Of a DNA stretch of 64,000 nt, positions 1 through 64,000 are shown one piece after another. The notes beneath the pieces were generated by a model. That model worked only from the letters and a program-made list of their open reading frames with translations. It did no database searches and had not been told where the DNA came from. Where the stretch lies: NCBI RefSeq assembly GCF_000143415.4, contig NW_003314323.1, forward strand, positions 624,499 to 688,498. The letters run 5' to 3'. The position numbers were made by a program, and so were the translations under genes. Numbering within the stretch: the stretch's first letter is position 1; each line of letters begins with the position of its first letter. This DNA is from Selaginella moellendorffii. Its lineage: Eukaryota > Plantae > Lycopodiophyta.

Positions 1-1139
1 TTTCTTTCTCACTCGCATTACAGGAAAAGGAGGAACTTTTAGACGACTACAAGGTTAAAATTGAAGAGCTGCAGATTGCTCTACTGGAATGCTCTACGGA
101 GTATGAAGTCAAGGCAAGTTTTGTTTGTATGCCAACATTTCTTCTATTTGGTCTTCTAAATTCTTCTTTTTGCTTATTGCAGATAGTTGAAATGAAAATG
201 ATGATGCTAAACTTGAAATCTCAGTATCGGCAGCAGATGACGACTACCGGAAACGCCCATATCAATGTGAAACTTCTACAGCCGCCAACGACGAAAGAGT
301 TTTCCTTGGTTACAAACAACCAAGCGAAACAAAACGTTGATTTTCTGAAGAAGCAAATGCAAAAGCTCAAGCAGGATAAAGAAAATTTGAGCAGGGAGCT
401 CTTTTCTATGAAAAAGAAGCAGAGGTACGTGGTCATCATCCCAAGCCCGCTTCTCGAACTAAATTTCTTGCCAGGCAATCTGAGAAGCAGAAGAAAAGCC
501 TTGACGACGCGTTGAACAAAGTCTCTTGCTTAAGAAGGTCAGCACCAGGAACTAAAACGGTATAATGTTCCAAATACCGGGGCTGAACTACTGGGCTTAG
601 TTTAATGATTTCAGAGACCTGGCAAGACGAGACGAGGAGATATTGGATTCTCATCTAAGAGAGAAAGAACAGAGAGCTCAGCTGCATGAACTTCACCATG
701 CGCTACAAAACGCGAGAGCGGCTCAGGCAGAGCCTGGAAAGCTGCTGGCGCTGCTTCCGGTGCTCAGAAACTGGCTAAAATCTGTTAAAAAGGTATTTGT
801 CAAGCAAACTTTTTTTCATTGACCAAGCAAAGTTCTTTTCATTTGTTCTTCAGGGTCAATATTACTACGAGCCGAATCTAATACACAGCTTAGAACCTTT
901 CGTCCAGTCGCAGGCATTTACGAGAAAAACGCCATCAAAGGCAAGTCTATCCTTTTCGTCGATTTTTGCTATACTAACTAGTGAAGGTTCCGACACAGAC
1001 GCCGCTGGCGATAACAGCAGACTATGCTAAAGAGAATCGCCAGGGACCTCGAGTTGACAAGATTGTCGGGTCAGTGACGAAAGAAATCCAAGCATTGCAA
1101 AAGGCACTCGAGAAGCTTGCATGCGGGAGATATCAGTAA
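1..1139 (+). CDS. 3' part of a multi-exon coiled-coil protein gene of unknown function (5' end outside window)
   Basis: Exons splice in frame (..KQNVDFLKKQMQKLKQDKENLSRELF.. DLARRDEEILDSHLREKEQ.. GQYYYEPNLIH.. VPTQTPLAITADYAKENRQ..KLACGRYQ*, TAA 1137-1139); two AAG|GCAAGT donors at 114 and 941; second copy at 13233-14395. Confidence 0.6.
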
Positions 1140-1181
1140 AGGTCAATGAATTTCCTCTCATAGAATTGTTGCGGGAGTCTC

Positions 1182-3419
1182 ATGTTTCTTACTTCCAGGC
1201 GATTGAAATGGCAGCAGAGGCTGAGAAGACGGAAGAGAGGCTATTCTAAGCACGCAGCAAAGGAAGAAGTAACCCAACCAAGTCTGGAGGTTCTTTCGTC
1301 CTTGCTCCTGCAGTGCCTGGACGTGGAAGTCGCTCGCCACGTTCACTCCCACATCTCCAATCACGGGCTGGAAGCGTCGCTAGCGGACCAGCTCGTGGCG
1401 ACGTACGTGAGGCTTGGATGTTTGAGTGAAGCTCACCAAGTACTTAACAGGAACTCTTGCTCGGGGCTGGGGACATGGAGTGGGATCATCACGGGGTATG
1501 TCCAGAATGGGCAGCGGGCAGCGGCATTTTTTCTCTTCCGGAAAATGCAGCAGGACGGCATCGCTCCCAACAAGTTCGTGCTGGTGAGAGTCTTGAGCAG
1601 TGGTTGCTCGAGCCTCGCACAGGGAAAGCTGGCTCACGCGTGTTTATCAGAGGCAACGAGTGGCTCCGACCGTGTTGCTGGAAACGCAGCGATCAACATG
1701 TATGGGAAGTTTGGGTGCGTGGAATCGGCAAAGGCAGTGTTTGACAGAGTTTTGGAGCGGGATATCATCACCTGGACGTTGATGGTCTCTGCGTATGCCC
1801 AAAACGGGCATACCCGAGAGGCATTTCAAGTCTTTGGGAAGATGCTGGTGGAGGGGGTGGTGCCAAACAAGGTGACTTTTCTGGCTATACTCAACGCTTG
1901 CTCGAGCTCGTCACAGGCTGGTTTTGTCCATCGGTTGCTCTTTGAGAGCGGGTTCCAGTTCACCGCCATGGTAGAGTCCTCTCTCGTGGACGCGTATGGC
2001 AAATGCAAGAACGTCAGTGCTGCAAGGGCAGTGTTTAGCTCGATGACGGACAAGACCAACGTGGTGACTTGGAACGCTTTCATCAGAGCTTTGGCCAGCA
2101 GCAGAGATGCGAGTGGAGCTCTTCAAACGTTTCGAAGCTTGCTGCTCCAAGGCTTGGTTCCCGACACGGTTACATTCATCAATGCCAGCCAGGGAGCGAA
2201 AACTCCTCCGGAAGCAAAGTACCTCGAAACTTGCCGCCAGGAGAGTGGGGTTCAACTGGACATAGCTCTCGGCAACGCTCTCATCAACATGTTTGGCGGC
2301 AGCAGCCAGGCTTGCGAAGCTCGGAGAGTTTTCGATGCGACTCACAACAAGAACATCGTCTCCTGGAACGCGATGCTGTCGGCTTACTCTCAGAACGGAC
2401 ACTTCGAAGAGACGATCGCACTCTTCAAACAGATGGCCTCGACCAAGACGGTGAAGCCCGATAAGCTTACGTTCGCGTCGGTTCTAAGCTCGTGTGCGAA
2501 CCTCGAGAACCTCCGGGAAGGAAAGCTAGCGCACGCAGCAGCAGTGGAAGCTGGCCTGGAGTTCGCAGTGCCCGTAGCTGCGACGCTCATCCAGATGTAC
2601 TCCAAGTGCCACTGCCTCGAAGAAGCCAGGGACATTTTCAGCCGGAGTCCATCCTCGGACGTGGTAGCGTGGACTGTGATGATCTCGGCCTATGCTCAAA
2701 ACGGTCGACCCCAGGAAGCCATCGCTCTCTTCTTCCGCATGACAGTGCCTCCAGATGGCGTGGCCTTCGCCACCGCCCTGGGAGCCTGTGCGAGTGCCGA
2801 GAACTTGGAGGCCGGAAGAGTGGTCCGAGCACAGATCGTGGAGCTTGGGCTGGACGCTGAGAGGGCGGTGGCCAACGCGGTGCTGGACCTCTACGGCAAG
2901 TGTGCCGAGATCGTCGAGACAGCGGAGATCTTCGGCAGGATGAGGCAGCGAGACAGAGTTTCGTGGAACACTATGGTGGCGGCGTATGCCCGAGCCGGGC
3001 ATACCGCCGGGAGCCTGTGGTGCTTCCGGGCGATGCAGCTGGAGGGCGTTTGTCCGAGCGAGGTGAGCTTGGTGAGCGTGCTCTCGACATACAGCCACGC
3101 GGGTCTCGTCGAGCAGGGCTGCCAGTGCTTCGCCTCCATCGCGAGCGACTATGGGATGGTTCCATCGCGCGAGCAGCAGGGGTGTGTGGTGGATCTCCTG
3201 GGCCGAGCGGGGTCGTGGATTGCGGAGGATTTGATCCGGGTGGTGGCTCCATCCACGTCGAGCTCCGAGCTGTGGAAGGCGGTGTTGAGCGCTTGCAGGA
3301 TCCACTCGGACGTGGAGCTGGGCGAGTGTGCGGCTGCTTGTGTTCTGGAGATGGATCCTGGCAGTGACTCCGCTCATATCATCTTGTCCAGCATCTATGC
3401 TATGGATCATCCAACTTAG
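1182..3419 (+). CDS. PLS-class PPR protein with C-terminal E domain, no DYW; probable organellar RNA-editing factor
   Basis: Intronless 745-aa ORF with repeated motifs (NALINMF, DVVAWTVMISAYAQNG, VSWNAMLSAYSQNG); E domain ELWKAVLSACRIHSDVELGECAA; Arg-rich N-terminus ending RGYS resembles a mitochondrial presequence. Confidence 0.93.
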   Translation: MFLTSRRLKWQQRLRRRKRGYSKHAAKEEVTQPSLEVLSSLLLQCLDVEVARHVHSHISNHGLEASLADQLVATYVRLGCLSEAHQVLNRNSCSGLGTWSGIITGYVQNGQRAAAFFLFRKMQQDGIAPNKFVLVRVLSSGCSSLAQGKLAHACLSEATSGSDRVAGNAAINMYGKFGCVESAKAVFDRVLERDIITWTLMVSAYAQNGHTREAFQVFGKMLVEGVVPNKVTFLAILNACSSSSQAGFVHRLLFESGFQFTAMVESSLVDAYGKCKNVSAARAVFSSMTDKTNVVTWNAFIRALASSRDASGALQTFRSLLLQGLVPDTVTFINASQGAKTPPEAKYLETCRQESGVQLDIALGNALINMFGGSSQACEARRVFDATHNKNIVSWNAMLSAYSQNGHFEETIALFKQMASTKTVKPDKLTFASVLSSCANLENLREGKLAHAAAVEAGLEFAVPVAATLIQMYSKCHCLEEARDIFSRSPSSDVVAWTVMISAYAQNGRPQEAIALFFRMTVPPDGVAFATALGACASAENLEAGRVVRAQIVELGLDAERAVANAVLDLYGKCAEIVETAEIFGRMRQRDRVSWNTMVAAYARAGHTAGSLWCFRAMQLEGVCPSEVSLVSVLSTYSHAGLVEQGCQCFASIASDYGMVPSREQQGCVVDLLGRAGSWIAEDLIRVVAPSTSSSELWKAVLSACRIHSDVELGECAAACVLEMDPGSDSAHIILSSIYAMDHPT

Positions 3420-3901
3420 ATGGAGTTTCTTGAGTGTGATCCTCGAAAACCATGCAGAGAAACTTCTCTTGAGGACTTTTCCATAGCCTGTTGACATTGT
3501 GACAAGGATATAGTCTGAAAGGATTCTAAGCTTGCGAAGAAACCATGCGGTGGCAAAGAAGGACATGATCTTGGTTCCTGCGACGACTTCCTTGGTATGA
3601 TTTCGCAATGTCTGGCGGTATCGAAGGTTTAGCCGAGAATCCCGAGCGGTTTCTTTTCTGGTGATGCATCCGCGGAAGACTTCGGCGAGTGGATAAGCAC
3701 GGAAAATTGTACAAAAGTCTGGACAGAATGGTGGCGTGCCAGCGACTTGAAAATGGTCGCGTTTTTTTTTGACAAGTCATGTGGCGAGTTTGGTGGGAAG
3801 ACCAGCATGATTAAAGTCTTTGTCGGAAGCTCCGGATCATCTCATCACAATCACAAGCTTTTCTCGAGATGGATCGCCGATTTAGAGGTTTGCTTTGCTC
3901 T

Positions 3902-4177
3902 ATGATGAGGCGATTTGGAGTGATGTTCCTGGTGCTCTTGGCGCTGGCGGCGGTGGCCACGGAGGTGGAGGCGCAGCAGCAGTGCTTCAGCGAGCGTGCA
4001 TGCTTGCCGGGAGGATTGGACTGCGATACCTACTGCAAGTCTTGCCATTTCTTCCAAGCGGGCCAGCGATGCGTCAAGTGCAAGGGCGGGAGCTGCGATA
4101 TCTTCTTAAGGTGCATCTGTGATGCACCGTGCAGCTTCTCAAACTGCCCAATGCTCTCAGGCTGGAAAACAGCCTGA
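3902..4177 (+). CDS. Secreted 12-cysteine defensin-like peptide, copy 1
   Basis: Signal peptide MMRRFGVMFLVLLALAAVATEVEA then QQQC..; Cys spacing C5C6C3C2C8C2C4C5C1C3C4C with CxxxC and GxC-x5-CxC; AATAAA at 4218. Confidence 0.85.
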   Translation: MMRRFGVMFLVLLALAAVATEVEAQQQCFSERACLPGGLDCDTYCKSCHFFQAGQRCVKCKGGSCDIFLRCICDAPCSFSNCPMLSGWKTA

Positions 4178-4500
4178 CTCTGTTGCTTGCTTCTCGCAAG
4201 GTGTGTTCTATCCATGAAATAAAAGTGTCAGCTTATGTTAAGGACAAAATTAGTCGTTAAGCCTACTAGCACAGACGGCACAGTTGAAATCCTGTTGGCG
4301 ATCAAGTGGAAGGATGTGAAATCCAGTTTACTTATCCGGGTAAGCTTCGCAAGTAGAGAAAGGAGCTGGTTGATTTTGGTTTTGCTGCCAGTGGTTTAAA
4401 GAATGTTTCATGCCAGAATGCAAGCAGTGGAGCTTTCAGGGGGTCCTGCTTGGTCACAGTAGGCTTCACTGGTACTCGGCAATGATCTGCACTGTCTGCT

Positions 4501-4830
4501 CGCACCGCTGATCGAAAGGCTCAAGCTGGACTTGTTTGTGCCTGGTTTCCAAGAGAGGAAAAAAAGTAAGAACTTTGAAAGATCTCAAGAATTTGGAAGG
4601 ATCTGTAGGTTTTACCTACTATTGGATTCGAACTAATGACCCTCGCCGTATGAAAGCGATACTCTGACCGCTGAGTTAACCGATCTCCTCTTGTAGCCAT
4701 GCCAGGATCGCCTCCGACTGTCTGCATTTGCCCGAATCAGGATGAGGCCCGGATCTCGGCGTCGGCGCTGGCATTTTGGGATACTGCATTCTAGTAGCAG
4801 CGAACAGTGTCTGCGCTCAACACCCTGATC
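4501..4830 (-). pseudogene. Scrambled, mostly inverted AUG5 5' fragments
   Basis: 4501-4585 is the reverse complement of AUG5 exon 2 start/intron 1; 4680-4738 is the reverse complement of the start region; 4740-4810 is upstream sequence in forward orientation; 4811-4830 is reversed again. Confidence 0.8.
4613..4679 (-). pseudogene. trnM-CAU: Plastid-type tRNA-Met(CAU) fragment (positions 7-73) inserted in the AUG5 remnant
   Basis: Minus strand reads TTAACTCAGCGGTCAGAGTATCGCTTTCATACGGCGAGGGTCATTAGTTCGAATCCAATAGTAGGTA: anticodon stem TCGCT/GGCGA around CAT, TTCGAAT T-loop, plastid trnM 3' end ATAGTAGGTA; first 6 nt missing. Confidence 0.8.
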
Positions 4831-4867
4831 ACCCAGGACGATCGAGTTTAAAATCTACCGTACGTTT

Positions 4868-6090
4868 TTAGGGTTCTATAGAAACTTGCTCACCGTACAG
4901 TTTATTTACCGTACAGTCTCTTACATAGAGCTCGGTCTCCACAATAAACTTGGGGTCCTTCGTCGCCAGTAGAGCATGCTCGAGGTAGGGAACCGCACCT
5001 CTACGCGTTATAGAAGCACCACGATCAACTTTGACCTCAATAGGGTTTAGCTCTTCGAACCACGCATTTGCCCGCTCAAGCTCCTCCGCACCAAAAAGCC
5101 CGGTGTAATTCGTTTCGCCTGCAACCGAGTGAGTCTCGCAGGGACATCACAAAGAAGCTCTCGCCTTACCATCTTTAAACATGAGGCTCAGGTACAGGTG
5201 CACAGTACTCGCCACCTTGTAGCACGCAAAATATGAGCTCAGTCTTTCAACGTTTCTTGCACATGATCATCTTTACCATCCGTAACTGCTGGTCGACTCC
5301 CCGATTAGAGCAAACCTGGAGGAACTGTTGGCTGGTTTCATCAGAGCCCGGATAGCTGGCAAAAGCAAACAGCAGATTCATTATGTCCCTGAGTAACTTG
5401 AACGTCGAGTCGTGGATCTGAATATCAACTGAGAAGCACGATTAACTTAGTTGCAAATACATATAACTCACCTTAACGAGCTTCAACGTAGAATCATAGC
5501 ACTGACTTGTAGAAACAAGGCGATCACGATTTACCGCCAACTCCATGAGCGCCTCTGCCATTTTAAACACCTCCCGCAAGCCCATGCCGGATAGCACTGA
5601 GAGACTACGGAAAAGCAAGAATGAATGATCCGGCCTCACCAAGGAAAGCTCTTCCACAATAGACAAGTGCAGAGCAATCATCTGGCACTTCATCAAGAGA
5701 CACTGTACAAAAGAATCAGATCGAACATGGAGTTACTACTACCGGTCGTGCTGCATGGACCAACAATGGTTCGCAACCTGATGAAGGTTTCCAAGCTGCA
5801 GTTCGGGAGAAGGGCGGCTTTCACCTGCAATGTGACTGTCAGAATAAATCGTAACTGGTGCTTGTTACCTTACCAACAGCATAGGCCTTCCATAAACCCT
5901 GTGAACACCACAGTTGGGTGTTGCATACAAAATGAGCGAAAAAAAGGAGTTACCAGATGCGCAAAACATTCTAGCTGCCGATGAGCAGCTCCAGGACTTC
6001 GCCCTTGGAGCGTGAAGCAAAGGAAAGAGCGAAACTGAGCGAAACTGAGTAGGAAACGACTTGTTGTCCAGCTCAGAGCAGCATCTGAGA
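4868..6090 (-). pseudogene. Inverted copy of orphan gene X
   Basis: Reverse complement of about 20700-22060 and 8900-10270 (e.g. SGMGLREVFKMAEALM, NRDRLVSTSQCY) with deletions. Confidence 0.75.
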
Positions 6091-6168
6091 TAAGATCTCT
6101 CTCGCGACTTGTTGTCCAGCTCAGAGCAGCATCTTACATCCAGCTTTATCTTGGTTAAAGTGGCCTGT

Positions 6169-7679
6169 TAAAGTTGCTCGAGCTCGTTACAGGCTGGTTT
6201 TGTGCATCGGTTGCTCTTTGAGAGCGGGTTCCAGTTCAACGCCATGGTAGAGTCCTCTCTCGTGGACGCATATGGCAAATGCAAGAACGTCAGTGCTGCA
6301 ACGACAGTGTTTAGCTCCATGACGGACAAGACCAACGTGGTGTCTTGGAACGCTTTCAACAGAGCTTTGGCCAGCAGCAGAGATGCGAGTGGAGCTCTTC
6401 AAACGTTTCGAAGCTTGCTGCTCCAAGGCTTGGTTCCCGACACGGTTACGTTCATCAATGCCAGCCAGGGAGCGAGAACTCCTCCGGATGCAAAGTATCT
6501 TGAAACTTGCCGCCAGGAGGGTGGGGTTCAACTGGACATAGCTCTCGGCAACGCTCTCATCAACATGTTTGGCGGCAGCAGCCAGGGTTGCGAAGCTCGG
6601 AGAGTTTTCGATGCGACTCACAGTCACAACAAGAACATCGTTTCCTGGAACGCGATGCTGTCGGCTTACTCTCAGAACGGACACTTCGAAGAGACGATCG
6701 CACTCTTTAAACAGATGGCCTACCAAAACAGTCGTTCACGTCGGTTCTAAGCTCGTGTGCGAACCTCGAGAACCTCCGGGAAGGAAAGCTAGCACACGCA
6801 GCAGCAGTGGAAGCTGGCCTGGAGTTTGCAGTGCCCGTAGCTGCTACGCTCATCCAGATGTACTCCAAGTGCCACTGCCTCGAAGAAGCCAGGGACATTT
6901 TCAGCCGGAGTCCATCCTCGGACGTGGTAGCGTGGACTGTGATGATCTCGGCCTATGCTCAGAACGGTCGACCCCAGGAAGCCATCGCTCTCTTCTTCCG
7001 CATAACAGTCCCGCCAGATGGCGTTGGCTTTGCCACCGCTCTGGAAGCCTGTGCGAGAGCCGAGAACTTGGAGGCCGGAGTGGTCCGAGCAAAGATCGTG
7101 GAACTCGGGCTGGACGCTGAGAGGGCGGTGGCCGACGCGGTGCTGGACCTATACGGCAAGTGTGCCGAGATCGTCGAGACAGCGGAGATCTTCGACAGGA
7201 TGAGGCAGCGAGACAGAGTTTCGTGGAACACTATGGTGGCGGCGTATGCCCGAGCCGGGCATACCGCCGGGAGCCTGTGGTGCTTCCGGGCGATGCAGCT
7301 GGAGGGCGTTTGTCCGAGCGAGGTGAGCTTGGTGAGCGTGCTCTCGACATACAGCCACGCGGGTCTCGTCGAGCAGGGCTGCCAGTGCTTCGCCTCCATC
7401 GCGAGTGACTATGGGATGGTTCCATCGCGCGAGCAGCAGGGGTGTGTGGTGGATCTCCTGGGCCGAGCGGGGTCGTGGATTGCGGAGGATTTGATCCGGG
7501 TGGTGGCTCCATCCACGTCGAGCTCCGAGCTGTGGAAGGCGGTGTTGAGCTCTTGCAGGATCCACTCGGACGTGGAGCTGGGCGACTGCGCGGCTGCTTG
7601 CGTTCTGGAGATGGATCCTGGCAGTGACTCCGCTCATATCATCTTGTCCAATATCTATGCTATGGATCATCCAACTTAG
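6169..7679 (+). pseudogene. PPR-E copy 2, 5'-truncated and frameshifted
   Basis: Near-identical to 1897-3419; lacks the first ~240 codons; frame break near 6720-6745; 3' 290 codons remain open. Confidence 0.88.
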
Positions 7680-8142
7680 ATGGAGTTTCTTGAGTGTGAT
7701 CCTCGAAAACCATGCAGAGAAACTTCTCTTGAGGACTTTTCTATAGCCTGTTGACATTGTGACAAGGATATAGTCTGAAAGGATTCTAAGCTTGCGAAGA
7801 AACCATGCGGTGGCAAAGAAGGATATGGTCTTGGTTCCTGCGACGACTTCCTTGGTATGATTTCGCAATGTCGGGCGCTGTCGAAGTTTTAGCCGAGAAT
7901 CCCGAGCGGCTTATTTTCTGGTCCACGGAAGACTTCGGGCCGAGTGGATAAGCACGGAAAATTGTACAAAAGTCTGAGCAGAATGGTGGCGTGCCAGCGA
8001 CTTGAAAATGGTCGCGTTTTTTTGACAAGTTGGCGAGTTTGGTGGGAAGACCAGCGTGATTAAAGTCTTTGCGACTTGAAAGATGGAAAGATGGGGCCCC
8101 AGGAAGTAACTCGGAAGCCCCGGATCATCTCAGCACTCGGTT

Positions 8143-8150
8143 GTATAAAA
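8143..8150 (+). promoter_or_regulatory. TATA box of 12-Cys peptide copy 2
   Basis: GTATAAAA about 70 nt before the ATG; equivalent GTATAAA at 19964 in copy 3. Confidence 0.55.
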
Positions 8151-8214
8151 TCGCAAGCTTTTCTCGAGATCGGTCGCCGATTTAGAGGTTTGCTTGCTCA
8201 TGCTTTGCTCTACG

Positions 8215-8475
8215 ATGAGGCGATTTGGAGTGATGTTCCTGGTGCTCTTGGCGCTGGCGGCGGTGGCCACGGAGGTGGAGGCGCAGCAGCAGTGCTTCCG
8301 CGAGAATGCATGCCTGCCGGGAGGATTGAGCTGCAACTCCTATTGCAAGTCTTGCCATTTCTTCCAGGCGGGCCAGCGATGCGTCAAGTGCAGGGGCGGG
8401 AGCTGCACCCTGTTTGGAAGATGCATCTGTGATGCACCGTGCAGCTTCTCAAACTGTCCAACGTATTCAGGCTAG
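8215..8475 (+). CDS. Secreted 12-cysteine defensin-like peptide, copy 2
   Basis: Same signal peptide and 12-Cys skeleton; ends NCPTYSG*; TATA upstream and AATAAA near 8527. Confidence 0.87.
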   Translation: MRRFGVMFLVLLALAAVATEVEAQQQCFRENACLPGGLSCNSYCKSCHFFQAGQRCVKCRGGSCTLFGRCICDAPCSFSNCPTYSG

Positions 8476-8799
8476 AAAACAGCCTGACTCTGACTCTGTT
8501 GCTTGCGGTGTGTTCTATCTTCATGAAATAAAAGATGTGTTCGGTGTCAGCCTAAGTTAATCAAAAAGAGGACTCGCTTTAAGGAAGGGTAAAGTTTAAC
8601 ATATAAAGCAAAACCCTGTTACAGTTGAAATCCACGGATATCCTGTTGGCGATGAAGCGGAAGGATGTGAAATCCGGGTAAGCTTCGCAAGTAGAGAAAG
8701 GAGCTGGCTGACTTTGTTTTTGCTGCCAGTCGTTTGAAGAATGTTCCACTGCCAGAGCCTACAACGCAAGCAGTGGAGCTTTCGGGGTCCTGCTTGGTC

Positions 8800-10270
8800 A
8801 CGGTAGGCTAGCTAGTTCATTTGGAACTGCTTTCTTCAGGGGTGTTTTGGAGCAGTTGTCGATGATTCCATCGCCAACGGAGTCTTGCTATCCCTTATCA
8901 TAAGATGCTGCTCTGAGCTTGACAACAAGTCGTTTCCTACTCTGGTGTCCAGTGCCGCTCTTTGCTCTGATTCACGCTCCAAGGGAAGTCCTTGAGCTGC
9001 TCATCGGGTTTGGCGAGCAGCTAGAACGTTTTGCGCATCTGGTAACTCCTTTTTTTCGCTCATTTTGTATGCAACACCCAACTGTGGTGTTCACTGGGTA
9101 CCCTAAATGCTCATGCTGTTGGTAAACTAACAAGCACCAGTTATGATTTTCACATCCTAGGTGAGAGCCGCCCTTCTCCCGAACTGCAGCTCGGAAACTT
9201 TGATCAGGTTTCGAACCATTGTTGGTCCATGCAGCACGACCGGTAGTCGTAACTCTTTCCGTGCATGTTTGATCTGAGTCTTTTGTACAGTGTCTCTTGA
9301 TGAAGTGCCAGATGATTGCTCTGCACTTGTCTATTGTGGAGGAGCTTTCCTTGGTGAGGCCGGATCATTCATTCGTGCTTTCCGTAACCGTCTTGTTTGT
9401 ATTGTCTATGGATGCTAAGGACGGAGCAGCGATCCGGCATGGGTTTGCAGGAGGTGTTTAAAATGGCAGGGGCGCTCTTGGCCACCGGTGCGACTCGGCT
9501 GATCCGCAGGGCATTTGACATTATCGAGTTGGCGATAAATCGTGACCGCCTTGTTTATACAAGTCAGTGCTATGGTTCTCTCGTCAAGGTGAGTTATATG
9601 TATTTGCAACTAAGTTAATCGTGCTTAGTAGCGAAGCCATCAAGGCGGCGCACTCGCTTATTACCGATTTTGCAATCTGCAAAATCGAGCTCACGGTTGA
9701 TTTGGCAGTTCTTTCTCATGCTAACAATACCCAAGGGCATTGACAAGTGGCCGGTGGGAAAGGAAGGCCAGGAGAAGACGTTCGCTGTTTGCTTTCGCCC
9801 TCTATCCGGGCTCTGATGAAACCAGCCAACAGTTCCTCCAGGTTTGCTCTAATCGGGGAGTCGACCAACAGTTGCAACGTTGAAAGACTGAGCTCATATT
9901 TTGCGTGCTACAAGGTGGCGAGTACTGTGTACCTGTACCTGAGCCTCATGTTTAAAGATGGTAAGGCGAGAGCTTCTTTGTGATGTCTCTGCGAGACTCA
10001 CTCGGTTGCAGGCGAAACGAGTTACACTTGGCTTTTTGGTGCGGAGGAGCTTGAGCGGGCAAATGCGTGGTTCGAAGAGCTAAACGCGCAATCTATGGAG
10101 GTCAAAGTTGATCGTGGTGCTTCTATAACGCGTAGAAGTGCGGTTCCCTACCTCGAGCATGCTCTACCCAAGTTTATTGTGGAGAACGGCCTTCCTTCCG
10201 AGCTCTAACGCATGTAAGAGACTGTACGGTAGATAAACTGTACGGAGACCAAGTTTCTATAGCACCCTAA
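8800..10270 (+). pseudogene. Orphan gene X copy 2 (disrupted)
   Basis: Colinear with 20600-22060 with several indels, including loss of an intron donor near 9683. Confidence 0.65.
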
Positions 10271-10394
10271 AATGTTCTAGGGCTTAGTGATCGTCAGGGT
10301 GTTGAGCGCAGGGATGAGGCACGGATCTCGGCGTCGGCGCTGGCATTTTGGGATACTGCATTCTAGTAGCAGCGAACACTCTTGATTCGGGCAA

Positions 10395-12542
10395 ATGCAG
10401 GGAGCTGCGTCGGCTGCGCCACAGGCGGAGGCGATCCTGGCATGGCTGCAAGAGGAGATCGGCTACAGATCAGCTGGGGATCACGCATTGCCGTCGCCCG
10501 AGGCGCTGCCGCTGAAATATGCTGCCCGTGTGGAAGTTTTTGGTGGAGAGGGTGAAATCCGACAAGACGGTGGAGACTGCGGCGGAACATCGTCGTCCAT
10601 GGCGGGAGCAGTGGCGCCGCGGAGGAGAGTGGCGATGGGAAAGCCAGGGAGGAGGGCGGCGCCGCTGCCACCACCAAGGCCGGGAAGAAGAGAGGCGATG
10701 GGAAATTCAAGGGGAGGGGCGAGAAGACCCCCGCTGCCAAGGAGGAGAAAGAACGCGAGAGCAAGGCTCTGGAGGGCGATGATTCGAAGGAGCGAGCTCT
10801 CGCGGAGAGGGGTTCGGCGGAGAAGGAGGTGGAGAGATTGAAAGGTGTGATGACAAGGACGTGAAGAGCAGGATGCTGGATCTCTCTCGCGAGGAGGGCG
10901 AGCGCCAGCGAGTTCTGGATGACAAGTTTAATTCGAGGTAAGAAATATAGATCTCTCGAAGTTCTTGAGAACTATAGATCTTTCAAAGTTCTTACTTTTC
11001 TCTCTCTCTCTCTCTCTTGGAAGCCAGACACAAACAAGTCCAGCTTGAGTCTTTCGATCAGCGGTGCGAGCAGACTGTGCGGATCTTTGCCGAGTACCGG
11101 CGAAGATTGGCAAGGTATGTCGACCGTGCTCGAGAGGCACAAAGAGGGAAGCTTGCGGAGTCCAAGAAAGAGCAAGACACAGTGTATGCAACGTCGATCA
11201 AAGGTGACGATCAGATCCTCATAGAGACTGCGCAGGAAAGGAGTATAAGAAAGGCATGCGAGCTGCTATCGTCACAGCTTACTGAGAAGATCACGCTCTC
11301 GTTTCCCTCGTACGAAGGACGAGAGAGCCAAGGTGACGCTCAGGCCACCGAGGTTGCAAAGCTCGGGTTTGAGGAGTGGCTGAGGATATTCTCTCGCGAA
11401 TCTGCCACAAATCATCCACTATTTCGTTATTTGTACCACAAACACCAAGTTAGAATCCTACACTTCATGCAGATTAGCAGCACTCACAAACCTTAGCTTC
11501 TCTGCGTCCGGTCGGATGTCGATCCTCTCCGTTTCTTTGGTGATCAAAGGAACGACTCGAGCAGTATAAGTCGCCATCGCCCGCAAGAGCTGCGTTGGAT
11601 TCTTCAAGAGGCTCAATGCAGCCTCCCGAGAGACAGGTATGGCGGAATGCAAGTTGCTTTTATCTTTCTTCTAGTCATGAAAGTGTCGTTTGCGTTGCAG
11701 AAAGCTCATGTTCAGCAGTTTATGGCAACGGAAGAAGCTCTGAACGAAGCTGTGGGAATCAGCTCTATGCTGGGCCCTGAAGCGATAGCGGCAGCGGAGA
11801 GAAATGCCGATATGGTTGCTGCCAGAGCTGGTGCAGGCGACCCTTCAGCGATGGCGTCAATCTGCCGGATAGCTGCAGCATCACAATACTCGCAAGGTAT
11901 GTAAATTTGTTTCATCCGTCAAACAAGTTTTCTTCTTTTTTTGTTTTCGTATTGTAGGAGCTGAAGCACAAGATGCTGGCATGATAGCCATTGTGGAAGC
12001 GCTGAGGTTCTGTCTCAAGCCTTGCTCTTCTCCGGCGAGCCTTCTGGAAAACCTGGCGCGCTCCATCAACTTGGTTCAGACGCTGAGAGACCTCGTTGGC
12101 AGTGGACGAGCTCTTTTGACAGCAGCAAACATCTCCAGACCCGACTACGAAAAGTAAGAAAAACAAAAGAACAGAACCGTTTTCCATGTCTCACTCCTTT
12201 GGATGCTTTGCTCCAGGACTGCGAATGCGTGCGCTGAGACAACCAGAGAACAGGAGCTGGTTGCTCTCGAGGAGTGGCTACCGAGTCTCAAGCACGCGGT
12301 CCTCGAAGCGGACAAGTGCCTGGAAGATTGCCATCGAGTTCGCGGCTTGGTAAACTTACGCCTCGTTTCATCATCTGGATTTGACACGAATTTTACTTCT
12401 TCTCGCGCAGGTGAACGAGTTGTGGGAGCAGCCAGCCGCAACCGCGGTGGCTTGGATCACGGTCGATGGCCAAAACGCTGCTGCCTGGTTTCGCTCACGA
12501 GCTCCAAAACGAGAAGCAGCTGCTGTGCCGTACAATCCGATG
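10395..12542 (+). pseudogene. AUG5 pseudogene
   Basis: Homologous to 22233-25176; frameshifts at about 10510 and 10580; internal inversion 11391-11627; about 690-bp deletion at 11753. Confidence 0.92.
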
Positions 12543-12659
12543 AAAGTACAGTACAGTTGCCACGTAAGCATTAAAAACCGTTATTGCGGAATATTCGCCA
12601 ATTTGGCGCACCAAAATTAGGGCTAGGACTCCTTAGGGTTCTTGGAAAAGCTCCAAGTT

Positions 12660-13199
12660 CGTCACAATGTCCCGTTGTGCGTGTCGCCACAGCGGGCTGC
12701 ATCGGGTATCCCGTGAACTATGATCCGGGGGATCACGTCATGCCGCCGCCGCCGCCGCCGCAACATGTATGGGCATTTTCTTCGATTTCGATTCGGTCCT
12801 GCTCGATGTCCGGTGTCGTCGCGTTCTGGTCTTGATTTTCCTGGAGCACAGGGATAGATCCAAGGATGAGAATGGTGAGGGGTTTTATTTCCTGTGTAGG
12901 CCAAAGAAATCCATGACTTTGTGGATATTGAGTCCACTGCCGATCACTTGAGAAGCGTCTTATAAAATGGAGGAGCACGCCTGTTAGCAGGGTGAATCCA
13001 AGGTTTACCCGGGAGGTGTCACACATGAAGCTGGATAACATCTGTACCGTGGAAACTCGCGTTCACGACCCAAAGCTCCGGGCTCTCAGTGCTGGTATCT
13101 GAGTGGTGCCAAGGCCGAGGATGTGCCGAGGATGTTCCGGGTAAGCTTTTGTTCTCTTTTCCTTTGAAGTTTGTTTGTTTACTCGTTTCTTCTTTTCAG
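12660..13199 (+). pseudogene. Truncated copy of orphan gene Y
   Basis: Matches 25394-25970; frameshift and stop near 13088-13102; similarity ends exactly at an intron acceptor. Confidence 0.8.
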
Positions 13200-13232
13200 C
13201 TCTCCGTCGCGCCCTGCCCTGGCAATCCGGCC

Positions 13233-14395
13233 ATGGAGCTCTCTTCCATCCTCGAGCGATCTAGCGGCCGCGAATTTCTTGGGGGCGATGCTGCGACCTT
13301 GCGATCGGCCTCACTGGATGTGATCTCGATGCGTTTGAGCACCGGGATCATGAAAAGAAATGGCCATACATCCAAAGGCCTTGTACTTCATATTCTCACT
13401 TCCGAAGAAAAAGGCTACTTTGGTTTCAATTGACGAGACAGTGATGACAGGGACTTCAAAAGAACCAGCTCAACAATACGCTGACCAGATGCTGCACTAC
13501 GAGCTGGAAAATGATGTCGGAAAAGATGCTGTAGAAGTTAGAACCGAGTCTGCTTGTAAGGAATTGTACAGTGGCGATGACAGGAGTACTCCTCAAGTGC
13601 TGAATAGTCAAGTGGACGATTGGACCGAAACAACTACAATCGTCGGTGAGAAGGCTTGGATCCGTGCTTTCTAAGTTAACTCTTGAAACATTTAATCCAG
13701 GTGAAACATTCGGGAGCTTGTTTCCTAAAGAAGAAAGAAGTCACGAAGGTTTGCCACTTTAACATGCTTGCTTTCTTTCTCACTCGCATTACAGGAGGAA
13801 CTTTTAGACGACTATAAACAAGGTTAAAATTGACTGGAGTGCTCTACGGAGTATGAAGTCAAGGCAAGTTTTGTTTGTATGCCAATATTTCTTCTATTTG
13901 GTCTCCTAAATTCTTCTATGCTTGTTGATTGCAGATAGTTGAAATGAAAATGATGATGCTAAACATGAAATCTCAGTATCGGCAGCAGATGACCCGGAAA
14001 AGGCCATATCAATGTGAAACTTCTACAGCTGCCAACGATGAAAGAGTTTTCCTTGGTTACAAGCAACCAAGCGAAACAAAACGTTGATTTTCTGAAGAAG
14101 CAAATGCAAAAGCTTAAGCAGGATAAAGAAAATTTGAGCAGGGAGCTCTTTTCTATGAAAAAGAAGCAGAGGTACGTGTGTCATCATACCAAGCCCGCTT
14201 CTCGAACTAAATTTCTTGCCAGGCAATCTGAGAAGCAGAAGAAAAGCCTTGATGACGCATTGGATAAAGTCTCAGGTCAGCAGACTGCAATTCCAGGAAC
14301 TAAAACAGTATAATGTTCCAAATACCGGTGCTAAACTATTGGGCTTAGTTTAATGATTTCAAAGAACTGGTAAGATTAGACGAAGAGATATTATC
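13233..14395 (+). pseudogene. Second copy of the coiled-coil gene (5' part), frameshifted and interrupted
   Basis: 13771-14395 matches 1-654 with indels; upstream part begins MELSSILERSSG; ends at the AT-rich insertion. Confidence 0.7.
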
Positions 14396-15437
14396 CAAGA
14401 AATTGTAAGTTATAAGTTTTTCTTTTCGAATTTGTTAATTTCACCTCTTTTTTTTCAATTTTCCCAATTTATCTCATCTATCCGACTTGGCTTTAATTAA
14501 CTTCCTTTTGCTAAGGTTTTTGTTTATTATATTAACTTCTACTTGGTTTTACTTGGATTGAGCTATTCATTACATAAGTAATAAGCTATTCATTCATAAA
14601 TTCATAAATTCTTTCTCAATCCCTTTTCCCAAGTTTAATTGGACTTAAAGTTTGGTTACATTCCTTGCAAGCATAAATAACTAAGAACATGAAACATCCA
14701 AATTCTTAACATCCCTAAGTACAATAAAATTTAATCATAAAACCCTTTAAATCCCAAGCCTTAAGTGTATCTATTGTTTTGGGACTTTGGGGGGAAATAC
14801 TATAGCCTAATGGCTTAGTATAAAGACCTCTATTCCCCCATTTCTATCCTAAAAAGAAGGCCCAAGCCTTTATGAAGGAGTGAGATTATATGGTATTTTA
14901 GTGGGGCATTACTTCACATGAATTGGGACTTTCTCTTGAGCATTTCCTTAGGTGACTTTTTTAGCATTATTTGATTTTGTGCTCACTCCCACCCAATGCC
15001 ATTAACTCCTAGTCTCAACTTCAATTCGATTTAAAAGCACCATTAGAAAGTTCCTTTAAGATTGAATCCCTACTATATTTTTGGAATCCCTTGTAGCCCC
15101 CTTTGGGAAATGATTACTTTGGGCTTTCACCCTATGACCTGAATTAGTATTCAGACTCAGTCTCAAATTTTATTTCAAACTTAGTCTCATTTGATGAATT
15201 CTTGTGAGACACAAAATCCCTAGGCCCCAAAGTGGAGCCGAAAGGGTGCCACGTGGTAGTGGCCGAAGCGAAAGCCAAACGAGCGTAACACGTTTAGACC
15301 AAAAGCTCCGACATGAAAAATCGAAAGCGGGAGTGAAATTCTTAACAAAGTGTTCGAGGAACGAGCATGAAACAAGCAATAAGCGAGGCTCCAAAAAAGG
15401 ACCCAAAAGGACCAACACATGACACATGGAAGCGTCC

Positions 15438-15927
15438 AAGATGGACCCGAGATGGATCCAAGTTGGAGTCTAAGGTGGAGTCCAAGATGGAGTTCGAGAT
15501 GGAGTCCGAGGTGGAGTCCGAGATAGACCCGAGATGGACCCGAGTTGGAGTCTAAAGTGGAGTCCGAGGTGGACCCGAAATGGAGTCCGAGTTGGAGTCC
15601 GAGGTGGAGTCCAAGATGGACCCGAGATGGAGTCCGAGATGGACCCAAGATGGAGTTCAAGATGGAGTCCGAGTTGGAGTCCGAGGTGGAATCCGAAATG
15701 GACCCGAGATGGACCCAAGTTGGAGTCCAAGGTGGAGTCCGAGGTGGACCCGAGATGGAGTCCGAGATGGGACCGAGACCGAGACCGAGACTGGGACCAA
15801 GATCGGGACTGAGACCGAGACCGAGACTGAGACCAAGACTGAGACCAAGGCTGAGGCCAAGACCGAGCCCAAGCCCGAGTCCAAGTCCGAGTCCGAGTCC
15901 AAATCCAAGTTCGAGTCCGAGTCCGAG
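15438..15927. repeat. Tandem array of GAGTCC/GAGACC hexamers and GAG(A/G/T)TGGAGTCC 11-12-mers
   Basis: Directly visible; 11-12-mer zone 15438-15770 then pure hexamer zone 15771-15927. Confidence 0.92.
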
Positions 15928-16519
15928 AAAGTGAAAGCCCAAAGCGTGCGTCTCCCAGACCCTGGGGGGTTTGGTGAGCTCCAAAAGTATAGTGGGGGGA
16001 GGACTGCAATGGAGCCAGTTTGGCCAGGAAAGGCCAGTTTGGCCCAGGAAAGCTGTACCCAGTGTTGGGTGATGAGTTGCCCATTGGAAAGTCCAAGACT
16101 AGAGTGAACACAGACCGACAAGCAGGGTAGCTTGGTGAAGTGTTCAAGAGCCGGCTCTAGTTCCCCCGGGAGATCGACTGGCTGATGCTTTTAGTCCAAG
16201 TGTGGGTGGCACTACTTACTTGGATACCTGGTGTGGCTCAACGGAACCTCGCTCTAATCCCACGGCTAAAGCACCCAAAGGCAGAAGGTGGGGAGAGTAC
16301 CCACGAGGCTCGCATAAGGCCACGGTGTTCCGAAATGTCGTCCCAAAGGCCTAGACTGTGGAAAGGAAGAGGAGTAGTCCTCTAGAGTAGAGACCAAAAA
16401 TACAGCTGTGTGGTGAGGAAGTCCCAGAGGACCGTGGGACTTAGTGGTCGGGCTTGTGGGCCTCGATCTAGTGGCAGTGTTGGCAAACACGGCCATAGGT
16501 AGAAAGGGACTTGGTGGGG

Positions 16520-17895
16520 ACTGGAAAAGGGATATTGGGGAAGGCTATTCCTCATGTGTAAAGCTCCTATGTTTGGACTTCCCGGGAGATCACCCAGCCC
16601 AGTACTATTCAAACCCAAGGACACTTAACCCCAAATATCCCAAGACCCTTAACCGATTGGAAAAAGGGGTGCACTCTTGTTCATGGGCCCTTTCCCTCTA
16701 TATTTGAACCCCTATGGATCGTTTCTCAAGTCATTCCCTTTAGTTGCTTACATCATGTTTGTGGGCATCTTAAGGATGATAAGGAGTGGATTTGGGATGA
16801 TCACTCATGGATGGATAGCTCAGTCTTTGAGAGATGGGACTGTGATGTAGATGGTGCCAGACCACCAATGTGACTAAGGTGAATGGGCATGGCCTTAGTG
16901 TAACAGGTTGATATGTCGGTGGTACCTTGGGGTGTCGATCATGGGATTAGACACGTGGAGCACTTAGACCAAGTGCAATGGTTGAGTGGCATGGATGCCA
17001 TTCTTGGGGTTAGTAAGTCCCTAAGTCTAAAATAGGATTTATGGAGGTTATGAGTGAGACTCCTCCAAATGGTTGGAAGTGTGGTTGAGTGACTAAAGTA
17101 GAATGGAATTTACAATTCTTTATCGTTTTAGTTATGATTTCATGGATCCTTTAACCTGTAACACATAAAGGAGTTGATTCTTTATAACTCCACCACCTAT
17201 AAAAGAAATTTGATTGAATGTCTTTATTTAATTTTACTACATATTAAGCATTTCTTTGAGGACATCTCCCCACTCCCTAGCTAAGAGTTCATGATAACAA
17301 GATATAGGTGTTCCTATACCCCTTATCTCATCTTCCCTAGTAAAGGGTTGGGACTTGAACCCAACCTTTGTTGAATACATTTACGGATTTGATATCCCCT
17401 TAGGGAGTTGGGTGTAACTCCTTATGTCTCATTAACCTATGCTAATTAGCTTTGGCAGGTCTTTAGGTCCTAATATATAACATTACTCAATTTCACAAAT
17501 AAATACTTTAATTAAACTTTACATAAGTACATAAAGTTTTACTTATTCCTTCACTAGATCTCAAGTGTTGGCTACATTCTCTTTCGGTTCCCATGTTGCT
17601 TTGTAGAGTTGAACTCTTTTCCACTTTACATGAAATTCTTTCACCTCACGTATTTATTGTTAATGTAAGCAATTAAAAAAAACAGCTTAAAAGACAATTT
17701 ATAAGGGTTCAAATATAGAAAGAAAAAGCTTATGAATAAAAGTGCACCTTTTTTTCTAATTGATTAAAAGTCTTCAGATATTTAGGGTTAAGTGTCTTTG
17801 GGTTTAAATTGTGATATCATGGGAAGTCTAAATTCAAGAGTTTACAATTAGCCCTTGTATGCATTAAGGATAGCTTTATCCTTATGTTCCTTCTC
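16520..17895. repeat. Degenerate inverted repeat, arms about 16520-16755 and 17660-17895, ~900-bp spacer
   Basis: aaacccaaggacacttaaccccaaatatc (16611) versus gatatttagggttaagtgtctttgggttt (17777); ctatatttgaacccc versus agggttcaaatatag; mismatches mostly transitions. Confidence 0.75.
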
Positions 17896-18311
17896 TTTTT
17901 GGATAACTTAATCTTTGCAAAGTGGGTCCTCAAAATACTATTGACATATTAAACATTATTATGACACTCTTCTAAAGCTACATTTTTTAGTTCCTTTTGT
18001 GAAACATACACTCTCACTTGCTTATAATAAATGAGTCTACAGTTCACATAACATATTTTCTCTTTCTTAAATGACTCACTTTTCTAATGAGCATCCTATG
18101 CCTCTTGATTCCTTAACAACATGCTAGACCATCATCCTCATACATTATCTATATATCATTTCCAAAAGTTGCTATTACATTGGATATCATTAACTTTTAA
18201 GTTTATTTTTCAACTTAAAACATTTACCATGATATTATTCTTCCTAAGTTTATAAAAAATCTCACAATTAAACTTAGCCAAAATAATAGCCCATTAACCT
18301 TGTTTTCCCGT

Positions 18312-19516
18312 TTACTGCTCCAAAACTTGTTCCTAACACAATTACATCCATCAATGCTAGCTAGAAAACTCCTCATGAAGCAAAGTACCTTGAAGCTTGC
18401 CACCAGGAGAGTGGGGTTCAACTGGACATAGCTCTCAGCAATGCTCTCATCAACATGTTTGGCAGTAGCAACCAGGCTTGTGAAGCTTGGAAAGTTTTTG
18501 ATGCAACTCATAACAAGAACATTGTCTCCTGGAACGCAATGCTGTCAGCTCACTCTCAGAATGGACACTTCGAAGAGACAATCGCACAGATGGCCTTGAC
18601 GAAGATGGTGAAGCCCAATAAGCTTACATTCGCATGTGCAAACCTCAAGAACCTCCGGGAAGGAAAGCTAGCACACGCAGCAGCAGTGGAAGCTGGCCTG
18701 GAGTTCGCAGTGCCCGTCGCTGCTACGCTCATCCAGATGTACTCCAAGTGCCACTGCCTCGAAGAAGCCAGGGACATTTTCAGCCAGAGTCCATCCTCGG
18801 ACGTGGTAGCATGGACTGTTATGATCTCGGCCTATGCTCAGAACTGTCGACCCCAGGAAGCCATTGCTCTTTTCCGCATGACAGTGCCACCAGATAGTGT
18901 GGCCTTCGCCACTGTGGGAGTTCCGAGAACTTGGAGGCCGGGAGAGCGATCCGATCTAAGATCGTGGAGCTCAGGCTGGACGCTGAGAGGGTGGTGGCCA
19001 ACGCAGTGCTGGACCTCTATGGCAAGTGTGCCGAGATTGTCGAGACAGTGGAGATCTTCGGCAGGATGAGGCAGCCAGACAGAGTTTCGTGGAACACTAT
19101 GGTGGCGGTGTATGCCCGAGCCAGGCATACCGCCGGGAGCTTGTGGTGCTTCCGGGCGATGCAGCTGGAGGGTGTTTGTCGGAGTGAGGTGAGCTTGGTG
19201 AGCGTGCTCTTGGCGTACAGTCACGCAGGGGCTGCCAGTGCTTCGCCTCCATCGTGAGTGACTATAAGATGGTTCCATCACGCGAGCGGCAGGGGTGTGT
19301 GGTGGATCTCCTGCCCCGAGCGGGGTCGTGGATTTCGGAGGATTTGATCCGGGCGGTGGCTCCATCCACACCGAGCTCCGAGCTGTGGAAGGCGGTGTTG
19401 AGCGCTTGCAGGATCCACTTGGACGTGGAGCTGGGCGAGTGCGCGGCTGCTTGCGTTCTCGAGATGGGTCCTGGTAGTGACTCGGCTCATCATTTTGTCC
19501 AACATCTATGGATCAT
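18312..19516 (+). pseudogene. PPR-E copy 3, truncated with multiple frameshifts
   Basis: Homologous to 2143-3410; frameshifts near 18915, 19228 and 19490. Confidence 0.9.
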
Positions 19517-20036
19517 CGAGTGTGATCTTCGAAATTCATGCATAGAAACTTCTCATAGAAACTTCTCCTTGAGGACTTTTCTATGTTGACATTGAGTCTG
19601 AAATGATTCTAGGCTTGTGAAGAAACCATGCGGTGGCAAAGGAGGACATGGTCTTGGTTCCTGCGACGCCTTCCTTGGTATGACTTCGCAATGGCGGTCT
19701 CGAAGGTTTAGCCGAGAATCCCGAGCGGCTTCTTTTCTGGTGATGCATCCACGGAAGACTTCGGGCCGAGTGGATAAGCACGAAAAATTGTAAAGAAGTC
19801 TGAACAGAAAGGTGGCGTGCCAGCGACCTGAAAAATGGTCGCGTTTTTCTGACAAGTCAGTCGATTCTGTGGCGAGTTTGGTGGGAAGACCATGTCATTG
19901 CGACTTCAAATATGGGACCCCAGGAAGTAACTCGGATGCTCCGGATCATCTCAGCACTCAGTGGTATAAATTCGCAAGCTTTTCTCGAGATCGATCGCCA
20001 ATTTAGAGGTTTGCTTTGCTCTTACTTTGCTCTACG

Positions 20037-20297
20037 ATGAGGCGATTTGGAATGATGTTCCTGGTGCTCTTGGCGCTGGCAGCGGTGGCCACGGAGGTGG
20101 AGGCGCAGCAGCAGTGCTTCCGCGAGCGTGCATGCCGGCCGGGAGGATTGAGCTGCGATTCCTACTGCAAGTCTTGCCATTTCTTCCAAGCGGGCCAGCG
20201 ATGCGTCAAGTGCAAGGGCGGGAGCTGCACCCTGTTTGGAAGATGCATCTGTGATGCACCGTGCAGATTCTCAAACTGCCCAACGTATTCAGGCTAG
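20037..20297 (+). CDS. Secreted 12-cysteine defensin-like peptide, copy 3
   Basis: Intact signal peptide plus 12 Cys; TATA at 19964; AATAAA near 20358. Confidence 0.87.
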   Translation: MRRFGMMFLVLLALAAVATEVEAQQQCFRERACRPGGLSCDSYCKSCHFFQAGQRCVKCKGGSCTLFGRCICDAPCRFSNCPTYSG

Positions 20298-20602
20298 AAA
20301 ACAGCCTGACTCTGACTCTGTTGCTTGCTTCTCCGAAGGTGTGTTCTATCTTCATGAAATAAAAGATGTGTTCGGTGTCAGCTTAAGTTAATAAAAAAGA
20401 GGGACAAAATTACTCGCTTTAAGGAAGGGTAAAGTTTAACATATAAAGCAAAACCCTGTTAGGTATTTGCTTTCATAGTAGATGGCACAGTTGAAATCCA
20501 CGGACGTCCTGTTGGAGATCAAGCGGAAGGATGTGAAACCCAGTTTACTTATCCGGGTAAGCAGAGAAAGGAGCTGGCTGACTTTGCTTTTGCTGCCAGT
20601 TT

Positions 20603-21993
20603 ATGCAAGCTTTCGGGGTCCTCGGTAGGCTAACTAGAGATTCATTTCTGTTTTATTCACGGGTGCTTTGGAGCAGTTGTCGAGTCTTGCTATCCCTTAT
20701 CATAAGATGCTGCTATGAGCTTGACAACAAGTCGTTTCCTACTCTGGAGCCCAGTGCCGCTCTTTGCTTTGATTCACGCTCCAAGGGCGAAGTCCTGGAG
20801 CTGCTCATCGGGTTTGGCGAGCAGCTAGAACGTTTTGCGCATCTGGTAACTCCTTTTTTTCGCTCATTTTGTATGCAACACCCAACTGTGGTGTTCACTG
20901 GGTTTATGGAAGGCCTAAATGCTCATGCTGTTGGTAAGCTAACAAGCACCAGTTATGATTTTCACATCCTAGGTGAGCCGCCCTTCTTTCGAACTGCAGC
21001 TCGGAAACCTTGATCAGGTTGCGAACCACTGTTGGTCCATGCAGCACGACCGGTAGTCGTAACTCTTTCCGTCCATGCTGGATCTGCAGTGTCTCTTGAT
21101 GACGTGCCAGATGATTGCTCTGCACTTGTCTATTGTGGAAGAGCTTTCCTTGGTGAGGCCGGATCATTCATTCGTGCTTTCCGTAACCGTCTTGTTTCTA
21201 GTGTCTATGGATGCTAAGGACGGACCAACACTATCCGGCATGGGTTTGCAGGAGGTGTTTAAAATGGCAGGGGCGCTCATGGCCACCGGCGCGACTCGGC
21301 TGATCCGCGGGGCATTTGACATTATCGAGTTGGCAATAAATCGTGACTGCCTTGTTTATACAAGTCAGTGCTATGGTTCTACGTTCAAGCTCGTTAAGGT
21401 GAGTTATATGTATTTGCAACTAAGTTAATCGTGCTTAGTAGCGAAGCCATCAAGGTGGCGCACTTGCTTATTACCGATTTTGCAATCTGCAAAAAGGTAA
21501 CCTTGTCTTTGTGGTAATGCTCAAGCTCACGATTGATTTGGCAGTTCTTTCTCATGCTAACAATACCCAAGGGCATTGACAAGTGGCCGGTGGGAAAAGG
21601 AAGGCCAGGAGAAGACGTTCGCTGTTTGCTTTCGCCCTCTATCCGGGCTCTGATGAAACCAGCCAGCAGTTCCTCCAGGTTTGCTCTAATCGGGGAGTCG
21701 ACCAACAGTTGCAACGTTGAAAGACTGAGCTCATATTTTGCGTGCTACAAGGTGGCGAGTACTGTGTACCTGTCCTCATGTTTAAAGATGATGTCCCTGC
21801 GAGACTCACTCGGTTGCAGGCGAAACGAATTACACTGGGCTTTTTGGTGCAGAGGAGCAGATTCGAAGAGTTAAACCTGCAATCTATGGAGGTCAAAGTT
21901 GATCGTGGTGCTTCTATAACGCGTAGAAGTGCGGTTCCCTACCTCGAGCATGCTCTACTGGCGACGAAGGACACCAAGTTTAGGCCTTTCTAA
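20603..21993 (+). pseudogene. Orphan multi-exon gene X copy 3 (probably disrupted)
   Basis: Exon-like blocks (EVLELLIGFGEQLERFAHL; MGLQEVFKMAGALMATGATRLIRGAFDIIELAINRD; EVKVDRGASITRRSAVPYLEHALLATKD) with GT..AG boundaries; a donor present in the other copies is deleted near 21790; no family recognised. Confidence 0.5.
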
Positions 21994-22232
21994 AACGCAT
22001 GTAAGAAACTGTACGGTAGATAAACTGTACGAAGGCCAAGTTTCTATAGAACCCTAAAAACATACGGTAGATTTTAAACTCCATGAGTTGTACGGGTATG
22101 GGTCTAGGGCTTAGTGACCGTCCTTGGGTGATCAAGGTGTTGAGCGCAGGGATGAGGCCCGGATCTCGCCGTCGGCGCTGGCATTTTGGGATACTGCATT
22201 CTAGTAGCAGCGAACAGTGTTGATTCGGGCAA

Positions 22233-25176
22233 ATGCAGGGAGCTGCGTCGGCTGCGCCACAGGCGGAGGCGATCCTGGCATGGCTGCAAGAGGAGATCGG
22301 CTACAGATCGGCTGGGGATCACGCATTGCCGTCGCCCGAGGCGCTGCGGCGGCTGTGCCGCGGAAATATGCTGCCCGTGTGGAAGTTCTTGGTGGAGAGG
22401 GTGAAATCCGACAAGACGGTGGAGACTGTGCGGCGGAACATCCTCGTCCATGGCGGGAGCAGTGGCGCCGCGGAAGAGAGTGGCGATGGGAAAGCCAGGG
22501 AGGAGGGCGGCGCCGCTGCCACCACCAAGGCCGGGAAGAAGAGAGGCGATGGGAAATTCAAGGGGAGGGGAGAGAAGACCCCCGCTGCCGCTGCCAAGGA
22601 GGAGAAAGAACGCGAGAGCAAGGCTCTGGAGGGCGATGATTCGAAGGAGCGAGCTCTCGCGGAGAGGGATTCCGCGGAGAAGGAGGTGGAGAGATTGAAA
22701 GGTGTGATGGCGCGGCTGCAAAAGGACGTGAAGAGCAGGATGCTGGATCTCTCTCGCGAGGAGGGCGAGCGCCAGCGAGTTCTGGATGACAAGTTTAATT
22801 CGAGGTAAGAACTATAGATCTCTCGAAGTTCTTTAGAACTAAGTTCTTACCTTTTTTTCTTCTTTTTTCTTTCTTGGAAACCAGGCACAAACAAGTCCAG
22901 CTTGAATCGTTCGATCAGCGATGCGAGCAGACTGTGCGGATCTTTGCCGAGTACCGGCGAAGATTGGCAAGGTATGTCGACCGTGCTCGAGAGGCACAAA
23001 GAGGGAAGCTTGCGGAGTCCAAGAAAGAGCAAGACACAGTGTATGCAACGTCGATCAAAGGTGACGATCAGATCCTCATAGAGACTGCGCAGGAAAGGAG
23101 TATAAGAAAGGCATGCGAGCTGCTATCGGCACAGCTTACTGAGAAGATCACGCTCTCGTTTCCCTCGTACGAAGGACGAGAGAGCCAAGGTGACGCTCAG
23201 GCCACCGAGGTTGCAAAGCTCGGGTTTGAGGATGGAGAAGGCGTGGCTGAGGATATCAGGGAGGCTGCATTGAGCCTCTTGAAGAATCCAACGCAGCTCT
23301 TGCGGGCGATGGCGACTTATACTGCTCGAGTCGTTGCTTTGATCACCAAAGAAACGGAGAGGATCGACATCCGAGCGGACGCGGAGAAGCTAAGGTTTGT
23401 GAGTGCTGCTAATCTGCATGAGGTGTAGGATTCTAACTTGGTGTTTGTACCAGGTACAAGTACGAGAACAACGAAATAGTGGACGATTTGTCCACTGAGC
23501 CAGAAGATTCACCACTGGGCAAGAAGCTTAGCGGTAAAATTGGATTGGAGATGTCTAATAGGAGAACGAATTGGCAGATTCGCGAGAGACAGGTATAATG
23601 CAAGTTGTTTTTATCTTTCTTCTAGTCATGAAAGTGTCTTTTGCGTTGCAGAAAGCTCATGTTCAGCAGTTTATGGCAACGGAAGAAGCTCTGAACGAAG
23701 CTGCGGAGGCCAAAGCTGCAAGCGACAAGTTAATCAAGTCGCTCAGTGGTGGAACGGAGCTCGACTACGTCCAGAACGAGGGAGGGCTTCGCCAACTGGA
23801 GGTAACTAATCTTCTATTTCGTGCGTCGAGCTAGGCCGTTTGTTACTTAGTGCGAGGTGTGGGCCAAGGAGCGGCAGTTAGCTGGTGTCAAGGCAAGCGT
23901 AGCGACACTCATGTCGGAGGTTCAACGTTTGAAAAAGCTATGCGAAGAAAGAAAACAAGCGGAGGATTCCCTGAGGCAGAAGTGGAAAAGAATCGAGGAG
24001 TTCGACGCCCGCCGCAGGGAGCTGGAATCTGTTTACACGGCGTTGATCCGAGCTAATATGGTAAGCAGCAGCTTAGCATTTCATAGGCAAGTTTGGCAGT
24101 CTGGAAAAAATCTCACGAATAATTTGTAGGCAGCTGCTGCTGCGTGGGAGCAACATCCAGCCGTAGCATTCGAGCATTCTGCCAACACAATACTTCCTGT
24201 CTGTAATATGGTACAAGAGAAGACCGTGGGTGCTCAGGACCTCTTAGAAAGAGAAGCCACCATTTTTCAGAGAAGCCCGGACAACCGGCTGTATATGCTG
24301 CCTGTCACACCTCAGGTGTGTGAATTGGAACTTTTTCTTTCTCTGCTCATGGCTGGTTTGTTTTTTAAAAAACTACAGGCACTCGTTGAAGCCATGGGAA
24401 TCAGCTCTATGCTAGGCCCTGAAGCGATAGCGGCAGCGGAGAGAAATGCCGACATGGTTGCTGCCAGAGCTGGTGCAGGCGACCCTTCAGCGATGGCGTC
24501 AATCTGCCGGATAGCTGCAGCATCACAATACTCGCAAGGTATGTAAATTTGTTTCATCTGTCAAACAAGTTTTCTTTTTCTTTTTTTTCCGTATTGTAGG
24601 AGCTGAAGCACAAGATGCTGGCATGATAGCCATTGTGGAAGCGCTGAGGTTCTGTCTCAAGCCTTGCTCTTCTCCGGCGAGCCTTCTGGAAAACCTGGCG
24701 CGCTCCATCAACTTGGTTCAGACGCTGAGAGACCTCGTTGGCAGCGGACGAGCTCTTTTGACAGCAGCAAACATCTCCAGACCCGACTACGAAAAGTAAA
24801 GAACAAAAACACCATTTCCAATTCTCACTCCTTTGGATGCTTTGCTCCAGAACTGCGAATGCGTGTGCTGTGACAACCAAAGAGCAGGAGCTCATTGCTC
24901 TCGAGGAATGGCTACCGAGTCTCAAACACGCGGTCCTCGAAGCGCACAAGTGCCTGGAAGATTGCCATCGAGTTCGCGGCTTGGTAAACTTACGCCTCGT
25001 TTCATCATCTGGATTTGACACGAGATTTACTTCTTCTCGCGCAGGTGAACGAGTGGTGGGAGCAGCCAGCCGCAACCGCGGTGGATTGGATCACGGTCGA
25101 TGGCCAAAACGCTGCTGCCTGGCTCGCTCACGTCAAGCAGCTCCAAAACGCCTTTTATGAAAAGCAGCTGCTGTGA
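22233..25176 (+). CDS. AUG5: AUGMIN subunit 5 (HAUS5)
   Basis: [48 protein letters not shown] at the N-terminus; [16 protein letters not shown]; C-terminal [31 protein letters not shown]; short GT-AG introns. Confidence 0.95.
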
Positions 25177-25400
25177 CGAGATTTTGATGGGAAGAAGCGC
25201 TCTTCCTTCTGTAAAGCGTCTAAGCTCAATTTTTTTTTCAAAAGTAGTGGAAGTATACAATTTACCGTTGCCACGTAAGCATTAAAAACCGTTGCGACCT
25301 TATTGGGGAATATTCGCCAATTTGGCGCCTCAAAATTAGGGCTAGGACTCTTTAGGGTTCTTGGAGCTCGGCGATTTGATCGCACGCCGTGTTCGTCACA

Positions 25401-26468
25401 ATGCATCCCGCTGTGCGTGTCGCCACAGCGGGCCGCATCGGCTATCCCGTGAACTATGATCCGGGGGATCACGTCATGCCGCCGCCGCCGCAACATGTAT
25501 GGGCATTTTCTTCGATTTCCGGTTTCTTCGATTCGGTCCTGCTCGATGTCCGGCGTCGTCGCGTTCTGGTCTTGATTTTCCTGGAGCACCGGGATAGATC
25601 CAAGGATGAGAATGGTGAGGGGTTTTATTTCCTGTGTAGGCCAAAGAAATCCATGACTTTGTGGATATTGAGTCCACTGCCGATCCACTTGAGAAGCGTC
25701 CTATAAAATGGAGGAGCGCGCCTGTTAGCAGGGTGAATCCAAAGTTTACCCGGGAGGTGTCACACATGAAGCTGGATAACATCTGTACCGTGGAAACTCG
25801 CGTTCACGACCCAAAGCTCCGGGCTCTCCAGTGCTGGTATCTTCCGAAACTTAAGAGACAGCCTCGTCCTTCTGGTGCCAAGGCCGAGGATGCGCCGAGG
25901 ATGTTCCGGGTAAGCTTTTGTTTTCTCTTTTCTTTTTAAGTTTGTTTGTTTACTCGTTTCTTCTTTTCAGATCCAAAGGCCTAGCAGGTTTTTTGCGAGG
26001 CCGGAAATGTGGGGCGCCTGGAACATCAGCACCGAAGTTCCATCACCCAGAGAAAGAGAGCGTATGACACGAAGGACGTAAGACTTTTCTCCGAGAGGTT
26101 TTCGTGCTCACTAAGTTAAGTTGTGGAAACTTTTCTTGTTGCAGCTTAAGAGATGACAGAAAGAACACCCAGCGTTTCTTTCATAGAAACGAGGATTCTA
26201 TCTCGGCACTAAGGAATATGTACAAACGAGGTGAGAAGCCTCGGAAGGAGGTTCATGCTGCCAAGGTTTATATAGAGTACGTTGTCCACTGGGATTTTTG
26301 TCAGGAATTCATGCGAGCTTGCGTGTTGTTTGCAGTCATTTGAAGAAGAGAAAGCAAGACATCGAAGCTGTGCTGAACCTGGACGCATTGACTCACGCTT
26401 TGAAGTTTTTTGATGGATGGGACTCGTCTTCTATGGCACCGAGCAGTGGAGGTGGATGCGAAGACTGA
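25401..26468 (+). CDS. Orphan gene Y, about 240 aa, 5 exons, unknown function
   Basis: Phase-consistent model MHPAVRV..PPPPQH|AKEIHDF..RMFR|IQRPSRF..WNISTE..RRT|LRDDRK..KVYID|HLKKRKQDIEAVLNLD..CED*. Confidence 0.6.
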
Positions 26469-26715
26469 AAGCGGCTCTTCTTTCATCGTCGTCAATTGTC
26501 CACTAGATCAAGTCCTACTTCGAAAACAAGAAATGCTCCAAGAGCTTTCTTCTTGTACAGGTTATTAGTGCAAGGTATGAGTTAATTTTTTTTCACAGAG
26601 CTTTCTCGTTTTCGCTGATGTATCACGGCTGAATCTGACTAGTTTTTTATTGGAGCAATCTACAGCTTTTAAATCTGGAAGCACTAGAAAATAGCGTTAA
26701 CAGATGGTCGACTTC

Positions 26716-28796
26716 TCAGGTGTGTCTACTCCTGTTTCTGTTCCAATGGGATTGTTTGTACTTGCTTTCAGATAGCAAGCATGTCGGTGGCAGTACGTAT
26801 CTCGCAGATGATCCGTAAGCGTTTTGGCAAAAGCTGCTAGCTTGGCTGTTCTTGTATTGTAAGGCCACGTCGTCGAGAGAAATCTTATGACAAGGATTCG
26901 TCGGATTGCAACGAAACATGACTGCAACTTGTGAAGCAGAGGATCCTTTTATGTCTGAATATTTTACGTTGCTTATTAGAAGTTCTCGCTTCGACGCTCC
27001 TGCCATCTGCGGTTCCAAGTAAGTATACACCTCAATAAAAGCCTGCTTACCCGCTTTGGCGTGCAGGTTCCAGAGTGTTCGTGGTCGCAGTAATATTGAT
27101 CAATAAGGATCGGGTTCTTTACACGCAGCATGGTAATGTGTTCGAAGACGAAGTCGTGTGCCCATCCTCGTCCACCCTGCCACAGAACAAGCAAACCAAC
27201 GTTTTGAAAGTCGGTAATACTTCGTTTACCTCCCATGTTTTGATCCTCAGGCCATTCTGTGTATCTCTTAGGAAAGCGTTTCGGACTTTTACATGCGAGA
27301 CACGGTCGAAACTTTGCCTTTTCTTCCCTAAGCTTCCGATGCTACATCATCAAAGAGAAAAGGTGAGGCAGCGAACTCTAGCTCTTGCCTGAGCACCTGA
27401 TTCCATGGCCAGGGCCGCAGGAGACATCCTCTATTACGACGTGTGATGTGCCGGGGCCAATGGATATGCAGTCGTCACCTATCAGGATAATAAGATAACA
27501 AACCTTTCGAACTTTCAACAACAAGTACCTGTGGAAATGGTGGTTTGGACTATTGACACCGATTCCGAACGTTCGAGGTGTATCCCATCCGTGTTGGGAC
27601 TGTCTTCTGGCGAAGAAACCGTCAAGTGCCTCAAAACTGCATTCGAGCAAGATGAAAGATCAAGATGCATTTGCTGGCTGTTGGTGATTGTCAGCCCGTC
27701 CACTTCAACGTGCTGGCAATGTCTGAAAGTAAGTGCCTACAAGAAAAGAGACTTCCAGTTTCTTTATAGAAAAAAAGCAGTGGCGAATACTTACTGTAGG
27801 TGCTCGTCGACATGGCTAAGAAAAAAAGAGGTGAGTAGTCTGTCTTTTTAACGTCTCGATGCAAAAGCTTACTTCGTTAACGTTGCGCTTGCAGGACTGC
27901 ATCCACCAGTTTTGGCCTTTCCCGTCAATTGTACCCGTTCCAACCAGTCTAAAGTTCGTGACTCTTTTTATGAGAATCCATGTCTGGATGTCGAAGCCTT
28001 TCCACAGATTCCGGTTATCAGGTGCTATGACGCTCCCATCTATCTGGTATTATTTTGATATAAAGGTGAGAGGCGTCGTCGCAAGCCATACCTGTAAAGT
28101 GAAGTTGTTTTGGCATGGACCTTTTAGCGTGACTGGATACACGAGGTAAACTTTCCCACTTGGCACCAGCATCATAGAGCTTTTGTTTTTCCTTTGCCGG
28201 CATGCCCGCTGCCAGGTGCTGATAAAGGACTGCACTAACCACGGCCCTGCTTCGTGAATGAAACAGGATGAGCATCGTGTACGTACCTGGGTGTCGTTTG
28301 CGATGCCGTTCCCAATGGCTCCAAAGTCATCCACGCTGAAGACCCCTTCGTATTCTCTGCGTCCAGTCGAAGGTGGCGGCGGTCTGAGAGAAGACGTCGG
28401 CGGAGCGGGTGCTATAAAATCAAAAGACGACGGCGCAAGCGACGACAGGTCGGACGCCTGTGGAGCTAGAGACGCCAGTCTGTGATCGTTAGCAGCACCA
28501 GGTGCAAGAGGTTCTATCACGAATGCTGGGCCGGGAGTCTGCTGTGGACTGGACTGGGGTGGATTCGGGAAAAAGCTGGGATTCGGCTCAAAAGCAAAAG
28601 GTGGACGGCTGCTACTTTCCTGCTGCTGTGGTCCATCTGGTGCTGGCGAACTCGACTGAAAAGGTGGCTGCCAAGACAGAGGCCTTTCACCTGGCGGCAG
28701 CAAGTCGGGCGGCGGTGCTTTTGTGATCGACGACGCGTCTCTCATCATGCACGCCGTCGTTACAAGTAGCAGCAGGAACAATGAACTCGTCGTCAT
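26716..28796 (-). CDS. Polygalacturonase (GH28) with signal peptide and Pro/Ser-rich N-terminal extension
   Basis: FSVDDFGAIGNGIANDT, SPNTDGIH, GDDCISIG, CGPGHGI, SIGSLG, RIKTW motifs. Confidence 0.95.
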
Positions 28797-29199
28797 TGCT
28801 GTTCCAGCAGCAGCAGGACGGCAACAGCATGTCCGACGACGGGAGCAAAGGCATATGACGGTGTGTAGGCGTCCAGCGAAACCAGGGGACCGGGAACAGG
28901 AAGAAACGCAAAGAATGCCGGGTGTGCTGCTGTACCGTCCGGAGCTGAGACACGATTCTTCGCGGCATCGTATTAAAATGCTCAAAATGCCGAACGCATT
29001 GTGCACCGGTTTAGAGTGTTTAAGACAGGGAAACCGGGACAACACCAAGATTGCCGTCAGTCCTATCGTCCACTGACACCAACGTGCCTGGCGTGGCTAT
29101 CTCGACGTTAGCTCGCTACATGGGAGAAAATCTGCAAAAGTCAGTTACGCAGCAAACCCGAGCTTTTACTACTATAAGTCAGGTACTTCACCAGTTTTC

Positions 29200-29923
29200 T
29201 TATTGCCTTGGCATGACTATCTTTACGAACTCGGGGTAGCTAACTTTGCCATCTTTGTCTGTGTCAGCTTCTCTCACCATGTCTGCGATCTCTTCGTCCG
29301 TGAACGACTCGCCGAGCTGGTGCATAACATGCTTTAACTGCGAGGGAATACGTACGTATAAAAAAGAGAAAAAGACAGCTTTTCTTTTTTCTCGTTACCT
29401 CAATCTCTGTGATAAAACCATCTCTGTTTCTGTCCAGGACTGTGAAGGCTTCCTTGAGATCTTCTTCGGCATCTGCGTCCTGTGAAGATCATGGAAAGAT
29501 CTGGGGGAGCATCACTCAGCTTGTCCCAAGAAGCTCTGCGCGACAAGGATACATACCTTCATCTTTCGGGCCATGAGCACCAGAAACTCTGTCCAGTCGA
29601 TTGTGCCGTTGCCATCGACATCCACCTCGTTGATCATGTCCAGGAGCTCCGTGTCGCTGGGATTTTGTCCCAAGGAACGCATCACAATGCCCAGTTCCTT
29701 GGTGGTGATGGATCCTGGCGACGGTGACGAGTGTGTAAGTTTGTGTTTTCTCTTTCGCTTCATTTTCAGTTGCTTTTTTTTTTTTTTTCAGAAAGACAAG
29801 AAGAGTACCATCTCCATCCTTGTCGAAGAGGCTGAAGGCATCCCTGAACTCTCGCAGTTGCTCCTCGGTGAGCCCCTCGATGATCTTGTCTTGGCTGGCA
29901 GTGCTCGTCTCGGACGCCTCCAT
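29200..29923 (-). CDS. Calmodulin-like protein with four EF hands
   Basis: Loops [48 protein letters not shown]; three introns; short N-terminal extension. Confidence 0.93.
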
Positions 29924-30254
29924 GCTGCTGCGCCAATTGTGGCAGTTACAAAGCGAGCATATTCTGGTTCAACTCCAATGTGTAAGTTTCTGAAATGATC
30001 CGGTTTGTGTTACAATGACATGTCATGGTAAGCAAACTTCCTTCTTGCCTCTGCCAGAGTTATCACGTAAAACGATCTAACTTATGCTTTGTAGAAGGTG
30101 GAACGAACTCTCGATTTTTACGTGGAAAGTCTTTTAAAATTCGAGTCGGAAGAAGCAGCACGCTCTTCGTTCGCACGCTGACCTTGTCCGACCGATTGGA
30201 GTGGAACCAGTCGCTGCGATCTATAAAACCGCGAGGTATTCCCATCCATTTGTC

Positions 30255-30470
30255 ATGGCTCGCAAGTTTCACGCATTGCTCTTGGCAGTACTGCTTCTTC
30301 TTGCGCTTGGGAGCAATCGCACGGAGGCCAGTCGCTCGAAATTGGTGGGCAGCAGTGGAGAGCAATCACGCGCAAGCTCGCAAAAGTCCACAGATCCTTC
30401 GGGATCCTCCTCGCAGGGAATCGATATAGATGGCAATAGATACAATGTCGTCACTGCCGCGAGAGGATGA
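30255..30470 (+). CDS. Small secreted peptide precursor (71 aa, no Cys)
   Basis: MARKFHALLLAVLLLLALGSNRTEA signal peptide; CTATAAAA at 30221; intronless. Confidence 0.65.
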   Translation: MARKFHALLLAVLLLLALGSNRTEASRSKLVGSSGEQSRASSQKSTDPSGSSSQGIDIDGNRYNVVTAARG

Positions 30471-30603
30471 CGCGCGGTATATATCATTCGAATTGTAAAT
30501 CCACGACGCGCGGTGCGCCGCCGTACAAGCTTTGTTAGTTCCAACCAAGCACAATTATCAAAGTTGTGCTCAGATAAACATCTGTCATGTTGAAAAAAGT
30601 TCT

Positions 30604-30675
30604 CGCCGTTGCCGGGGATCGAACCCGGGTCGTCCGCGTGACAGGCGGAAATACTCACCACTATACTACAACAAC
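30604..30675 (-). tRNA. tRNA-Asp(GUC), copy with C3>U
   Basis: 72-nt cloverleaf GTTGTTGTAGTATAGTGGTGAGTATTTCCGCCTGTCACGCGGACGACCCGGGTTCGATCCCCGGCAACGGCG followed by a T6 terminator. Confidence 0.95.
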
Positions 30676-30737
30676 ATTAGACAGTCAGTAGACCAAAATA
30701 TTTATTGTTAAATGTCCGGATTGGCAATGGCGATGCT

Positions 30738-31898
30738 TTACTCTTTGAAGAAGTGTATGAGCAAGGAGTTCACTTCCTCGGGCGAATCTTCCTCCACGAA
30801 ATGGCCGCCGGGAACAACAGCGACATCGACAAGGTTGGGAACGTCTCGCTTCATTCCACCGCCGGTCACGTACTCGTCCAGGCCCGGGACCTTGCGCACG
30901 TAGTCGTCTTTGCCAGTGATGTAGAGGCAGCGGCTCGTCACTGGCATGTTGATCCAGGGAGCCAAGAGCTCAAACGTCCTGCGCCCAAAATGGATCAAAC
31001 TCGATCCAGGAAACGCGCGTACAAACCTCATGAGATTGCGATACGTGAAGCACAACGGGCCTTCGAAACCGGACTTCTCGTAGAGCTCCGACTGGACTTT
31101 GATAAACTCCTCGGTGAGCCAACTCGGGGTGGTGTCCGAGGTGGTGACCAAATCCATGATCTCCTCGTCAGGCCCGGCGATCTGGAGCTCGGACCGGCAA
31201 AAAAGCGTGTAAATGTTCTTGAGCACGGTGGCCGTGTCGAATCGACCAAAGTCTTTCTCGGCTCGCCCAGGCACCTGGAACGAATTATAGATCAGCCGTG
31301 AGCAGCAGCATTCACGGACTTACAGCAAAGCGATTCACGTAGAATCCTTCTTCCGTGGGAAATCCAAAAGGTGGAGCTCCTCCGGCTCCCGTGAAGGGAA
31401 CTCCAAGAGAGGCATAGGCTCTCACTAGATCCGGCCTCATGCGACACATGTTCCAGCCGATGAATGCTCCAATGTCATGACCAACAACGAACACCTACGA
31501 TCGAGAGGATTACAAACAGTAGGAAGGAAGAGCTCATCAAGGATCACGTACTGGGTCTTCTCCAAGGGCATAGACGAGACCCACAATGTCTCCCAGGAGA
31601 TCCAGGGGCGAGAGCTTCAAGTTGCCGGATGAATCCTTGGGACACTCGGTGAGCCCAAAGCCTCGCAAGTCTGGAGCAACGGCGTGGAATCCAGCGTCCG
31701 CCAGCGCCTTGAGTTGGAACCTCCATGTATACCACGTCTCAGGGAAGCCATGGAGCAGCAGCACAGTCGGCCCTCCTGATCAAACCATTGTCGCAAAATT
31801 CATCTTTCTCTCCTTTCTGTTTTACCTGACCCCATCTCCGCGATATGCATCTTAATCCCATTTGTGTCGATAATGCGGTGCGTGGCTCCTTCCGCCAT
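30738..31898 (-). CDS. Soluble epoxide hydrolase (alpha/beta hydrolase)
   Basis: HRIIDTNGIKMHIAE, LLLHGFPETWYTWR, VAPDLRGFG, VGHDIGA nucleophile elbow, GGHFVEED. Confidence 0.93.
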
Positions 31899-32180
31899 GG
31901 CCAGTGAAGAATGCAAGAACTCTTTGCGCTAAGATTCCACAGTGAAACAAGCATAAAAAAACGCCGTCAATGCCAACCTGACGTATGATGATCGACTCCA
32001 CGAGTCCATGACCTCGAGCGCAAACTCTCATGATCATGAAATGAATCGAATTTATTGGTTTGTTGTTGCCAATGATACACCAGTATCTTAAACCTCTTGA
32101 AAAAATTCTTCTTCTCTACGTAGCGGGAAAATCTTTGCTTTCTATATGGCATGATAAGGATTAAACACCAATCCTACTCT

Positions 32181-32252
32181 CGCCGTTGCCGGGGATCGAA
32201 CCCGGGTCGTCCGCGTGACAGGCGGAAATACTCACCACTATACTACAACGAC
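32181..32252 (-). tRNA. tRNA-Asp(GUC)
   Basis: 72-nt cloverleaf beginning GTCGTTGTAG, identical to the other copy except position 3. Confidence 0.96.
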
Positions 32253-32462
32253 ACTAGACAGGAGACAACCGGGACGTTTTAGAAATGCTATAAAATCGTC
32301 GCGAGTTCCACACTTTGTTCTTGGCAGCGAGTTACCACATCTGATCATGCGTTGCTTCGCAATCACCCAAGGTGTGATTGATGGAAACTCTACTGCAGGA
32401 ACAAAAAAGAATACGACCGTATAGAATATAAAAGCCAGCCAAAAACAAAACACCGCCTCTCT

Positions 32463-34119
32463 TCACTTGAAGCACTTAGCCTCGAGCAGCTTCTCGCCCT
32501 CAATCACGTCCGGCTCTTCGAAGTAAGCGTTGATGCGCTCCTTGTGGACGTGATCCGTGGGGTCGGCCTTGGTCCACTCGTACAGCTCCAGATCGTAGCA
32601 CTCGTCCCTGACTTGCTGCGGGATCTCCGGCCCCCGGAACAGCCACACCCCCTTGATCTTGAACGGCGGTTGGTCGCCCAGGATGCAAATCTTGGCGAAC
32701 GCGTACTTCCGGATGAAATCCATGCGCTGCAGGAATCCCGACACCTTGTTCATCGTCACGAAAGGCACCGTGTTCTCATCGTTGTACTTGTAGTCGCAGA
32801 ACCACAGGGAGTATCCCTCGGGGTCATACATCTCCCAGAATCCTGCAAAGATTTGGGATCAAAATCAGCATTTTCAAGCGATCAATGGAAACACCACTTG
32901 TACCTTTGAGAGCAACTTCTGCGAAGTCCTTGGCCTTGGTGTTGGAGTAGAGCCTCTTCCAGTCGTCCAAAACCATGGGACTCGGTGGCAGCAAGTCGAG
33001 AGGATTCTTGGCTTTCGGCTTGGGAGCCTCCTCCTCATCAGCGGCCGGGGCCTCCTCTTTCGGCTTGGGTGGCGCCTCTTCCTTGGGCTTGGGCTTGGGA
33101 GCCTCCGCTTTCGCCTTTGATGGCCTTGGAGTCTGCGAGCCTCGCGGTGCCTGTCCCTTGGCAGGGGGAGGGGGGACCTCCACTGAACCACGGACAATCT
33201 CTCCGAGGATTTTCTTGAACGCCGGCTGAGCGGAAACGGTCCAGAAATATCTCTCGACGTGAGGGAAAGGGGCCATGAACTCCTCCGAAAAAACTCCCGA
33301 CCGGAATCCCCAGGTCAAGTTGCAGATCGTGATTACGTCCGCCAGGGTAACGAAGTGACCCACGAGATATGTCCGAGATGCGAGGTAACTGTTGAGGGCA
33401 CCGAAAGCCCGCTTGATCGCCTCAATGGCATGCTCTTCCACCTTCACAAGAATTACACAAGTCACAAACGCCTGGAGAACAGCTAGAAGGAGCAAAGTAC
33501 GAACCTCTGGCGCGTAAGGGAGGTATCCAAAGCGTGGATACAACCACCTCCCCAAGCTGGTATCGACTTCGGTAGTCGCGAAGTCAATCCACTGATCAAC
33601 GAGGGCCTAGAGAGAAAAAAGCAAAAACGTAAACATAGAACCTAGACATGGAAGATAGAAGCACAACAATGCTACTTACAGTCTGATACAGTGTCGACCC
33701 GGTCAGTTTTCCCTTGAGATTGGCCACTGAAAATCCAGCAAACAATGTTAGTACCTCTCTTGCCAAAACCAGGATCTTCTCACCGTATCTAGCAATCGCA
33801 TTGCTCTCACTGATCGGACCATCCGGTGTCTCTAGCACGGGCACCTAAAAGAAAATTCATCACAAATCGCCCAGCGCTCATCCAAAATTCTCACCTTTCC
33901 CAACGGATTCAGCTTCAAGAACTCGGGCGTCTTGTTGCTCACTCCCATCTCGAAATCAGGAACCAGATCGACCTTGACTCCCACAATCTCGGCCACGATG
34001 AGAACTTTGTGCGCATTTTTGTTGATCCCGGCATTCACATGGAGCACCTGCGCGAGAATTCAGCTGAGCGCCTGCAAATCGACGAGGAAAGAGAAGCAAT
34101 CACGCACCAGTCCCGCCAT
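32463..34119 (-). CDS. Elongation factor 1B-gamma
   Basis: GST-like N-domain (FLKLNPLGKVPVLETPDGPISESNAIARY), KAKNPLDLLPPSPMVLDDWKRLYSN, YDPEGYSLWFCDYKYNDEN, C-terminal LLEAKCFK. Confidence 0.97.
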
Positions 34120-34413
34120 CGCGCTCGCGCTCGGCCCTCCTCGTTGTTAACCCTAGCCGCCAATAAATCTTCATCTAGGGCTCGTTTGGACGCATCCCCG
34201 CCGTCTGTTCAGATCCGGCGAATATCCGAGAGCATCTATTTGCCGAACTCCCAGATTTTCCATTCAAGAACACTGGCTCGGCCAGATTTGTGGCAGTCTT
34301 AGGTAGGGAATCCAGGCGTTAGGTTCTCTTCTTTGAGCATGGCTGCGATCCTAGGGTCTCTTGCTCGATCGATTCTTTCTTCTAGAGCATGAGGAAGGTT
34401 TTTCGATCCAACG

Positions 34414-35618
34414 ATGGCGCTGGTGATCGGCGCGGCTGCATGGTGTGCTAAGACGCTGCTCGTCCTCTTCCCGCTCGAAATCCCCATTCTTGGCGGCAAC
34501 GCGGACGTGAGCGGCGGCAATATGAGCATCTGTGTCCCGGAGAATAGGCGCGAATGGATCCGCCAAGGAGAATCGCTCGTCAGATCCTCGATCGGGCGGG
34601 CGCTCTGCCAGGTACAATCCATATTTCGAATCACTGGATGGATATTTCGTGATCGCTGATCGATTTCCATCTCTCCAGGTCTTGGATCTCGTGATCGACA
34701 TCCCCGTGACCTCGCGCAAGTATGAATTCGCTCGCTCCCTGGCGGACAGGATCCTCGCGGACAACTCCCGCTATGGCGGCCCGGCGCTCAAGGAGATCAA
34801 CATCCGTGCGCTGGAAGGGGGATTCTCCCGGACTGTCTTCCTGCTCACCAAGTGCCTGGCACGCTTGCATCGCCAACAGCAGGTCGAGGCGTGGGCGTGG
34901 CCGTGGAGAATGCTCAAAGATCTCCCATTCTCGCTCATCTTCCACTGCCTTCCACCGCTGCTCACGTCCCTCAAGGACGGATTTGGCACCGCGCTACACA
35001 ACCCACTCATGCAGATGATCGTTCCCGCGGGACTGTCGAGCGCCTGCGATGGCGGCAGCAGCAGCAGCAGCAGCGAGATCGTGGCGGAGAAGCTGGCCAA
35101 CGAGCTGCTGTGGATGGCGCAGCGCCTCAAGCAAAACTCGGCGCTGGAGGTTGCCATACTCCACTGGAGCTCCGCCACCCAACTAGCCCAGTGGTCTCTC
35201 ACTTCCAGCTCTAGAGTCCAAAAGCTCCTCGTCAAGCTCTCAGGTAGCAACCATGATTTCTTTCTTTCTTCCTCCGGCCAACTCTGTTCTTTGTTTCTCT
35301 CTTAAAGCGTTTCTTTGCGCTGGGCTCGTTTCACTGGATGTGGAGCTCCAGCCCGAGGTAACTTTGCGATTGTTGCTTCTCTGGCTGCCGCTGCTGTGTA
35401 GAACGAGCCATGCAATCGACGAGACGACGCTGAGCTCCTCGGACAAGATCGACACGGAGCAAATCCTGTCCAAAGTCATCCAGCGCCTGCCCGATTCTTA
35501 CCAGGAGCTTGTTCTCGCGATGTGGCTCACCGAGTACGTTGGTTCCTCGTCCGACTGGCCAAACATCCAAGGCTGCTACCACGGCTGGTGCCAGTCGACC
35601 CGCAAGCTCTACTATTGA
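34414..35618 (+). CDS. Conserved plant protein of unknown function (AT5G64230/AT3G19920-like)
   Basis: Three exons (introns 34612-34678 and 35244-35307); AEKLANELLWMAQRL, LLLLWLPLLC, DWPNIQGCYHGWCQSTRKL. Confidence 0.8.
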
Positions 35619-35719
35619 TGGGAATAAGTATTCTTTGATATTGTTCGCGAGAAGAGGTACGTAGGACTTCCTGTAAGTATTTGAAGCGGTTTAATGTCCA
35701 TTGGTGTGTTTTTGCGTTC

Positions 35720-37297
35720 TTATAACTCGGTGACGGTCTTGCCATGGACGAATTTCAGTGCCATGACGACGGTTTTGAGCAGTGCCACTGCCGCAGTGGA
35801 GAGATTTTCTAAGAATTCTTCAGTTGTGGGCCGCACGCCGTCGACGATGTCAGTGACTGACTTGAGAAGAATCGCTGGAACTGACAGGAGATTTGTCACG
35901 TACACGACTGCTGCTCCCTGCGAAGAACGAAACGAGTTAAAAACAAAGGCAAGCTTTTGATTTTGCGTTTTGCCTCCATGTCTTTGATGGAGGCGTCGTT
36001 CGATTTGATTAGCTGCTCGTCTTGCTGGGTCATGTCTAAAGAGTTTCCAGTCGAGAGGTTGCCTTCCTGATAAAAGAGAGAGAGCTTATAAGAAACTAAA
36101 GCATGCTTGTAGAGACAACCTTGAAACCAAGAGCAGCGATCATGTTTGGGACTGGGGTACACTTTGTGGTGGCAATGCCATACGTATCGAAGATCTGGAA
36201 GAACAAGGAAGAAAAGAACAGAGGATCAAATCAAAAGTTATAGGAGGGACGCACCGGGATGGGGATTCTTCGATCGTGATAGGCTACTTGAGTCGCGAGA
36301 AAAACGTCTCCAACGCAAGCTCCTTTTGCCTGGAGATTTGTAAAAGGAATTCGATCGATCCACCACCGATGCAAGCTTATCATTCGTCACCTTGAATCCT
36401 CCGGCAGTCCCAGCATTGATCACCAGGTCGGGTTGTAGAGCCTGGATCGCCGCGAATGTCGCAAGAGCTAATGGTACAGTTCCTACGTTGTCTACTCCTG
36501 CCAAGAACAAAAAATTTGTTTTAAGAAAATCACGAAGCATGGAAACTAGACAACAATTTCTTCAAGCATGAGAAGAACCAAACTATCAAGTTACCAAAGA
36601 AAATCACGATGAAAATTTCTTCAAGCATGAGAAGAACCAAACTACAAAGAAAATCACGATGAAAATTTCTTCAAGTATGAGAAGAACCAAAACTATCAAG
36701 TTATCAAAAAAATCACGATGGAAACTAAACAAAAATTTCTTCAAGCATGAGAACCAAACTATCAAATACAACCACGAGAAATAAATCTAAACAATCATAG
36801 ATAGACTTGCTAAGAACACAAAGACAATTTGTCACAAAATGTCTTCCAAGAGAAAGAACCAAACTGTCATAGATTTGCTAACACGAAGAATCTATTGCTA
36901 AAACACAAAGAGCAACAAGAACACCAAGCAAGAGAAACAAAGAAAGACTCGCGTACCAAAAATGGGGCATTTCCCAGGCACTACCACATCAATGTCGAAT
37001 AGTCCCTCCAGGCTCCCAGTGTATCGGATCCACGGCACGCCCTTTGGAAAACTGATCCAAGCAAGAGCACAGAAGTGATCCAAATCCGAGCTAAGGCGAG
37101 CAGTGCGAGGGATTTTGGGGGCTTACATTGCCGAATCGGCCTGCGTGAGCTTGAGCACATCCACGATCGGCATCGCCTCGGCGTGCATTGCTTAAGGGAA
37201 TCGCTGTGATCAGGATGATCCATCGACATAGCAAGGACTTACCGATCACAAGGAGGACTCTCTGGATTGGCTTCGCCGGATTGATCGAGTTCTCCAT
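35720..37297 (-). CDS. MTN: 5'-methylthioadenosine/S-adenosylhomocysteine nucleosidase
   Basis: IAMHAEA, GVDNVGTV..PDLVINAGTAGGFK, LSTGNSLDM, KDME, KSVTDIVDG motifs across short exons. Confidence 0.93.
36529..36770. repeat. Intronic minisatellite, four copies of a 50-65 bp unit
   Basis: aatttcttcaagcatgagaagaaccaaactatcaag..aaatcacgatg repeated inside an MTN intron. Confidence 0.85.
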
Positions 37298-37337
37298 TTA
37301 AAAAAACCCTAAGTGATATTTTGGGGTTTTACACGAA
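37298..37337. promoter_or_regulatory. 40-bp divergent spacer with an inverted telo-box pair
   Basis: AAAACCCTAA (37303-37312) and TTGGGGTTTT (37321-37330) lie between two oppositely facing ATGs. Confidence 0.55.
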
Positions 37338-39388
37338 ATGGAGGATGGCGATGGCGATGGCGCCAAGTCTCTCGGCGCTCTCGTCGTGGCGCCGGACGCG
37401 CCATCGCCAGATTTTCTCCTCTTCGACAGCAGTGGAGAAATCCGGCTCCAGGGCGAGCGCAAGCGGCGTAGGAGGCGGCTAGGTTTCGTGAAATCCATCG
37501 CCAGGTTCGTGTCCAGGCAGCTCAGCAACGCGAATCGCTATGTCGATCCGGTCTTGCTTGTTCCGAGCGATCGAGGAGGCTGCCGGCTCCATTACAGCGA
37601 GATTTTCCACCGGAAATGCCTCTCTTGCAATGCTGGCCCAGGTTTGGAGTTTAATGGAGCGGCGATCTCAGTTCTTAGCCGGTGTAGCGCGGCTACGTCT
37701 TGGAATTCCGGGAATGTGAGACTTAAAAGCCAGGAGCTGGAAAAAGTGAGCAAGCTTGGAGATATTGATCGCAGCAGCAGTGATGGTGTCAGTGTTTCTA
37801 CGACGATGGTTAATTCTAGCTTGCTGGACGAACTGGTCGACGACGATCAAAGTAGATTTTCCCAGCTTCAAGAGATGTCAGTTTCTTCTTCCCAGGTCCA
37901 AAGCATGCCATCTTCGACGCAAGATTTGGGCGTCAAGCTCGCCGAGAACTTAAGCTTGAAGGCTGTGCCGAACGAACCAAAGTCTACAAACTTGAAGCTT
38001 GGTGAAGAGCTGGTGGCAGAAGAGAAGCGGAAGAGTGCAAGTTGCGGCAAAAATCACGCGGTTGCTGGTGCTCTTGCTGGAGTTTTTGTGAGCTTGTGCT
38101 TGCATCCTCTCGACACCGTCAAGACCGTGATCCAGTCCAAGAACACCGGGAAGCAAGCGATCTTGCCGATTGTTGCGTCCATTGTATCTACGAGGGGTAC
38201 GTACTTTTGCAATGCTCTTGTTTTTCTTGGAGGTTAGTGATAATTCTGTTGTTTAGTTTTGCAGGTGTCTCTGGTTTGTACAGAGGTTTAGGAAGCAATC
38301 TCGCGTCGTCGGCCCCTATATCGGCAATCTACACGTTTACGTATGAAACCATGAAAGCGGCGTTGCTACCACGCCTTCCAGAGGTAACGCACACAATCAC
38401 TGGAAACCGTAACCATTTATAACTTCGATTGTTTTTCCTATGTAGGAATACCACTCGCTCGCTCATTGCGCTGCCGGGGGCTGTGCCAGCATCGCTACGT
38501 CTCTTGTTTACACACCAAGTGAGCGTGTGAAGCAGCAAATGCAAATTGGAGCAGTGTATCGAAATAGCTGGTGGGCTTTCAGTATTCTCTGCTGCTCACG
38601 TATTAGAAACCATGGATGGCAGGCTGGCTTTTGTTGGCATTCTACAAAGAGGAGGCCTTCCGGCGCTGTATGCAGGATGGGAAGCCGTCCTCTGCCGCAA
38701 TGTTCCACAATCGGTTATCAAAGTGAGCTGCATTGCCTTGGGCTTTTGAGTTTTCCTCAACGCTTTGAAACAGTTCTTCACGTACGAAGCTTTGAAGCAC
38801 CGTGTTCTTCGTGATTCTCCTCCGGACACGCATCTCACCAATTTGCAGACGGTAAGGACAAGATGTTCACATCACTTCGAGCGTGATAACAGATTGTCTG
38901 GGTATGGAAAAATCTGTAGCTCGCGTGTGGAGGACTTGCAGGATCGACGGCAGCCTTATTTACCACACCTTTTGACGTGGTGAAGACAAGATTGCAGACA
39001 CAGGTATCTTTGACTGCACAGTTTCTTTCCTTCACGTTAACTTGGGCGATTTCTTTCTTCCAGACAATCGGATCGCAACATCAATACAGCAGCGTCTTAA
39101 ATGCCTTGCAGATGATAACCAGAGACGAAGGCATTCGAAGTTTATACAGGTAAAGAGCTCGATCAAAAACTAGTAGCGACTTTGCGCGATTGATCCTTCT
39201 TTGCTTCCAGGGGTCTCATCCCGAGACTGGCGATCTACGTCTCGCAGGGAGCGCTGTTCTTCGCGTCCTACGAGTTTTTCAAGAGGGCTCTGGCAATGGA
39301 AGCGCGAAGCTATCAAACTCCAAAAAGCGTTTCTTCCGACGGCTCGGAGGCTAGCCGCCGGAGACGAGCTCTTTTGAGCGCCGCGTGA
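37338..39388 (+). CDS. Mitochondrial carrier family protein with long N-terminal extension (AT4G11440-like, SAM-carrier-related)
   Basis: Three carrier signatures HPLDTVKT, TPSERVKQQMQ, TPFDVVKTRLQ; GLYRGLGSNLASSAPISAIYTFTYE. Confidence 0.9.
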
Positions 39389-39589
39389 TTAATTAGTTAG
39401 TTTAACGCTAACGGAAATGATTTATAGTTAACCAGCCTGCCACGTCGTTCCCGCTGGTCCTGGAAATTTGAATCCTCGTTTTTTGTATACGTTGAGCTCA
39501 AAGAAGGGGGAAGAGAAGAGGAAAGAGAAGAGGAAAGAGAAGAGGGAAGATTTTTAGGGCGTGTCGCGGCGGTGAGCTCCAGAGGCCCG

Positions 39590-40670
39590 ATGGCGGAGGA
39601 GGGAGGAGCGATCGTGACAAAGGCGGCGGCGGCGGCTCTTGCTCCTCCTCCTCCTCCGTGCGCTGAGGGCAAGGAGAATGTGGCTCCGGACGGCGAGCAA
39701 GGGATCATTGGAAGCCCTCTTCCCGATGGATTTCCTCGCAGGCCGCTCCAGGATATCACTCAGGTGCTCGAATCGGACAATGTAAGCGTAAGGCTAGAGT
39801 GTAGATCTTTAGGTAGGAAGACACTGTTTCGTCGACTGTTTTTGAGTGGATGTAGAGTATTTTCGATGGAACAGTGTGTTTGCCTGTGTAGATGGTCTCT
39901 TTCTTTTTTCTTCTTGGTTTCTTCTTTGTAGGTGGCCTCTTTCGTTTTCTTCTTTCTTTTGGTTTTAAAAGTGGGCTGCCTTGACTCTACAGAGAACCGA
40001 GAGCATAACGATCACTTGCACTGGACAGTCCAAAACAACTCGGGCCAAGAAATGCATTGCAACAAAAACTACGACGACATGCAAGGTAGTGTTGGCTTTT
40101 GCTGTGCAAATCACTGCTGATCGATGTGCTCTCGTCACAGGGCAAAGAAAACAGACGTGGCAAGTCGCGAACGGGCCTCGAGCAAGGTATGATCACGATA
40201 GACAGACATGTCTCATTCCACAGCACAGTGCTAAATCGATTTCCCTCTTGCTTTTTTAATCCTTCCAGTGGTACTTGTCACGAGCTCCAAGATGCAGCAG
40301 GCCCAAGGCGATTCTCTAACAGTGGTGAGATCTCCACAATGCCTTTGAAGCTTAGCGCTTGGCAATATCTAACTAGTGTTGGATTTCGAAACAGGAAACC
40401 TTGGACGACATAAAACAAGCTTACACGCCGTCGCAATCCACAGTTCACTCAGCGCAAACTACAAGTCGCTCCAGACACAGCGATGGCGAAAAACAAGAGG
40501 ATGCCGCAGCAGAGGGTACGCTCCAACCTGGTGCCGCGGCTCTAGGCGACGAAGGGGAAGATTCCGGTGTGGTTTTGCGGAAAAAGAAGAGGAAATCTCA
40601 GGCACAAGCACAGGCAACGGCAGCCGCGAAGCCAAAACACAACAAGAGCAGCATTCTCAAGTTCAGGTGA
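39590..40670 (+). CDS. UVI4/OSD1(GIG1)-like putative APC/C regulator, five exons
   Basis: GKENVAP, SPLPDGFPRRPLQDITQVL, a second GKEN in exon 3, C-terminal SILKFR*; exon phases consistent. Confidence 0.65.
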
Positions 40671-41686
40671 CCAACTTGGTCCCCTTGTCTCAACTTCATC
40701 TGATAAAAAAAAAGTGGCTAAAGTGCTTAGGACTAAATCTTAGTTGAGCTTGAAACTATTAATTGTACATCTCTTGAATTAGCATATTTGATTTAGATTT
40801 CTAGAGGTCTTGCATACAATATCCACCAACGCTATGGAACATTAGTAGAAAAAATAACTCTTATAGAAATGCGATTGTAATGCCCACTAACAGAAAAACT
40901 ATTATGCTAATAAGATGAGTATGTAATCCACTATATTAATATTGTGCAGAAGAACACTCTCATGGCTCTAGGATTCCCAAGGAGACACCTTCCGGCTTCT
41001 ATGATTGTGGGTGGGGCTCTCTCTCTCTCTTCGTCACCTTTTGGAATGGGTGGGGTCCTGGCCAAACATTCCATCTACAAAAGAAAAAGTAGCATATATT
41101 GTTAAATTAAAAGAGAAAATGTTCTTTGTCAAGCACAATACTGATGGAATGAATCAAATAATATTTCTGTGCTCATGCTTTGCATTTGTGTTATCTAATG
41201 AAGTGAAATATGTTTTTTTGACAATTTATTTTATATTTTTACAGGGCTGCATGTACCGCAAGCACAATAGAAGTGTTGCTAAATTGTCAAAACAATTTTT
41301 AAACTCACGATCTATATTAGAAATATACACAACAATCTTTTTCTAATGTAAAAAACAATTAAAAGGATGCCGTGTCTCTTTTGCAGCTTTTTCTTCCTCT
41401 CCTTATCTATGTGATCTTTTAAGCCACTAGCCAACAATTGATAGATCTACTGGTGCGTCGCATTTTTCCACCACTTTTTCTTTGTTACAGATCATAAGAG
41501 CCTTGATCTTCTTGATAGCAATTGAAGGCATCCACAAACTGATCTCTTCAGGATTATACATCGATACAAGTGATATGGACTTGTTCCAGTAGAAATCTAC
41601 GTAGCCAGATCAAAAAAGAGAGAAACAAACAAGTAGAAATTGACAAGAAAAGGCGATAAAAAGGTAAAAAAGGCAAACAACTCTTT

Positions 41687-42100
41687 CTACCTTGTGTGAC
41701 CAGTCCACAGGTACCTTCCCTTCTTCCAGCACACGACGATCCTCTTGTGGCACAGAAGCTGATCGATGGGAACGTAAACCGGGGAAGTTTCCAAGTTGAT
41801 CATGTTCAAGTAGTGGTGATACCGGTGGTGGTCGTGGTGGCGATCGGGGATCTCCTCCTCCTCCTCCTCGCCATAGACCATGACGAGCGCGGCGTTGTGG
41901 CGGCTCGCATCGTCCAGCTCCAGCCGGATCACTGCCGTCGACCACGGCTCGATTTGGTACCGCATCTCTTGCCTCCAAATGCCCCTTCCTTCCTTGAGCA
42001 GCAGCGTTCGATCGGTTTGATTCTCGATCATGGTTAGAACGTAGCCGGAATTGGGACTGGAGGAGCTCCCGCTGCCACTGTTGCTACTGCTGCTTGCCAT
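41687..42100 (-). CDS. Small intronless protein resembling a non-seed-plant uncharacterised family (T-I-EN-T-R-L-LKEG..W-G-R)
   Basis: 137-aa GC-rich ORF within AT-rich surroundings; poly-Glu and His-rich insert. Confidence 0.6.
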   Translation of the reverse strand: MASSSSNSGSGSSSSPNSGYVLTMIENQTDRTLLLKEGRGIWRQEMRYQIEPWSTAVIRLELDDASRHNAALVMVYGEEEEEEIPDRHHDHHRYHHYLNMINLETSPVYVPIDQLLCHKRIVVCWKKGRYLWTGHTR

Positions 42101-44269
42101 TTCTCTATGCTCTCCGTGAATTGATATCTATGTATCGCGAGCACGCTAGGTACTATAAGGTAGAGTGTAGTATCTTAAGAACTTATCTACAACTCATGGA
42201 AATTCACACACATACACTGAGGAGATTCCTGAATTCTTGGATCATCAAGCTCAAGCTGTGAGTTGCTAGTGAGAAATGTGTGCGTTTTCCAGAATAACTC
42301 TGGATCTTCAATGTATGTTCCTCTTTAAATTGTTTCAAGCAAAGCAGAGAGGAAGAGAACCAACAAAAGGGACAAAAATAAGAGGAAAATGGAGAAGCAA
42401 GGGAATGTTGTCACAATGAGGTAATGCCCTTGTGTACATATTGTGTGTATTTATATGTGATAATAGTTACCACCACGTAAATCGCTTTTTTACCATGCAG
42501 GCGGCAGCCGCATGGTAGAAACAAAAAATAAAACCAGACCTTGTATTTCTAGTGGACAGAGTGAAAACACATCCCCCGGGGTAAAAAATCTCTCTCAATT
42601 CCAACAGTTTATATTATTCAAGCCAAGCTATTAATTATTATTAATTATTTTAGATTAGTTTTGATCTGTTGTGCTCTTTCTCTCCACATATGATGGAAGG
42701 GAGAGTCTTTATCTTGGCCAGCATGGCATCTAGCTGTTTGTCCCAACCAGTGCCAATTTATGCCAGGCTTGTGGGGAGAAAAATGGGAGAACCAAGTTGG
42801 TTCTCCCTTGATGCAGGGAGTCCTTGTAAGCTCAAACCAAATATCTTGACATCTTCTCACAAACAAAGGACACACCATCACAGAAAAGCTAAAGGACCAA
42901 ATGCATGAATTTCTACAAAGTCCAAACTGTGGGTGTTTGGGTGGTACAAGCGAGCGCCCAGCGTGTATATTATTGTTTCTAGCCGGAATGGCGTGCAACA
43001 TAAGAGACGAAGGCAACCAATTCAAAGAGTTTGGTGGCCAGGACACAAAAGACTCGCCCCCGTACTTTTTTTCGACGTATATAAATACGTGAGGCTCCCA
43101 GTTGATGAGATAGACCCCCTGGATGCTGCCAATCATGATGCACGACGTAAGATTCCCCGTAGTTATCAAATATCAATGGGATTAGCGCCAAAGTATATAA
43201 ACTTTTTTACGAGTAAGCACGGCACACTCTAATCTCTCATAAATCTCTTTGGAGTTGTTATTCTATTTTATCTGATTAGTTCTGCTATTTTTCTTCCCAG
43301 CATTCATTGACTTGTTGCTCCCGGAAGCCAGTGGAGTGAATGAAAACAGTGTGATTCATCGAGCAAAGTTTACACGCAAACAGGACAGTTTGTTGACCTT
43401 GAAATTTCAAGGAGGGAAGGGACAAGTTGAATTCATAAATAGATAAGTGATTTTGGATAAACAGAGAAAAAAGGAGGAGAGAAAAGAAAGCACCACTACA
43501 AAAAATAATGGGTCCACAGCGGCATATGTTCTGGGTTTTAAAGTTTTACCTTTGAATTTTCAAGTCAAGAGATGGCAGAGCTCAGAGGTTCTTTTTGTTT
43601 TGCTTTCGTTGAGCTAAAAAGAATCGTTTGCTGCTGCTGCTGCTGGCGCTTCTCATTCACTCGTTTGGCATTATTAAACTGAATACGAATCTAAGCCCAG
43701 CCAGCAGAGAGTTTATAATTCATCTTCATCACAGGGTGTTAGATCCAATTTCAAGGAGATTTTACCATTGTAATCTTGTGGAAATATCAAATTCCTTTTC
43801 CACTTTCATAGTGAGTCGCTAGAGAGAGGCGATGGTACGAACTCTACATTTGCAGGACGCAGGATTTGAGGTGGTGGAAGCTTACTTGATGGATCGAAGC
43901 TGTTGAAGCATTCCTCACGGCACCTGAGAGAAAAAAGAGAGAAACACGTTTAGTTTCATCATGCGCATACATACATACATTCACGTCTTTGTAGCCGCCC
44001 CGAGACTAGCGTTACGTCACATGGAGGTTGCTTTGTCTGGCTGCGACTGGCAAAGATTCAAGCGTTACCTCCGTATTCGCGATCCCCAAGAAGAACTTGC
44101 TCATAGTCTTCCCTCGAGGAACGATCCATCGATCCATCGACTTGCTCGACGGAGAGCGAGAGCGCAGCGCACAGAACAGCAAGAACCTGAGGTGAGGCAA
44201 CGGTAGTAGTAATTGCTCTCTACGAAAAGGAGCAAAAAGCGTAAAAGAGTCGCGTACCTTCGTACTAGC

Positions 44270-45676
44270 ATGGCGAACAAGCCAGTTCCATTGCTACCAG
44301 CAGCTGTGATGACGACGCTCCTGGCAGTAGTCGGAATAGCTTGGACGCTTCTCAGCAGCCAACGCTTGCCATCCGCTTACAACTATTTCAAGTCCTTGTC
44401 TCCAGCTGTGCCTGCTGCTACCTTTGCAACCTTTCCTGCAGGCCTGTGCAATTGCTCCGTAGACTTTGGCGCCATCGGCACGCTTTCGAAGCCTCACGTC
44501 GAGTGCCAGTGCTCTGGAGCCAACTCCACCGCCCGGGACCCCATCGAGACAAAGGTTGTCCATGTTGAAGTGGAGAAGCCGTGTCCAAAACCACCCACCG
44601 TTGTCAAGTACGAGCCGTGGTGGGCCGAAGGCAAGACTTGGCACTATCCGGCAAAGTTCCCCAGGTGCTCCATGGATGCCTGCTTCAACTTCTCGCGCTG
44701 CTCCAACATGGACAACTTGATGGTGTTCACGTACGAGGACCACAACGCCCCTGTCCGCTACTTCACCAAGCTCAACGAGACCAGGTGGCATACCAAGGAT
44801 CCCGAGAAGGCCTGCATCTTCATGGTCTTTCTGGACACTTCAAGTCCATGGCAGAAGCAGCCCCGGGACCTCCCACACTGGAATAACGGCCTCAACCATG
44901 CGCTCGTGACTTTTGCTGACAAGTGGAGCCAGAGGGCGGTTGCCGAGGAGTCCATTGGCCTGGCGTCGTTGATCGTTTCGGAAGCTCACGAGACCATCTT
45001 CCGACCTGGCTTTGACATCAGCATCCCGCTTCCGCCTTTCTACCACTTCCATGAGTTCCAGAACCTGAAGCCGTTTGAGAGGAAGTACTTCCTCACCTTC
45101 AAAGGACTAAGGTATATCGGCAGAGGAGAGGGCCTCCTTCGCAGCTTTGACAGCTTCCGAAACCTTCACAACGGTGCTGATATCGTCGTTGTAACTTCGT
45201 GCAAACACTTTGTCAACGATCTCAAGCGGAAGGAGAACACTTCCCTGGGAGTCCACTGCGACGAGGATGAGGACCTGTACTCTCAGTACTCTTCCTTCTC
45301 GGATCTCATGAATACGACCTTTGGCCTCGTTCCTGCTGGTGTCCAACCAAACTCCTACAGATTTGGAGAGGTCCTCAGTGCCGGTGCAATACCAATCTTG
45401 ATCGTCGACAACTACGTAAAACCGTTCAGTAATCTGGTCACCTGGTATCAGTGCCTGCTGCAATTCCCTTCCACCGAAATCCACCTCATTGTTGCAGCTC
45501 TGAGAGCCATGTCCACGGCTCACGTTGAGAAACGACAGCAAGCGTGCTCGAAGATATATAGTAGGCACTTCCAGAGCGACTTGACCCTTCTAGAGAGTAC
45601 CGTCGCTGCTTTAGAAGAAAGATTTCTGGGTGCATTTCCAGCTTTCTCGTCCCATTTGTCAGACCTGAACCTGTAA
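44270..45676 (+). CDS. Exostosin-family GT47 glycosyltransferase, type II membrane protein, EXT1-like
   Basis: Intronless; N-terminal TM; CSMDACFNFSRC, TKDPEKACIF, WNNGLNH, FRPGFDISIPL, RKYFLTFKGLRY, TFGLVPAG..SYRFGEVLSAGAIP. Confidence 0.93.
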   Translation: MANKPVPLLPAAVMTTLLAVVGIAWTLLSSQRLPSAYNYFKSLSPAVPAATFATFPAGLCNCSVDFGAIGTLSKPHVECQCSGANSTARDPIETKVVHVEVEKPCPKPPTVVKYEPWWAEGKTWHYPAKFPRCSMDACFNFSRCSNMDNLMVFTYEDHNAPVRYFTKLNETRWHTKDPEKACIFMVFLDTSSPWQKQPRDLPHWNNGLNHALVTFADKWSQRAVAEESIGLASLIVSEAHETIFRPGFDISIPLPPFYHFHEFQNLKPFERKYFLTFKGLRYIGRGEGLLRSFDSFRNLHNGADIVVVTSCKHFVNDLKRKENTSLGVHCDEDEDLYSQYSSFSDLMNTTFGLVPAGVQPNSYRFGEVLSAGAIPILIVDNYVKPFSNLVTWYQCLLQFPSTEIHLIVAALRAMSTAHVEKRQQACSKIYSRHFQSDLTLLESTVAALEERFLGAFPAFSSHLSDLNL

Positions 45677-46119
45677 GTTCAAAGAAAATTTTGAAGCAAA
45701 AGAAAATAATAATCATGCACTGCTTACACATATGAAGACCGGATGCATAGCCTGGAAGAAAATAGCCATAAGTTTCGCAGACAAAAAACTAAAAATTCAA
45801 ATAAAGAAGAAGAAGAAAATCACTGCTCACCGTTTGTCTTCGATCATCATACATACTATAGCTAGACATGGACGAGAACAGAACAAAAGCAGTATACATA
45901 TATTTGCATGATACGACAACAACGCGGTTTGCAGCTTCAAAGTCTGTTTCATAGGCTTCAAAGCTGCTCCCTACATTTTGCATGCTGCTCCACCAAAGAA
46001 TTATGCTACAACAGACCTTGGTGTCGTATTTGCGCACTTACGGTTAACCCCGCTTTGACGAATGAAGTTCCTGCGTCAAAGCTGCAATGAATATAACTGA
46101 AACAAGTGTAGCATCTACC

Positions 46120-49100
46120 TTAATCTCCATCGCCAGGCACCATTCCAAAAGTCAAGGGATCAGATGTTTCCGCCTGTTAAGATAGAGATGATTTGAGTAA
46201 CATGTAATAAGAGTAAGGCTCACCTCCAGAAGCTGATCCTCCAGCCCATGTTGTCTGGACGAACCAAAAGAATTTGTGATCCAGTCCCTACGGATGATTC
46301 GGAGCTTGCCTTCCTGTTATTTGTGCATTAGGCCGAGTCATCCATCTAAAGGAAAGTTGTCAAACCTTTGTGCCGTAAACAAGCCCTCCGCCAACTCGAG
46401 GATGAAAGCACGCTACATTAACTTCATCTTCAGCACTTGGGAGAACTCGCACTAGTTTCAAATCTGATATTCTATAAATCTGAGAAACAAAAGGAAAATT
46501 TCAATGGAGTCCAAAAAATAGAGAGCGCAAACCTCGAGTATTGTATATACAGGAATCGTAGTTGTTCCATCCAACACGATGCTCCTCAAGAGTGAACCGT
46601 GACGTCGACCATAGGCCAAAAGTATATGACCAGATGTGGGAGAGAACTGCAATAAAAATTCATATTATGAAAATAAAAAAGAGAGGAACAAAAAGAAAGA
46701 AGAGCGTTTAATGGGGAAGAAAAGAACCTGTATTGACGTTAAGCAGTGCGCTGCACGGACAGCCTTAGAAGCGAGTACTTCTCCAAACCTGTAAAGAGCA
46801 ATTAGGAAACAAACTCCTTCAAGATTCACTTACGTGGCCTCTTCCAAAGAGTAGATCCGCAGCTCGTATATAACTTGCTGAGTAGAAATTGGATGTTGTG
46901 TAGGAGACTGCACTGAAAATCCAGGGCCACCAGGACCATTTGTTCGACCCTGCGCAGGCTCGGCTTCCGGTGGTAACACACAAGCAACACAAGCGGCGAG
47001 AAAACGGCCGCATGGTGAGAAATGTGTACCCATCTCACTACGTAGACAATAGAAAGGTTAGTCCACAAAAACAGAACGGGAAAAAAGCGAAAACACAGAA
47101 AGTGAAAGAAGAAAAAACAAAAAACGAACCTGCATAATACCGCATGAGGAATGGTCAATTTACACGTCTCCGGATCAAGAAGCGCACTGGGTTGCTTGAT
47201 GTCGTGCGGCCAAAGCTTCAACTTTACTGTACAAGGAAGCTCTGCTGCTGTTGCTGCGGTGACGGCAGCTTCAGCAACACCGAAACCAGTAAACTGACCT
47301 CCCTGAGCACGATGTTGCGTCCGTCCTTCAGCTGCATTCCGGCCACCTCTCCGCGTACCAGATGCTTCGGGCGGTTGAGGTTGATGTTGCGGTCCACCTT
47401 CGTTTTCCGGCTGGTCATAACGTACCCAGCCTTGAAGAAACGGGTCCAGCACCACAGGATCGGTCACATGAAGAAAGCGTGGCAAGTGTGTTTGTCCGGT
47501 CATTGAATATGCCTGAATGTTTGGGAACAATCCAATCGGCCAGATTCCCGAGCCAGTGCCAACTTCCACCGCTTCTTCCTGTCTTCTAGCTACCGGAACC
47601 AATGGCACTCGCAAAGCACTAGCGCCACCAAAAGAAATGTTCTCCACCTGGCCAGTTACTGCTTCAGGAAGTACGAGAGGATCCCAGGGGCCGCCAACAA
47701 CCGTAGGACTCACCCTGCCTGTCTCCGAAACTAAACCTGGAGTTTCCACTGGATCCATGCCATCTGAAGGTGGTGGTGCCGCAGCATTCGATGGTCTGGG
47801 AGAAATATCCATTGGAGCAGTCGTGGTTAGAGACTCCCGTTGCACTTGGGCATCGCCAGTCCATATCCAGTTTTGAGGGGCAGCACCACCAGGATGCGAA
47901 TAGTGTAGTTCCGTATAAGGATACACTTGGTACTCCCTCGATGTGGCTACGGACATAGGACAGTCTGGTGAATCCAGATCATTCACCTAGAAAGAAAAAC
48001 CGTAAGACGCGTTTTAAAGAGGAGAAAGAAAGTATCACCTCCGCAGTTAGTACAAGGGGCGCTGCTAGCGGGTGAAAATGTACTGCACGAAGCGATCGCC
48101 GTGTGCGAAGAACGATATTTGGACATGCTGCATCACCTTCTTTCGTATATTGCCAAATGTAAAGCTAAATATCGAAACATTAGAATGGTATGCTAAAGAA
48201 ATTAGAAGGTAGAACCTTATGTCCGGAAGCAACTGCGAGTAAATCCCCTCGTGCGTGAAATGCTAGAGACGCAATAGGCCGGTCTGAAAGGAAAAAACCA
48301 GCTATTAGAAACAAAACTTCCATGCGAATGCTTACAAAAATCCCGAGATGCAACACATTCTGCAGTGTTAGCGTTCCAAAGACGAACTTCATAGTCCAAA
48401 CTACCGCTTGCTAGCACTTCAGGGCTGCTAGGATGAAAACGGACCTGCATGTAAGTAGGTAGAAAAGATCCATGCTATGGAAAAGAATGTCCATAACATA
48501 CCACCCACGGCGTTCTTCGGTGTCCGCTCAACACTTTAAGGCATTGGCCGCTTTGACAGCATATAATTTTCACGGTATGATCGCCACTGCAAGAGTGCTG
48601 TCAAGACAAAGAAGTCGACAAAGAGATTTACTCACTGTGTTGATGCTAAAGTCAATCCATCCGGACTGAAGGCTGCAGCAATAGTTGACCTTGGTGCCGG
48701 TACCAAAGAACAATACTTCGCAATGGAGTGCTTGAACGACTCAGCTTCCAGCCTAAGAGCAAATCTCAGGAATTCAGTAAGTTGTTTGTAGCAAAGTCAT
48801 CAACTCACCAGTTAACTAGAGCATGTTTGGCGTTTGTAGTTTCGCGAGAATGCCCATGGCATTTACTGGAAGATGCAGCTGTATCCCTCCACAACCTTTT
48901 CGAAGGTCTTCTTACGCTTGGCGAAATCTGTCTCCAATCAAGCATACGCAAAACATTGTCCGCTCTAAGTAGAGAGAAAGAACACTGTTAGAAACAAATA
49001 AACATAAGAAATTCTTACAAGTTCTTTGACTGGCACTGTGAGCACGACGATGCCTGCGATCCAGACACTCCTGCCGCATTATTTTCAAAGCAGGAGGACA

Positions 49101-49284
49101 CCATCCCCGCCCCGTCCAAGCTACATACGTAACACTAGAGTTGCTACACTATCACAGCGCGCGCAGAATTCCCTTGCATTCTCCGGAAATCCCCGATCAC
49201 AGACCTGGAATCCATGCCTCGGAGCTCTCAAATCCGATGCCCGGTAAAATCTAAGGTTCCAGAGCCCCGGAATCTGGAAATCCA
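46120..49284 (-). CDS. WD40 protein, AMBRA1/DCAF-like (AT1G04140-like); start uncertain (49080-49284)
   Basis: PRSTIAAAFSPDG, LSGHRRTPWVVRFHP, LASGSLDYEVRLW, AAAELPCTVKLKLW, AVLCSEMGTHFSPCGRFLAACVAC, DEVNVACFHP. Confidence 0.9.
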
Positions 49285-49656
49285 TCGCAAAATCTGTGCC
49301 GGCGCCCCGGCGCGCCGCCCATACCGCGCCATACACTGATCCCTAAGCGTCACGATCTTACGCTACCACTCCCGTGCCCTAAAATCGTACTTCTGGCTAT
49401 GGCGAAAATGCATAATGCCGATCTAAGCCGCCGATTTGAATTAAATCGAACGGCCATGATTCGGTTTTGCGCCAACGGCCCCGATACCCGCGTAATTTCT
49501 TTTGTAGCTAACGCGGTTTAGGGTTTCATCGGATCTCTCTCAGGAAGATCTTGGAGAGCTTGAGCGCTAGGAAGATTTGGAGAGTTTGAGCGCTAGGAAG
49601 GAAGATCTTGAAATCTCTCCAGATGAAACGAAGAGGATATTTAGAAAAGAGGGCAA

Positions 49657-51543
49657 ATGGAAAGACGAGCGAGCTTGTGCTCACAGATTCGGTCATGCGG
49701 CACCGCAGCCGCGGTGGAGAAGATTCACCGTGACATTGGCGAATCGGTCCTCTCCGACGTCTTTGTCGCAAATCTCCTCATCAAGAAGTATGGAGAGTGC
49801 GGCAGCCTCGAGAAATCGAGGGAGATTTTTGACCAGATCCCGAGCTCCTCCAGGAGTCGAAACATACACACCTGGATCGCGCTGCTATCCGCGTACGTGC
49901 ACCGCCAGGATCTGCGAGAAACCAAACGGATCTTCGATAGAATGCCCGAGTGGAACCTGGTCGCCTGGACGATTCTACTCGTTGCCTACGCTGGCAGCGG
50001 CGATCTCCAGGAGGCCGATCGAGTGTTTAGATCGATGCAAGAGAGGGATCTCGTTGCCTGGAACGGGATCCTATCAGCATCTGCCACTGCTGGGCACTTT
50101 GCTCGTGTCCAAAACATCTTCCAAAGCATGCCAGAGAGGGATCTAGTTTCCTGGAATTGCATGCTAGCGGCATATTCCCGTGACACGAATATGCAAGATT
50201 TGGAGCGAATCTTCCGGACAATGCCTGCTTGGAACATGGTATCCTGGGCGACAATGCTGGCAGCATATTCCCAGACAGGGGACTTATTATCATGTAAATG
50301 TTTGTACGAGGCTATGCCTGAGAGAGATTCCTTTTCTTCCACAGCGATGCTAGCGCTTTTAGAGGAAAAAGGCTACCTAGATCTAGCTCAACGACTATTT
50401 GATTCCATGAAAGAGCGGAGTCTAGTAACTTGGACAGTCATGGTTGCAGCATATGCCCGGAGAGGGCATATTGATCTTACTGTAGAATTCTTCAACAAAG
50501 CCCCGGAGCTGGATCGAGTCCTGTGCACTACAATGATCGCCGCTTTTTCAGAGGCTGGATTTATCGATAGAGCAAGTGAAATCTTCCACAAGATGCTCGA
50601 GAGAGATCTATGCGCGTGGACTACCATGCTCGAAGGATTTGCCCTAAATGGGGATCTTGGAATGGCAAACTTATGCTTCCAATCCCTCCCCGCTCTAGAC
50701 GTGGTGTCGTGCAATGCCATGATCGCCGCCTACGGCACCCACGGGCTCACAGGCAAAGCCAAACATTTGTACGACTCCATGCCCGTACAGAGCGTGGCAT
50801 CCGCGACGCTCATGGTAGCGGCATATTCCCATTGCGGGAATGTGGAGGCGGCAAGATGGGTGTTTGAAGAGTGGTCAGGCGTTCGAGACCCAGGGCTCTC
50901 TAACGCGATGCTGTATGGTTACTTGAATTGCGGGTATGTGGAAGAGGGCGAGCTCCTCTTCGCTGCGATGGAGGAGGGCCATCGCGATTCGTTCTCATGG
51001 AGCACGATGATCACCGGGCTGGCCCGGAATGGGGATTTCAAGCGCGCGGCAGCGATCTTTGCTAGGGTTAGCGAGCGGGGATTGGTGCTGTCGACGGCGA
51101 TGCTGCGCGCCTATTCGGGGTATGGATCCGTGGAGGCTGCCAGGAAGATCTTTGAGGCAATGCAGGATTGCGACGTCATTCTCTGGAACTCGATGATTCT
51201 CGCCTACGCGCAGAACGGCCGATTGCCCGAGGCGATGGGGCTTTTCAGGCTCATGAATCTTGGCGGCCGGGCGCCCGACGAGAGCTCCTTTGTCACGATC
51301 ATCGCCGGATGCAGCCATTTCGGTGTGATCGACGACGGCAAGAGGTTCTTTCTCTCGCTCCAGCAAGATTTCCATCTCCAGGCATCCAAGATTCTCTACA
51401 GCGCCATGGTCGATCTCCTCCAGCGCGGAGGGTATCTAGCAGATGCCCAGGAGCTCCTTGCGAAATTGCCGCTTCTTCCGGCGCCAACGCGGCAGTGGCG
51501 TGTCGCAGGCCGCTTGTGCCACGTCTGCACTCCACGTCGGTAA
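49657..51543 (+). CDS. PLS/SS-rich PPR protein with truncated or degenerate E domain
   Basis: 628-aa intronless ORF of about 31-aa repeats (FDRMPEWNLVAWTILLVAYA); similarity is lost after AQELLAKLPLLP. Confidence 0.9.
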   Translation: MERRASLCSQIRSCGTAAAVEKIHRDIGESVLSDVFVANLLIKKYGECGSLEKSREIFDQIPSSSRSRNIHTWIALLSAYVHRQDLRETKRIFDRMPEWNLVAWTILLVAYAGSGDLQEADRVFRSMQERDLVAWNGILSASATAGHFARVQNIFQSMPERDLVSWNCMLAAYSRDTNMQDLERIFRTMPAWNMVSWATMLAAYSQTGDLLSCKCLYEAMPERDSFSSTAMLALLEEKGYLDLAQRLFDSMKERSLVTWTVMVAAYARRGHIDLTVEFFNKAPELDRVLCTTMIAAFSEAGFIDRASEIFHKMLERDLCAWTTMLEGFALNGDLGMANLCFQSLPALDVVSCNAMIAAYGTHGLTGKAKHLYDSMPVQSVASATLMVAAYSHCGNVEAARWVFEEWSGVRDPGLSNAMLYGYLNCGYVEEGELLFAAMEEGHRDSFSWSTMITGLARNGDFKRAAAIFARVSERGLVLSTAMLRAYSGYGSVEAARKIFEAMQDCDVILWNSMILAYAQNGRLPEAMGLFRLMNLGGRAPDESSFVTIIAGCSHFGVIDDGKRFFLSLQQDFHLQASKILYSAMVDLLQRGGYLADAQELLAKLPLLPAPTRQWRVAGRLCHVCTPRR

Positions 51544-52024
51544 AGCTGGCCACGTCTGCGCGAATATCTCGGAGAGAATATTCGGCCGCGTGTCCTTTGG
51601 AGCGCCAAAGGTTGCTACACAGGAAGGCCACGCGGATTTTTTTTTCGTTGGGCAGATTGATTGATGCGCTCACTTCCAAAATGATGATGGTCATTGGGCG
51701 CGGCCTCCTCCGGTGATTTCCATTTCCTCCACTCAACGCATTCCACCAGTCCAGAAGAGTTCTGGGAGGAAAAAAGGGAGCGTGTTTATAGCGGTGCATT
51801 AGGGGAAAGGTTTAGGTCAACCAGGGGTTTGCTTCTCCGCTTGAGCAGGGAGGCGTCTCTAGAAGTCGCCAAGAGAAGGTCTGTGTCTGCCTGGATTGGT
51901 TTCTTCGCGGAAAAATCCGATTTTTCTGACCGAAAGCTCTTTCCTTTTGTTTGGCAGGAAGCCCGGAGGAGGGGGAGGAGGAGTAGCATCAAAAGCAGCA
52001 GCAGTGGCAGGAGGAGGAAGCTCA

Positions 52025-54178
52025 ATGGGGTCGAATGCGACGAACTGGAAGCTGGAGGCGCATCCAAACATGCCCAAAGGCAAGATTTTGGCCATGATTG
52101 TGTTGGACGGATGGGGGGAGCAAATCAAGGACGAGTACAATGCGATCCATGTCGCTCCCACTCCATGCATGGATTCGTTCCGCGAGGTAAAAGCGCTTTT
52201 TGGATCTGGATCTGGATCGATTGATCTTGTTGCTTTTTTTCTTTTAGACTGCCCCCGATCGGTGGAGACTTGTCAAGGCGCATGGACCTGCCGTCGGCCT
52301 TCCAACCGAGGATGACATGGGAAATAGTGAGGTTGGTCACAATGCTTTGGGAGCGGGACGTATTTTTGCTCAAGGGTATTTTGTAGAGCTTCTCTGTGAG
52401 CTTTCTCACAGTGTTTTTGTTCTTCCCATTTCAGTGCGAAGCTCGTCGACTCGGCTATTGCAACCGGGAAGCTGTTTAAGGGAGAGGGGTTCAATTACAT
52501 CAAGGAGGCTTTTCCTACTGGTACCCTCCATCTCATTGGATTGTTGAGTGATGGTGGTGTCCATTCTAGATACGACCAGCTTCAGGTTTCTTCTTCTTTC
52601 TTTCGCTTTTCTGTGCGGGGTATTGACTCTCGATTTGCAGGGTTTGATGAAGGGGGCCGTGGAAAATGGCTGCAAGAGACTTCGTGTGCATGCTCTTACG
52701 GATGGACGTGATGTTCTTGACGGGACGAGTTTTAAGTTTTTGGAGATGCTAGAGAACGATTTAAAGGAACTACGTGAGAAGGGGTGCGACGCCCAAGTTG
52801 CATCTGTTGGTGGGCGTATGTACGTGACCATGGACAGATACGACGTATGTATTTTCCTCTCTCTTTTTTTTGTTTTTGCTTCTCTTTTTTATCCCTGTTT
52901 AACTTGTGTTGCTCTCCAGAATGATTGGAACGTCGTGAAACGAGGCTGGGATGCTCAAGTGTTGGGCGAAGCTCCTCATAAGTTCACGAATGCACTTGAA
53001 GGGCTGAAGAAGCTCAAAGAAGCGGACCCCAAGTTCAATGACCAGTACTGTCCCGCGTTCGTCATCGTTGACGAGGCGGGCAAACCCGTTGGACCGATAG
53101 TTGATGGTGACGCCGTTGTCACCATCAACTTCCGTGCCGATCGGATGATCATGCTTGCAAAGGCTTTGGAGTGGGAGAAGTTCGATAAGTTTGATCGTGT
53201 TCGTGTTCCAAAGATTCGGTACGCGGGCATGCTACAGTATGATGGCGAGTTGAAACTTCCCACGAAGTATTTAGTTGATCCCCCGGAAATTGAGAGAACC
53301 TCTGGTGAGTTTTTGGTAAAGAACGGCGTCCGGACTTTCGCTTGCAGGTAAGATTTACTCTTCTTTGCAATGTATCCGCTACTAAACTGTCTCTTTGCAG
53401 CGAGACTGTGAAGTTCGGGCATGTTACATTTTTCTGGAACGGAAACAGGTCTGGCTATTTTGATAGCAAGCTGGAAGAGTATGTTGAGATTCCTAGCGAT
53501 TCTGGCATTACTTTCAACGAGCAGCCAAAGATGAAAGCCTTGGAAATCGGTGAGAAGGCGCGGGACGCCATTCTCAGCAAAAAGTTTGATCAGGTAACTC
53601 CAAAGTTTGCATCGTCCCATCTTATTCTTTCGCTTCTTAGATAAGGGTTAATTTACCCAATGGTGACATGGTTGGTCACACTGGAGATCTCAAGGCGACC
53701 ATTGTGGCTTGTGAAGCGGCCGATAAGGCTGTTAAGGTGAAGTTCCTTGCATTTTTATTTTCTGTGTCAGACGATGTTTTTCTTTTTTGTTCTTGCAGCT
53801 CATGGTTGATGCTATTGAACAAGTTGGCGGAATTTTCGTGATAACCGCTGACCATGGAAACGCGGAAGACATGGCAAAGAGGAACCCCAAAACTGGGGAG
53901 CCTATCAAGGACAAGGACGGAAACATTCAAATCCTCACATCTCACACCTGTGCTCCGGTAAGCTTTGTAACTTCGTGGTAGTGATCTTTAGGCCTCACTT
54001 AAACCATGGTCACCAGGTTCCATTTATTATCGGCGGGCCTGGATTGGCAAAAGAGATAAAATTGAGGAAGGATTTGCCTACGGCAGGACTTGCAAACGTT
54101 GCCGCGACGGTGATGAATTTGCATGGTCTTGTAGCGCCATCGGACTATGAGCCTTCTATGGTCGAGTGGGTCAAGTAA
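52025..54178 (+). CDS. iPGAM: 2,3-bisphosphoglycerate-independent phosphoglycerate mutase
   Basis: [66 protein letters not shown]. Confidence 0.97.
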
Positions 54179-54259
54179 CCATATTAACCCCCTTGATTGG
54201 ACAAATGAGATTTTATATAAAACTATCAATAAAAGAAGGCGAACCAATTCATTTGATGG

Positions 54260-54580
54260 CTCTTTTTGGATATTTGTTTTTTACTACAACTTTCAGCATT
54301 TGCTTGCATTAATTGTATTTAGATCGATCAAGAACATGTTGTACCACTCGTGGAATCTCATTCTTACTACTTTGAAGTCTTAAAGAACAAAACTAAGGCA
54401 CTTTACATTATAGCCTTGTGGGGACTGGTTCTTTTTGGATATTTGTTTTCTACTACAACTTTCACCATTTGCTTGTATTATTGTATTTAGATTGATCAAG
54501 AACATGTTGTAAAATTCATGGAATCTCATTGTTACTACTTTGAAATTTCAAAGAACAAAGTTAAAGCACTTCACATTGTA
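54260..54580 (+). repeat. Tandem duplication (~170-bp period) of the iPGAM 3' flank
   Basis: tctttttggatatttgtttt..tactacaactttca..gaatctcatt..tactactttgaa at about 54261 and 54430. Confidence 0.85.
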
Positions 54581-54599
54581 TGATCATTAATAGTTAGAA

Positions 54600-57150
54600 G
54601 TTTCAAAGAAGTTCTAAAGAACAAGAATAAGGCACTTTTTTAGAGACGGATTAACCATAATATATATTTAATTTTTCTTACATTTTTTTAGTTCTTATTT
54701 TGAGTAAAAAATATATTTTGAGTATATTTAAAATAAAGTAAAACTATAAATAAAACTATTATAAAATGCATACACTCTAGCACTAGGAAGCATTACAACA
54801 ATTACACCAACAACCAACTATAAGTAGGGAGGAACCCTTGCTTGTAAAAGGTTTGATGGGTATCCTTTTGCAGCCCTAACCTAAATATTATGGATAAATC
54901 ATATATCTTGATAATAATGAGAACCACACCTCACACCACATTGGAGATTGCATTGGTTTGGAGCATTAATAACAAGTATAGGGATGGGGATTTGATAATG
55001 AAAAATTATACCTTTATAAATTATTAAACTTTTCAGTCTATTTTAGTCACTTAGCCATAACTTTTGACAAGTCACATGTCCCAATAACATGAGAACCACA
55101 CCCCATACCACATTAGACATTGCACTCCAGTTTGGAGCATTAATAATAAGTATAAGGATTGGGATGTGATAATGAAGAATTATATCTTTATAAATGATTA
55201 AAGATTTTATTCTATATTATTCATTTAGCCACAACTTTTATTACTTGGAGGTGTGTCACCCATAAGTCCTCATCCTGCTAAAACTTTAAAAGTGGCCTTA
55301 AAACCACTTTAACTTTGCACTTCATCCAAGTGCTCTAAATATGTTATATCAATCATCAAAAGGTACCACTAATGTATTAACCTTTTACAATAAATCTATG
55401 TTTATTATTACTTATTTCATTGGTAATCCAAGGCCACCTAGACCAAACTATCCAATATATTAATACCCATCCTCAACCACTTCTTAACATCTTTAAAATA
55501 TGGTGGAACACTATCCTTTAACATCCCTTCTTTAATTTTTATTAAGTCTTTTTCCAATTATGGTAGTGGTTGTTAACATTGCCACTGGGTCAAGATACAA
55601 AAACTTGTTTATCAAATTCTATTAACTTCTAGAACTTCCTCACCATGTAATCATATCTTTTATTATTAAGCAAGAGGATCATTCCTCTTTCATTCCATCA
55701 TCAAAGATGTTAGAATGACATTTTGAAACACCACAACCTAATATAAACTTCATTCCCATCTTTTGCCACCAAAATGCCTCAGCCACTTAGAGCAAAATTT
55801 CAATGAGACATGCAAGATATCCAAATAGGTAGTGCTACCTATACTTAGATTGGGAATATAAACCATGTAATCTCTTGAAACAATTAGAGCTAACTTTTGA
55901 ACATTTTATTAAGTTTTATTTATGTTCATTCAGCCTTGGATTCCATAGTATTTGTATCTATTTATGTTCACTTTAACTTTGGACTCTTTAATATTTATAT
56001 CATCACCCACTATATAAATATAACCTTTCTTAGTCATATTGATTCTTTTGAAGTTTTCCCCCTTATTATTTTACAAAGACTTATTAAACCCTTTTGAGGG
56101 GCTATATTAGAGGCATTTAATTTAGCCACATGCACTTGTACATATATATCCAATCCTTCCATCTGTGCTATCATCCCCCCATCTATTATCTCCTAATGTG
56201 GCACACTTGGAGGTTGTATGATAGTGTGTGGAGGCTAGTTATGTGCCTCAATATAATGTTTTGCAATTGAGTGGAGTATATTGTAGTATTATATAAATAA
56301 TTTTCTTTTTTATTATATATAAAGCTTTTTAACTCTTTCAATATAATTATATTTATGCAGCTTAACTAACCAATATTATTTATATTATGTGACTTGTGCT
56401 TGCACTTCAGATTTATAATCTAATGCTATCATAAATTTAACATACCATATCTATAATAATGAGGAGTTGCTAAACTTTTTGGGCCATCTGATCCAGCCAA
56501 TAACATCTGTATGATGGGGGTAATTGTCAAAGGGTTATTTTTTTAACCACATCTTAGTAAATAATCATATTTGATGCTTGCTCTTAGCTAATGAGAGGTT
56601 GTTAATTGCCTGGAGTGAGAAAAAGGTGACATGTCATGTGTTGTTTGGCATTGATGGTCAACCTTTTGTAGTGGAGACTCATTGTGTCATTTGGATCTTA
56701 TAATTCCCTCTAAGGAATTTAAATAATTTCCTCTATATATTTATAATTATTTTTTGAATTCTTCTTTCAAAGTGGAATACAATATTTTTATTTTGATACT
56801 ATTCCAATTTAGCTTTTAATATAACAAAATTATGACAATCACAACAATATTTGCTAACTAGATAGCATATCCTGGGCAATAGTTAGTAAAAGAAATAAAA
56901 CGTAGACATGCTATGAGGTATTTTATTAGATAGAAAACTGAAGGGGTTAACAAATTAACTTTACTTAACAAAAAATAGACTTTGTGTACTAGCTTATAAA
57001 ATATGAATATAATAAACATACTTTGTAAGGTTTGTAAATCCTGAGCACTCACAACTTAAGCTTATACATATAACTGTAAACAAGACCGCCAAGAGAGTTA
57101 TATAAACAATGCAAAGGAATTATATTTGTTCCATAGATGGATTAGAAACA
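54600..57150. mobile_element. AT-rich, CpG-depleted decayed transposon-like region with an internal ~170-bp duplication
   Basis: Almost no CpG, no credible ORF; atgagaaccacacc..ccacatt at about 54918 and 55089. Confidence 0.5.
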
Positions 57151-57243
57151 ATTATAATAATAGCCATTTATTATTTAACAGCCCTCATTGATCAGTTATG
57201 TTGTAACACTGTTTATGGAGAATGTCTTATTTTTCTTACATAA

Positions 57244-59435
57244 TCACAGCGCAAAGGTGACGAGAAGCCATGAAGTAACTGCTACAACGCAGAAGCAACC
57301 ACAGAGAAGCCTTTGTACTCTCTTCCAAAAGCTTTGGCTTTTTCTTCCTTCCTCGCTCTCTTCGTTAAAGAGTGAAGTTTTGAGAGTCGGCAGACAAATG
57401 CAAGAACGAACTTTACCAGTCTTTGTGTTGCTCCTGCTCCAGTCACTTGATTGTAAAGAGGTAGTGTGAATTACCTCAGCCAAAATCTTAGCAACCTGTA
57501 GGATGACTGATCATAAAAAAATTCTTTGAAAAAATCAAGATGCCAAACCTCTTTTGTGTTCTGGTGAGTTACAAGGTGGCCACCAGAAAGCACCCAAAAC
57601 CGTGCTGAGCTCCCCAATCGTTGCGCCAAGCGTTTTCCATAGCGAATCTGTGCAATAACGTCATCTCTAGAAAAACAAAAGAGGACTCAATGTATGACGA
57701 TGCGAGCTTTCTTTTTTCTTTTTGTTCTCGACTTACATGCCATGGATGACTGCCACAGGAAATCCAGCCGCGCGTATTTGCTGTATGTCGGAGTCTTTGG
57801 CTTCGTGAGACCAGCAGGCATGAATGTGACCATTTAAGCCAGCCTTCGGTTGCATTCCACCAGTCTCCATGTTTTTCAGGTACTCCTGCGCAAAACCAAA
57901 AAGAACCAAAAAAGCAAAAAAGAGAAACGTTTCATCTCCGTGTTAGTGACTACAAAAGTTTCTACCTTGTAAAGGATGTTCTTTCTTTGTACTCCCCCGG
58001 TAATTTCATTCAAGTAGTCCTGGAAGTAGCTTGTTACGACAGCACAAAAGAATGAGACTATGACATACGCGCGTGTAATGCGTGTCTAGATCCACAAGAA
58101 TTCTCTGCTCGAGAGTTTTAGCTGTGAGAAATCTGTACGCAATCGAGAGTGACCGCCATTCCATCTGTAGCAAGTCCAAAGCTGAAGAAAGTTTATGTTT
58201 CAACAAAAAAAGACATACCTTTGGAAAGCACTGGAATCCGCCACCGGTGATACTTATAAGCGTCAAAGAGAGAACTCGTTGGGGGGCCATTGCTGCCAGT
58301 TTGAATCCGATCATTGCACCTGGAAGAAGAAAAACTCTGAGCTTGTCGAGAGAAAATCTGAAAGTTTTAAGTTCATGAACGGTGTTTGTACCCATGGAGT
58401 GACCACAGATGTGAGCCTGTTTCCAGCCGAGGAAATCAAGCAAAGAAAGTGCATCCATAGCCATGATTGTCGTCCTGCAATTCACAAAGAATTTAGTAGA
58501 AAATGAATCGAAGAAAAGAAAAACTAGAAGCAGAAGAACACTTACGAATACTCGGACTTTTGTGTGGGAATTGAGCTGTTTCCCACTCCCCTGTTGTCAA
58601 AAGTACAGATCTGAACTCCGCCATCGTTTTCAAAGCTACTACAAAACTTATTGCTTTCTTCTTCCACTTCACTCGGCGTACCACTGTTAGAAGCACTACT
58701 GGTTAGCTCACGAACATAAGGCCCCCAGAAACCATGGCCACAAGCAAGTCCTGGGAAAAAGAAAATGACCAAAAAATCAACGAACGCCCTCAAAAGAAGA
58801 AGAAAAATAAGTCTAGAAGTCGATCGACAAGATCTAGTCCCCGAAAGAAAAACACTCGAATAGAAGAATCTGAGCTTCGAAAGAAGAAAGTACTGAAAAA
58901 ACTCAGTACAAAACCAATGAACTCAACTACGAAGAAATCGACAGAGAGAACTACAAACCAATGAACTTAAAGTTCTTAGCGCAACCAGCAAAGTAGAAGG
59001 AGATAGGAACAAGAAAATGCCAAAAGGAATCTGGAGAGCTCCCGAATTTTGGGAAGCATATCCAGCGAGCTAGCTGTCTCTGTGACCCACAAGCTCATTA
59101 AAATGCAGCGTAGCAGCACAAAACTTCTTCTTTTTTTTAAGGAAAAGAAAGAATTTGTTATCTTTTGCGAGTGCCCTAGGGCCTGATCGATCGATCAATG
59201 CATCAATCAATCAACAGTTCCAATTTCCGCTCCAATCCAATCCCATCGAAGTGAAAAGAGAGAAAGAAAGAGAGATCCTCTTACCTGGTATGAGCAGTAG
59301 CTTTGTGGCGCCAATTCCATATAATTGGTAGCTGATGACGACGCCGTGCGTGGATCCTGGCGCCAGGCACGAGCTCCCCTCGCCATTGCCCAGCGCCCCG
59401 GGCGCGGAATATGCCCCTCCAAGATCTTCCTCCAT
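57244..59435 (-). CDS. Alpha/beta hydrolase (AT5G53050-like) with hydrophobic C-terminal tail
   Basis: TFDNRGVGNSS, AHICGHSMGAMI (GxSxG), ISITGGGFQCFPK, GGHLVTH. Confidence 0.88.
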
Positions 59436-59699
59436 TTTGCGAGGGGCTAAAATGTGCAAAGAATATTCTATGTTCGATGAATATTCTTGTGTGAGGAATA
59501 TGCTTATAGTTTGAAATGTTGGAGAGAAAAATAATCAATGCTGTATTGTTGTTACACGCGACGAAAAATAACCATAGTGTTACATAGACATACAATGACG
59601 AAGTGAAGAACACTTACTCTTTCTTGGACGAATTGTTTTGGTTTGCCGACTGGAAATCGTCTCTGCTGCTGCGAATTCTTGGAAGAATTTGGCTCTCGA

Positions 59700-62600
59700 T
59701 CAGGCCTTGAGCTGCTGCTGCTGCTGCTGTGATTCCAAGCGACTGACTTGGTTCTTCCACGCCTGCGCGCACTCGTCGATGGAAGCTCGCCGCGAAGTTC
59801 TTCGCGACATGGCCTTGAGATTTGGAACTGGATGATGCTTGACAATGGTGGTGGTGGCGTTGTTCTCCCCCTGGTTCTCCTTGTTGCTGCTGCCATGGCT
59901 CCGGTTTACGCTGTTGCTCCGGAAGTTATCGGTCGAGTAGTAGAGCACGGACTTCGCGAGCTTGGGCGGCGGAGGAGAAGGATCCACTGCTATCACGCTG
60001 CTCGTCGTGTTCTTGCTCGCCGGGGAGCTCGTCGAGCCGCGGACGCTCGCGCTTCTCAGGTGATGGTTTGCAGCGTCTCTCCTGTCTCTCACTACCGAGT
60101 GCCTGTTGTTGCTGCTGCCGCTGTCGATGTTCATGCCCGCCAGCTTGTTGGAGATGCCTTCCCAGTCCTCGAAAGTAACTTGCCTCCTGGGAGGATCCTT
60201 TGAGTCGGCTTCGCCCGTTGCCGCTGGCTTTGGAGTAGCGCCGTGCTGCTGCCTCAAGCTCAGCCTACGAAGGAGACCGGAGAATGGGACCTTGAGCTTG
60301 TCGGAGCTTGATTTCTTCGCCTGCGCTCGTTCCTCTGGTATCTTCTGGCTGAAGCCTCGAGCCAGTCCGGGGGGAGGGACTGCAATGTCCTCTGGCCATC
60401 CTCTTGATTTGCTTTGGCTCGGCTGTAGCTGAATTGCCTCCTCCTGTTCTATCTCTGGCTTTGTTACGATGTCCTGAGTTTCGGGACGGGGTGGATCCTG
60501 CTTTTCTGCTCCCGCAACCTGTTCTGTGCTCGTCAATAGTATTTGCAGCCACTTATCGAGAGTGTTCTTCCCTTCCTTGATGCTTTCCTCGTCGCATGAC
60601 ATCTCCCCGCGTTCTGACAGTGCCTTCCTTGCCTCCGGCGAATGCAGCTCCACAAAGTTCCTAGCCGACGGTGTCCTCGAGCACTTGGAACTTCCTGCTG
60701 TTACGCGGGAATCTATCGCGGAGACGTCGATCTCAAAGCGCTCGCTGCTATCCCTGCTCTCCTTGCTCTGTGGTGCATGGAGTATGCCTTTGAATCGCTG
60801 GCTCCCGCAGCTCGCATAACCACTGTCAGTGTTCTGCTTATCCCTCTTGATAACAGGCATCAGCTTGAATGTTCTCGTCACCTCCGATCCTTCACCATCA
60901 CTGCCCGCATTCGCAATGTTACTTCCATCGTCAGCTTCCCTTGGCGCAGCACCACCCTCGTAGTAAATTCTGTCCATTGACGGTTTTGCAGACGCGGGTG
61001 CCGCTGGTGTTTCCCGACGAGCCACACTGTTTTCTTTGTCAAGTCGTTGCCGTGGAGCGGACTGGGATCTCTTGCTCTTGGCCGGTGTTGTCGACTTCCG
61101 GAATCGCTTATGACTACGATGCTGATCTTCGGAGTCACTGAAGCTGTCTTGCTTGTTGGAGACGTTGGCTGGCTGATGGTTTTGGAGATCCCTTGCTTTC
61201 AAGACTTCTCTGTCTCTGGTGCTGCTTCTCTGCTTCTTGGGAGGAGCATGACGATCTGCTTTCACCAGCTGCGTTGAAGATTTCTCTGGTACGCATTCCT
61301 CGTCTGCAGCAGCCTCCACGCTTCCGGACTCTAAAAGAGGAACTGGCTTGGTCATCTGCAGCAGGTCTTGCCTCTTATGAGCGTTATGCAGAAGCCGAGA
61401 TTCGGCCGCGTTGCATGTCTCAGCTTGAGACTCCAACTGCGCCATGAGAGAATTGCAGGCGATTTCATTCAGCCTCGACTCTTCCTTATAAACCACGCTC
61501 CTGATTAACGGTCGCGCAACCATTAGTCACGTAAAGATTACATACGATAGAATGACTTACTGGTGCATAGTTTCTTGGATCATCCGCTCAAGGCAGATGC
61601 GATATGATGCCTGTGTTTCGTTCCACTGTCTCTGCTTTTCCACCTGCTTTCTTTGTTTTCGTAGCTCTGCTTCCAGAGTGTCCAAGGCAGCCTTTTCCTG
61701 TTCATTTTGGTCTTTGATACTCTGCAGGGCCTGCTTCAGTTTTGAAGATTCGCCTTCCCTCATATGCTTTTCTTCCTCCCTCAGTAGCTTGATCTTTGAC
61801 TCTCTCTTTATGGATGATAAAATTCGGCTGTTAGTGTCACCGTCCTGTGAATGAAGAGGTGACAGACAACTCGGAGAATGCAGGTTTTCCTTTTGAAGGC
61901 CAGTCAAGGATCGATACTGATTAACAAAATGTGTCAGTTTTAACATAATATTAACCAGACACTGCATACCTTATCTCGAATTTGAACCAGAGAACGATTT
62001 GTAAGAAGGGGTTCACTTTCTTTTATAGCCTTCCAATTTCCAAAACCAAACTTCTGATATCCTCGCAAAAGCACATCTTCCTCCGAAACAGTCCAGTCTT
62101 TTTGGTGTAATCCTGAAAGTAGCATGCGAAATATAGTGTTTTTCGTACGTTGGAACAAGACAAAGACAAATGCCAACCTGAAGGTGAAGACGACAGCCTG
62201 GAGTTTGCAGATTCGTCTCCTTTCTGAAGCCGGACGAGCCCAGCCACTGCAAGCCCCGAGCGTTTCTTCTTCTCTAGAAAATGATGTGACCATTGATGAT
62301 CGTTTATGCACGTCTTTCCATCTGGAAGCTCGTCTTCACCACCAAGAAAGAAAAAAGAAAAACACCTTTGTCTGAAAAGAACGAAGTATTAGCCAAAGCA
62401 TAGATTGTACAACGAGTGATTACCGGAATCCAATATTCGGTGAATCAAATGCTGTAAGAAACTGATTAATCGACACCCCAAGCTGGAGATCCCACCAAGG
62501 AATGAGAAACTCAAGCTTCTCCTTTTTCTTCAGACTCACTTGCCATTGCGCGAGCCTTAGATTGTTAAGAACCGTCTTGCCGCCTCCTACGCGGGGAGAG

Positions 62601-63199
62601 AGACAAGAGTTATCGTCACGTAGGAAAGTAAAACACAACATACTTGAATAGGGGAACCAGTGGCAGACTTCCCAGGCTAGTGGCGAGGCGGGGTCAGCAT
62701 GCCAGTAAAGAACGTTGCCATACGAGTCTACTCTAAAACACGCCGGATCAAAACCAGCATTGCTGCGCAAAGAAATCCACAATACTTTTTAGCAAGAGAC
62801 AAGCAAAAAACTACTTTTTACCCGAGGTGATCAAGCTGCTGCCAGAGAACATCCTTGAATTTGTGGAGATGCGAGGGATGCTCCTTTCTGGTGTCACTGA
62901 GAACGATCGGGAACAAATCTTGGACTTCTTCCAGCTTTGCAACCTGGAAAGAACTCGTTGGAACAAAACCCTACCACAGTAAGAAACCGCACCTCTTCCG
63001 GACGAGCAGTGTAGGGAAGAAACGCTCTGGGAGGGCCATCTGCGTGAGGCAGCAAGAATCCCTGGAGCTGGAGCCAGGCACAGGCGTTCCGGCACAGCTT
63101 CGCGTAGGCCCGAGGATACCCCAAGTGAGGATCGACCCTGCGATCTTCGTCCGAGAAGCAAATCCCCGCGGCCACCACTGAATCTTTCCTGCTTCCCAT
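59700..63199 (-). CDS. HNH-fold + telobox-type Myb + coiled-coil protein
   Basis: LGYPRAYAKLCR, NAGFDPACFRVDSYGNVLYWHADPASPLAWEVCHWFP..GGKTVLNNLR, LEFLIPWWDLQLGVSINQFL; in-frame Myb exon 61970-62112; MHQSVVYKEESRLN coiled coil; LDKWLQILL. Confidence 0.85.
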
Positions 63200-63436
63200 G
63201 AAAAATCGACCCAAGAACTAGCCTAGCCTTCGATCTGGAGCGCCGGAGGCGAAATTTCAGGCATTTCTTGGCCAAGAATCTTGGCGCTGCTGCGCGGCAT
63301 TGTGGCGCCCTCCCCCCGGGCTCGCGAATTCGTGCGCGCCTAATAATCCTAGGTCACACCCCTCTCCGACCCGCCGGCGTCATCACTCCAGAGAAGAAAC
63401 GACCAAACAACACCCGACCTCTTCATTCATTCGAAG

Positions 63437-63472
63437 CAAACGGCTAGAAAATTTGTGTCAATCCAACGGCTC
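63437..63472. promoter_or_regulatory. Two MSA-like (AACGG) elements between the HNH-Myb gene and RPL29
   Basis: CAAACGGCT at 63437 and TCCAACGGCT at 63462. Confidence 0.45.
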
Positions 63473-63577
63473 AAATTCCCACCTGTACGGACATGTTTGG
63501 AAGGGAGCATATTCCTTTAGGGTTCTTGGCAGGCTAGGGTTCTAGGCAGTGTAAGCGGCGGAGATTGAGCGGCAGCG

Positions 63578-63819
63578 ATGGCGAAGTCGAAGAATCACAC
63601 TGCCCACAACCAGTCGAGGAAGGCGCACCGCAATGGCATCAAGAAGCCCAAGAGGCAGCGCTACACCTCCAAGAAAGGGGTAAGTAGAGATTTCTATAGA
63701 AATTTGTGATTGATCGATCCGAATACCGGCAGATGGATCCGAAATTCCTGAGGAACCAGCGCTACTCGAGGAAGCGCATGGCGCTGCTAGCGAAAGAGAT
63801 CGTGAAAGAAGAATCCTAG
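63578..63819 (+). CDS. RPL29: 60S ribosomal protein L29 (eL29)
   Basis: [26 protein letters not shown]|[11 protein letters not shown]; intron 63680-63732; TAGGGTT telo-boxes upstream; missed by the ORF track. Confidence 0.97.
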
Positions 63820-63932
63820 ATAGAAGAATGCTTGTCCCAATTTTCGATTTAATCCAGCAAAAGAATTTGCGTTGCTCATAAACCCTAAATTTCTACAGTG
63901 TTCTAGCGTTAGGGTTCTTGGTTGCCATAGCA

Positions 63933-64000
63933 ATGGAGGCGTACAAGGCGTGGGTGCGTGGCAATCGGCAATGGCTCGCTTCAATCGAGAGCATTGCTAC
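63933..64000 (+). CDS. PEX16: Start of peroxin 16 (runs off window)
   Basis: MEAYKAWVRGNRQWLASIESIA matches the plant PEX16/SSE1 N-terminus; telo-boxes at about 63880 and 63909. Confidence 0.75.
   Translation, partial: MEAYKAWVRGNRQWLASIESIA

What the first reader, a model, noticed from the sequence alone, without database searches (positions are those of the whole stretch)
3902..20297. Three intact, diversifying 12-Cys defensin-like peptides are the only survivors of a triplicated cassette
Seen: every other cassette gene is intact in at most one copy, but all three peptide ORFs keep the signal peptide and all 12 Cys. Changes concentrate in the mature part: gamma-core loop GSC-DIFL-RCIC versus GSC-TLFG-RCIC by multi-nucleotide change, FSER/FREN/FRER, DCDT/SCNS/SCDS. 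The adjacent PPR copies 1 and 2 are nearly identical. The spacing C5C6C3C2C8C2C4C5C1C3C4C contains the defensin CxxxC..GxC..CxC core plus four extra Cys, and lacks the CC of 12-Cys snakin/GASA. Inference: an unclassified six-disulfide peptide family under diversifying selection (antimicrobial or recognition ligand) that may have favoured retention of the duplication.
Basis: partly seen in the sequence, partly recalled or inferred. Interest (0 to 1): 0.75.

Follow-up and report, generated by a model that had tools for sequence, protein, structure and literature searches.

The report
Copsin-like defensin genes in spikemoss
Three neighbouring small genes of the spikemoss Selaginella moellendorffii encode secreted 12-cysteine peptides that belong with the mushroom antibiotic copsin and, more closely, with a bacteriocin-like peptide of an actinobacterium.

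Summary
Three intronless ORFs (3905-4177, 8215-8475, 20037-20297, + strand) each keep a signal peptide, an N-terminal Gln and 12 Cys with the stated spacing. The flanking PPR and HAUS5 genes look intact in one cassette copy each.

- **Family:** it is not unclassified. The only Pfam hit is PF18251, "Fungal defensin Copsin", and a profile search of the PDB puts copsin (2MN5) first.
- **Closest relative:** among 1.84 billion proteins it is a 77-aa leader-bearing peptide of an Actinomycetales MAG (about 50% identity), which sits in a bacteriocin-type operon.
- **Selection:** diversifying selection is not supported. dN/dS in the mature part is 0.38-0.74, and its divergence equals that of the 3' flank. 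The contrast with the near-identical PPR copies comes from a recombination or gene-conversion breakpoint at the signal/mature boundary.
- **Constraint:** the second haplotype also has all three genes intact. Allelic changes there are 5 non-synonymous to 8 synonymous (p = 0.0013), which indicates purifying selection.

Expression and activity are untested, and structure prediction failed.

The scan reported the same family before, on the other haplotype (s1-419394). I reached the same reading independently.

The parts
3905..4177 (+). Peptide gene c1. It encodes a 90-aa precursor in this haplotype and a 67-aa mature peptide with net charge +2. In-frame upstream ATGs lie at 3869 and 3902. The stop codon is lost (TAG to TGG), adding WKTA.
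   Evidence: The other haplotype's allele keeps the TAG.
8215..8475 (+). Peptide gene c2. It encodes an 86-aa precursor and a 63-aa mature peptide with net charge +4. An in-frame upstream ATG lies at 8200.
   Evidence: Pfam PF18251 scores 25.7 bits against a gathering threshold of 25.
20037..20297 (+). Peptide gene c3. It encodes an 86-aa precursor and a 63-aa mature peptide with net charge +6.
   Evidence: Pfam PF18251 scores 22.0 bits.
8144..8149 (+). TATA-like box 71 nt upstream of the c2 ATG. The counterpart for c3 is at 19965-19970. It is absent upstream of the window's c1, where 12 nt are deleted.
   Evidence: It is present in all three copies of the other haplotype. Promoter function is inferred only.
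8527..8532 (+). AATAAA poly(A)-signal-like hexamer 52 nt after the c2 stop. The counterparts are 4218-4223 for c1 and 20358-20363 for c3.
8259..8298 (+). Approximate recombination or gene-conversion breakpoint, at +44 to +84 of the CDS in c2 coordinates. Upstream, c1 and c2 are sisters. Downstream, c2 and c3 are sisters.
   Evidence: Informative sites run 126/29/14 upstream against 2/9/25 downstream, giving chi2 = 82.
1182..3419 (+). PPR gene of cassette copy A (E-type, 745 aa). This is the only open copy. The copies at about 6174-7679 (B) and about 18312-19589 (C) are truncated or frame-broken.
22233..25160 (+). HAUS5 (augmin subunit 5) gene of cassette copy C, with an open first exon. Copy B, at about 10395-12574, has a frameshifted first exon and lacks internal exons.
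   Evidence: A full spliced model was not built.

Best explanation
The three ORFs are functional, intronless genes of Selaginella moellendorffii. They encode secreted peptides of the copsin type, that is, CS-alpha-beta (cis-)defensins with 12 cysteines.

**Shown.**
- The ORFs are intact in both haplotypes.
- They are under purifying selection.
- They are homologous to an actinobacterial 12-Cys peptide.
- Their only family and structure matches are to copsin.

**Inferred mechanism.**
- The precursor enters the ER, and the signal peptide is cut after VEA.
- The new N-terminal Gln cyclises.
- Six disulfides lock a compact, cationic (+2 to +6) peptide of about 6.7 kDa, which is released to the apoplast.
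- There, like copsin, it most likely binds the cell-wall precursor lipid II of Gram-positive bacteria and blocks peptidoglycan synthesis.

**History of the three copies.**
- They arose with a segmental triplication of a PPR-peptide-HAUS5 cassette.
- Later exchange between copies made the locus mosaic.
- The copies differ mainly in surface loops and in net charge.
- The redundant PPR and HAUS5 copies decayed, while every peptide copy stayed under constraint.
For: **Organism and annotation.** The best hit in 1.84e9 proteins is EFJ26050.1 SELMODRAFT_413459. This is a 767-aa model that fuses the peptide ORF to HAUS5 exons.

**Gene features.**
- The signal peptide ends at VEA|QQQ, and all 12 Cys are present.
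- TATA-like and AATAAA elements are present.

**Family.**
- PF18251 is the only Pfam hit at E <= 10 for all copies, for P0001 and for the bacterial relative.
- The family profile against the PDB puts copsin 2mn5_A first, at E = 0.0016, with the Cys aligned.
- CxxxC, GxC and CxC elements are present.
- Published copsin paralogues have an N-terminal Gln, 12 Cys and a 57-65 aa mature peptide (PMC6461984).
- ESM-feature neighbours are all CS-alpha-beta families (a lead only).

**Bacterial relative.**
- P0002 matches at E = 1.2e-6 and is about 50-52% identical.
- Its similarity goes far beyond the Cys framework: z about 10, and 0 of 5000 Cys-preserving shuffles reach it.
- It sits in an operon with a lasso-B2-like protease, a sub-threshold 'actinodefensin-associated protein B' (NF038044), a MauE-like protein and an ABC exporter.

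**Constraint.**
- There is no indel in any CDS, whereas the flanks are gap-rich.
- The neutral survival probability is 2e-3 to 6e-7.
- The second haplotype has all three copies intact.
- Allelic N:S is 5:8 against an expected 4:1, p = 0.0013.

Against: - There is no expression evidence. No protein or called gene of this length is on record in the large collections.
- The Pfam scores are marginal: 22.0-25.7 bits against a threshold of 25.
- phmmer with a single copy did not find copsin in the PDB.
- AlphaFold models were unusable (pLDDT 54 and 41), so the fold and the disulfide map are unverified.
- There is no pro-peptide, unlike copsin.
- Lipid II binding is pure analogy. Many plant defensin-like peptides are signals, not antibiotics.
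- The window's c1 allele lacks the TATA-like box and its stop codon.
Confidence: 0.7

Rival explanations
1. The peptides form an unclassified six-disulfide family whose mature part is under diversifying (positive) selection, and that selection favoured retention of the triplication.
For: - Replacements cluster in the mature part, especially the C8-C9 loop (9 nt across codons 65-69) and the tail (4 nt in codons 83-84).
- Net charge differs between copies: +2, +4 and +6.
- On the c1 stem branch, a rough hand count gives about 14 non-synonymous to 2-3 synonymous nucleotide changes, so dN/dS is near 1.
Against: - Pfam and PDB matches are to copsin.
- All pairwise dN/dS values are below 1.
- Mature-part divergence equals flank divergence.
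- The topology switch explains the contrast with the PPR copies.
- Allelic comparisons show purifying selection.
- Clustered multi-nucleotide changes are what complex mutations or micro-conversions would produce.
Confidence: 0.1
2. The fold is the same, but the job is different. The peptides are signalling or recognition ligands, like the LURE, SCR/SP11 and other DEFL peptides of seed plants, and not antibiotics.
For: - Plant defensin-like peptides have been recruited repeatedly as ligands (established knowledge).
- The paralogues differ in exposed loops.
Against: - The nearest relatives with any functional context are an antibacterial fungal peptide (PMC6461984) and a peptide in a bacteriocin-type operon.
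- The mature peptides are cationic.
- No receptor or expression data exist.
Confidence: 0.15
3. The ORFs are short, untranscribed relics that remain open by chance or through gene conversion between copies.
For: - There is no transcript or protein record.
- The ORFs are short (258 nt).
- The window's c1 allele lost its TATA-like box and its stop codon.
- There is evidence of exchange between copies.
Against: - Six of six ORFs across the two haplotypes are intact, with all 12 Cys.
- There are no indels in the CDS, while the flanks are gap-rich.
- The neutral survival probability is at most 2e-3.
- The allelic N:S ratio departs from neutral, p = 0.0013.
Confidence: 0.05

Closest known systems
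Copsin (CPP1) and its paralogues CPP2-7 of Coprinopsis cinerea (Pfam PF18251 Defensin_5; PDB 2MN5)
   Same: - Twelve Cys in the same order, with CxxxC, GxC and CxC elements.
- Shared local motifs, for example C[KR]SCH and CV[KR]C.
- An N-terminal Gln on the mature peptide.
- A mature length within 57-65 aa.
- A secreted, cationic peptide.
- Tandem paralogues.

Sources; PMC6461984.
   Different: - The host is a plant, not a fungus.
- There is no pro-peptide between the signal and the mature peptide.
- Loop lengths differ: 5/6/8/5/4 here against 6/7/6/7/2 in copsin. The copsin spacing is from my memory of its sequence, and only residues 8-54 were shown by a tool.
- The sequence match is marginal (22-26 bits).
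- Activity is untested.
P0002, a 77-aa peptide of the MAG 'Actinomycetales bacterium isolate RSA1' (PKFB01000033.1)
   Same: - It is the closest relative found anywhere, about 50-52% identical over the 12-Cys domain.
- The N-terminal halves are nearly identical, sharing ENAC.P.GLSC.SYC[KR]SCH.
- The similarity exceeds the Cys framework by z of about 10.

Sources.
   Different: - It has an acidic leader instead of a signal peptide.
- It sits in a bacterial operon with a protease, a MauE-like protein and an ABC exporter.
- Its C-terminal tail is shorter.
- It is a singleton in the databases.
Actifensins / 'actinodefensins' (defensin-like bacteriocins of Actinomyces; PMC6989792, PMC12284004)
   Same: - They are a precedent for CS-alpha-beta defensins in actinobacteria that carry a leader, are exported by ABC transporters and are over 50% identical to eukaryotic defensins.
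- A neighbour of P0002 resembles 'actinodefensin-associated protein B' (E = 1.9e-9, below the cutoff).
   Different: - Actifensins have 6 Cys and a 37-aa mature peptide.
- No NCBIfam model hits P0002 or the Selaginella peptides, even at E <= 10.
Classical plant defensins (PF00304) and snakin/GASA (PF02704)
   Same: - They are secreted, Cys-rich and cationic.
- Plant defensins share the CS-alpha-beta core motifs.
- Snakins also have 12 Cys.
   Different: - Neither family gives a Pfam hit at E <= 10.
- Plant defensins have 8 Cys.
- Snakins have a CC pair and a different spacing.

Membership tests
Copsin-type 12-Cys CS-alpha-beta defensin (Pfam PF18251) | Score at or above the Pfam gathering threshold (25 bits) | tested here: inconclusive
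   c2 scores 25.7 bits and passes. c1 (22.5), c3 (22.0) and P0001 (22.8) fall below. It is the only family hit at E <= 10.
Copsin-type 12-Cys CS-alpha-beta defensin (Pfam PF18251) | Twelve Cys in the family's order, including CxxxC ... GxC ... CxC | tested here: met
   All six alleles have 12 Cys. The profile alignment to 2mn5_A keeps the Cys in register over residues 8-54.
Copsin-type 12-Cys CS-alpha-beta defensin (Pfam PF18251) | Mature peptide of 57-65 aa beginning with Gln (PMC6461984) | tested here: met
   The mature peptide is 63 aa (67 in the window's c1) and starts QQQC after VEA. The cleavage site is predicted by the -3/-1 rule and has not been measured.
Copsin-type 12-Cys CS-alpha-beta defensin (Pfam PF18251) | Pre-pro precursor (signal peptide plus pro-peptide) | tested here: not met
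   The signal peptide abuts the Cys domain directly, and the precursor is only 86 aa. This is a feature of the fungal precursors, not of the domain.
Copsin-type 12-Cys CS-alpha-beta defensin (Pfam PF18251) | CS-alpha-beta fold with six disulfides | tested here: inconclusive
   Two AlphaFold2 runs gave pLDDT 54 and 41, too poor for a fold search.
Copsin-type 12-Cys CS-alpha-beta defensin (Pfam PF18251) | Lipid II binding and activity against Gram-positive bacteria | not testable with these tools
   This needs recombinant peptide and assays.
Snakin/GASA (PF02704) | GASA domain with 12 Cys including a CC pair | tested here: not met
   There is no Pfam hit at E <= 10 and no CC in the sequence.
Classical plant defensin (PF00304 gamma-thionin) | Eight-Cys gamma-thionin domain | tested here: not met
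   There is no Pfam hit at E <= 10. NaD1 and NsD7 appear only at E of 4-10 in the PDB profile search.
Actifensin/actinodefensin bacteriocins | Match to the NCBIfam precursor model; six-Cys mature peptide | tested here: not met
   No NCBIfam hit for P0002 or the Selaginella peptides at E <= 10. Only a neighbouring gene of P0002 resembles NF038044, at 37.9 bits against a cutoff of 45.

The most novel reading that the evidence does not exclude
A copsin-type antibiotic peptide gene crossed kingdoms. An ancestor of Selaginella acquired it from an actinobacterium-like or fungal donor. The gene then gained a eukaryotic signal peptide, promoter and poly(A) signal, and was amplified by segmental duplication. 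This would be a domesticated microbial bacteriocin serving as a plant immune effector.

The reverse direction, from a eukaryote to the bacterium, is not excluded.
Probability: 0.4. Interest if true: 0.7.

Novelty: new member of a known kind. Interest (0 to 1): 0.45.

Why it matters
Copsin-type six-disulfide defensins are described only from mushrooms, where they are unusually stable lipid II-binding antibiotics. Finding constrained members in a lycophyte, with an even closer relative in an actinobacterial bacteriocin-type operon, matters in several ways.
- It widens the family to three kingdoms.
- It offers a testable case of inter-kingdom transfer of an antimicrobial peptide.
- It adds three natural sequence variants, with net charge +2, +4 and +6 and different loops, for structure-activity work.
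- It corrects a public annotation, in which the peptide ORFs are fused to HAUS5 pseudogene exons.
- It shows how mosaic gene conversion can mimic a signal of diversifying selection.

Tried and rejected
- **Word-index protein searches.** Searches with c2 and with P0002 found nothing new.
- **Single-sequence PDB search.** phmmer with c2 gave only chance hits, to ribosomal protein L31 and a cytochrome c.
- **Structure prediction.** Two runs, with 3-row and 5-row alignments, gave unusable models (pLDDT 54 and 41). I therefore ran no fold search.
- **Genome and metagenome scans.**
  - The genome scan returned only the same MAG (L006).
  - The metagenome scan returned the same organism (L007) and a spurious partial match (L008, a 147-aa protein without the Cys pattern).
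- **P0003.** This 1022-aa repeat protein is a chance, low-complexity hit.
- **Further copies.** There are none in the window (tblastn).
- **Exact-protein look-up.** A look-up of c3 found no called gene or transcript.
- **Literature.** Searches found no paper linking copsin, or this peptide family, to Selaginella, and nothing on 'actinodefensin'. The original copsin paper (PMC4263892) is not held.
  - I did not use the third word-index search. A 22-bit relationship cannot reach significance in a database of 5.8e9 sequences.
Full report
**What is there**

The window is plant DNA. The best hit of the peptide profile among 1.84 billion representative proteins is EFJ26050.1, SELMODRAFT_413459 of Selaginella moellendorffii.

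Self-comparison shows a three-fold segmental duplication:
- copy A, about 1182-6094;
- copy B, about 6174-13100;
- copy C, about 18312-25842.

Each copy carries a PPR gene, a small Cys-rich ORF, and (in B and C) a HAUS5/augmin-5 gene. Copy A has only inverted fragments of the block that follows the peptide gene in B and C.

The three small ORFs are c1 3905-4177, c2 8215-8475 and c3 20037-20297, all on the + strand. Each encodes, in order:
- MRRFG;
- a 13-residue hydrophobic core;
- TEVEA;
- a mature part that begins QQQC and has 12 Cys.

c2 and c3 have a TATA-like box at -71/-72. All three have AATAAA 41-61 nt after the stop. The genes are intronless.

The public model fuses the c2-type ORF to downstream HAUS5 exons (P0001, 767 aa). 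On the other haplotype the c1 ORF is fused in the same way. HAUS5 has its own start about 1.9 kb downstream, so these fusions are annotation artefacts.

**Are the neighbours really broken?**

- The PPR gene is one 745-aa open frame only in copy A. In B it starts inside the repeat array and changes frame. In C it is in pieces.
- HAUS5 exon 1 is open in C (22233-22808) and frameshifted at the same place in B (10395-10841). B also lacks internal exons that C has.

I did not build spliced models, so the claim 'intact in at most one copy' is supported but not proven for HAUS5.

**Is retention more than chance?**

Yes, on four counts.
- The CDS has no gap column in any pair, whereas the 150 nt before it and the 140 nt after it have 9-73 gap columns.
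- A crude neutral simulation used per-lineage substitution rates of 3-7% and an indel rate one tenth of that. It gives 0.008-0.13 for one lineage keeping frame, length and 12 Cys, and 6e-7 to 2e-3 for three lineages.
- I fetched the second haplotype (L009, GL377585.1). It is 91-98% identical to the window and has all three genes intact.
- Between alleles, the mature parts differ by 5 non-synonymous and 8 synonymous changes. Neutrality predicts about 4:1, so binomial p = 0.0013. This is purifying selection on all three genes taken together.

**What family is it?**

Pfam gives one hit only, even at E <= 10: PF18251 Defensin_5, 'Fungal defensin Copsin'.
- c1 scores 22.5 bits, c2 25.7 and c3 22.0, against a gathering threshold of 25.
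- P0001 and the bacterial relative give the same single hit.

A profile of the family searched against all PDB sequences puts copsin (2mn5_A) first, at E = 0.0016, with the cysteines in register across residues 8-54 of 57. Classical plant defensins appear only at E of 4-10.

The published description of copsin and its paralogues fits these peptides: a mature peptide of 57-65 aa, a conserved N-terminal glutamine, 12 Cys, and tandem paralogues (PMC6461984). Protein-language-model neighbours are all CS-alpha-beta families, namely scorpion toxins, nematode ABFs, drosomycin, termicin and plant DEFLs (a lead only).

Snakin/GASA and gamma-thionin models do not match. The family is therefore not unclassified. 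It is a plant member of the copsin type, though the sequence evidence is marginal and the fold could not be confirmed (pLDDT 54 and 41).

**Closest relative**

An exhaustive HMMER search found only two true hits: the Selaginella model itself, and P0002 (E = 1.2e-6).

*The peptide.*
- It is 77 aa, with an acidic leader of about 26 residues and a 12-Cys core about 50-52% identical to the plant peptides.
- The N-terminal halves are nearly the same: CLNENACIPPGLSCASYCRSCH against CFRENACLPGGLSCNSYCKSCH.
- Shuffling its non-Cys residues while keeping the Cys positions never approached the observed score (z about 10, 0 of 5000). The likeness is therefore homology, not a shared framework.

*It is native to the bacterium.*
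- It lies on a 234-kb contig of 'MAG: Actinomycetales bacterium isolate RSA1'.
- It recurs in many metagenome samples.
- It has a Shine-Dalgarno-like GGGGGAG and a GC3 of 0.74, against 0.78-0.82 in its neighbours.

*Its operon.* The genes that follow it are:
- a transglutaminase-fold protein resembling lasso-peptide B2 proteases;
- a 522-aa protein of unknown function;
- an 81-aa protein resembling NCBIfam 'actinodefensin-associated protein B' (E = 1.9e-9, below the cutoff);
- a MauE-like membrane protein;
- an ABC exporter on the opposite strand.

This layout recalls the actifensin loci of Actinomyces, where defensin-like bacteriocins with leaders sit beside ABC transporters, hydrolases and small unknown genes (PMC6989792). 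In the plant, the peptide genes match their PPR neighbour in composition (GC3 of 0.72-0.75 against 0.69). Neither side is a contaminant.

**Is there diversifying selection?**

The evidence says no, at least not as a gene-wide or sustained process.
- **Pairwise rates.** Nei-Gojobori dN/dS in the mature part is 0.39 (c1-c2), 0.74 (c1-c3) and 0.38 (c2-c3). It is 0.13-0.52 between alleles.
- **Flank comparison.** Mature-part nucleotide divergence is 13.8%, 10.6% and 5.3%. That does not differ from the 3' flank at 10.3%, 12.4% and 6.6% (Fisher p = 0.30, 0.65, 0.70).
- **The PPR contrast.** This reflects a change of genealogy:
  - From -1800 to -150, informative sites group c1 with c2 (126, against 29 and 14).
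  - From +69 to +400 they group c2 with c3 (25, against 9 and 2).
  - The switch falls between +44 and +84 of the CDS, with chi2 = 82 and p = 1.6e-18.
  - Unequal exchange or gene conversion therefore joined a young 5' block (PPR, promoter, signal) to an older 3' block in copy A or copy B.

- Seven replacements are shared by both c1 alleles: S39D, S42T, T65D, L66I, G68L, T83M and Y84L.
- By a rough hand count from the codon table, that is about 14 non-synonymous nucleotide changes against 2-3 synonymous, so dN/dS is near 1.
- Thirteen of those nucleotide changes sit in two clusters, at codons 65-69 and 83-84.
- Two readings fit: a short adaptive burst in the loop between C8 and C9, or two complex mutational or micro-conversion events. 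I cannot tell them apart here.
- Since the haplotypes split, c1 has been under constraint (3 N to 5 S changes, dN/dS 0.13).

**State of the window's c1 allele**

Compared with c2, c3 and its own allele on the other haplotype, it has two changes:
- a 12-nt deletion that removes the TATA-like box;
- a TAG to TGG change that extends the peptide by WKTA.

The other haplotype's c1 has TATAAAA at -61 and a normal stop. This allele may be starting to decay, or may simply be a variant.

**How it probably works**

*Shown:* the sequence features, the constraint and the homology.

*Inferred:*
- co-translational secretion, with cleavage after VEA;
- pyroglutamate formation at the N-terminal Gln;
- six disulfides giving a compact, protease-resistant, cationic peptide (+2, +4 and +6);
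- antibacterial action by binding lipid II, as reported for copsin (PMC6461984).

I put about 0.7 on 'functional secreted copsin-type defensin'. Within that, I put roughly even odds on lipid II-directed antibacterial action, as against another target or a signalling role.

**Origin**

Three facts make inter-kingdom transfer a serious possibility:
- about 50% identity between a lycophyte peptide and an actinobacterial one;
- no other plant hit in 1.84e9 proteins;
- an intronless gene.

But small plant peptides are badly under-annotated, only one bacterial homologue is known, and no tree could be built. Direction, and even the occurrence of transfer, remain open (probability about 0.4).

**Relation to earlier scan notes**

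I had the Pfam copsin hit before opening the notes. Note s1-419394 reports the same family on the other haplotype, with the same copsin and actinobacterium reading. My searches reproduced it independently and added four things:
- the selection tests;
- the mosaic breakpoint;
- the two-haplotype comparison;
- the operon annotation.

Noticed in passing
window 8215-14313; L009 4311-7991 and 10001-14278: Public gene models, such as EFJ26050.1 (767 aa), fuse the peptide ORF to exons of a decayed downstream HAUS5 copy. The peptide genes are therefore invisible as such in protein databases.
   Followed up: partly
L001 7695-15128 (Actinomycetales MAG RSA1, PKFB01000033.1): The operon around the bacterial 12-Cys peptide contains an S9 peptidase, a lasso-B2-like transglutaminase-fold protease, a 522-aa protein of unknown function, an 81-aa 'actinodefensin-associated protein B'-like protein, a MauE-like membrane protein and an ABC exporter. 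It looks like an undescribed 12-Cys class of defensin-like bacteriocin locus.
   Followed up: partly
window 3849-3905 and 4163-4177: The window's c1 allele alone lacks the TATA-like box (12-nt deletion) and has TAG changed to TGG at the stop. The other haplotype's c1 has both intact.
   Followed up: yes
window 11438-11627 versus 23259-23448: A 190-bp segment inside the HAUS5 region is 97.9% identical but inverted between copies B and C.
   Followed up: no
window 4844-6094 versus 8894-10272 and 20696-22081: In copy A, the block that follows the peptide gene in copies B and C is present in inverted orientation. This suggests an inversion at the A/B junction.
   Followed up: no
window 15220-16150: This is a low-complexity stretch of degenerate short tandem repeats. 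Long ORFs on both strands read as GLGLGL or SRSRS-type repeats. It lies between copies B and C.
   Followed up: no
window 83-644 versus 13833-14392: A 560-bp segment upstream of copy A recurs (91.5% identical) after copy B. It encodes a coiled-coil-like ORF that is also used as the C-terminus of the fused model P0001. It may mark the true repeat-unit boundary.
   Followed up: no

What the first reader, a model, noticed from the sequence alone, without database searches (positions are those of the whole stretch)
44270..45676. Plant GT47 that resembles the animal heparan-sulfate polymerase EXT1
Seen versus recalled human EXT1: CSMDACFNFSRC/CRMESCFDFTLC, WNNGLNH/WNNGRNH, FRPGFDISIPL/FRPNFDVSIPL, RKYFLTFKGLRY/RKYMLVFKGKRY, LHNGADIVVVTSCKH/VHNGEDVVLLTTCKH, CDED..Y/CDRD..Y. 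These EXT-specific blocks are not typical of the seed-plant GT47 clades (MUR3, IRX10, ARAD, XGD). There is no GT64 domain and no intron. The donor-site PRGRRLGSFRF becomes PAGVQPNSYRF, losing the R340/R341 equivalents. Inference: an ancient retained or horizontally acquired EXT-type enzyme with changed donor specificity that may make an uncharacterised glycan in non-seed plants.
Basis: partly seen in the sequence, partly recalled or inferred. Interest (0 to 1): 0.75.

Follow-up and report, generated by a model that had tools for sequence, protein, structure and literature searches.

The report
Selaginella member of known GT47-G clade
This is a real, intact spikemoss (Selaginella) gene for a Golgi sugar-transferase whose closest characterised relative is the animal heparan-sulfate enzyme EXT1, but this group of plant enzymes was already described and named GT47-G in 2022, and what it makes is still unknown.

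Summary
Window 44270-45676 (+) is one uninterrupted 468-codon ORF. It encodes a type II membrane protein with a single GT47 domain.

The window is Selaginella moellendorffii. NCBI already names the allelic protein "exostosin-1c".

Wilson et al. 2022 (PMC9178029) defined clade GT47-G as opisthokont exostosins plus Ginkgo and Physcomitrium proteins lacking GT64. The two Marchantia members were shown to be in the Golgi in 2025 (PMC12398305).

My trees place the window protein inside a monophyletic streptophyte G group with Ginkgo, Marchantia, Riccia and Diphasiastrum, far from angiosperm clade C. That fits vertical inheritance with loss in angiosperms, not horizontal transfer. It is also not confined to non-seed plants.

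UDP-binding residues are conserved. The EXT1 D162/D164 loop and R338/R341 are missing from all streptophyte members. R340 is V/I in this orthogroup but R in most paralogues.

Donor, acceptor and product remain untested. RNA contigs show only minus-strand splice junctions around the ORF, so sense expression is not shown here.

The parts
44270..45676 (+). Complete intronless CDS (468 aa plus stop) of the Selaginella moellendorffii GT47-G glycosyltransferase
   Evidence: ORF list. 98% identical (9 aa differences) to NCBI 'exostosin-1c [Selaginella moellendorffii]', also 468 aa. Same single-exon gene call on GL377585.1. pN/pS between the haplotypes is 0.26.
44294..44359 (+). N-terminal transmembrane helix (residues 9-30), the type II signal anchor
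   Evidence: The AlphaFold2 model has a helix at 9-30 with pLDDT about 86. The sequence is hydrophobic. The Marchantia clade G proteins are Golgi-localised (PMC12398305).
44360..44653 (+). Luminal stem (residues 31-128) with a small Cys-rich beta-hairpin region at about residues 52-81
   Evidence: Model secondary structure shows strands at 52-57, 60-65 and 76-81, pLDDT about 77-80. This part has no match in EXT1.
44654..45625 (+). GT47 catalytic domain, GT-B fold (residues 129-452)
   Evidence: phmmer against EXT1, E 2e-36 over residues 129-452. Foldseek best hit is 7sch_A (EXT1), E 2.2e-24, then EXT2 and EXTL3. The domain is mostly at pLDDT 90-98.
44828..44863 (+). Shortened loop FLDTSSPWQKQP (residues 187-198), in place of the EXT1 loop that carries D162 and D164
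   Evidence: Alignments. Only the EXT1 D159 equivalent (D189) is kept. The D162/D164 positions are S192/W194, and the loop is about 10 residues shorter in all streptophyte members. The EXT1 D162N/D164N mutant loses GlcA transfer (PMC9675754).
45320..45370 (+). Donor-binding loop and start of the C-alpha-4 helix, FGLVPAGVQPNSYRFGE (residues 351-367)
   Evidence: F351, G357, R364 (EXT1 R346) and E367 (EXT1 E349) are invariant across 58 diverse GT47-G sequences. A356, V358 and Q359 replace EXT1 R338, R340 and R341.

Best explanation
The ORF is an intact, selectively constrained, intronless gene of Selaginella moellendorffii. It encodes a single-domain, type II membrane (Golgi-type) GT-B glycosyltransferase of the published GT47-G clade, the clade that also holds the GT47 domains of animal exostosins.

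It was inherited vertically from the streptophyte ancestor. The group is kept in charophytes, bryophytes, lycophytes, ferns and Ginkgo, and no angiosperm member was found.

Inferred mechanism: it binds a UDP-sugar in the conserved pocket between the two Rossmann-like halves, using the R291, Y337, F343, R364 and E367 equivalents of EXT1 R280, Y319, Y324, R346 and E349. It then transfers one sugar with inversion to a glycan acceptor in the Golgi.

It cannot be a heparan-type co-polymerase on its own, because it has no GT64 domain. Its sugar and acceptor recognition probably differ from EXT1, because the D162/D164 loop and the R338/R340/R341 cluster are not conserved. Donor, acceptor and product are unknown.
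For: Shown here:
- Pfam GT47 only.
- EXT1 is the best solved relative by sequence and by fold, using a confident model (mean pLDDT 86).
- Orthologues at 45-59% identity occur in Diphasiastrum, Ginkgo, Marchantia, Riccia, Physcomitrium, Ceratodon, ferns and Closterium. None of the 105 hits is from an angiosperm.
- The careful ML trees give a monophyletic streptophyte group (100/98). The window protein sits with Ginkgo, Marchantia GT47.14, Riccia and Diphasiastrum (93/93; 81/82).
- Angiosperm clade C is separated from this group by a 100/100 branch of about 4.4 changes per site.
- G357, R364 and E367 are invariant. R291 is conserved in 86 of 88 streptophyte relatives, and position 343 is aromatic (F or Y) in 86 of 88.
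- pN/pS between the two haplotypes is 0.26.
- The Marchantia orthologue is also a single exon.

From the literature:
- Clade GT47-G was defined with Ginkgo and Physcomitrium members that lack GT64 (PMC9178029).
- MpGT47G1 and MpGT47G2 co-localise with a Golgi marker and lack angiosperm orthologues (PMC12398305).
- EXT1 binds UDP through R280, R346, E349, Y319 and Y324 (PMC9675754).
Against: - No activity has been measured for any plant GT47-G protein.
- The two aspartates whose double mutation abolishes EXT1 GlcA transfer have no equivalent here. EXT2, which also lacks them, is catalytically inactive, so activity cannot be taken for granted.
- Only clade C of the six seed-plant clades could be fetched for my tree. 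Exclusion from clades A, B, D, E and F rests on the published tree and on hit ranking.
- Sense-strand transcription was not shown. Every splice junction seen around the ORF has minus-strand polarity.
- The absence of angiosperm members rests, a word-index search with limited sensitivity, and on the two papers.
Confidence: 0.82

Rival explanations
1. It is a true beta-glucuronosyltransferase like the EXT1 GT47 domain. It would use UDP-GlcA and add GlcA to a GlcN(Ac)-terminated acceptor made by a separate plant GT64 enzyme.
For: EXT1 is the closest characterised enzyme. All UDP-contacting residues are conserved. Wilson et al. suggest that the plant G proteins 'could possess a related activity'.
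Against: The basic cluster R338/R340/R341 is A/V/Q here. [quoted passage not shown] The D162/D164 loop is absent. Identity to EXT1 is only about 30%.
Confidence: 0.15
2. It is a catalytically dead pseudo-glycosyltransferase. It would act as a scaffold or partner for an active paralogue, as the GT47 domains of EXT2 and EXTL3 do in animals.
For: It lacks equivalents of EXT1 D162/D164, as EXT2 does (N161/N163). It lacks R340. Several plants carry both V/I-type and R-type paralogues.
Against: The UDP-binding residues R364, E367, G357, R291 and the aromatic residue at position 343 are invariant or nearly so across the clade. This is unlike EXTL3, whose pocket is occluded. Purifying selection is seen. 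Only one Selaginella protein cluster (the window's own allele) appeared among the hits, so an obligate partner paralogue may not exist in this species.
Confidence: 0.1
3. The gene was acquired horizontally from an animal, protist or alga.
For: It is closer to opisthokont EXT proteins than to the seed-plant clade tested. Single-domain relatives exist in haptophytes, diatoms, brown algae and choanoflagellates.
Against: The streptophyte sequences are monophyletic (100/98) and include Closterium. Several paralogous groups each span major land-plant lineages. The clade is not nested within any other group. The gene is present in both haplotypes in an ordinary gene neighbourhood.
Confidence: 0.02
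4. It is a divergent member of a characterised seed-plant GT47 clade (A-F: MUR3, ARAD, XGD1, IRX10/IRX7, ExAD types).
For: It has the same Pfam family.
Against: phmmer gives 29-38 bits against clade C and 131-163 bits against EXT-type proteins. A 100/100 long branch separates clade C. The only canonical seed-plant-type sequence I recognised among the 150 best of 1563 library hits was a three-domain clade C fusion near the bottom of the list, at E 4e-19. The published tree separates G from A-F.
Confidence: 0.01

Closest known systems
Plant GT47 clade G (GT47-G; Ginkgo and Physcomitrium members of Wilson et al. 2022; Marchantia MpGT47G1/Mp3g24900 and MpGT47G2/Mp5g17760)
   Same: Single GT47 domain, no GT64, type II topology and about 440-510 aa. 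The window protein is 50-57% identical to Marchantia GT47.14 and Ginkgo Gb_02632 and groups with them. The Marchantia gene is also intronless. No angiosperm orthologue is known.
   Different: Nothing of substance: it is the Selaginella orthologue. Its orthogroup carries V/I at the EXT1 R340 position, whereas most paralogues in the clade keep R.
Human EXT1, N-terminal GT47 domain (beta-1,4-glucuronosyltransferase of the heparan sulfate co-polymerase; PDB 7SCH, 7ZAY)
   Same: GT-B fold (Foldseek E 2e-24). About 30% identity over about 340 residues. Shared Cys pattern and shared motif blocks. The UDP-binding R280, R346, E349, Y319 and Y324 equivalents are kept.
   Different: No C-terminal GT64 domain, so no co-polymerase. 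The D162/D164 loop is shortened and not acidic. R338, R340 and R341 become A, V and Q. The N-terminal stem is different. No EXT2-like partner is known, and the donor and acceptor are unknown.
Angiosperm GT47 clade C (XGD1 / At5g03795 / At3g07620 type)
   Same: Same CAZy/Pfam family. Shares the C-terminal motif F-x-L-x-P-x-G ... R-x-x-E.
   Different: Only 29-38 bits, with about 31% identity over about 110 C-terminal residues. Separated by a 100/100 branch of about 4.4 changes per site. Clade C lacks the EXT-type N-terminal blocks (WNxGxNH, the CxMxxCFxF Cys motif).

Membership tests
CAZy/Pfam GT47 (Exostosin_GT47, PF03016) | Match to the family profile above the curated threshold | tested here: met
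   92.2 bits against a cut-off of 33.4, E 4.6e-26.
CAZy/Pfam GT47 (Exostosin_GT47, PF03016) | [quoted passage not shown] | tested here: met
   The model matches the EXT1, EXT2 and EXTL3 GT47 domains. E367 is invariant in 58 sequences. The feature is as defined in PMC9178029.
GT47-G clade (Wilson et al. 2022) | Groups with opisthokont exostosin GT47 domains and with the Ginkgo and Physcomitrium proteins, apart from seed-plant clades A-F | tested here: inconclusive
   Met for what could be tested. The window protein groups with Ginkgo, Physcomitrium and Marchantia proteins and with EXT-type sequences, against clade C (100/100). Clades A, B, D, E and F could not be fetched. For those the evidence is hit ranking and the published tree.
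GT47-G clade (Wilson et al. 2022) | Plant members have a single domain, without GT64 | tested here: met
   Pfam finds only GT47. The next gene downstream is a minus-strand WD40 gene.
Heparan sulfate co-polymerase (EXT1/EXT2 type) | Bi-domain architecture: GT47 plus a C-terminal GT64 (GlcNAc transferase) | tested here: not met
   No PF09258 match. An animal-type comparator, P0096, scores 318 bits for it.
Heparan sulfate co-polymerase (EXT1/EXT2 type) | EXT1 GlcA-transferase residues D162/D164 and R340 | tested here: not met
   The aligned positions are S192/W194 and V358.
Heparan sulfate co-polymerase (EXT1/EXT2 type) | UDP-binding residues R280, R346, E349, Y319 and Y324 | tested here: met
   The equivalents are R291, R364, E367, Y337 and F343. 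The R280 equivalence depends on where a 1-2 residue gap is placed.
Heparan sulfate co-polymerase (EXT1/EXT2 type) | UDP-GlcA-dependent beta-1,4-GlcA transfer to GlcNAc, and hetero-dimerisation | not testable with these tools
   This needs an enzyme assay and interaction data.

The most novel reading that the evidence does not exclude
The land-plant orthogroup that carries V/I in place of EXT1 R340 (Selaginella, Diphasiastrum, Ginkgo, liverworts, some mosses) has switched to a non-uronic UDP-sugar. With separate plant GT64 enzymes, it would then build a so-far undescribed glycan that angiosperms have lost, for example by extending a GlcN(Ac)-terminated acceptor such as a glycosyl-inositol-phosphoceramide head group. 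That would amount to a 'split' relative of the animal heparan machinery. The acceptor idea comes from my general knowledge of plant GT64 enzymes and was not tested.
Probability: 0.1. Interest if true: 0.65.

Novelty: already known. Interest (0 to 1): 0.25.

Why it matters
The existence of exostosin-like GT47 enzymes in non-flowering plants bears on two questions: the origin of the GT47 family, and how the animal heparan-sulfate polymerase was assembled from separate GT47 and GT64 parts. That point was made in 2022.

What remains open is the biochemical function of the plant clade, meaning its donor, acceptor and product, and why angiosperms lost it. This Selaginella gene is one more intact, constrained member that could be used for such assays.

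The modest additions here are:
- a residue map showing which EXT1 catalytic and donor residues the plant clade keeps and which it lacks;
- the finding that the R340 position switches between R and V/I among paralogues;
- evidence for relatives in haptophytes, diatoms, brown algae and holozoan protists, which supports an ancient eukaryotic origin.

Tried and rejected
1. Fetching all seed-plant GT47 clades for a full tree. No tool gives Arabidopsis sequences by name. The 150 best library hits held one sequence with the canonical seed-plant motif (P0241, an angiosperm three-domain fusion). A word search seeded with it returned only clade C in the 120 rows shown. Clades A, B, D, E and F were therefore not tested directly.

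2. The role of EXT1 R340 in binding the GlcA carboxylate. The paper describing the UDP-GlcA complex (PMC10160006) is not held. Leisico et al. saw density for UDP only. I therefore make no claim about what R340 contacts.

3. Checking which Ginkgo and Physcomitrium identifiers were in the published clade G, and whether Selaginella is in the Marchantia paper's tree. The supplements did not hold them.

4. Sense expression. All four runs are kept as contigs, which cannot show strand or level. Only minus-polarity junctions were seen, so sense expression is left open.

5. Horizontal transfer: rejected on tree topology.

6. V/I at the R340 position as a clean sub-clade marker: rejected, because the tree needs at least 5 changes.

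7. The search of earlier findings: nothing relevant by place, and no finding holds the words GT47, exostosin or EXT1.

Full report
**What is there.** Between 44270 and 45676 on the + strand lies a single ORF of 468 codons. Its product has one Pfam domain, Exostosin_GT47 (E 4.6e-26, 92 bits against a cut-off of 33), and no GT64 domain.

Against all PDB chain sequences the best match is human EXT1 (E 2e-36), aligned over query residues 129-452. EXT2 and EXTL3 follow at about 1e-12.

**Organism and gene model.** The protein is 98% identical (9 substitutions, same length) to NCBI 'exostosin-1c [Selaginella moellendorffii]'. That protein is encoded on GL377585.1 of GCA_000143415.2 as a single 1407-nt exon. 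The window is 97.5% identical to that scaffold over 13.4 kb, so it is the other haplotype or another assembly of the same locus.

Between the two alleles there are 9 non-synonymous and 10 synonymous differences, giving pN/pS 0.26, which indicates purifying selection. An AlphaFold2 model built from 58 aligned sequences has mean pLDDT 86. It shows:
- an N-terminal helix at residues 9-30, the type II anchor;
- a stem with a small beta region;
- a GT-B catalytic domain, mostly at pLDDT 90-98.

Foldseek against the PDB ranks the EXT1 chains first (E 2e-24), then EXT2 and EXTL3. Unrelated GT-B enzymes follow only at E about 1e-5.

**It is already known as a kind.** Wilson et al. 2022 (PMC9178029) built a GT47 tree of plants, animals and a choanoflagellate. 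[quoted passage not shown] These plant proteins lack GT64, and the authors named the clade GT47-G. They note that earlier surveys, including the Selaginella glycosyltransferase survey (PMC3342304), omitted such sequences.

The Marchantia wall paper (PMC12398305) included the Selaginella proteome in its orthogroup analysis. It showed that the two Marchantia clade G proteins co-localise with a Golgi marker, and that they lack orthologues in the angiosperm models used. No paper in the library gives a biochemical function.

**Relatives and phylogeny.** The word-index search returned 105 hits:
- lycophyte (Diphasiastrum, 53-59% identity), Ginkgo (57%), liverworts (Marchantia GT47.14 at 50%, Riccia, Calypogeia), mosses (Physcomitrium, Ceratodon, Sphagnum) and ferns (Adiantum, Ceratopteris);
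- the charophyte Closterium (about 42%);
- more distantly, brown algae and animal EXT-type proteins;
- none from an angiosperm.

The exhaustive phmmer search found 1563 proteins at E up to 0.001. After the streptophyte clusters, the next best hits are a mix. They include bi-domain animal-type exostosins, for example zebra finch EXTL1. They also include single-domain proteins of a haptophyte (Diacronema), a diatom (Rhizosolenia), choanoflagellates (Diaphanoeca, Craspedida) and Syssomonas. The only canonical seed-plant-type sequence I recognised among the best 150 was a three-domain angiosperm fusion model at E 4e-19.

In direct comparison, the window protein scores 131-163 bits against animal-type EXT proteins across the whole domain. 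It scores 29-38 bits against angiosperm clade C (At5g03795, At3g07620, XGD1 type), mostly in the last ~110 residues.

A careful ML tree of 68 sequences gives a monophyletic streptophyte group (100/98). It is distinct from the holozoan EXT group (100/99) and from a group holding the brown algal sequences and four unnamed metagenomic ones. Inside the streptophyte group, the window protein sits in a 93/93 group with Ginkgo, Marchantia GT47.14, Riccia, Diphasiastrum and two fern proteins. With six clade C proteins as outgroup, the split between clade C and everything else is 100/100 and about 4.4 changes per site long, and the streptophyte group stays monophyletic (100/98).

This fits ancient vertical inheritance with several old duplications and loss in angiosperms. 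It argues against horizontal acquisition, and it shows the group is not limited to non-seed plants. Clades A, B, D, E and F could not be fetched, so for them I rely on the published tree and on hit ranking.

**Active site.** The EXT1-EXT2 structure paper reports that UDP is held by R280, R346, E349, Y319 and Y324. It also reports that the D162N/D164N, R280A and R346A mutants lose GlcA transfer, and that EXT2, which has N161/N163, is inactive (PMC9675754). [quoted passage not shown]

Mapping these residues onto the window protein and its relatives gives the following.

| EXT1 residue | Window residue | Conservation |
|---|---|---|
| G339 | G357 | invariant in 58 diverse sequences |
| R346 | R364 | invariant in 58 diverse sequences |
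| E349 | E367 | invariant in 58 diverse sequences |
| R280 | R291 | R in 86 of 88 streptophyte relatives; equivalence depends on a 1-2 residue gap |
| Y319 | Y337 | Y, F or H in relatives |
| Y324 | F343 | F or Y in relatives |
| D231 | D249 | nearly invariant |
| D162, D164 | S192, W194 | loop about 10 residues shorter in all streptophyte members; only the D159 equivalent (D189) is kept |
| R338 | A356 | not R in any streptophyte or brown algal relative examined |
| R341 | Q359 | not R in any streptophyte or brown algal relative examined |
| R340 | V358 | R in 64 of 88 streptophyte relatives, I in 13, V in 10; R in brown algae |

On the tree the R versus V/I state needs at least 5 changes. 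It is V/I in 8 of the 10 members of the window's own group.

The nucleotide pocket therefore looks intact, which argues for a working enzyme. The parts of EXT1 most likely to deal with the sugar and the acceptor differ across the whole plant group, and at R340 in this orthogroup in particular. I could not verify what R340 contacts in the UDP-GlcA complex, because the paper is not held.

**Expression.** Four runs from four studies, kept as contigs, cover the locus. They contain spliced joints, so they are RNA-derived. No joint lies inside the CDS, which confirms that the CDS has no intron.

However, all joints near the gene have CT..AC ends on the + strand, which I checked against the sequence. 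They are therefore minus-strand GT..AG introns:
- about 43922-44066 and 44185-44255, just upstream of the ATG;
- about 45669-45725 and 45751-45829, just after the stop;
- seven further introns of the downstream minus-strand WD40 gene.

By offset from the other haplotype's gene call, the WD40 CDS ends near 46134. At least one spliced minus-strand RNA therefore overlaps the GT47 ORF in antisense. Part of it appears to be a spliced 3' extension of the WD40 transcript. Contigs cannot show whether a sense mRNA is also present, and sequence conservation is the evidence that the ORF is functional.

**Verdict.** This is a real gene, correctly recognised as EXT1-like. It belongs to a clade that was published and named in 2022 and followed up in 2025, and the protein itself already carries an exostosin name in NCBI. 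The open question is the function of plant GT47-G. It remains open, and sequence analysis alone does not make it more testable. Interest is low to moderate.

Noticed in passing
window 43629-46172, minus strand: In RNA-derived contigs of four studies, every splice junction flanking the GT47 ORF has minus-strand GT..AG polarity (introns at about 43922-44066, 44185-44255, 45669-45725 and 45751-45829). A spliced antisense RNA therefore overlaps the ORF. One inferred antisense exon (44256-45668) is almost co-extensive with the sense CDS (44270-45676).
   Followed up: partly
window 45830-47988 and beyond, minus strand: The downstream convergent gene encodes a 758-aa WD40-repeat protein on the other haplotype. 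Its CDS ends near window 46134 (estimated by offset from that gene call), yet some contigs splice on through two or three further introns into the 3' end of the GT47 ORF. These would be 3'-UTR introns, which would make such isoforms candidates for nonsense-mediated decay.
   Followed up: partly
window 45673-45678, plus strand: A consensus 5' splice-site hexamer, GTAAGT, overlaps the TAA stop codon of the GT47 ORF (45674-45676). No plus-strand splicing from it was seen in the contigs.
   Followed up: partly
window 38270-51654 versus L001 (GL377585.1:1902965-1916371): One blastn alignment of 97.5% identity with 135 gapped positions over 13.4 kb. The window is the alternative haplotype (or another assembly) of the published Selaginella moellendorffii scaffold.
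   Followed up: yes
window 44420-44512 (residues 51-81): The luminal stem holds a Cys-rich stretch (CNC...CQC) that the model folds into three short beta strands at pLDDT about 77-80. It has no counterpart in EXT1, and its function is unknown.
   Followed up: no
proteins P0113/P0248, P0170, P0187, P0224, P0272, P0133 (one search hits): Single-domain EXT-like GT47 proteins occur in a haptophyte (Diacronema), a diatom (Rhizosolenia), choanoflagellates and Syssomonas, as well as in brown algae. The EXT-type lineage is therefore widespread in eukaryotes, not an animal-plus-plant oddity.
   Followed up: partly
protein P0241 (Dipteronia dyeriana, 807 aa): This angiosperm gene model carries three tandem GT47 clade C domains. 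It is probably a fusion of tandem duplicates in the annotation, and many similar long models appear.
   Followed up: no

What the first reader, a model, noticed from the sequence alone, without database searches (positions are those of the whole stretch)
59700..63199. HNH-fold protein carrying an extra telomere-binding-type (telobox) Myb exon
Seen: exon 61970-62112 splices in frame on both sides and gives DWTVSEEDVLLRGYQKFGFGNWKAIKESEPLLTNRSLVQIRDK|YRSL, placed between an HNH-like domain and a KEN-preceded coiled coil. Known: this fits the single TRF/telobox Myb pattern (W..EE..L..G..K.G.G.W..I..R..VDLKDKWR.L). As I recall them, angiosperm members of this uncharacterised family run from the HNH region to KEN/coiled coil with no Myb. 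The HNH motif is altered (WEVCHWFP for D-H; the last metal-ligand position is Ser), and two MSA-like boxes sit upstream. Inference: a cell-cycle-regulated nuclease or pseudonuclease targeted to TTTAGGG/telo-box DNA, an architecture I do not know to be described.
Basis: partly seen in the sequence, partly recalled or inferred. Interest (0 to 1): 0.78.

Follow-up and report, generated by a model that had tools for sequence, protein, structure and literature searches.

The report
Ancient plant HNH–telomere-type Myb protein
This Selaginella gene really does encode an HNH-nuclease-like domain joined to a TRF1/TRF2-type Myb DNA-binding domain, but this uncharacterised architecture is the old land-plant state that flowering plants have eroded, not an extra exon gained in Selaginella.

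Summary
An 8-exon minus-strand gene (63199..59700, 1034 aa) is an allele of Selaginella moellendorffii LOC9637498. Exon 6 (61970-62112) encodes a complete Myb domain. Spliced contigs from four studies all include the exon, and skipping it would shift the reading frame.

The Myb is closest to human TRF2, TRF1 and zebrafish Terfa in both sequence and predicted fold.

The N-terminal module belongs to the HNH superfamily. Family-wide sub-threshold Pfam hits, remote homologues and a pLDDT-80 model whose top structural neighbours are HNH nucleases all agree.

The evolutionary reading changes. HNH-Myb-KEN-coiled coil is found in mosses, lycophytes, ferns and gymnosperms. A seed-plant duplication produced a copy whose Myb decays. 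Angiosperms keep only that copy, with a Trp-less relic or a deletion.

Most family members keep the D-H...N motif, and 13 Myb-bearing members keep the full D-H...N...N/H. The Selaginella copy has Cys and Ser at two metal-ligand positions, so it is probably a pseudonuclease.

Binding to telomeric or telo-box DNA and cell-cycle control (one strong MSA match and a conserved KEN motif) are inferences only.

No paper on the family was found. I rate it a new variant of known kinds, of moderate to high interest.

The parts
59700..63199 (-). Coding region of the 8-exon gene (1034 aa), an allele of S. moellendorffii LOC9637498
   Evidence: Spliced contigs confirm all introns.
62178..63199 (-). Exons 1-5, encoding the conserved N-terminal module (aa 1-269) that holds the HNH-superfamily core (about aa 95-215)
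   Evidence: 43 columns are invariant across 92 land-plant members. HNH-clan Pfam hits occur in 40, 29 and 25 of 92 members. The AF2 core has pLDDT >90, and its top structural neighbours are HNH nucleases.
62534..62674 (-). HNH motif region (aa 140-167, split by intron 3): W-E-V-C143-H144 ... N158 ... S167
   Evidence: Column counts are D143 85/92, H144 91/92, N158 92/92 and position 167 variable. Selaginella reads C-H-N-S, against D-H-N-N in the gymnosperm A copies, the ferns and one Diphasiastrum copy.
61970..62112 (-). Exon 6: a complete single TRF-type Myb domain (aa 269-316)
   Evidence: Pfam PF00249 E 9.8e-9. The best PDB sequence match is TRF2 Myb at E 5.5e-9, or 5e-13 with the family profile. 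AF2 pLDDT is 85-98. Foldseek gives zebrafish TRF2 Myb-DNA at TMt 0.89 and rmsd 1.1 A. The exon is included in all transcript contigs.
61884..61892 (-). KEN motif (aa 325-327), directly after the Myb
   Evidence: KEN sits at this place in most Myb-bearing orthologues, from mosses to gymnosperms.
61395..61832 (-). Conserved helical, coiled-coil-like block (about aa 345-470, split by intron 7)
   Evidence: This is the most conserved block outside the N-terminal module. The segment examined (aa 331-480) is 51% E/K/R/Q/L, with only 2 Pro and 2 Gly in 150 aa. Weak Pfam hits go to coiled-coil families.
59700..61394 (-). Long, poorly conserved tail that is probably disordered, with one small conserved motif (aa about 740-755) and a C-terminal polyQ
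   Evidence: no Pfam family. The CAG run shows a 3-nt length polymorphism.
63200..63379 (-). 5' UTR as far as the transcript contigs reach
   Evidence: Contig pieces reach 63370-63379.
59585..59699 (-). 3' UTR as far as the transcript contigs reach
   Evidence: The X1 contig starts at 59585.
63462..63472 (+). MSA-like box TCCAACGGCTC (10 of 11 positions of YCYAACGGYYA)
   Evidence: It is the only match to YCYAACGGYY in the 64-kb window. It lies about 85 bp beyond the 5'-most contig end.
63436..63446 (+). Second, weaker MSA-like box GCAAACGGCTA (9 of 11 positions)
   Evidence: Read from the sequence. On its own it is not above chance.

Best explanation
The gene encodes a modular protein: an HNH-superfamily (beta-beta-alpha-metal) module, one TRF1/TRF2-type Myb domain, a KEN motif, a conserved coiled coil and a long disordered tail. 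This arrangement is the ancestral land-plant form of an uncharacterised family.

Proposed mechanism (inferred). The coiled coil pairs two chains. The Myb recognition helix docks in the major groove of duplex TTTAGGG-like repeats at telomeres or interstitial telo-boxes. The family consensus is V-Q-I-K-D-K-Y-R and Selaginella has V-Q-I-R-D-K-Y-R, which matches the V-x-x-K-D-x-x-R contact pattern of TRF1. Docking brings the HNH module onto that DNA.

In orthologues that keep D-H...N...N, the module is expected to cut or nick DNA. In S. moellendorffii two metal-ligand positions are changed (D143C and N167S) while His144 and Asn158 remain. This copy therefore most likely acts as a non-catalytic DNA- or partner-binding module, a pseudonuclease.

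The MSA-like promoter box and the conserved KEN motif suggest G2/M expression and APC/C-dependent removal.

Shown here: gene structure, transcription with the exon included, domain identities, phylogenetic distribution and the direction of change. Inferred only: DNA target, catalysis and cell-cycle control.
For: Gene model and transcripts.

Myb type. Pfam scores are above the cut-off. The top PDB sequence hits are TRF2, then SNAPC4, Terfa and TRF1, for both the single sequence and the family profile. The predicted fold superposes on TRF2- and TRF1-DNA complex Mybs at TMt 0.88-0.89 and rmsd 1.1-1.2 A.

HNH. HNH, HNH_4 and HNH_5 are the commonest Pfam matches across the 92 members. The remote homologue P0235 (E 5.7e-15 to the family profile) reaches the HNH_4 gathering score. 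The D-H/N/N columns align with remote homologues. The AF2 model has pLDDT 79.8, and Cas9 HNH, Gme HNH, McrA, ZRANB3 HNH and similar proteins fill the top of two independent structure searches.

Ancestry. The Myb is present in moss, lycophyte, fern and gymnosperm orthologues. The tree places all angiosperms with the gymnosperm degenerate-Myb paralogues (SH-aLRT 97). The angiosperm relic aligns to Myb helices 1-2 (hhalign probability 88.9%, E 2.4e-6).

Ligand changes. KEN conservation. MSA match.
Against: There is no direct evidence of DNA binding or of nuclease activity.

The third Myb tryptophan is Tyr or Phe, and helix 3 (IRDKYRS) is only a partial match to the plant telobox LKDKW(R/K)(N/T) (PMC3789555).

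The Selaginella copy lacks the basic arm before the first Trp: it has HQKDW where relatives have RRRW.

Plant TRFL proteins without the C-terminal Myb extension do not bind telomeric DNA in vitro (PMC3400083), and no such extension is seen here.

SNAPC4, which is not telomeric, scores nearly as well as TRF2.

The structural Z-scores for HNH are modest (5.9 or less), in a range the tool warns can reflect a common arrangement. P0001 itself does not reach any Pfam HNH cut-off.

The MSA boxes lie in a promoter shared with the eL29 gene, and the second box is not above chance.
Confidence: 0.55

Rival explanations
1. The Myb is not a telomere or telo-box reader. It could be a SANT-like chromatin or protein-interaction module, or it could bind another DNA motif as the SNAPC4 Myb repeats do. 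The protein would then act in mitotic chromatin or DNA repair, for example processing bridges or branched DNA, unrelated to telomeric repeats.
For: SNAPC4 ranks second in both PDB searches, and ADA2 and CHD1 SANT-type domains also match. The Pfam HTH_CHD1_Hrp3 hit reaches 29.6 bits. The third Trp is replaced, the match to the plant telobox consensus is only partial, and there is no Myb extension (PMC3789555, PMC3400083). The Selaginella copy has lost the basic N-terminal arm.
Against: Telomere-repeat binders (TRF2, Terfa, TRF1, Tbf1, AtTRP1) dominate the top matches. The four helix-3 positions that contact bases in TRF1 (V, K, D, R; from my knowledge of the TRF1-DNA structure) are conserved in the family consensus. 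The domain carries a net positive charge.
Confidence: 0.3
2. The Selaginella protein is still an active nuclease. It would use Cys143, His144 and other conserved polar residues to hold a softer metal such as Zn, Ni or Mn, as some HNH enzymes do with His- or Cys-rich sites.
For: His144 (general base) and Asn158 are kept. The surrounding module is under clear constraint, with 43 invariant columns. Position 167 is variable across the whole family, including angiosperms that have kept the module for over 100 My. This suggests the module works without a canonical fourth residue.
Against: Two ligand positions are changed at once in this lineage: Selaginella reads C-H-N-S and its Diphasiastrum sister copy reads A-H-N-S. 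This lineage sits on the longest terminal branch of the tree (0.56). The Ala in the sister copy cannot bind a metal.
Confidence: 0.13
3. The Myb exon is an annotation artefact or a rarely used alternative exon.
For: None found.
Against: All four transcript assemblies, from four studies, include it, and no skipping junction is listed. Skipping would shift the frame. The domain is conserved from mosses to gymnosperms at the same place.
Confidence: 0.01

Closest known systems
Vertebrate TRF2/TRF1 Myb (telobox) domains
   Same: A single three-helix Myb. It gives the best sequence matches (E 5.5e-9 single sequence, 5e-13 family profile) and the best fold matches (TMt 0.88-0.89). The helix-3 V..KD..R pattern is shared.
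   Different: Here the Myb is internal, not C-terminal. There is no TRFH dimerisation domain; a coiled coil is present instead. It is fused to an HNH module. The third Trp is Tyr. The Selaginella copy lacks the basic N-terminal arm.
Plant telomere/telo-box Myb proteins (TRFL class I, TRB/SMH; the 'TBP-like' MYB-related subgroup)
   Same: Single Myb with a KDK-aromatic-R recognition helix, in a plant lineage whose telomeres are TTTAGGG (PMC3400083, PMC3789555).
   Different: There is no Myb extension (TRFL class I) and no H1/H5 domain (TRB). The consensus LKDKW(R/K)(N/T) is only partly met. The solved plant domains AtTRP1, NgTRF1 and RTBP1 score far lower than TRF2. I could not compare with TRB Mybs.
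HNH (beta-beta-alpha-metal) nucleases: Cas9/IscB HNH, Gme HNH nickase, EcoKMcrA, ZRANB3 HNH
   Same: The D-H ... N ... N/H signature is present in the family's Myb-bearing clades. These nucleases are the top structural neighbours of the model.
   Different: Similarity is weak: no Pfam HNH gathering-score hit for this protein, and Z is 5.9 or less. About 90 family-specific residues precede the core and a conserved PWWD..G.S..QF helix region follows it. The Selaginella copy has Cys and Ser at two ligand positions.
Protist/metagenomic HNH-like + zf-MYND proteins (e.g. P0206, P0234, P0235) and the cryptophyte Hanusia phi protein P0264
   Same: They share the same HNH-like module (E 1e-12 to 1e-20 to the family profile) with a canonical D-H/N/N, joined to a small C-terminal targeting domain.
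   Different: The targeting domain is a MYND finger (or HhH in P0265) rather than a Myb. There is no coiled coil. The proteins are much shorter (250-470 aa).
Angiosperm members of the same family (annotated 'trichohyalin', 'myosin-like', 'HNH nuclease domain-containing')
   Same: Orthologous N-terminal module, a KEN motif and the coiled coil with its conserved ...QSSYR..LE.MIRDAMHQSV.YKE block.
   Different: The Myb is reduced to a Trp-less relic of helices 1-2 in Amborella, magnoliids, monocots and early eudicots, and is deleted in core eudicots. Position 167 is mostly Cys.

Membership tests
HNH (beta-beta-alpha-metal) nuclease superfamily | Significant match to a curated HNH profile | tested here: not met
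   P0001 gets only E 0.29 for PF01844 on aa 100-215. At family level, 40, 29 and 25 of 92 members give sub-threshold hits to HNH, HNH_4 and HNH_5. The remote homologue P0235 reaches the HNH_4 cut-off (22.1 against 22 bits).
HNH (beta-beta-alpha-metal) nuclease superfamily | Beta-beta-alpha fold of the core | tested here: inconclusive
   The AF2 model built with remote homologues has pLDDT 79.8, with the core above 90. HNH nucleases dominate the top rows of both Foldseek and VIA-align, but E is 0.18 or more and Z is 5.9 or less.
HNH (beta-beta-alpha-metal) nuclease superfamily | Catalytic His (general base) and structural Asn | tested here: met
   H144 is present in 91/92 members and N158 in 92/92. 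Both are present in the window protein.
HNH (beta-beta-alpha-metal) nuclease superfamily | Metal ligands: Asp before the His, and the last Asn/His | tested here: not met
   The window protein has C143 and S167. D143 is present in 85/92 relatives. N or H at position 167 is found in 13 Myb-bearing relatives.
TRF/telobox-type Myb domain | Single Myb fold with spaced aromatic residues | tested here: met
   PF00249 scores 35.7 bits against a 24.4 cut-off. AF2 pLDDT is 85-98. TMt is 0.89 to the TRF2 Myb. The aromatic residues are W, W and Y.
TRF/telobox-type Myb domain | Telobox recognition helix (VDLKDKWRN / LKDKW(R/K)(N/T)) | tested here: inconclusive
   The window has V-Q-I-R-D-K-Y-R-S and the family consensus is V-Q-I-K-D-K-Y-R-L. 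The V, K/R, D and R positions fit, but W is replaced by Y and N/T by S/L. The consensus is taken from PMC3789555.
TRF/telobox-type Myb domain | Closest relatives are telomere-repeat binders | tested here: met
   Among solved chains, TRF2 is best, Terfa, TRF1, Tbf1 and AtTRP1 all match, and SNAPC4 ranks second.
TRF/telobox-type Myb domain | Specific binding to duplex telomeric repeats | not testable with these tools
   Needs EMSA, anisotropy or ChIP.
Plant TRFL class I | C-terminal Myb followed by the plant Myb-extension motif | tested here: not met
   The Myb is internal and is followed by ...GDWE.EKEN and a coiled coil. The feature is as defined in PMC3400083.
APC/C KEN-box substrates | Accessible K-E-N motif, conserved in orthologues | tested here: met
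   KEN is at aa 325-327 and is kept in most Myb-bearing orthologues. Angiosperms keep a KEN at a different spot, inside the Myb relic. Degron function was not tested.
MSA-controlled G2/M genes | MSA element (YCYAACGGYYA) close to the transcription start | tested here: inconclusive
   There is one 10/11 match, the only YCYAACGGYY in 64 kb, and one 9/11 match. The promoter is shared with the eL29 gene. No expression data by cell-cycle phase are available.

The most novel reading that the evidence does not exclude
Non-flowering land plants, and possibly zygnematophyte algae, carry a dedicated telomere-repeat-targeted HNH nuclease. It would be dimerised by a coiled coil and gated to mitosis by MSA and KEN. 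This would be a plant counterpart of the nuclease-recruiting function of TRF2. Angiosperms dismantled it by losing the Myb and the last catalytic ligand, which would explain why Arabidopsis-centred telomere biology has not seen it.
Probability: 0.2. Interest if true: 0.8.

Novelty: new variant of a known kind. Interest (0 to 1): 0.6.

Why it matters
If the Myb does read TTTAGGG repeats, this family would be a previously unstudied class of telomere or telo-box protein that carries its own nuclease module. It is present in mosses, lycophytes, ferns and gymnosperms but stripped down in flowering plants. That gives a concrete, testable candidate for telomere or telo-box processing in the model moss Physcomitrium and the fern Ceratopteris. 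It also offers a clean natural series of domain decay: intact Myb, then degenerate, then a relic, then deleted. In that series the canonical catalytic set is never seen without an intact Myb. Finally, the family's angiosperm annotations ('trichohyalin', 'myosin-like') are uninformative automatic names that hide the HNH module.

Tried and rejected
- Pfam and NCBIfam on the N-terminal module alone gave no family.
- Sequence searches of the PDB with the module and with its family profile gave nothing at E up to 10.
- The first AF2 run, with land-plant sequences only, modelled the Myb well but left the HNH-like core at pLDDT 35-50. It was replaced by a run that included remote homologues.
- The ESM-Atlas feature search gave only low-score viral clusters (0.75), which I did not use.
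- The word search for short relatives returned only fragments of the same family.
- I could not identify an Arabidopsis or other Brassicaceae orthologue. None appeared in the top 120 hits or in the named clusters. The family may be absent or divergent there; this stays open.
- The Spirogloea muscicola proteins (P0179, P0269) carry the HNH-like module and end in a segment that resembles Myb helices 1-2 (Pfam E 0.022). The family Myb profile does not detect that segment and the encoding contig is not on record. A pre-land-plant fusion is therefore only tentative.
- The association between an intact Myb and the canonical D-H-N-N/H set is one-sided (0 of 66 Myb-less rows keep the set). It rests on only 5 independent pairs and is not significant.
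- Five literature searches found no paper on the family.
Full report
**The locus.** The stretch lies on the minus strand. Reading the reverse complement and joining eight GT..AG exons gives an open frame of 3105 nt and 1034 aa. The exons are 63199-62993, 62943-62822, 62762-62644, 62586-62424, 62371-62178, 62112-61970, 61916-61561 and 61500-59700.

A word search with the last exon found one protein, P0001. This is 'uncharacterized protein LOC9637498 [Selaginella moellendorffii]', 1029 aa and 97% identical. Its sequence follows my exon joins exactly, Myb exon included. It differs from the window protein at 22 positions, two of them conservative changes inside the Myb. The window is therefore the other allele or haplotype of that gene.

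**Is the exon used?** Logan contigs of four runs from four different studies were laid on 59500-63400. Every run has a contig in which all seven predicted introns are removed at exactly the predicted CT..AC (minus-strand GT..AG) borders. These include 61916>61970 and 62111>62177, which flank exon 6. One 3373-nt contig spans 59585-63370. No junction that skips exon 6 is listed, although contigs can miss rare isoforms. The exon is 143 nt long, so leaving it out shifts the frame and gives a stop after 26 codons. It is a constitutive exon.

**The Myb domain.**
- The exon alone scores 35.7 bits on Pfam Myb_DNA-binding (E 9.8e-9, cut-off 24.4).
- Against all solved chains, the best sequence matches are the human TRF2 Myb (E 5.5e-9), then SNAPC4, zebrafish Terfa and TRF1. 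Plant AtTRP1, NgTRF1 and RTBP1 score much lower.
- A profile of 25 orthologous Mybs gives the same order with stronger scores: TRF2 5e-13, SNAPC4 1e-11, Terfa 1e-9, TRF1 2e-8.
- AlphaFold models this part at pLDDT 85-98.
- Foldseek places it on the zebrafish TRF2 Myb-DNA complex (TMt 0.89, rmsd 1.1 A) and the human TRF1-DNA complex (TMt 0.88).
- The family recognition helix reads N-R-S-T-V-Q-I-K-D-K-Y-R-L-M, and Selaginella has ...L-V-Q-I-R-D-K-Y-R-S-L. From my knowledge of the TRF1-DNA structure, the base-contacting residues are V418, K421, D422 and R425. Those four positions are V, K/R, D and R here.

So 'telobox-type' is a fair description, with caveats:
- The third Trp is Tyr or Phe.
- The plant TBP-like consensus LKDKW(R/K)(N/T) (PMC3789555) is only partly met.
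- The Selaginella copy has HQKDW where relatives have a basic RRRW arm.
- There is no plant Myb extension. Arabidopsis TRFL proteins need that extension to bind telomeric DNA in vitro (PMC3400083).

**The N-terminal module.** Pfam, NCBIfam and PDB sequence searches give nothing significant for this protein alone. Four lines of evidence nevertheless point to the HNH superfamily.
1. When each of 92 family members is scanned, the commonest Pfam families are HNH (40 members), HNH_4 (29) and HNH_5 (25), all at the same place.
2. An exhaustive profile search found 680 proteins at E <= 0.001. Beyond the plant family it found shorter proteins whose HNH-like module is followed by a MYND finger, or preceded by an HhH motif in one case. 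One of them, P0235, reaches the HNH_4 gathering score. One relative is from the cryptophyte Hanusia phi.
3. Aligned to the family profile, these relatives show the classical pattern D-H-(F/W)-P-x-S-R-G-G ... N-L ... (A/V)-N-x-x-K.
4. A second AlphaFold run that included the remote homologues reached pLDDT 79.8, with the core above 90. Two independent structure searches then put HNH nucleases at the top. These include Cas9 and IscB HNH, Gme HNH nickase, EcoKMcrA, PtuB, GVE2 HNH, ZRANB3 HNH and Cap5. The scores are modest: Foldseek E >= 0.18 and VIA Z <= 5.9.

I accept the HNH relationship. The structural evidence is consistent rather than strong.

**Catalytic residues.** Across 92 members, the Asp before the His is present in 85, the His in 91 and the structural Asn in all 92. 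The last ligand position (167) is variable.
- By clade, the full D-H-N-N set is kept in the intact-Myb gymnosperm copies, the Myb-bearing ferns, one Diphasiastrum copy and some mosses. Two Sphagnum-type sequences (P0019, P0020) have D-H-N-H.
- Gymnosperm B copies have Lys at position 167, and the Myb-less fern copies have Cys, Ser or Arg there.
- Angiosperms have mostly Cys.
- Selaginella reads C-H-N-S and its Diphasiastrum sister copy reads A-H-N-S, on the longest terminal branch of the tree.

The D-to-C change, however, belongs to this lycophyte lineage and not to the family. The Selaginella protein is more likely a pseudonuclease than the family ancestor was. Among 91 rows, no Myb-less or degenerate-Myb protein keeps the canonical set (0 of 66), against 13 of 25 with an intact Myb. 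With only five independent contrasts this is suggestive, not significant.

**Direction of evolution.**
- A word search restricted to residues 1-330 returned 317 proteins. Pfam Myb is precomputed on the lycophyte, fern, gymnosperm (Ginkgo, Cryptomeria) and moss (Sphagnum, Ceratodon, Physcomitrium) proteins. It is absent from every angiosperm protein. Several of the former are already named 'Myb-like domain-containing protein' in UniProt.
- A local search with the Selaginella Myb found it in 33 of the 120 listed proteins, none of them from an angiosperm. The aligned segment shows a conserved ...GDWE.EKEN tail after the Myb.
- A maximum-likelihood tree of the N-terminal module separates two groups with SH-aLRT 97. 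One group holds the intact-Myb gymnosperm copies with ferns, lycophytes and mosses. The other holds the degenerate-Myb gymnosperm copies (Ginkgo Gb_34647, Taxus, a second Cryptomeria gene) together with all angiosperms. The root was placed at the midpoint for drawing only.
- The simplest reading is a duplication in the seed-plant stem, decay of the Myb in one copy, and loss of the intact copy in angiosperms.
- Alignments show the stages of decay. Gymnosperm B proteins keep a recognisable but Trp-poor Myb. Amborella, magnoliids, monocots and early eudicots keep about 20 residues of helices 1-2 (A-R-K-x-S-x-E-E-D ... C-K-A-I-Q-R-F). Core eudicots have deleted them.
- hhalign of the angiosperm relic against the Myb alignment gives probability 88.9% and E 2.4e-6 over 30 columns.
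- Fern paralogues lost the Myb independently.
- Spirogloea muscicola (Zygnematophyceae) has the module followed by a short Myb-like start. The gene models end there, the family profile does not detect the segment, and the DNA could not be fetched. I date the fusion securely only to the land-plant ancestor.

**Other parts.** KEN (aa 325-327) follows the Myb and is kept in most Myb-bearing orthologues. Angiosperms also have a KEN, but it aligns with the W-K-E-I of Myb helix 2. A KEN ahead of the coiled coil has thus been kept by two routes. The block at aa about 385-470 is the best-conserved part outside the N-terminal module, and its composition is typical of a coiled coil. The remaining 560 residues are poorly conserved.

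Upstream, the only match in the whole window to YCYAACGGYY is at 63462-63471 (1.4 matches are expected anywhere in 64 kb). A weaker box lies 26 bp away. Both lie 60-100 bp beyond the 5'-most transcript contig end. However, the 380-bp promoter is shared with a divergent eL29 ribosomal-protein gene. Cell-cycle control is a motif-level hypothesis.

**Comparison with the known, and novelty.** Each domain is a known kind. The combination of an HNH module, a TRF-type Myb, KEN and a coiled coil is tagged piecemeal by automatic annotation. It is not the subject of any paper I could find in five full-text searches. Neither the Selaginella telomere survey (PMC3400083) nor the MYB-related gene survey (PMC3789555) mentions it.
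- It is not a TRFL class I protein, because there is no Myb extension. It lacks the TRFH domain of TRF1/2. I could not compare its Myb with TRB/SMH proteins.
- I rate it a new variant of known kinds.
- The most useful outcome is a testable candidate for a Myb-targeted nuclease in moss and fern models, together with a corrected evolutionary reading: loss in flowering plants, not gain in Selaginella.

**Limits.** I found no Arabidopsis orthologue. There is no biochemical evidence. The HNH fold evidence is moderate. The tree is unrooted in principle. P0001, not the window allele, was the sequence modelled; it is 97% identical, with identical HNH motif residues and two conservative changes in the Myb.

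Noticed in passing
window 63580-63820 (+), with motifs at 63516-63524, 63880-63887 and 62966-62973: The divergent neighbour is an eL29-type ribosomal-protein gene (its ORF starts [26 protein letters not shown]) that shares the 380-bp promoter. Telo-box-like motifs sit around it: TTTAGGGTT at 63516 and AAACCCTA at 63880. Another (TAGGGTTT on the minus strand) lies inside intron 1 of the HNH-Myb gene. AAACCCTA occurs 5 times in the window against 1.3 expected.
   Followed up: partly
L001 1-6123 (Logan contig of SRR14092360); gene at 2921-3838: P0156 is a close relative of the plant HNH-like module and keeps PWWDLQ. It sits among tightly packed intronless ORFs that include a SET-like protein and a Ulp1-type protease. 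The contig looks like a giant virus or a very compact protist genome, which may bear on the origin of the module.
   Followed up: partly
proteins P0206, P0228, P0233, P0234, P0235, P0241, P0247, P0264, P0265: An unnamed family of short eukaryote-like proteins joins the same HNH-like module (canonical D-H/N/N) to a C-terminal MYND zinc finger, or to an N-terminal HhH motif in P0265. One member is from the cryptophyte Hanusia phi.
   Followed up: partly
window 59705-59722 and 61303: The C-terminal CAG (polyQ) run shows a 3-nt length difference in all four transcript sets. A 12-nt (EAAA) indel at 61303 separates the two alleles.
   Followed up: no
protein P0137 (Sesamum angolense, 585 aa): It is annotated 'NADH-ubiquinone oxidoreductase chain 5' but carries the full HNH-like module at residues 139-376. 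This is probably a chimeric gene model or a misnaming. Impatiens isoform P0270 is named 'SUN domain-containing protein 2-like'.
   Followed up: no
window 54001-58000: GC content drops to 0.32-0.35 here, against about 0.5 elsewhere in the window. I did not examine it.
   Followed up: no
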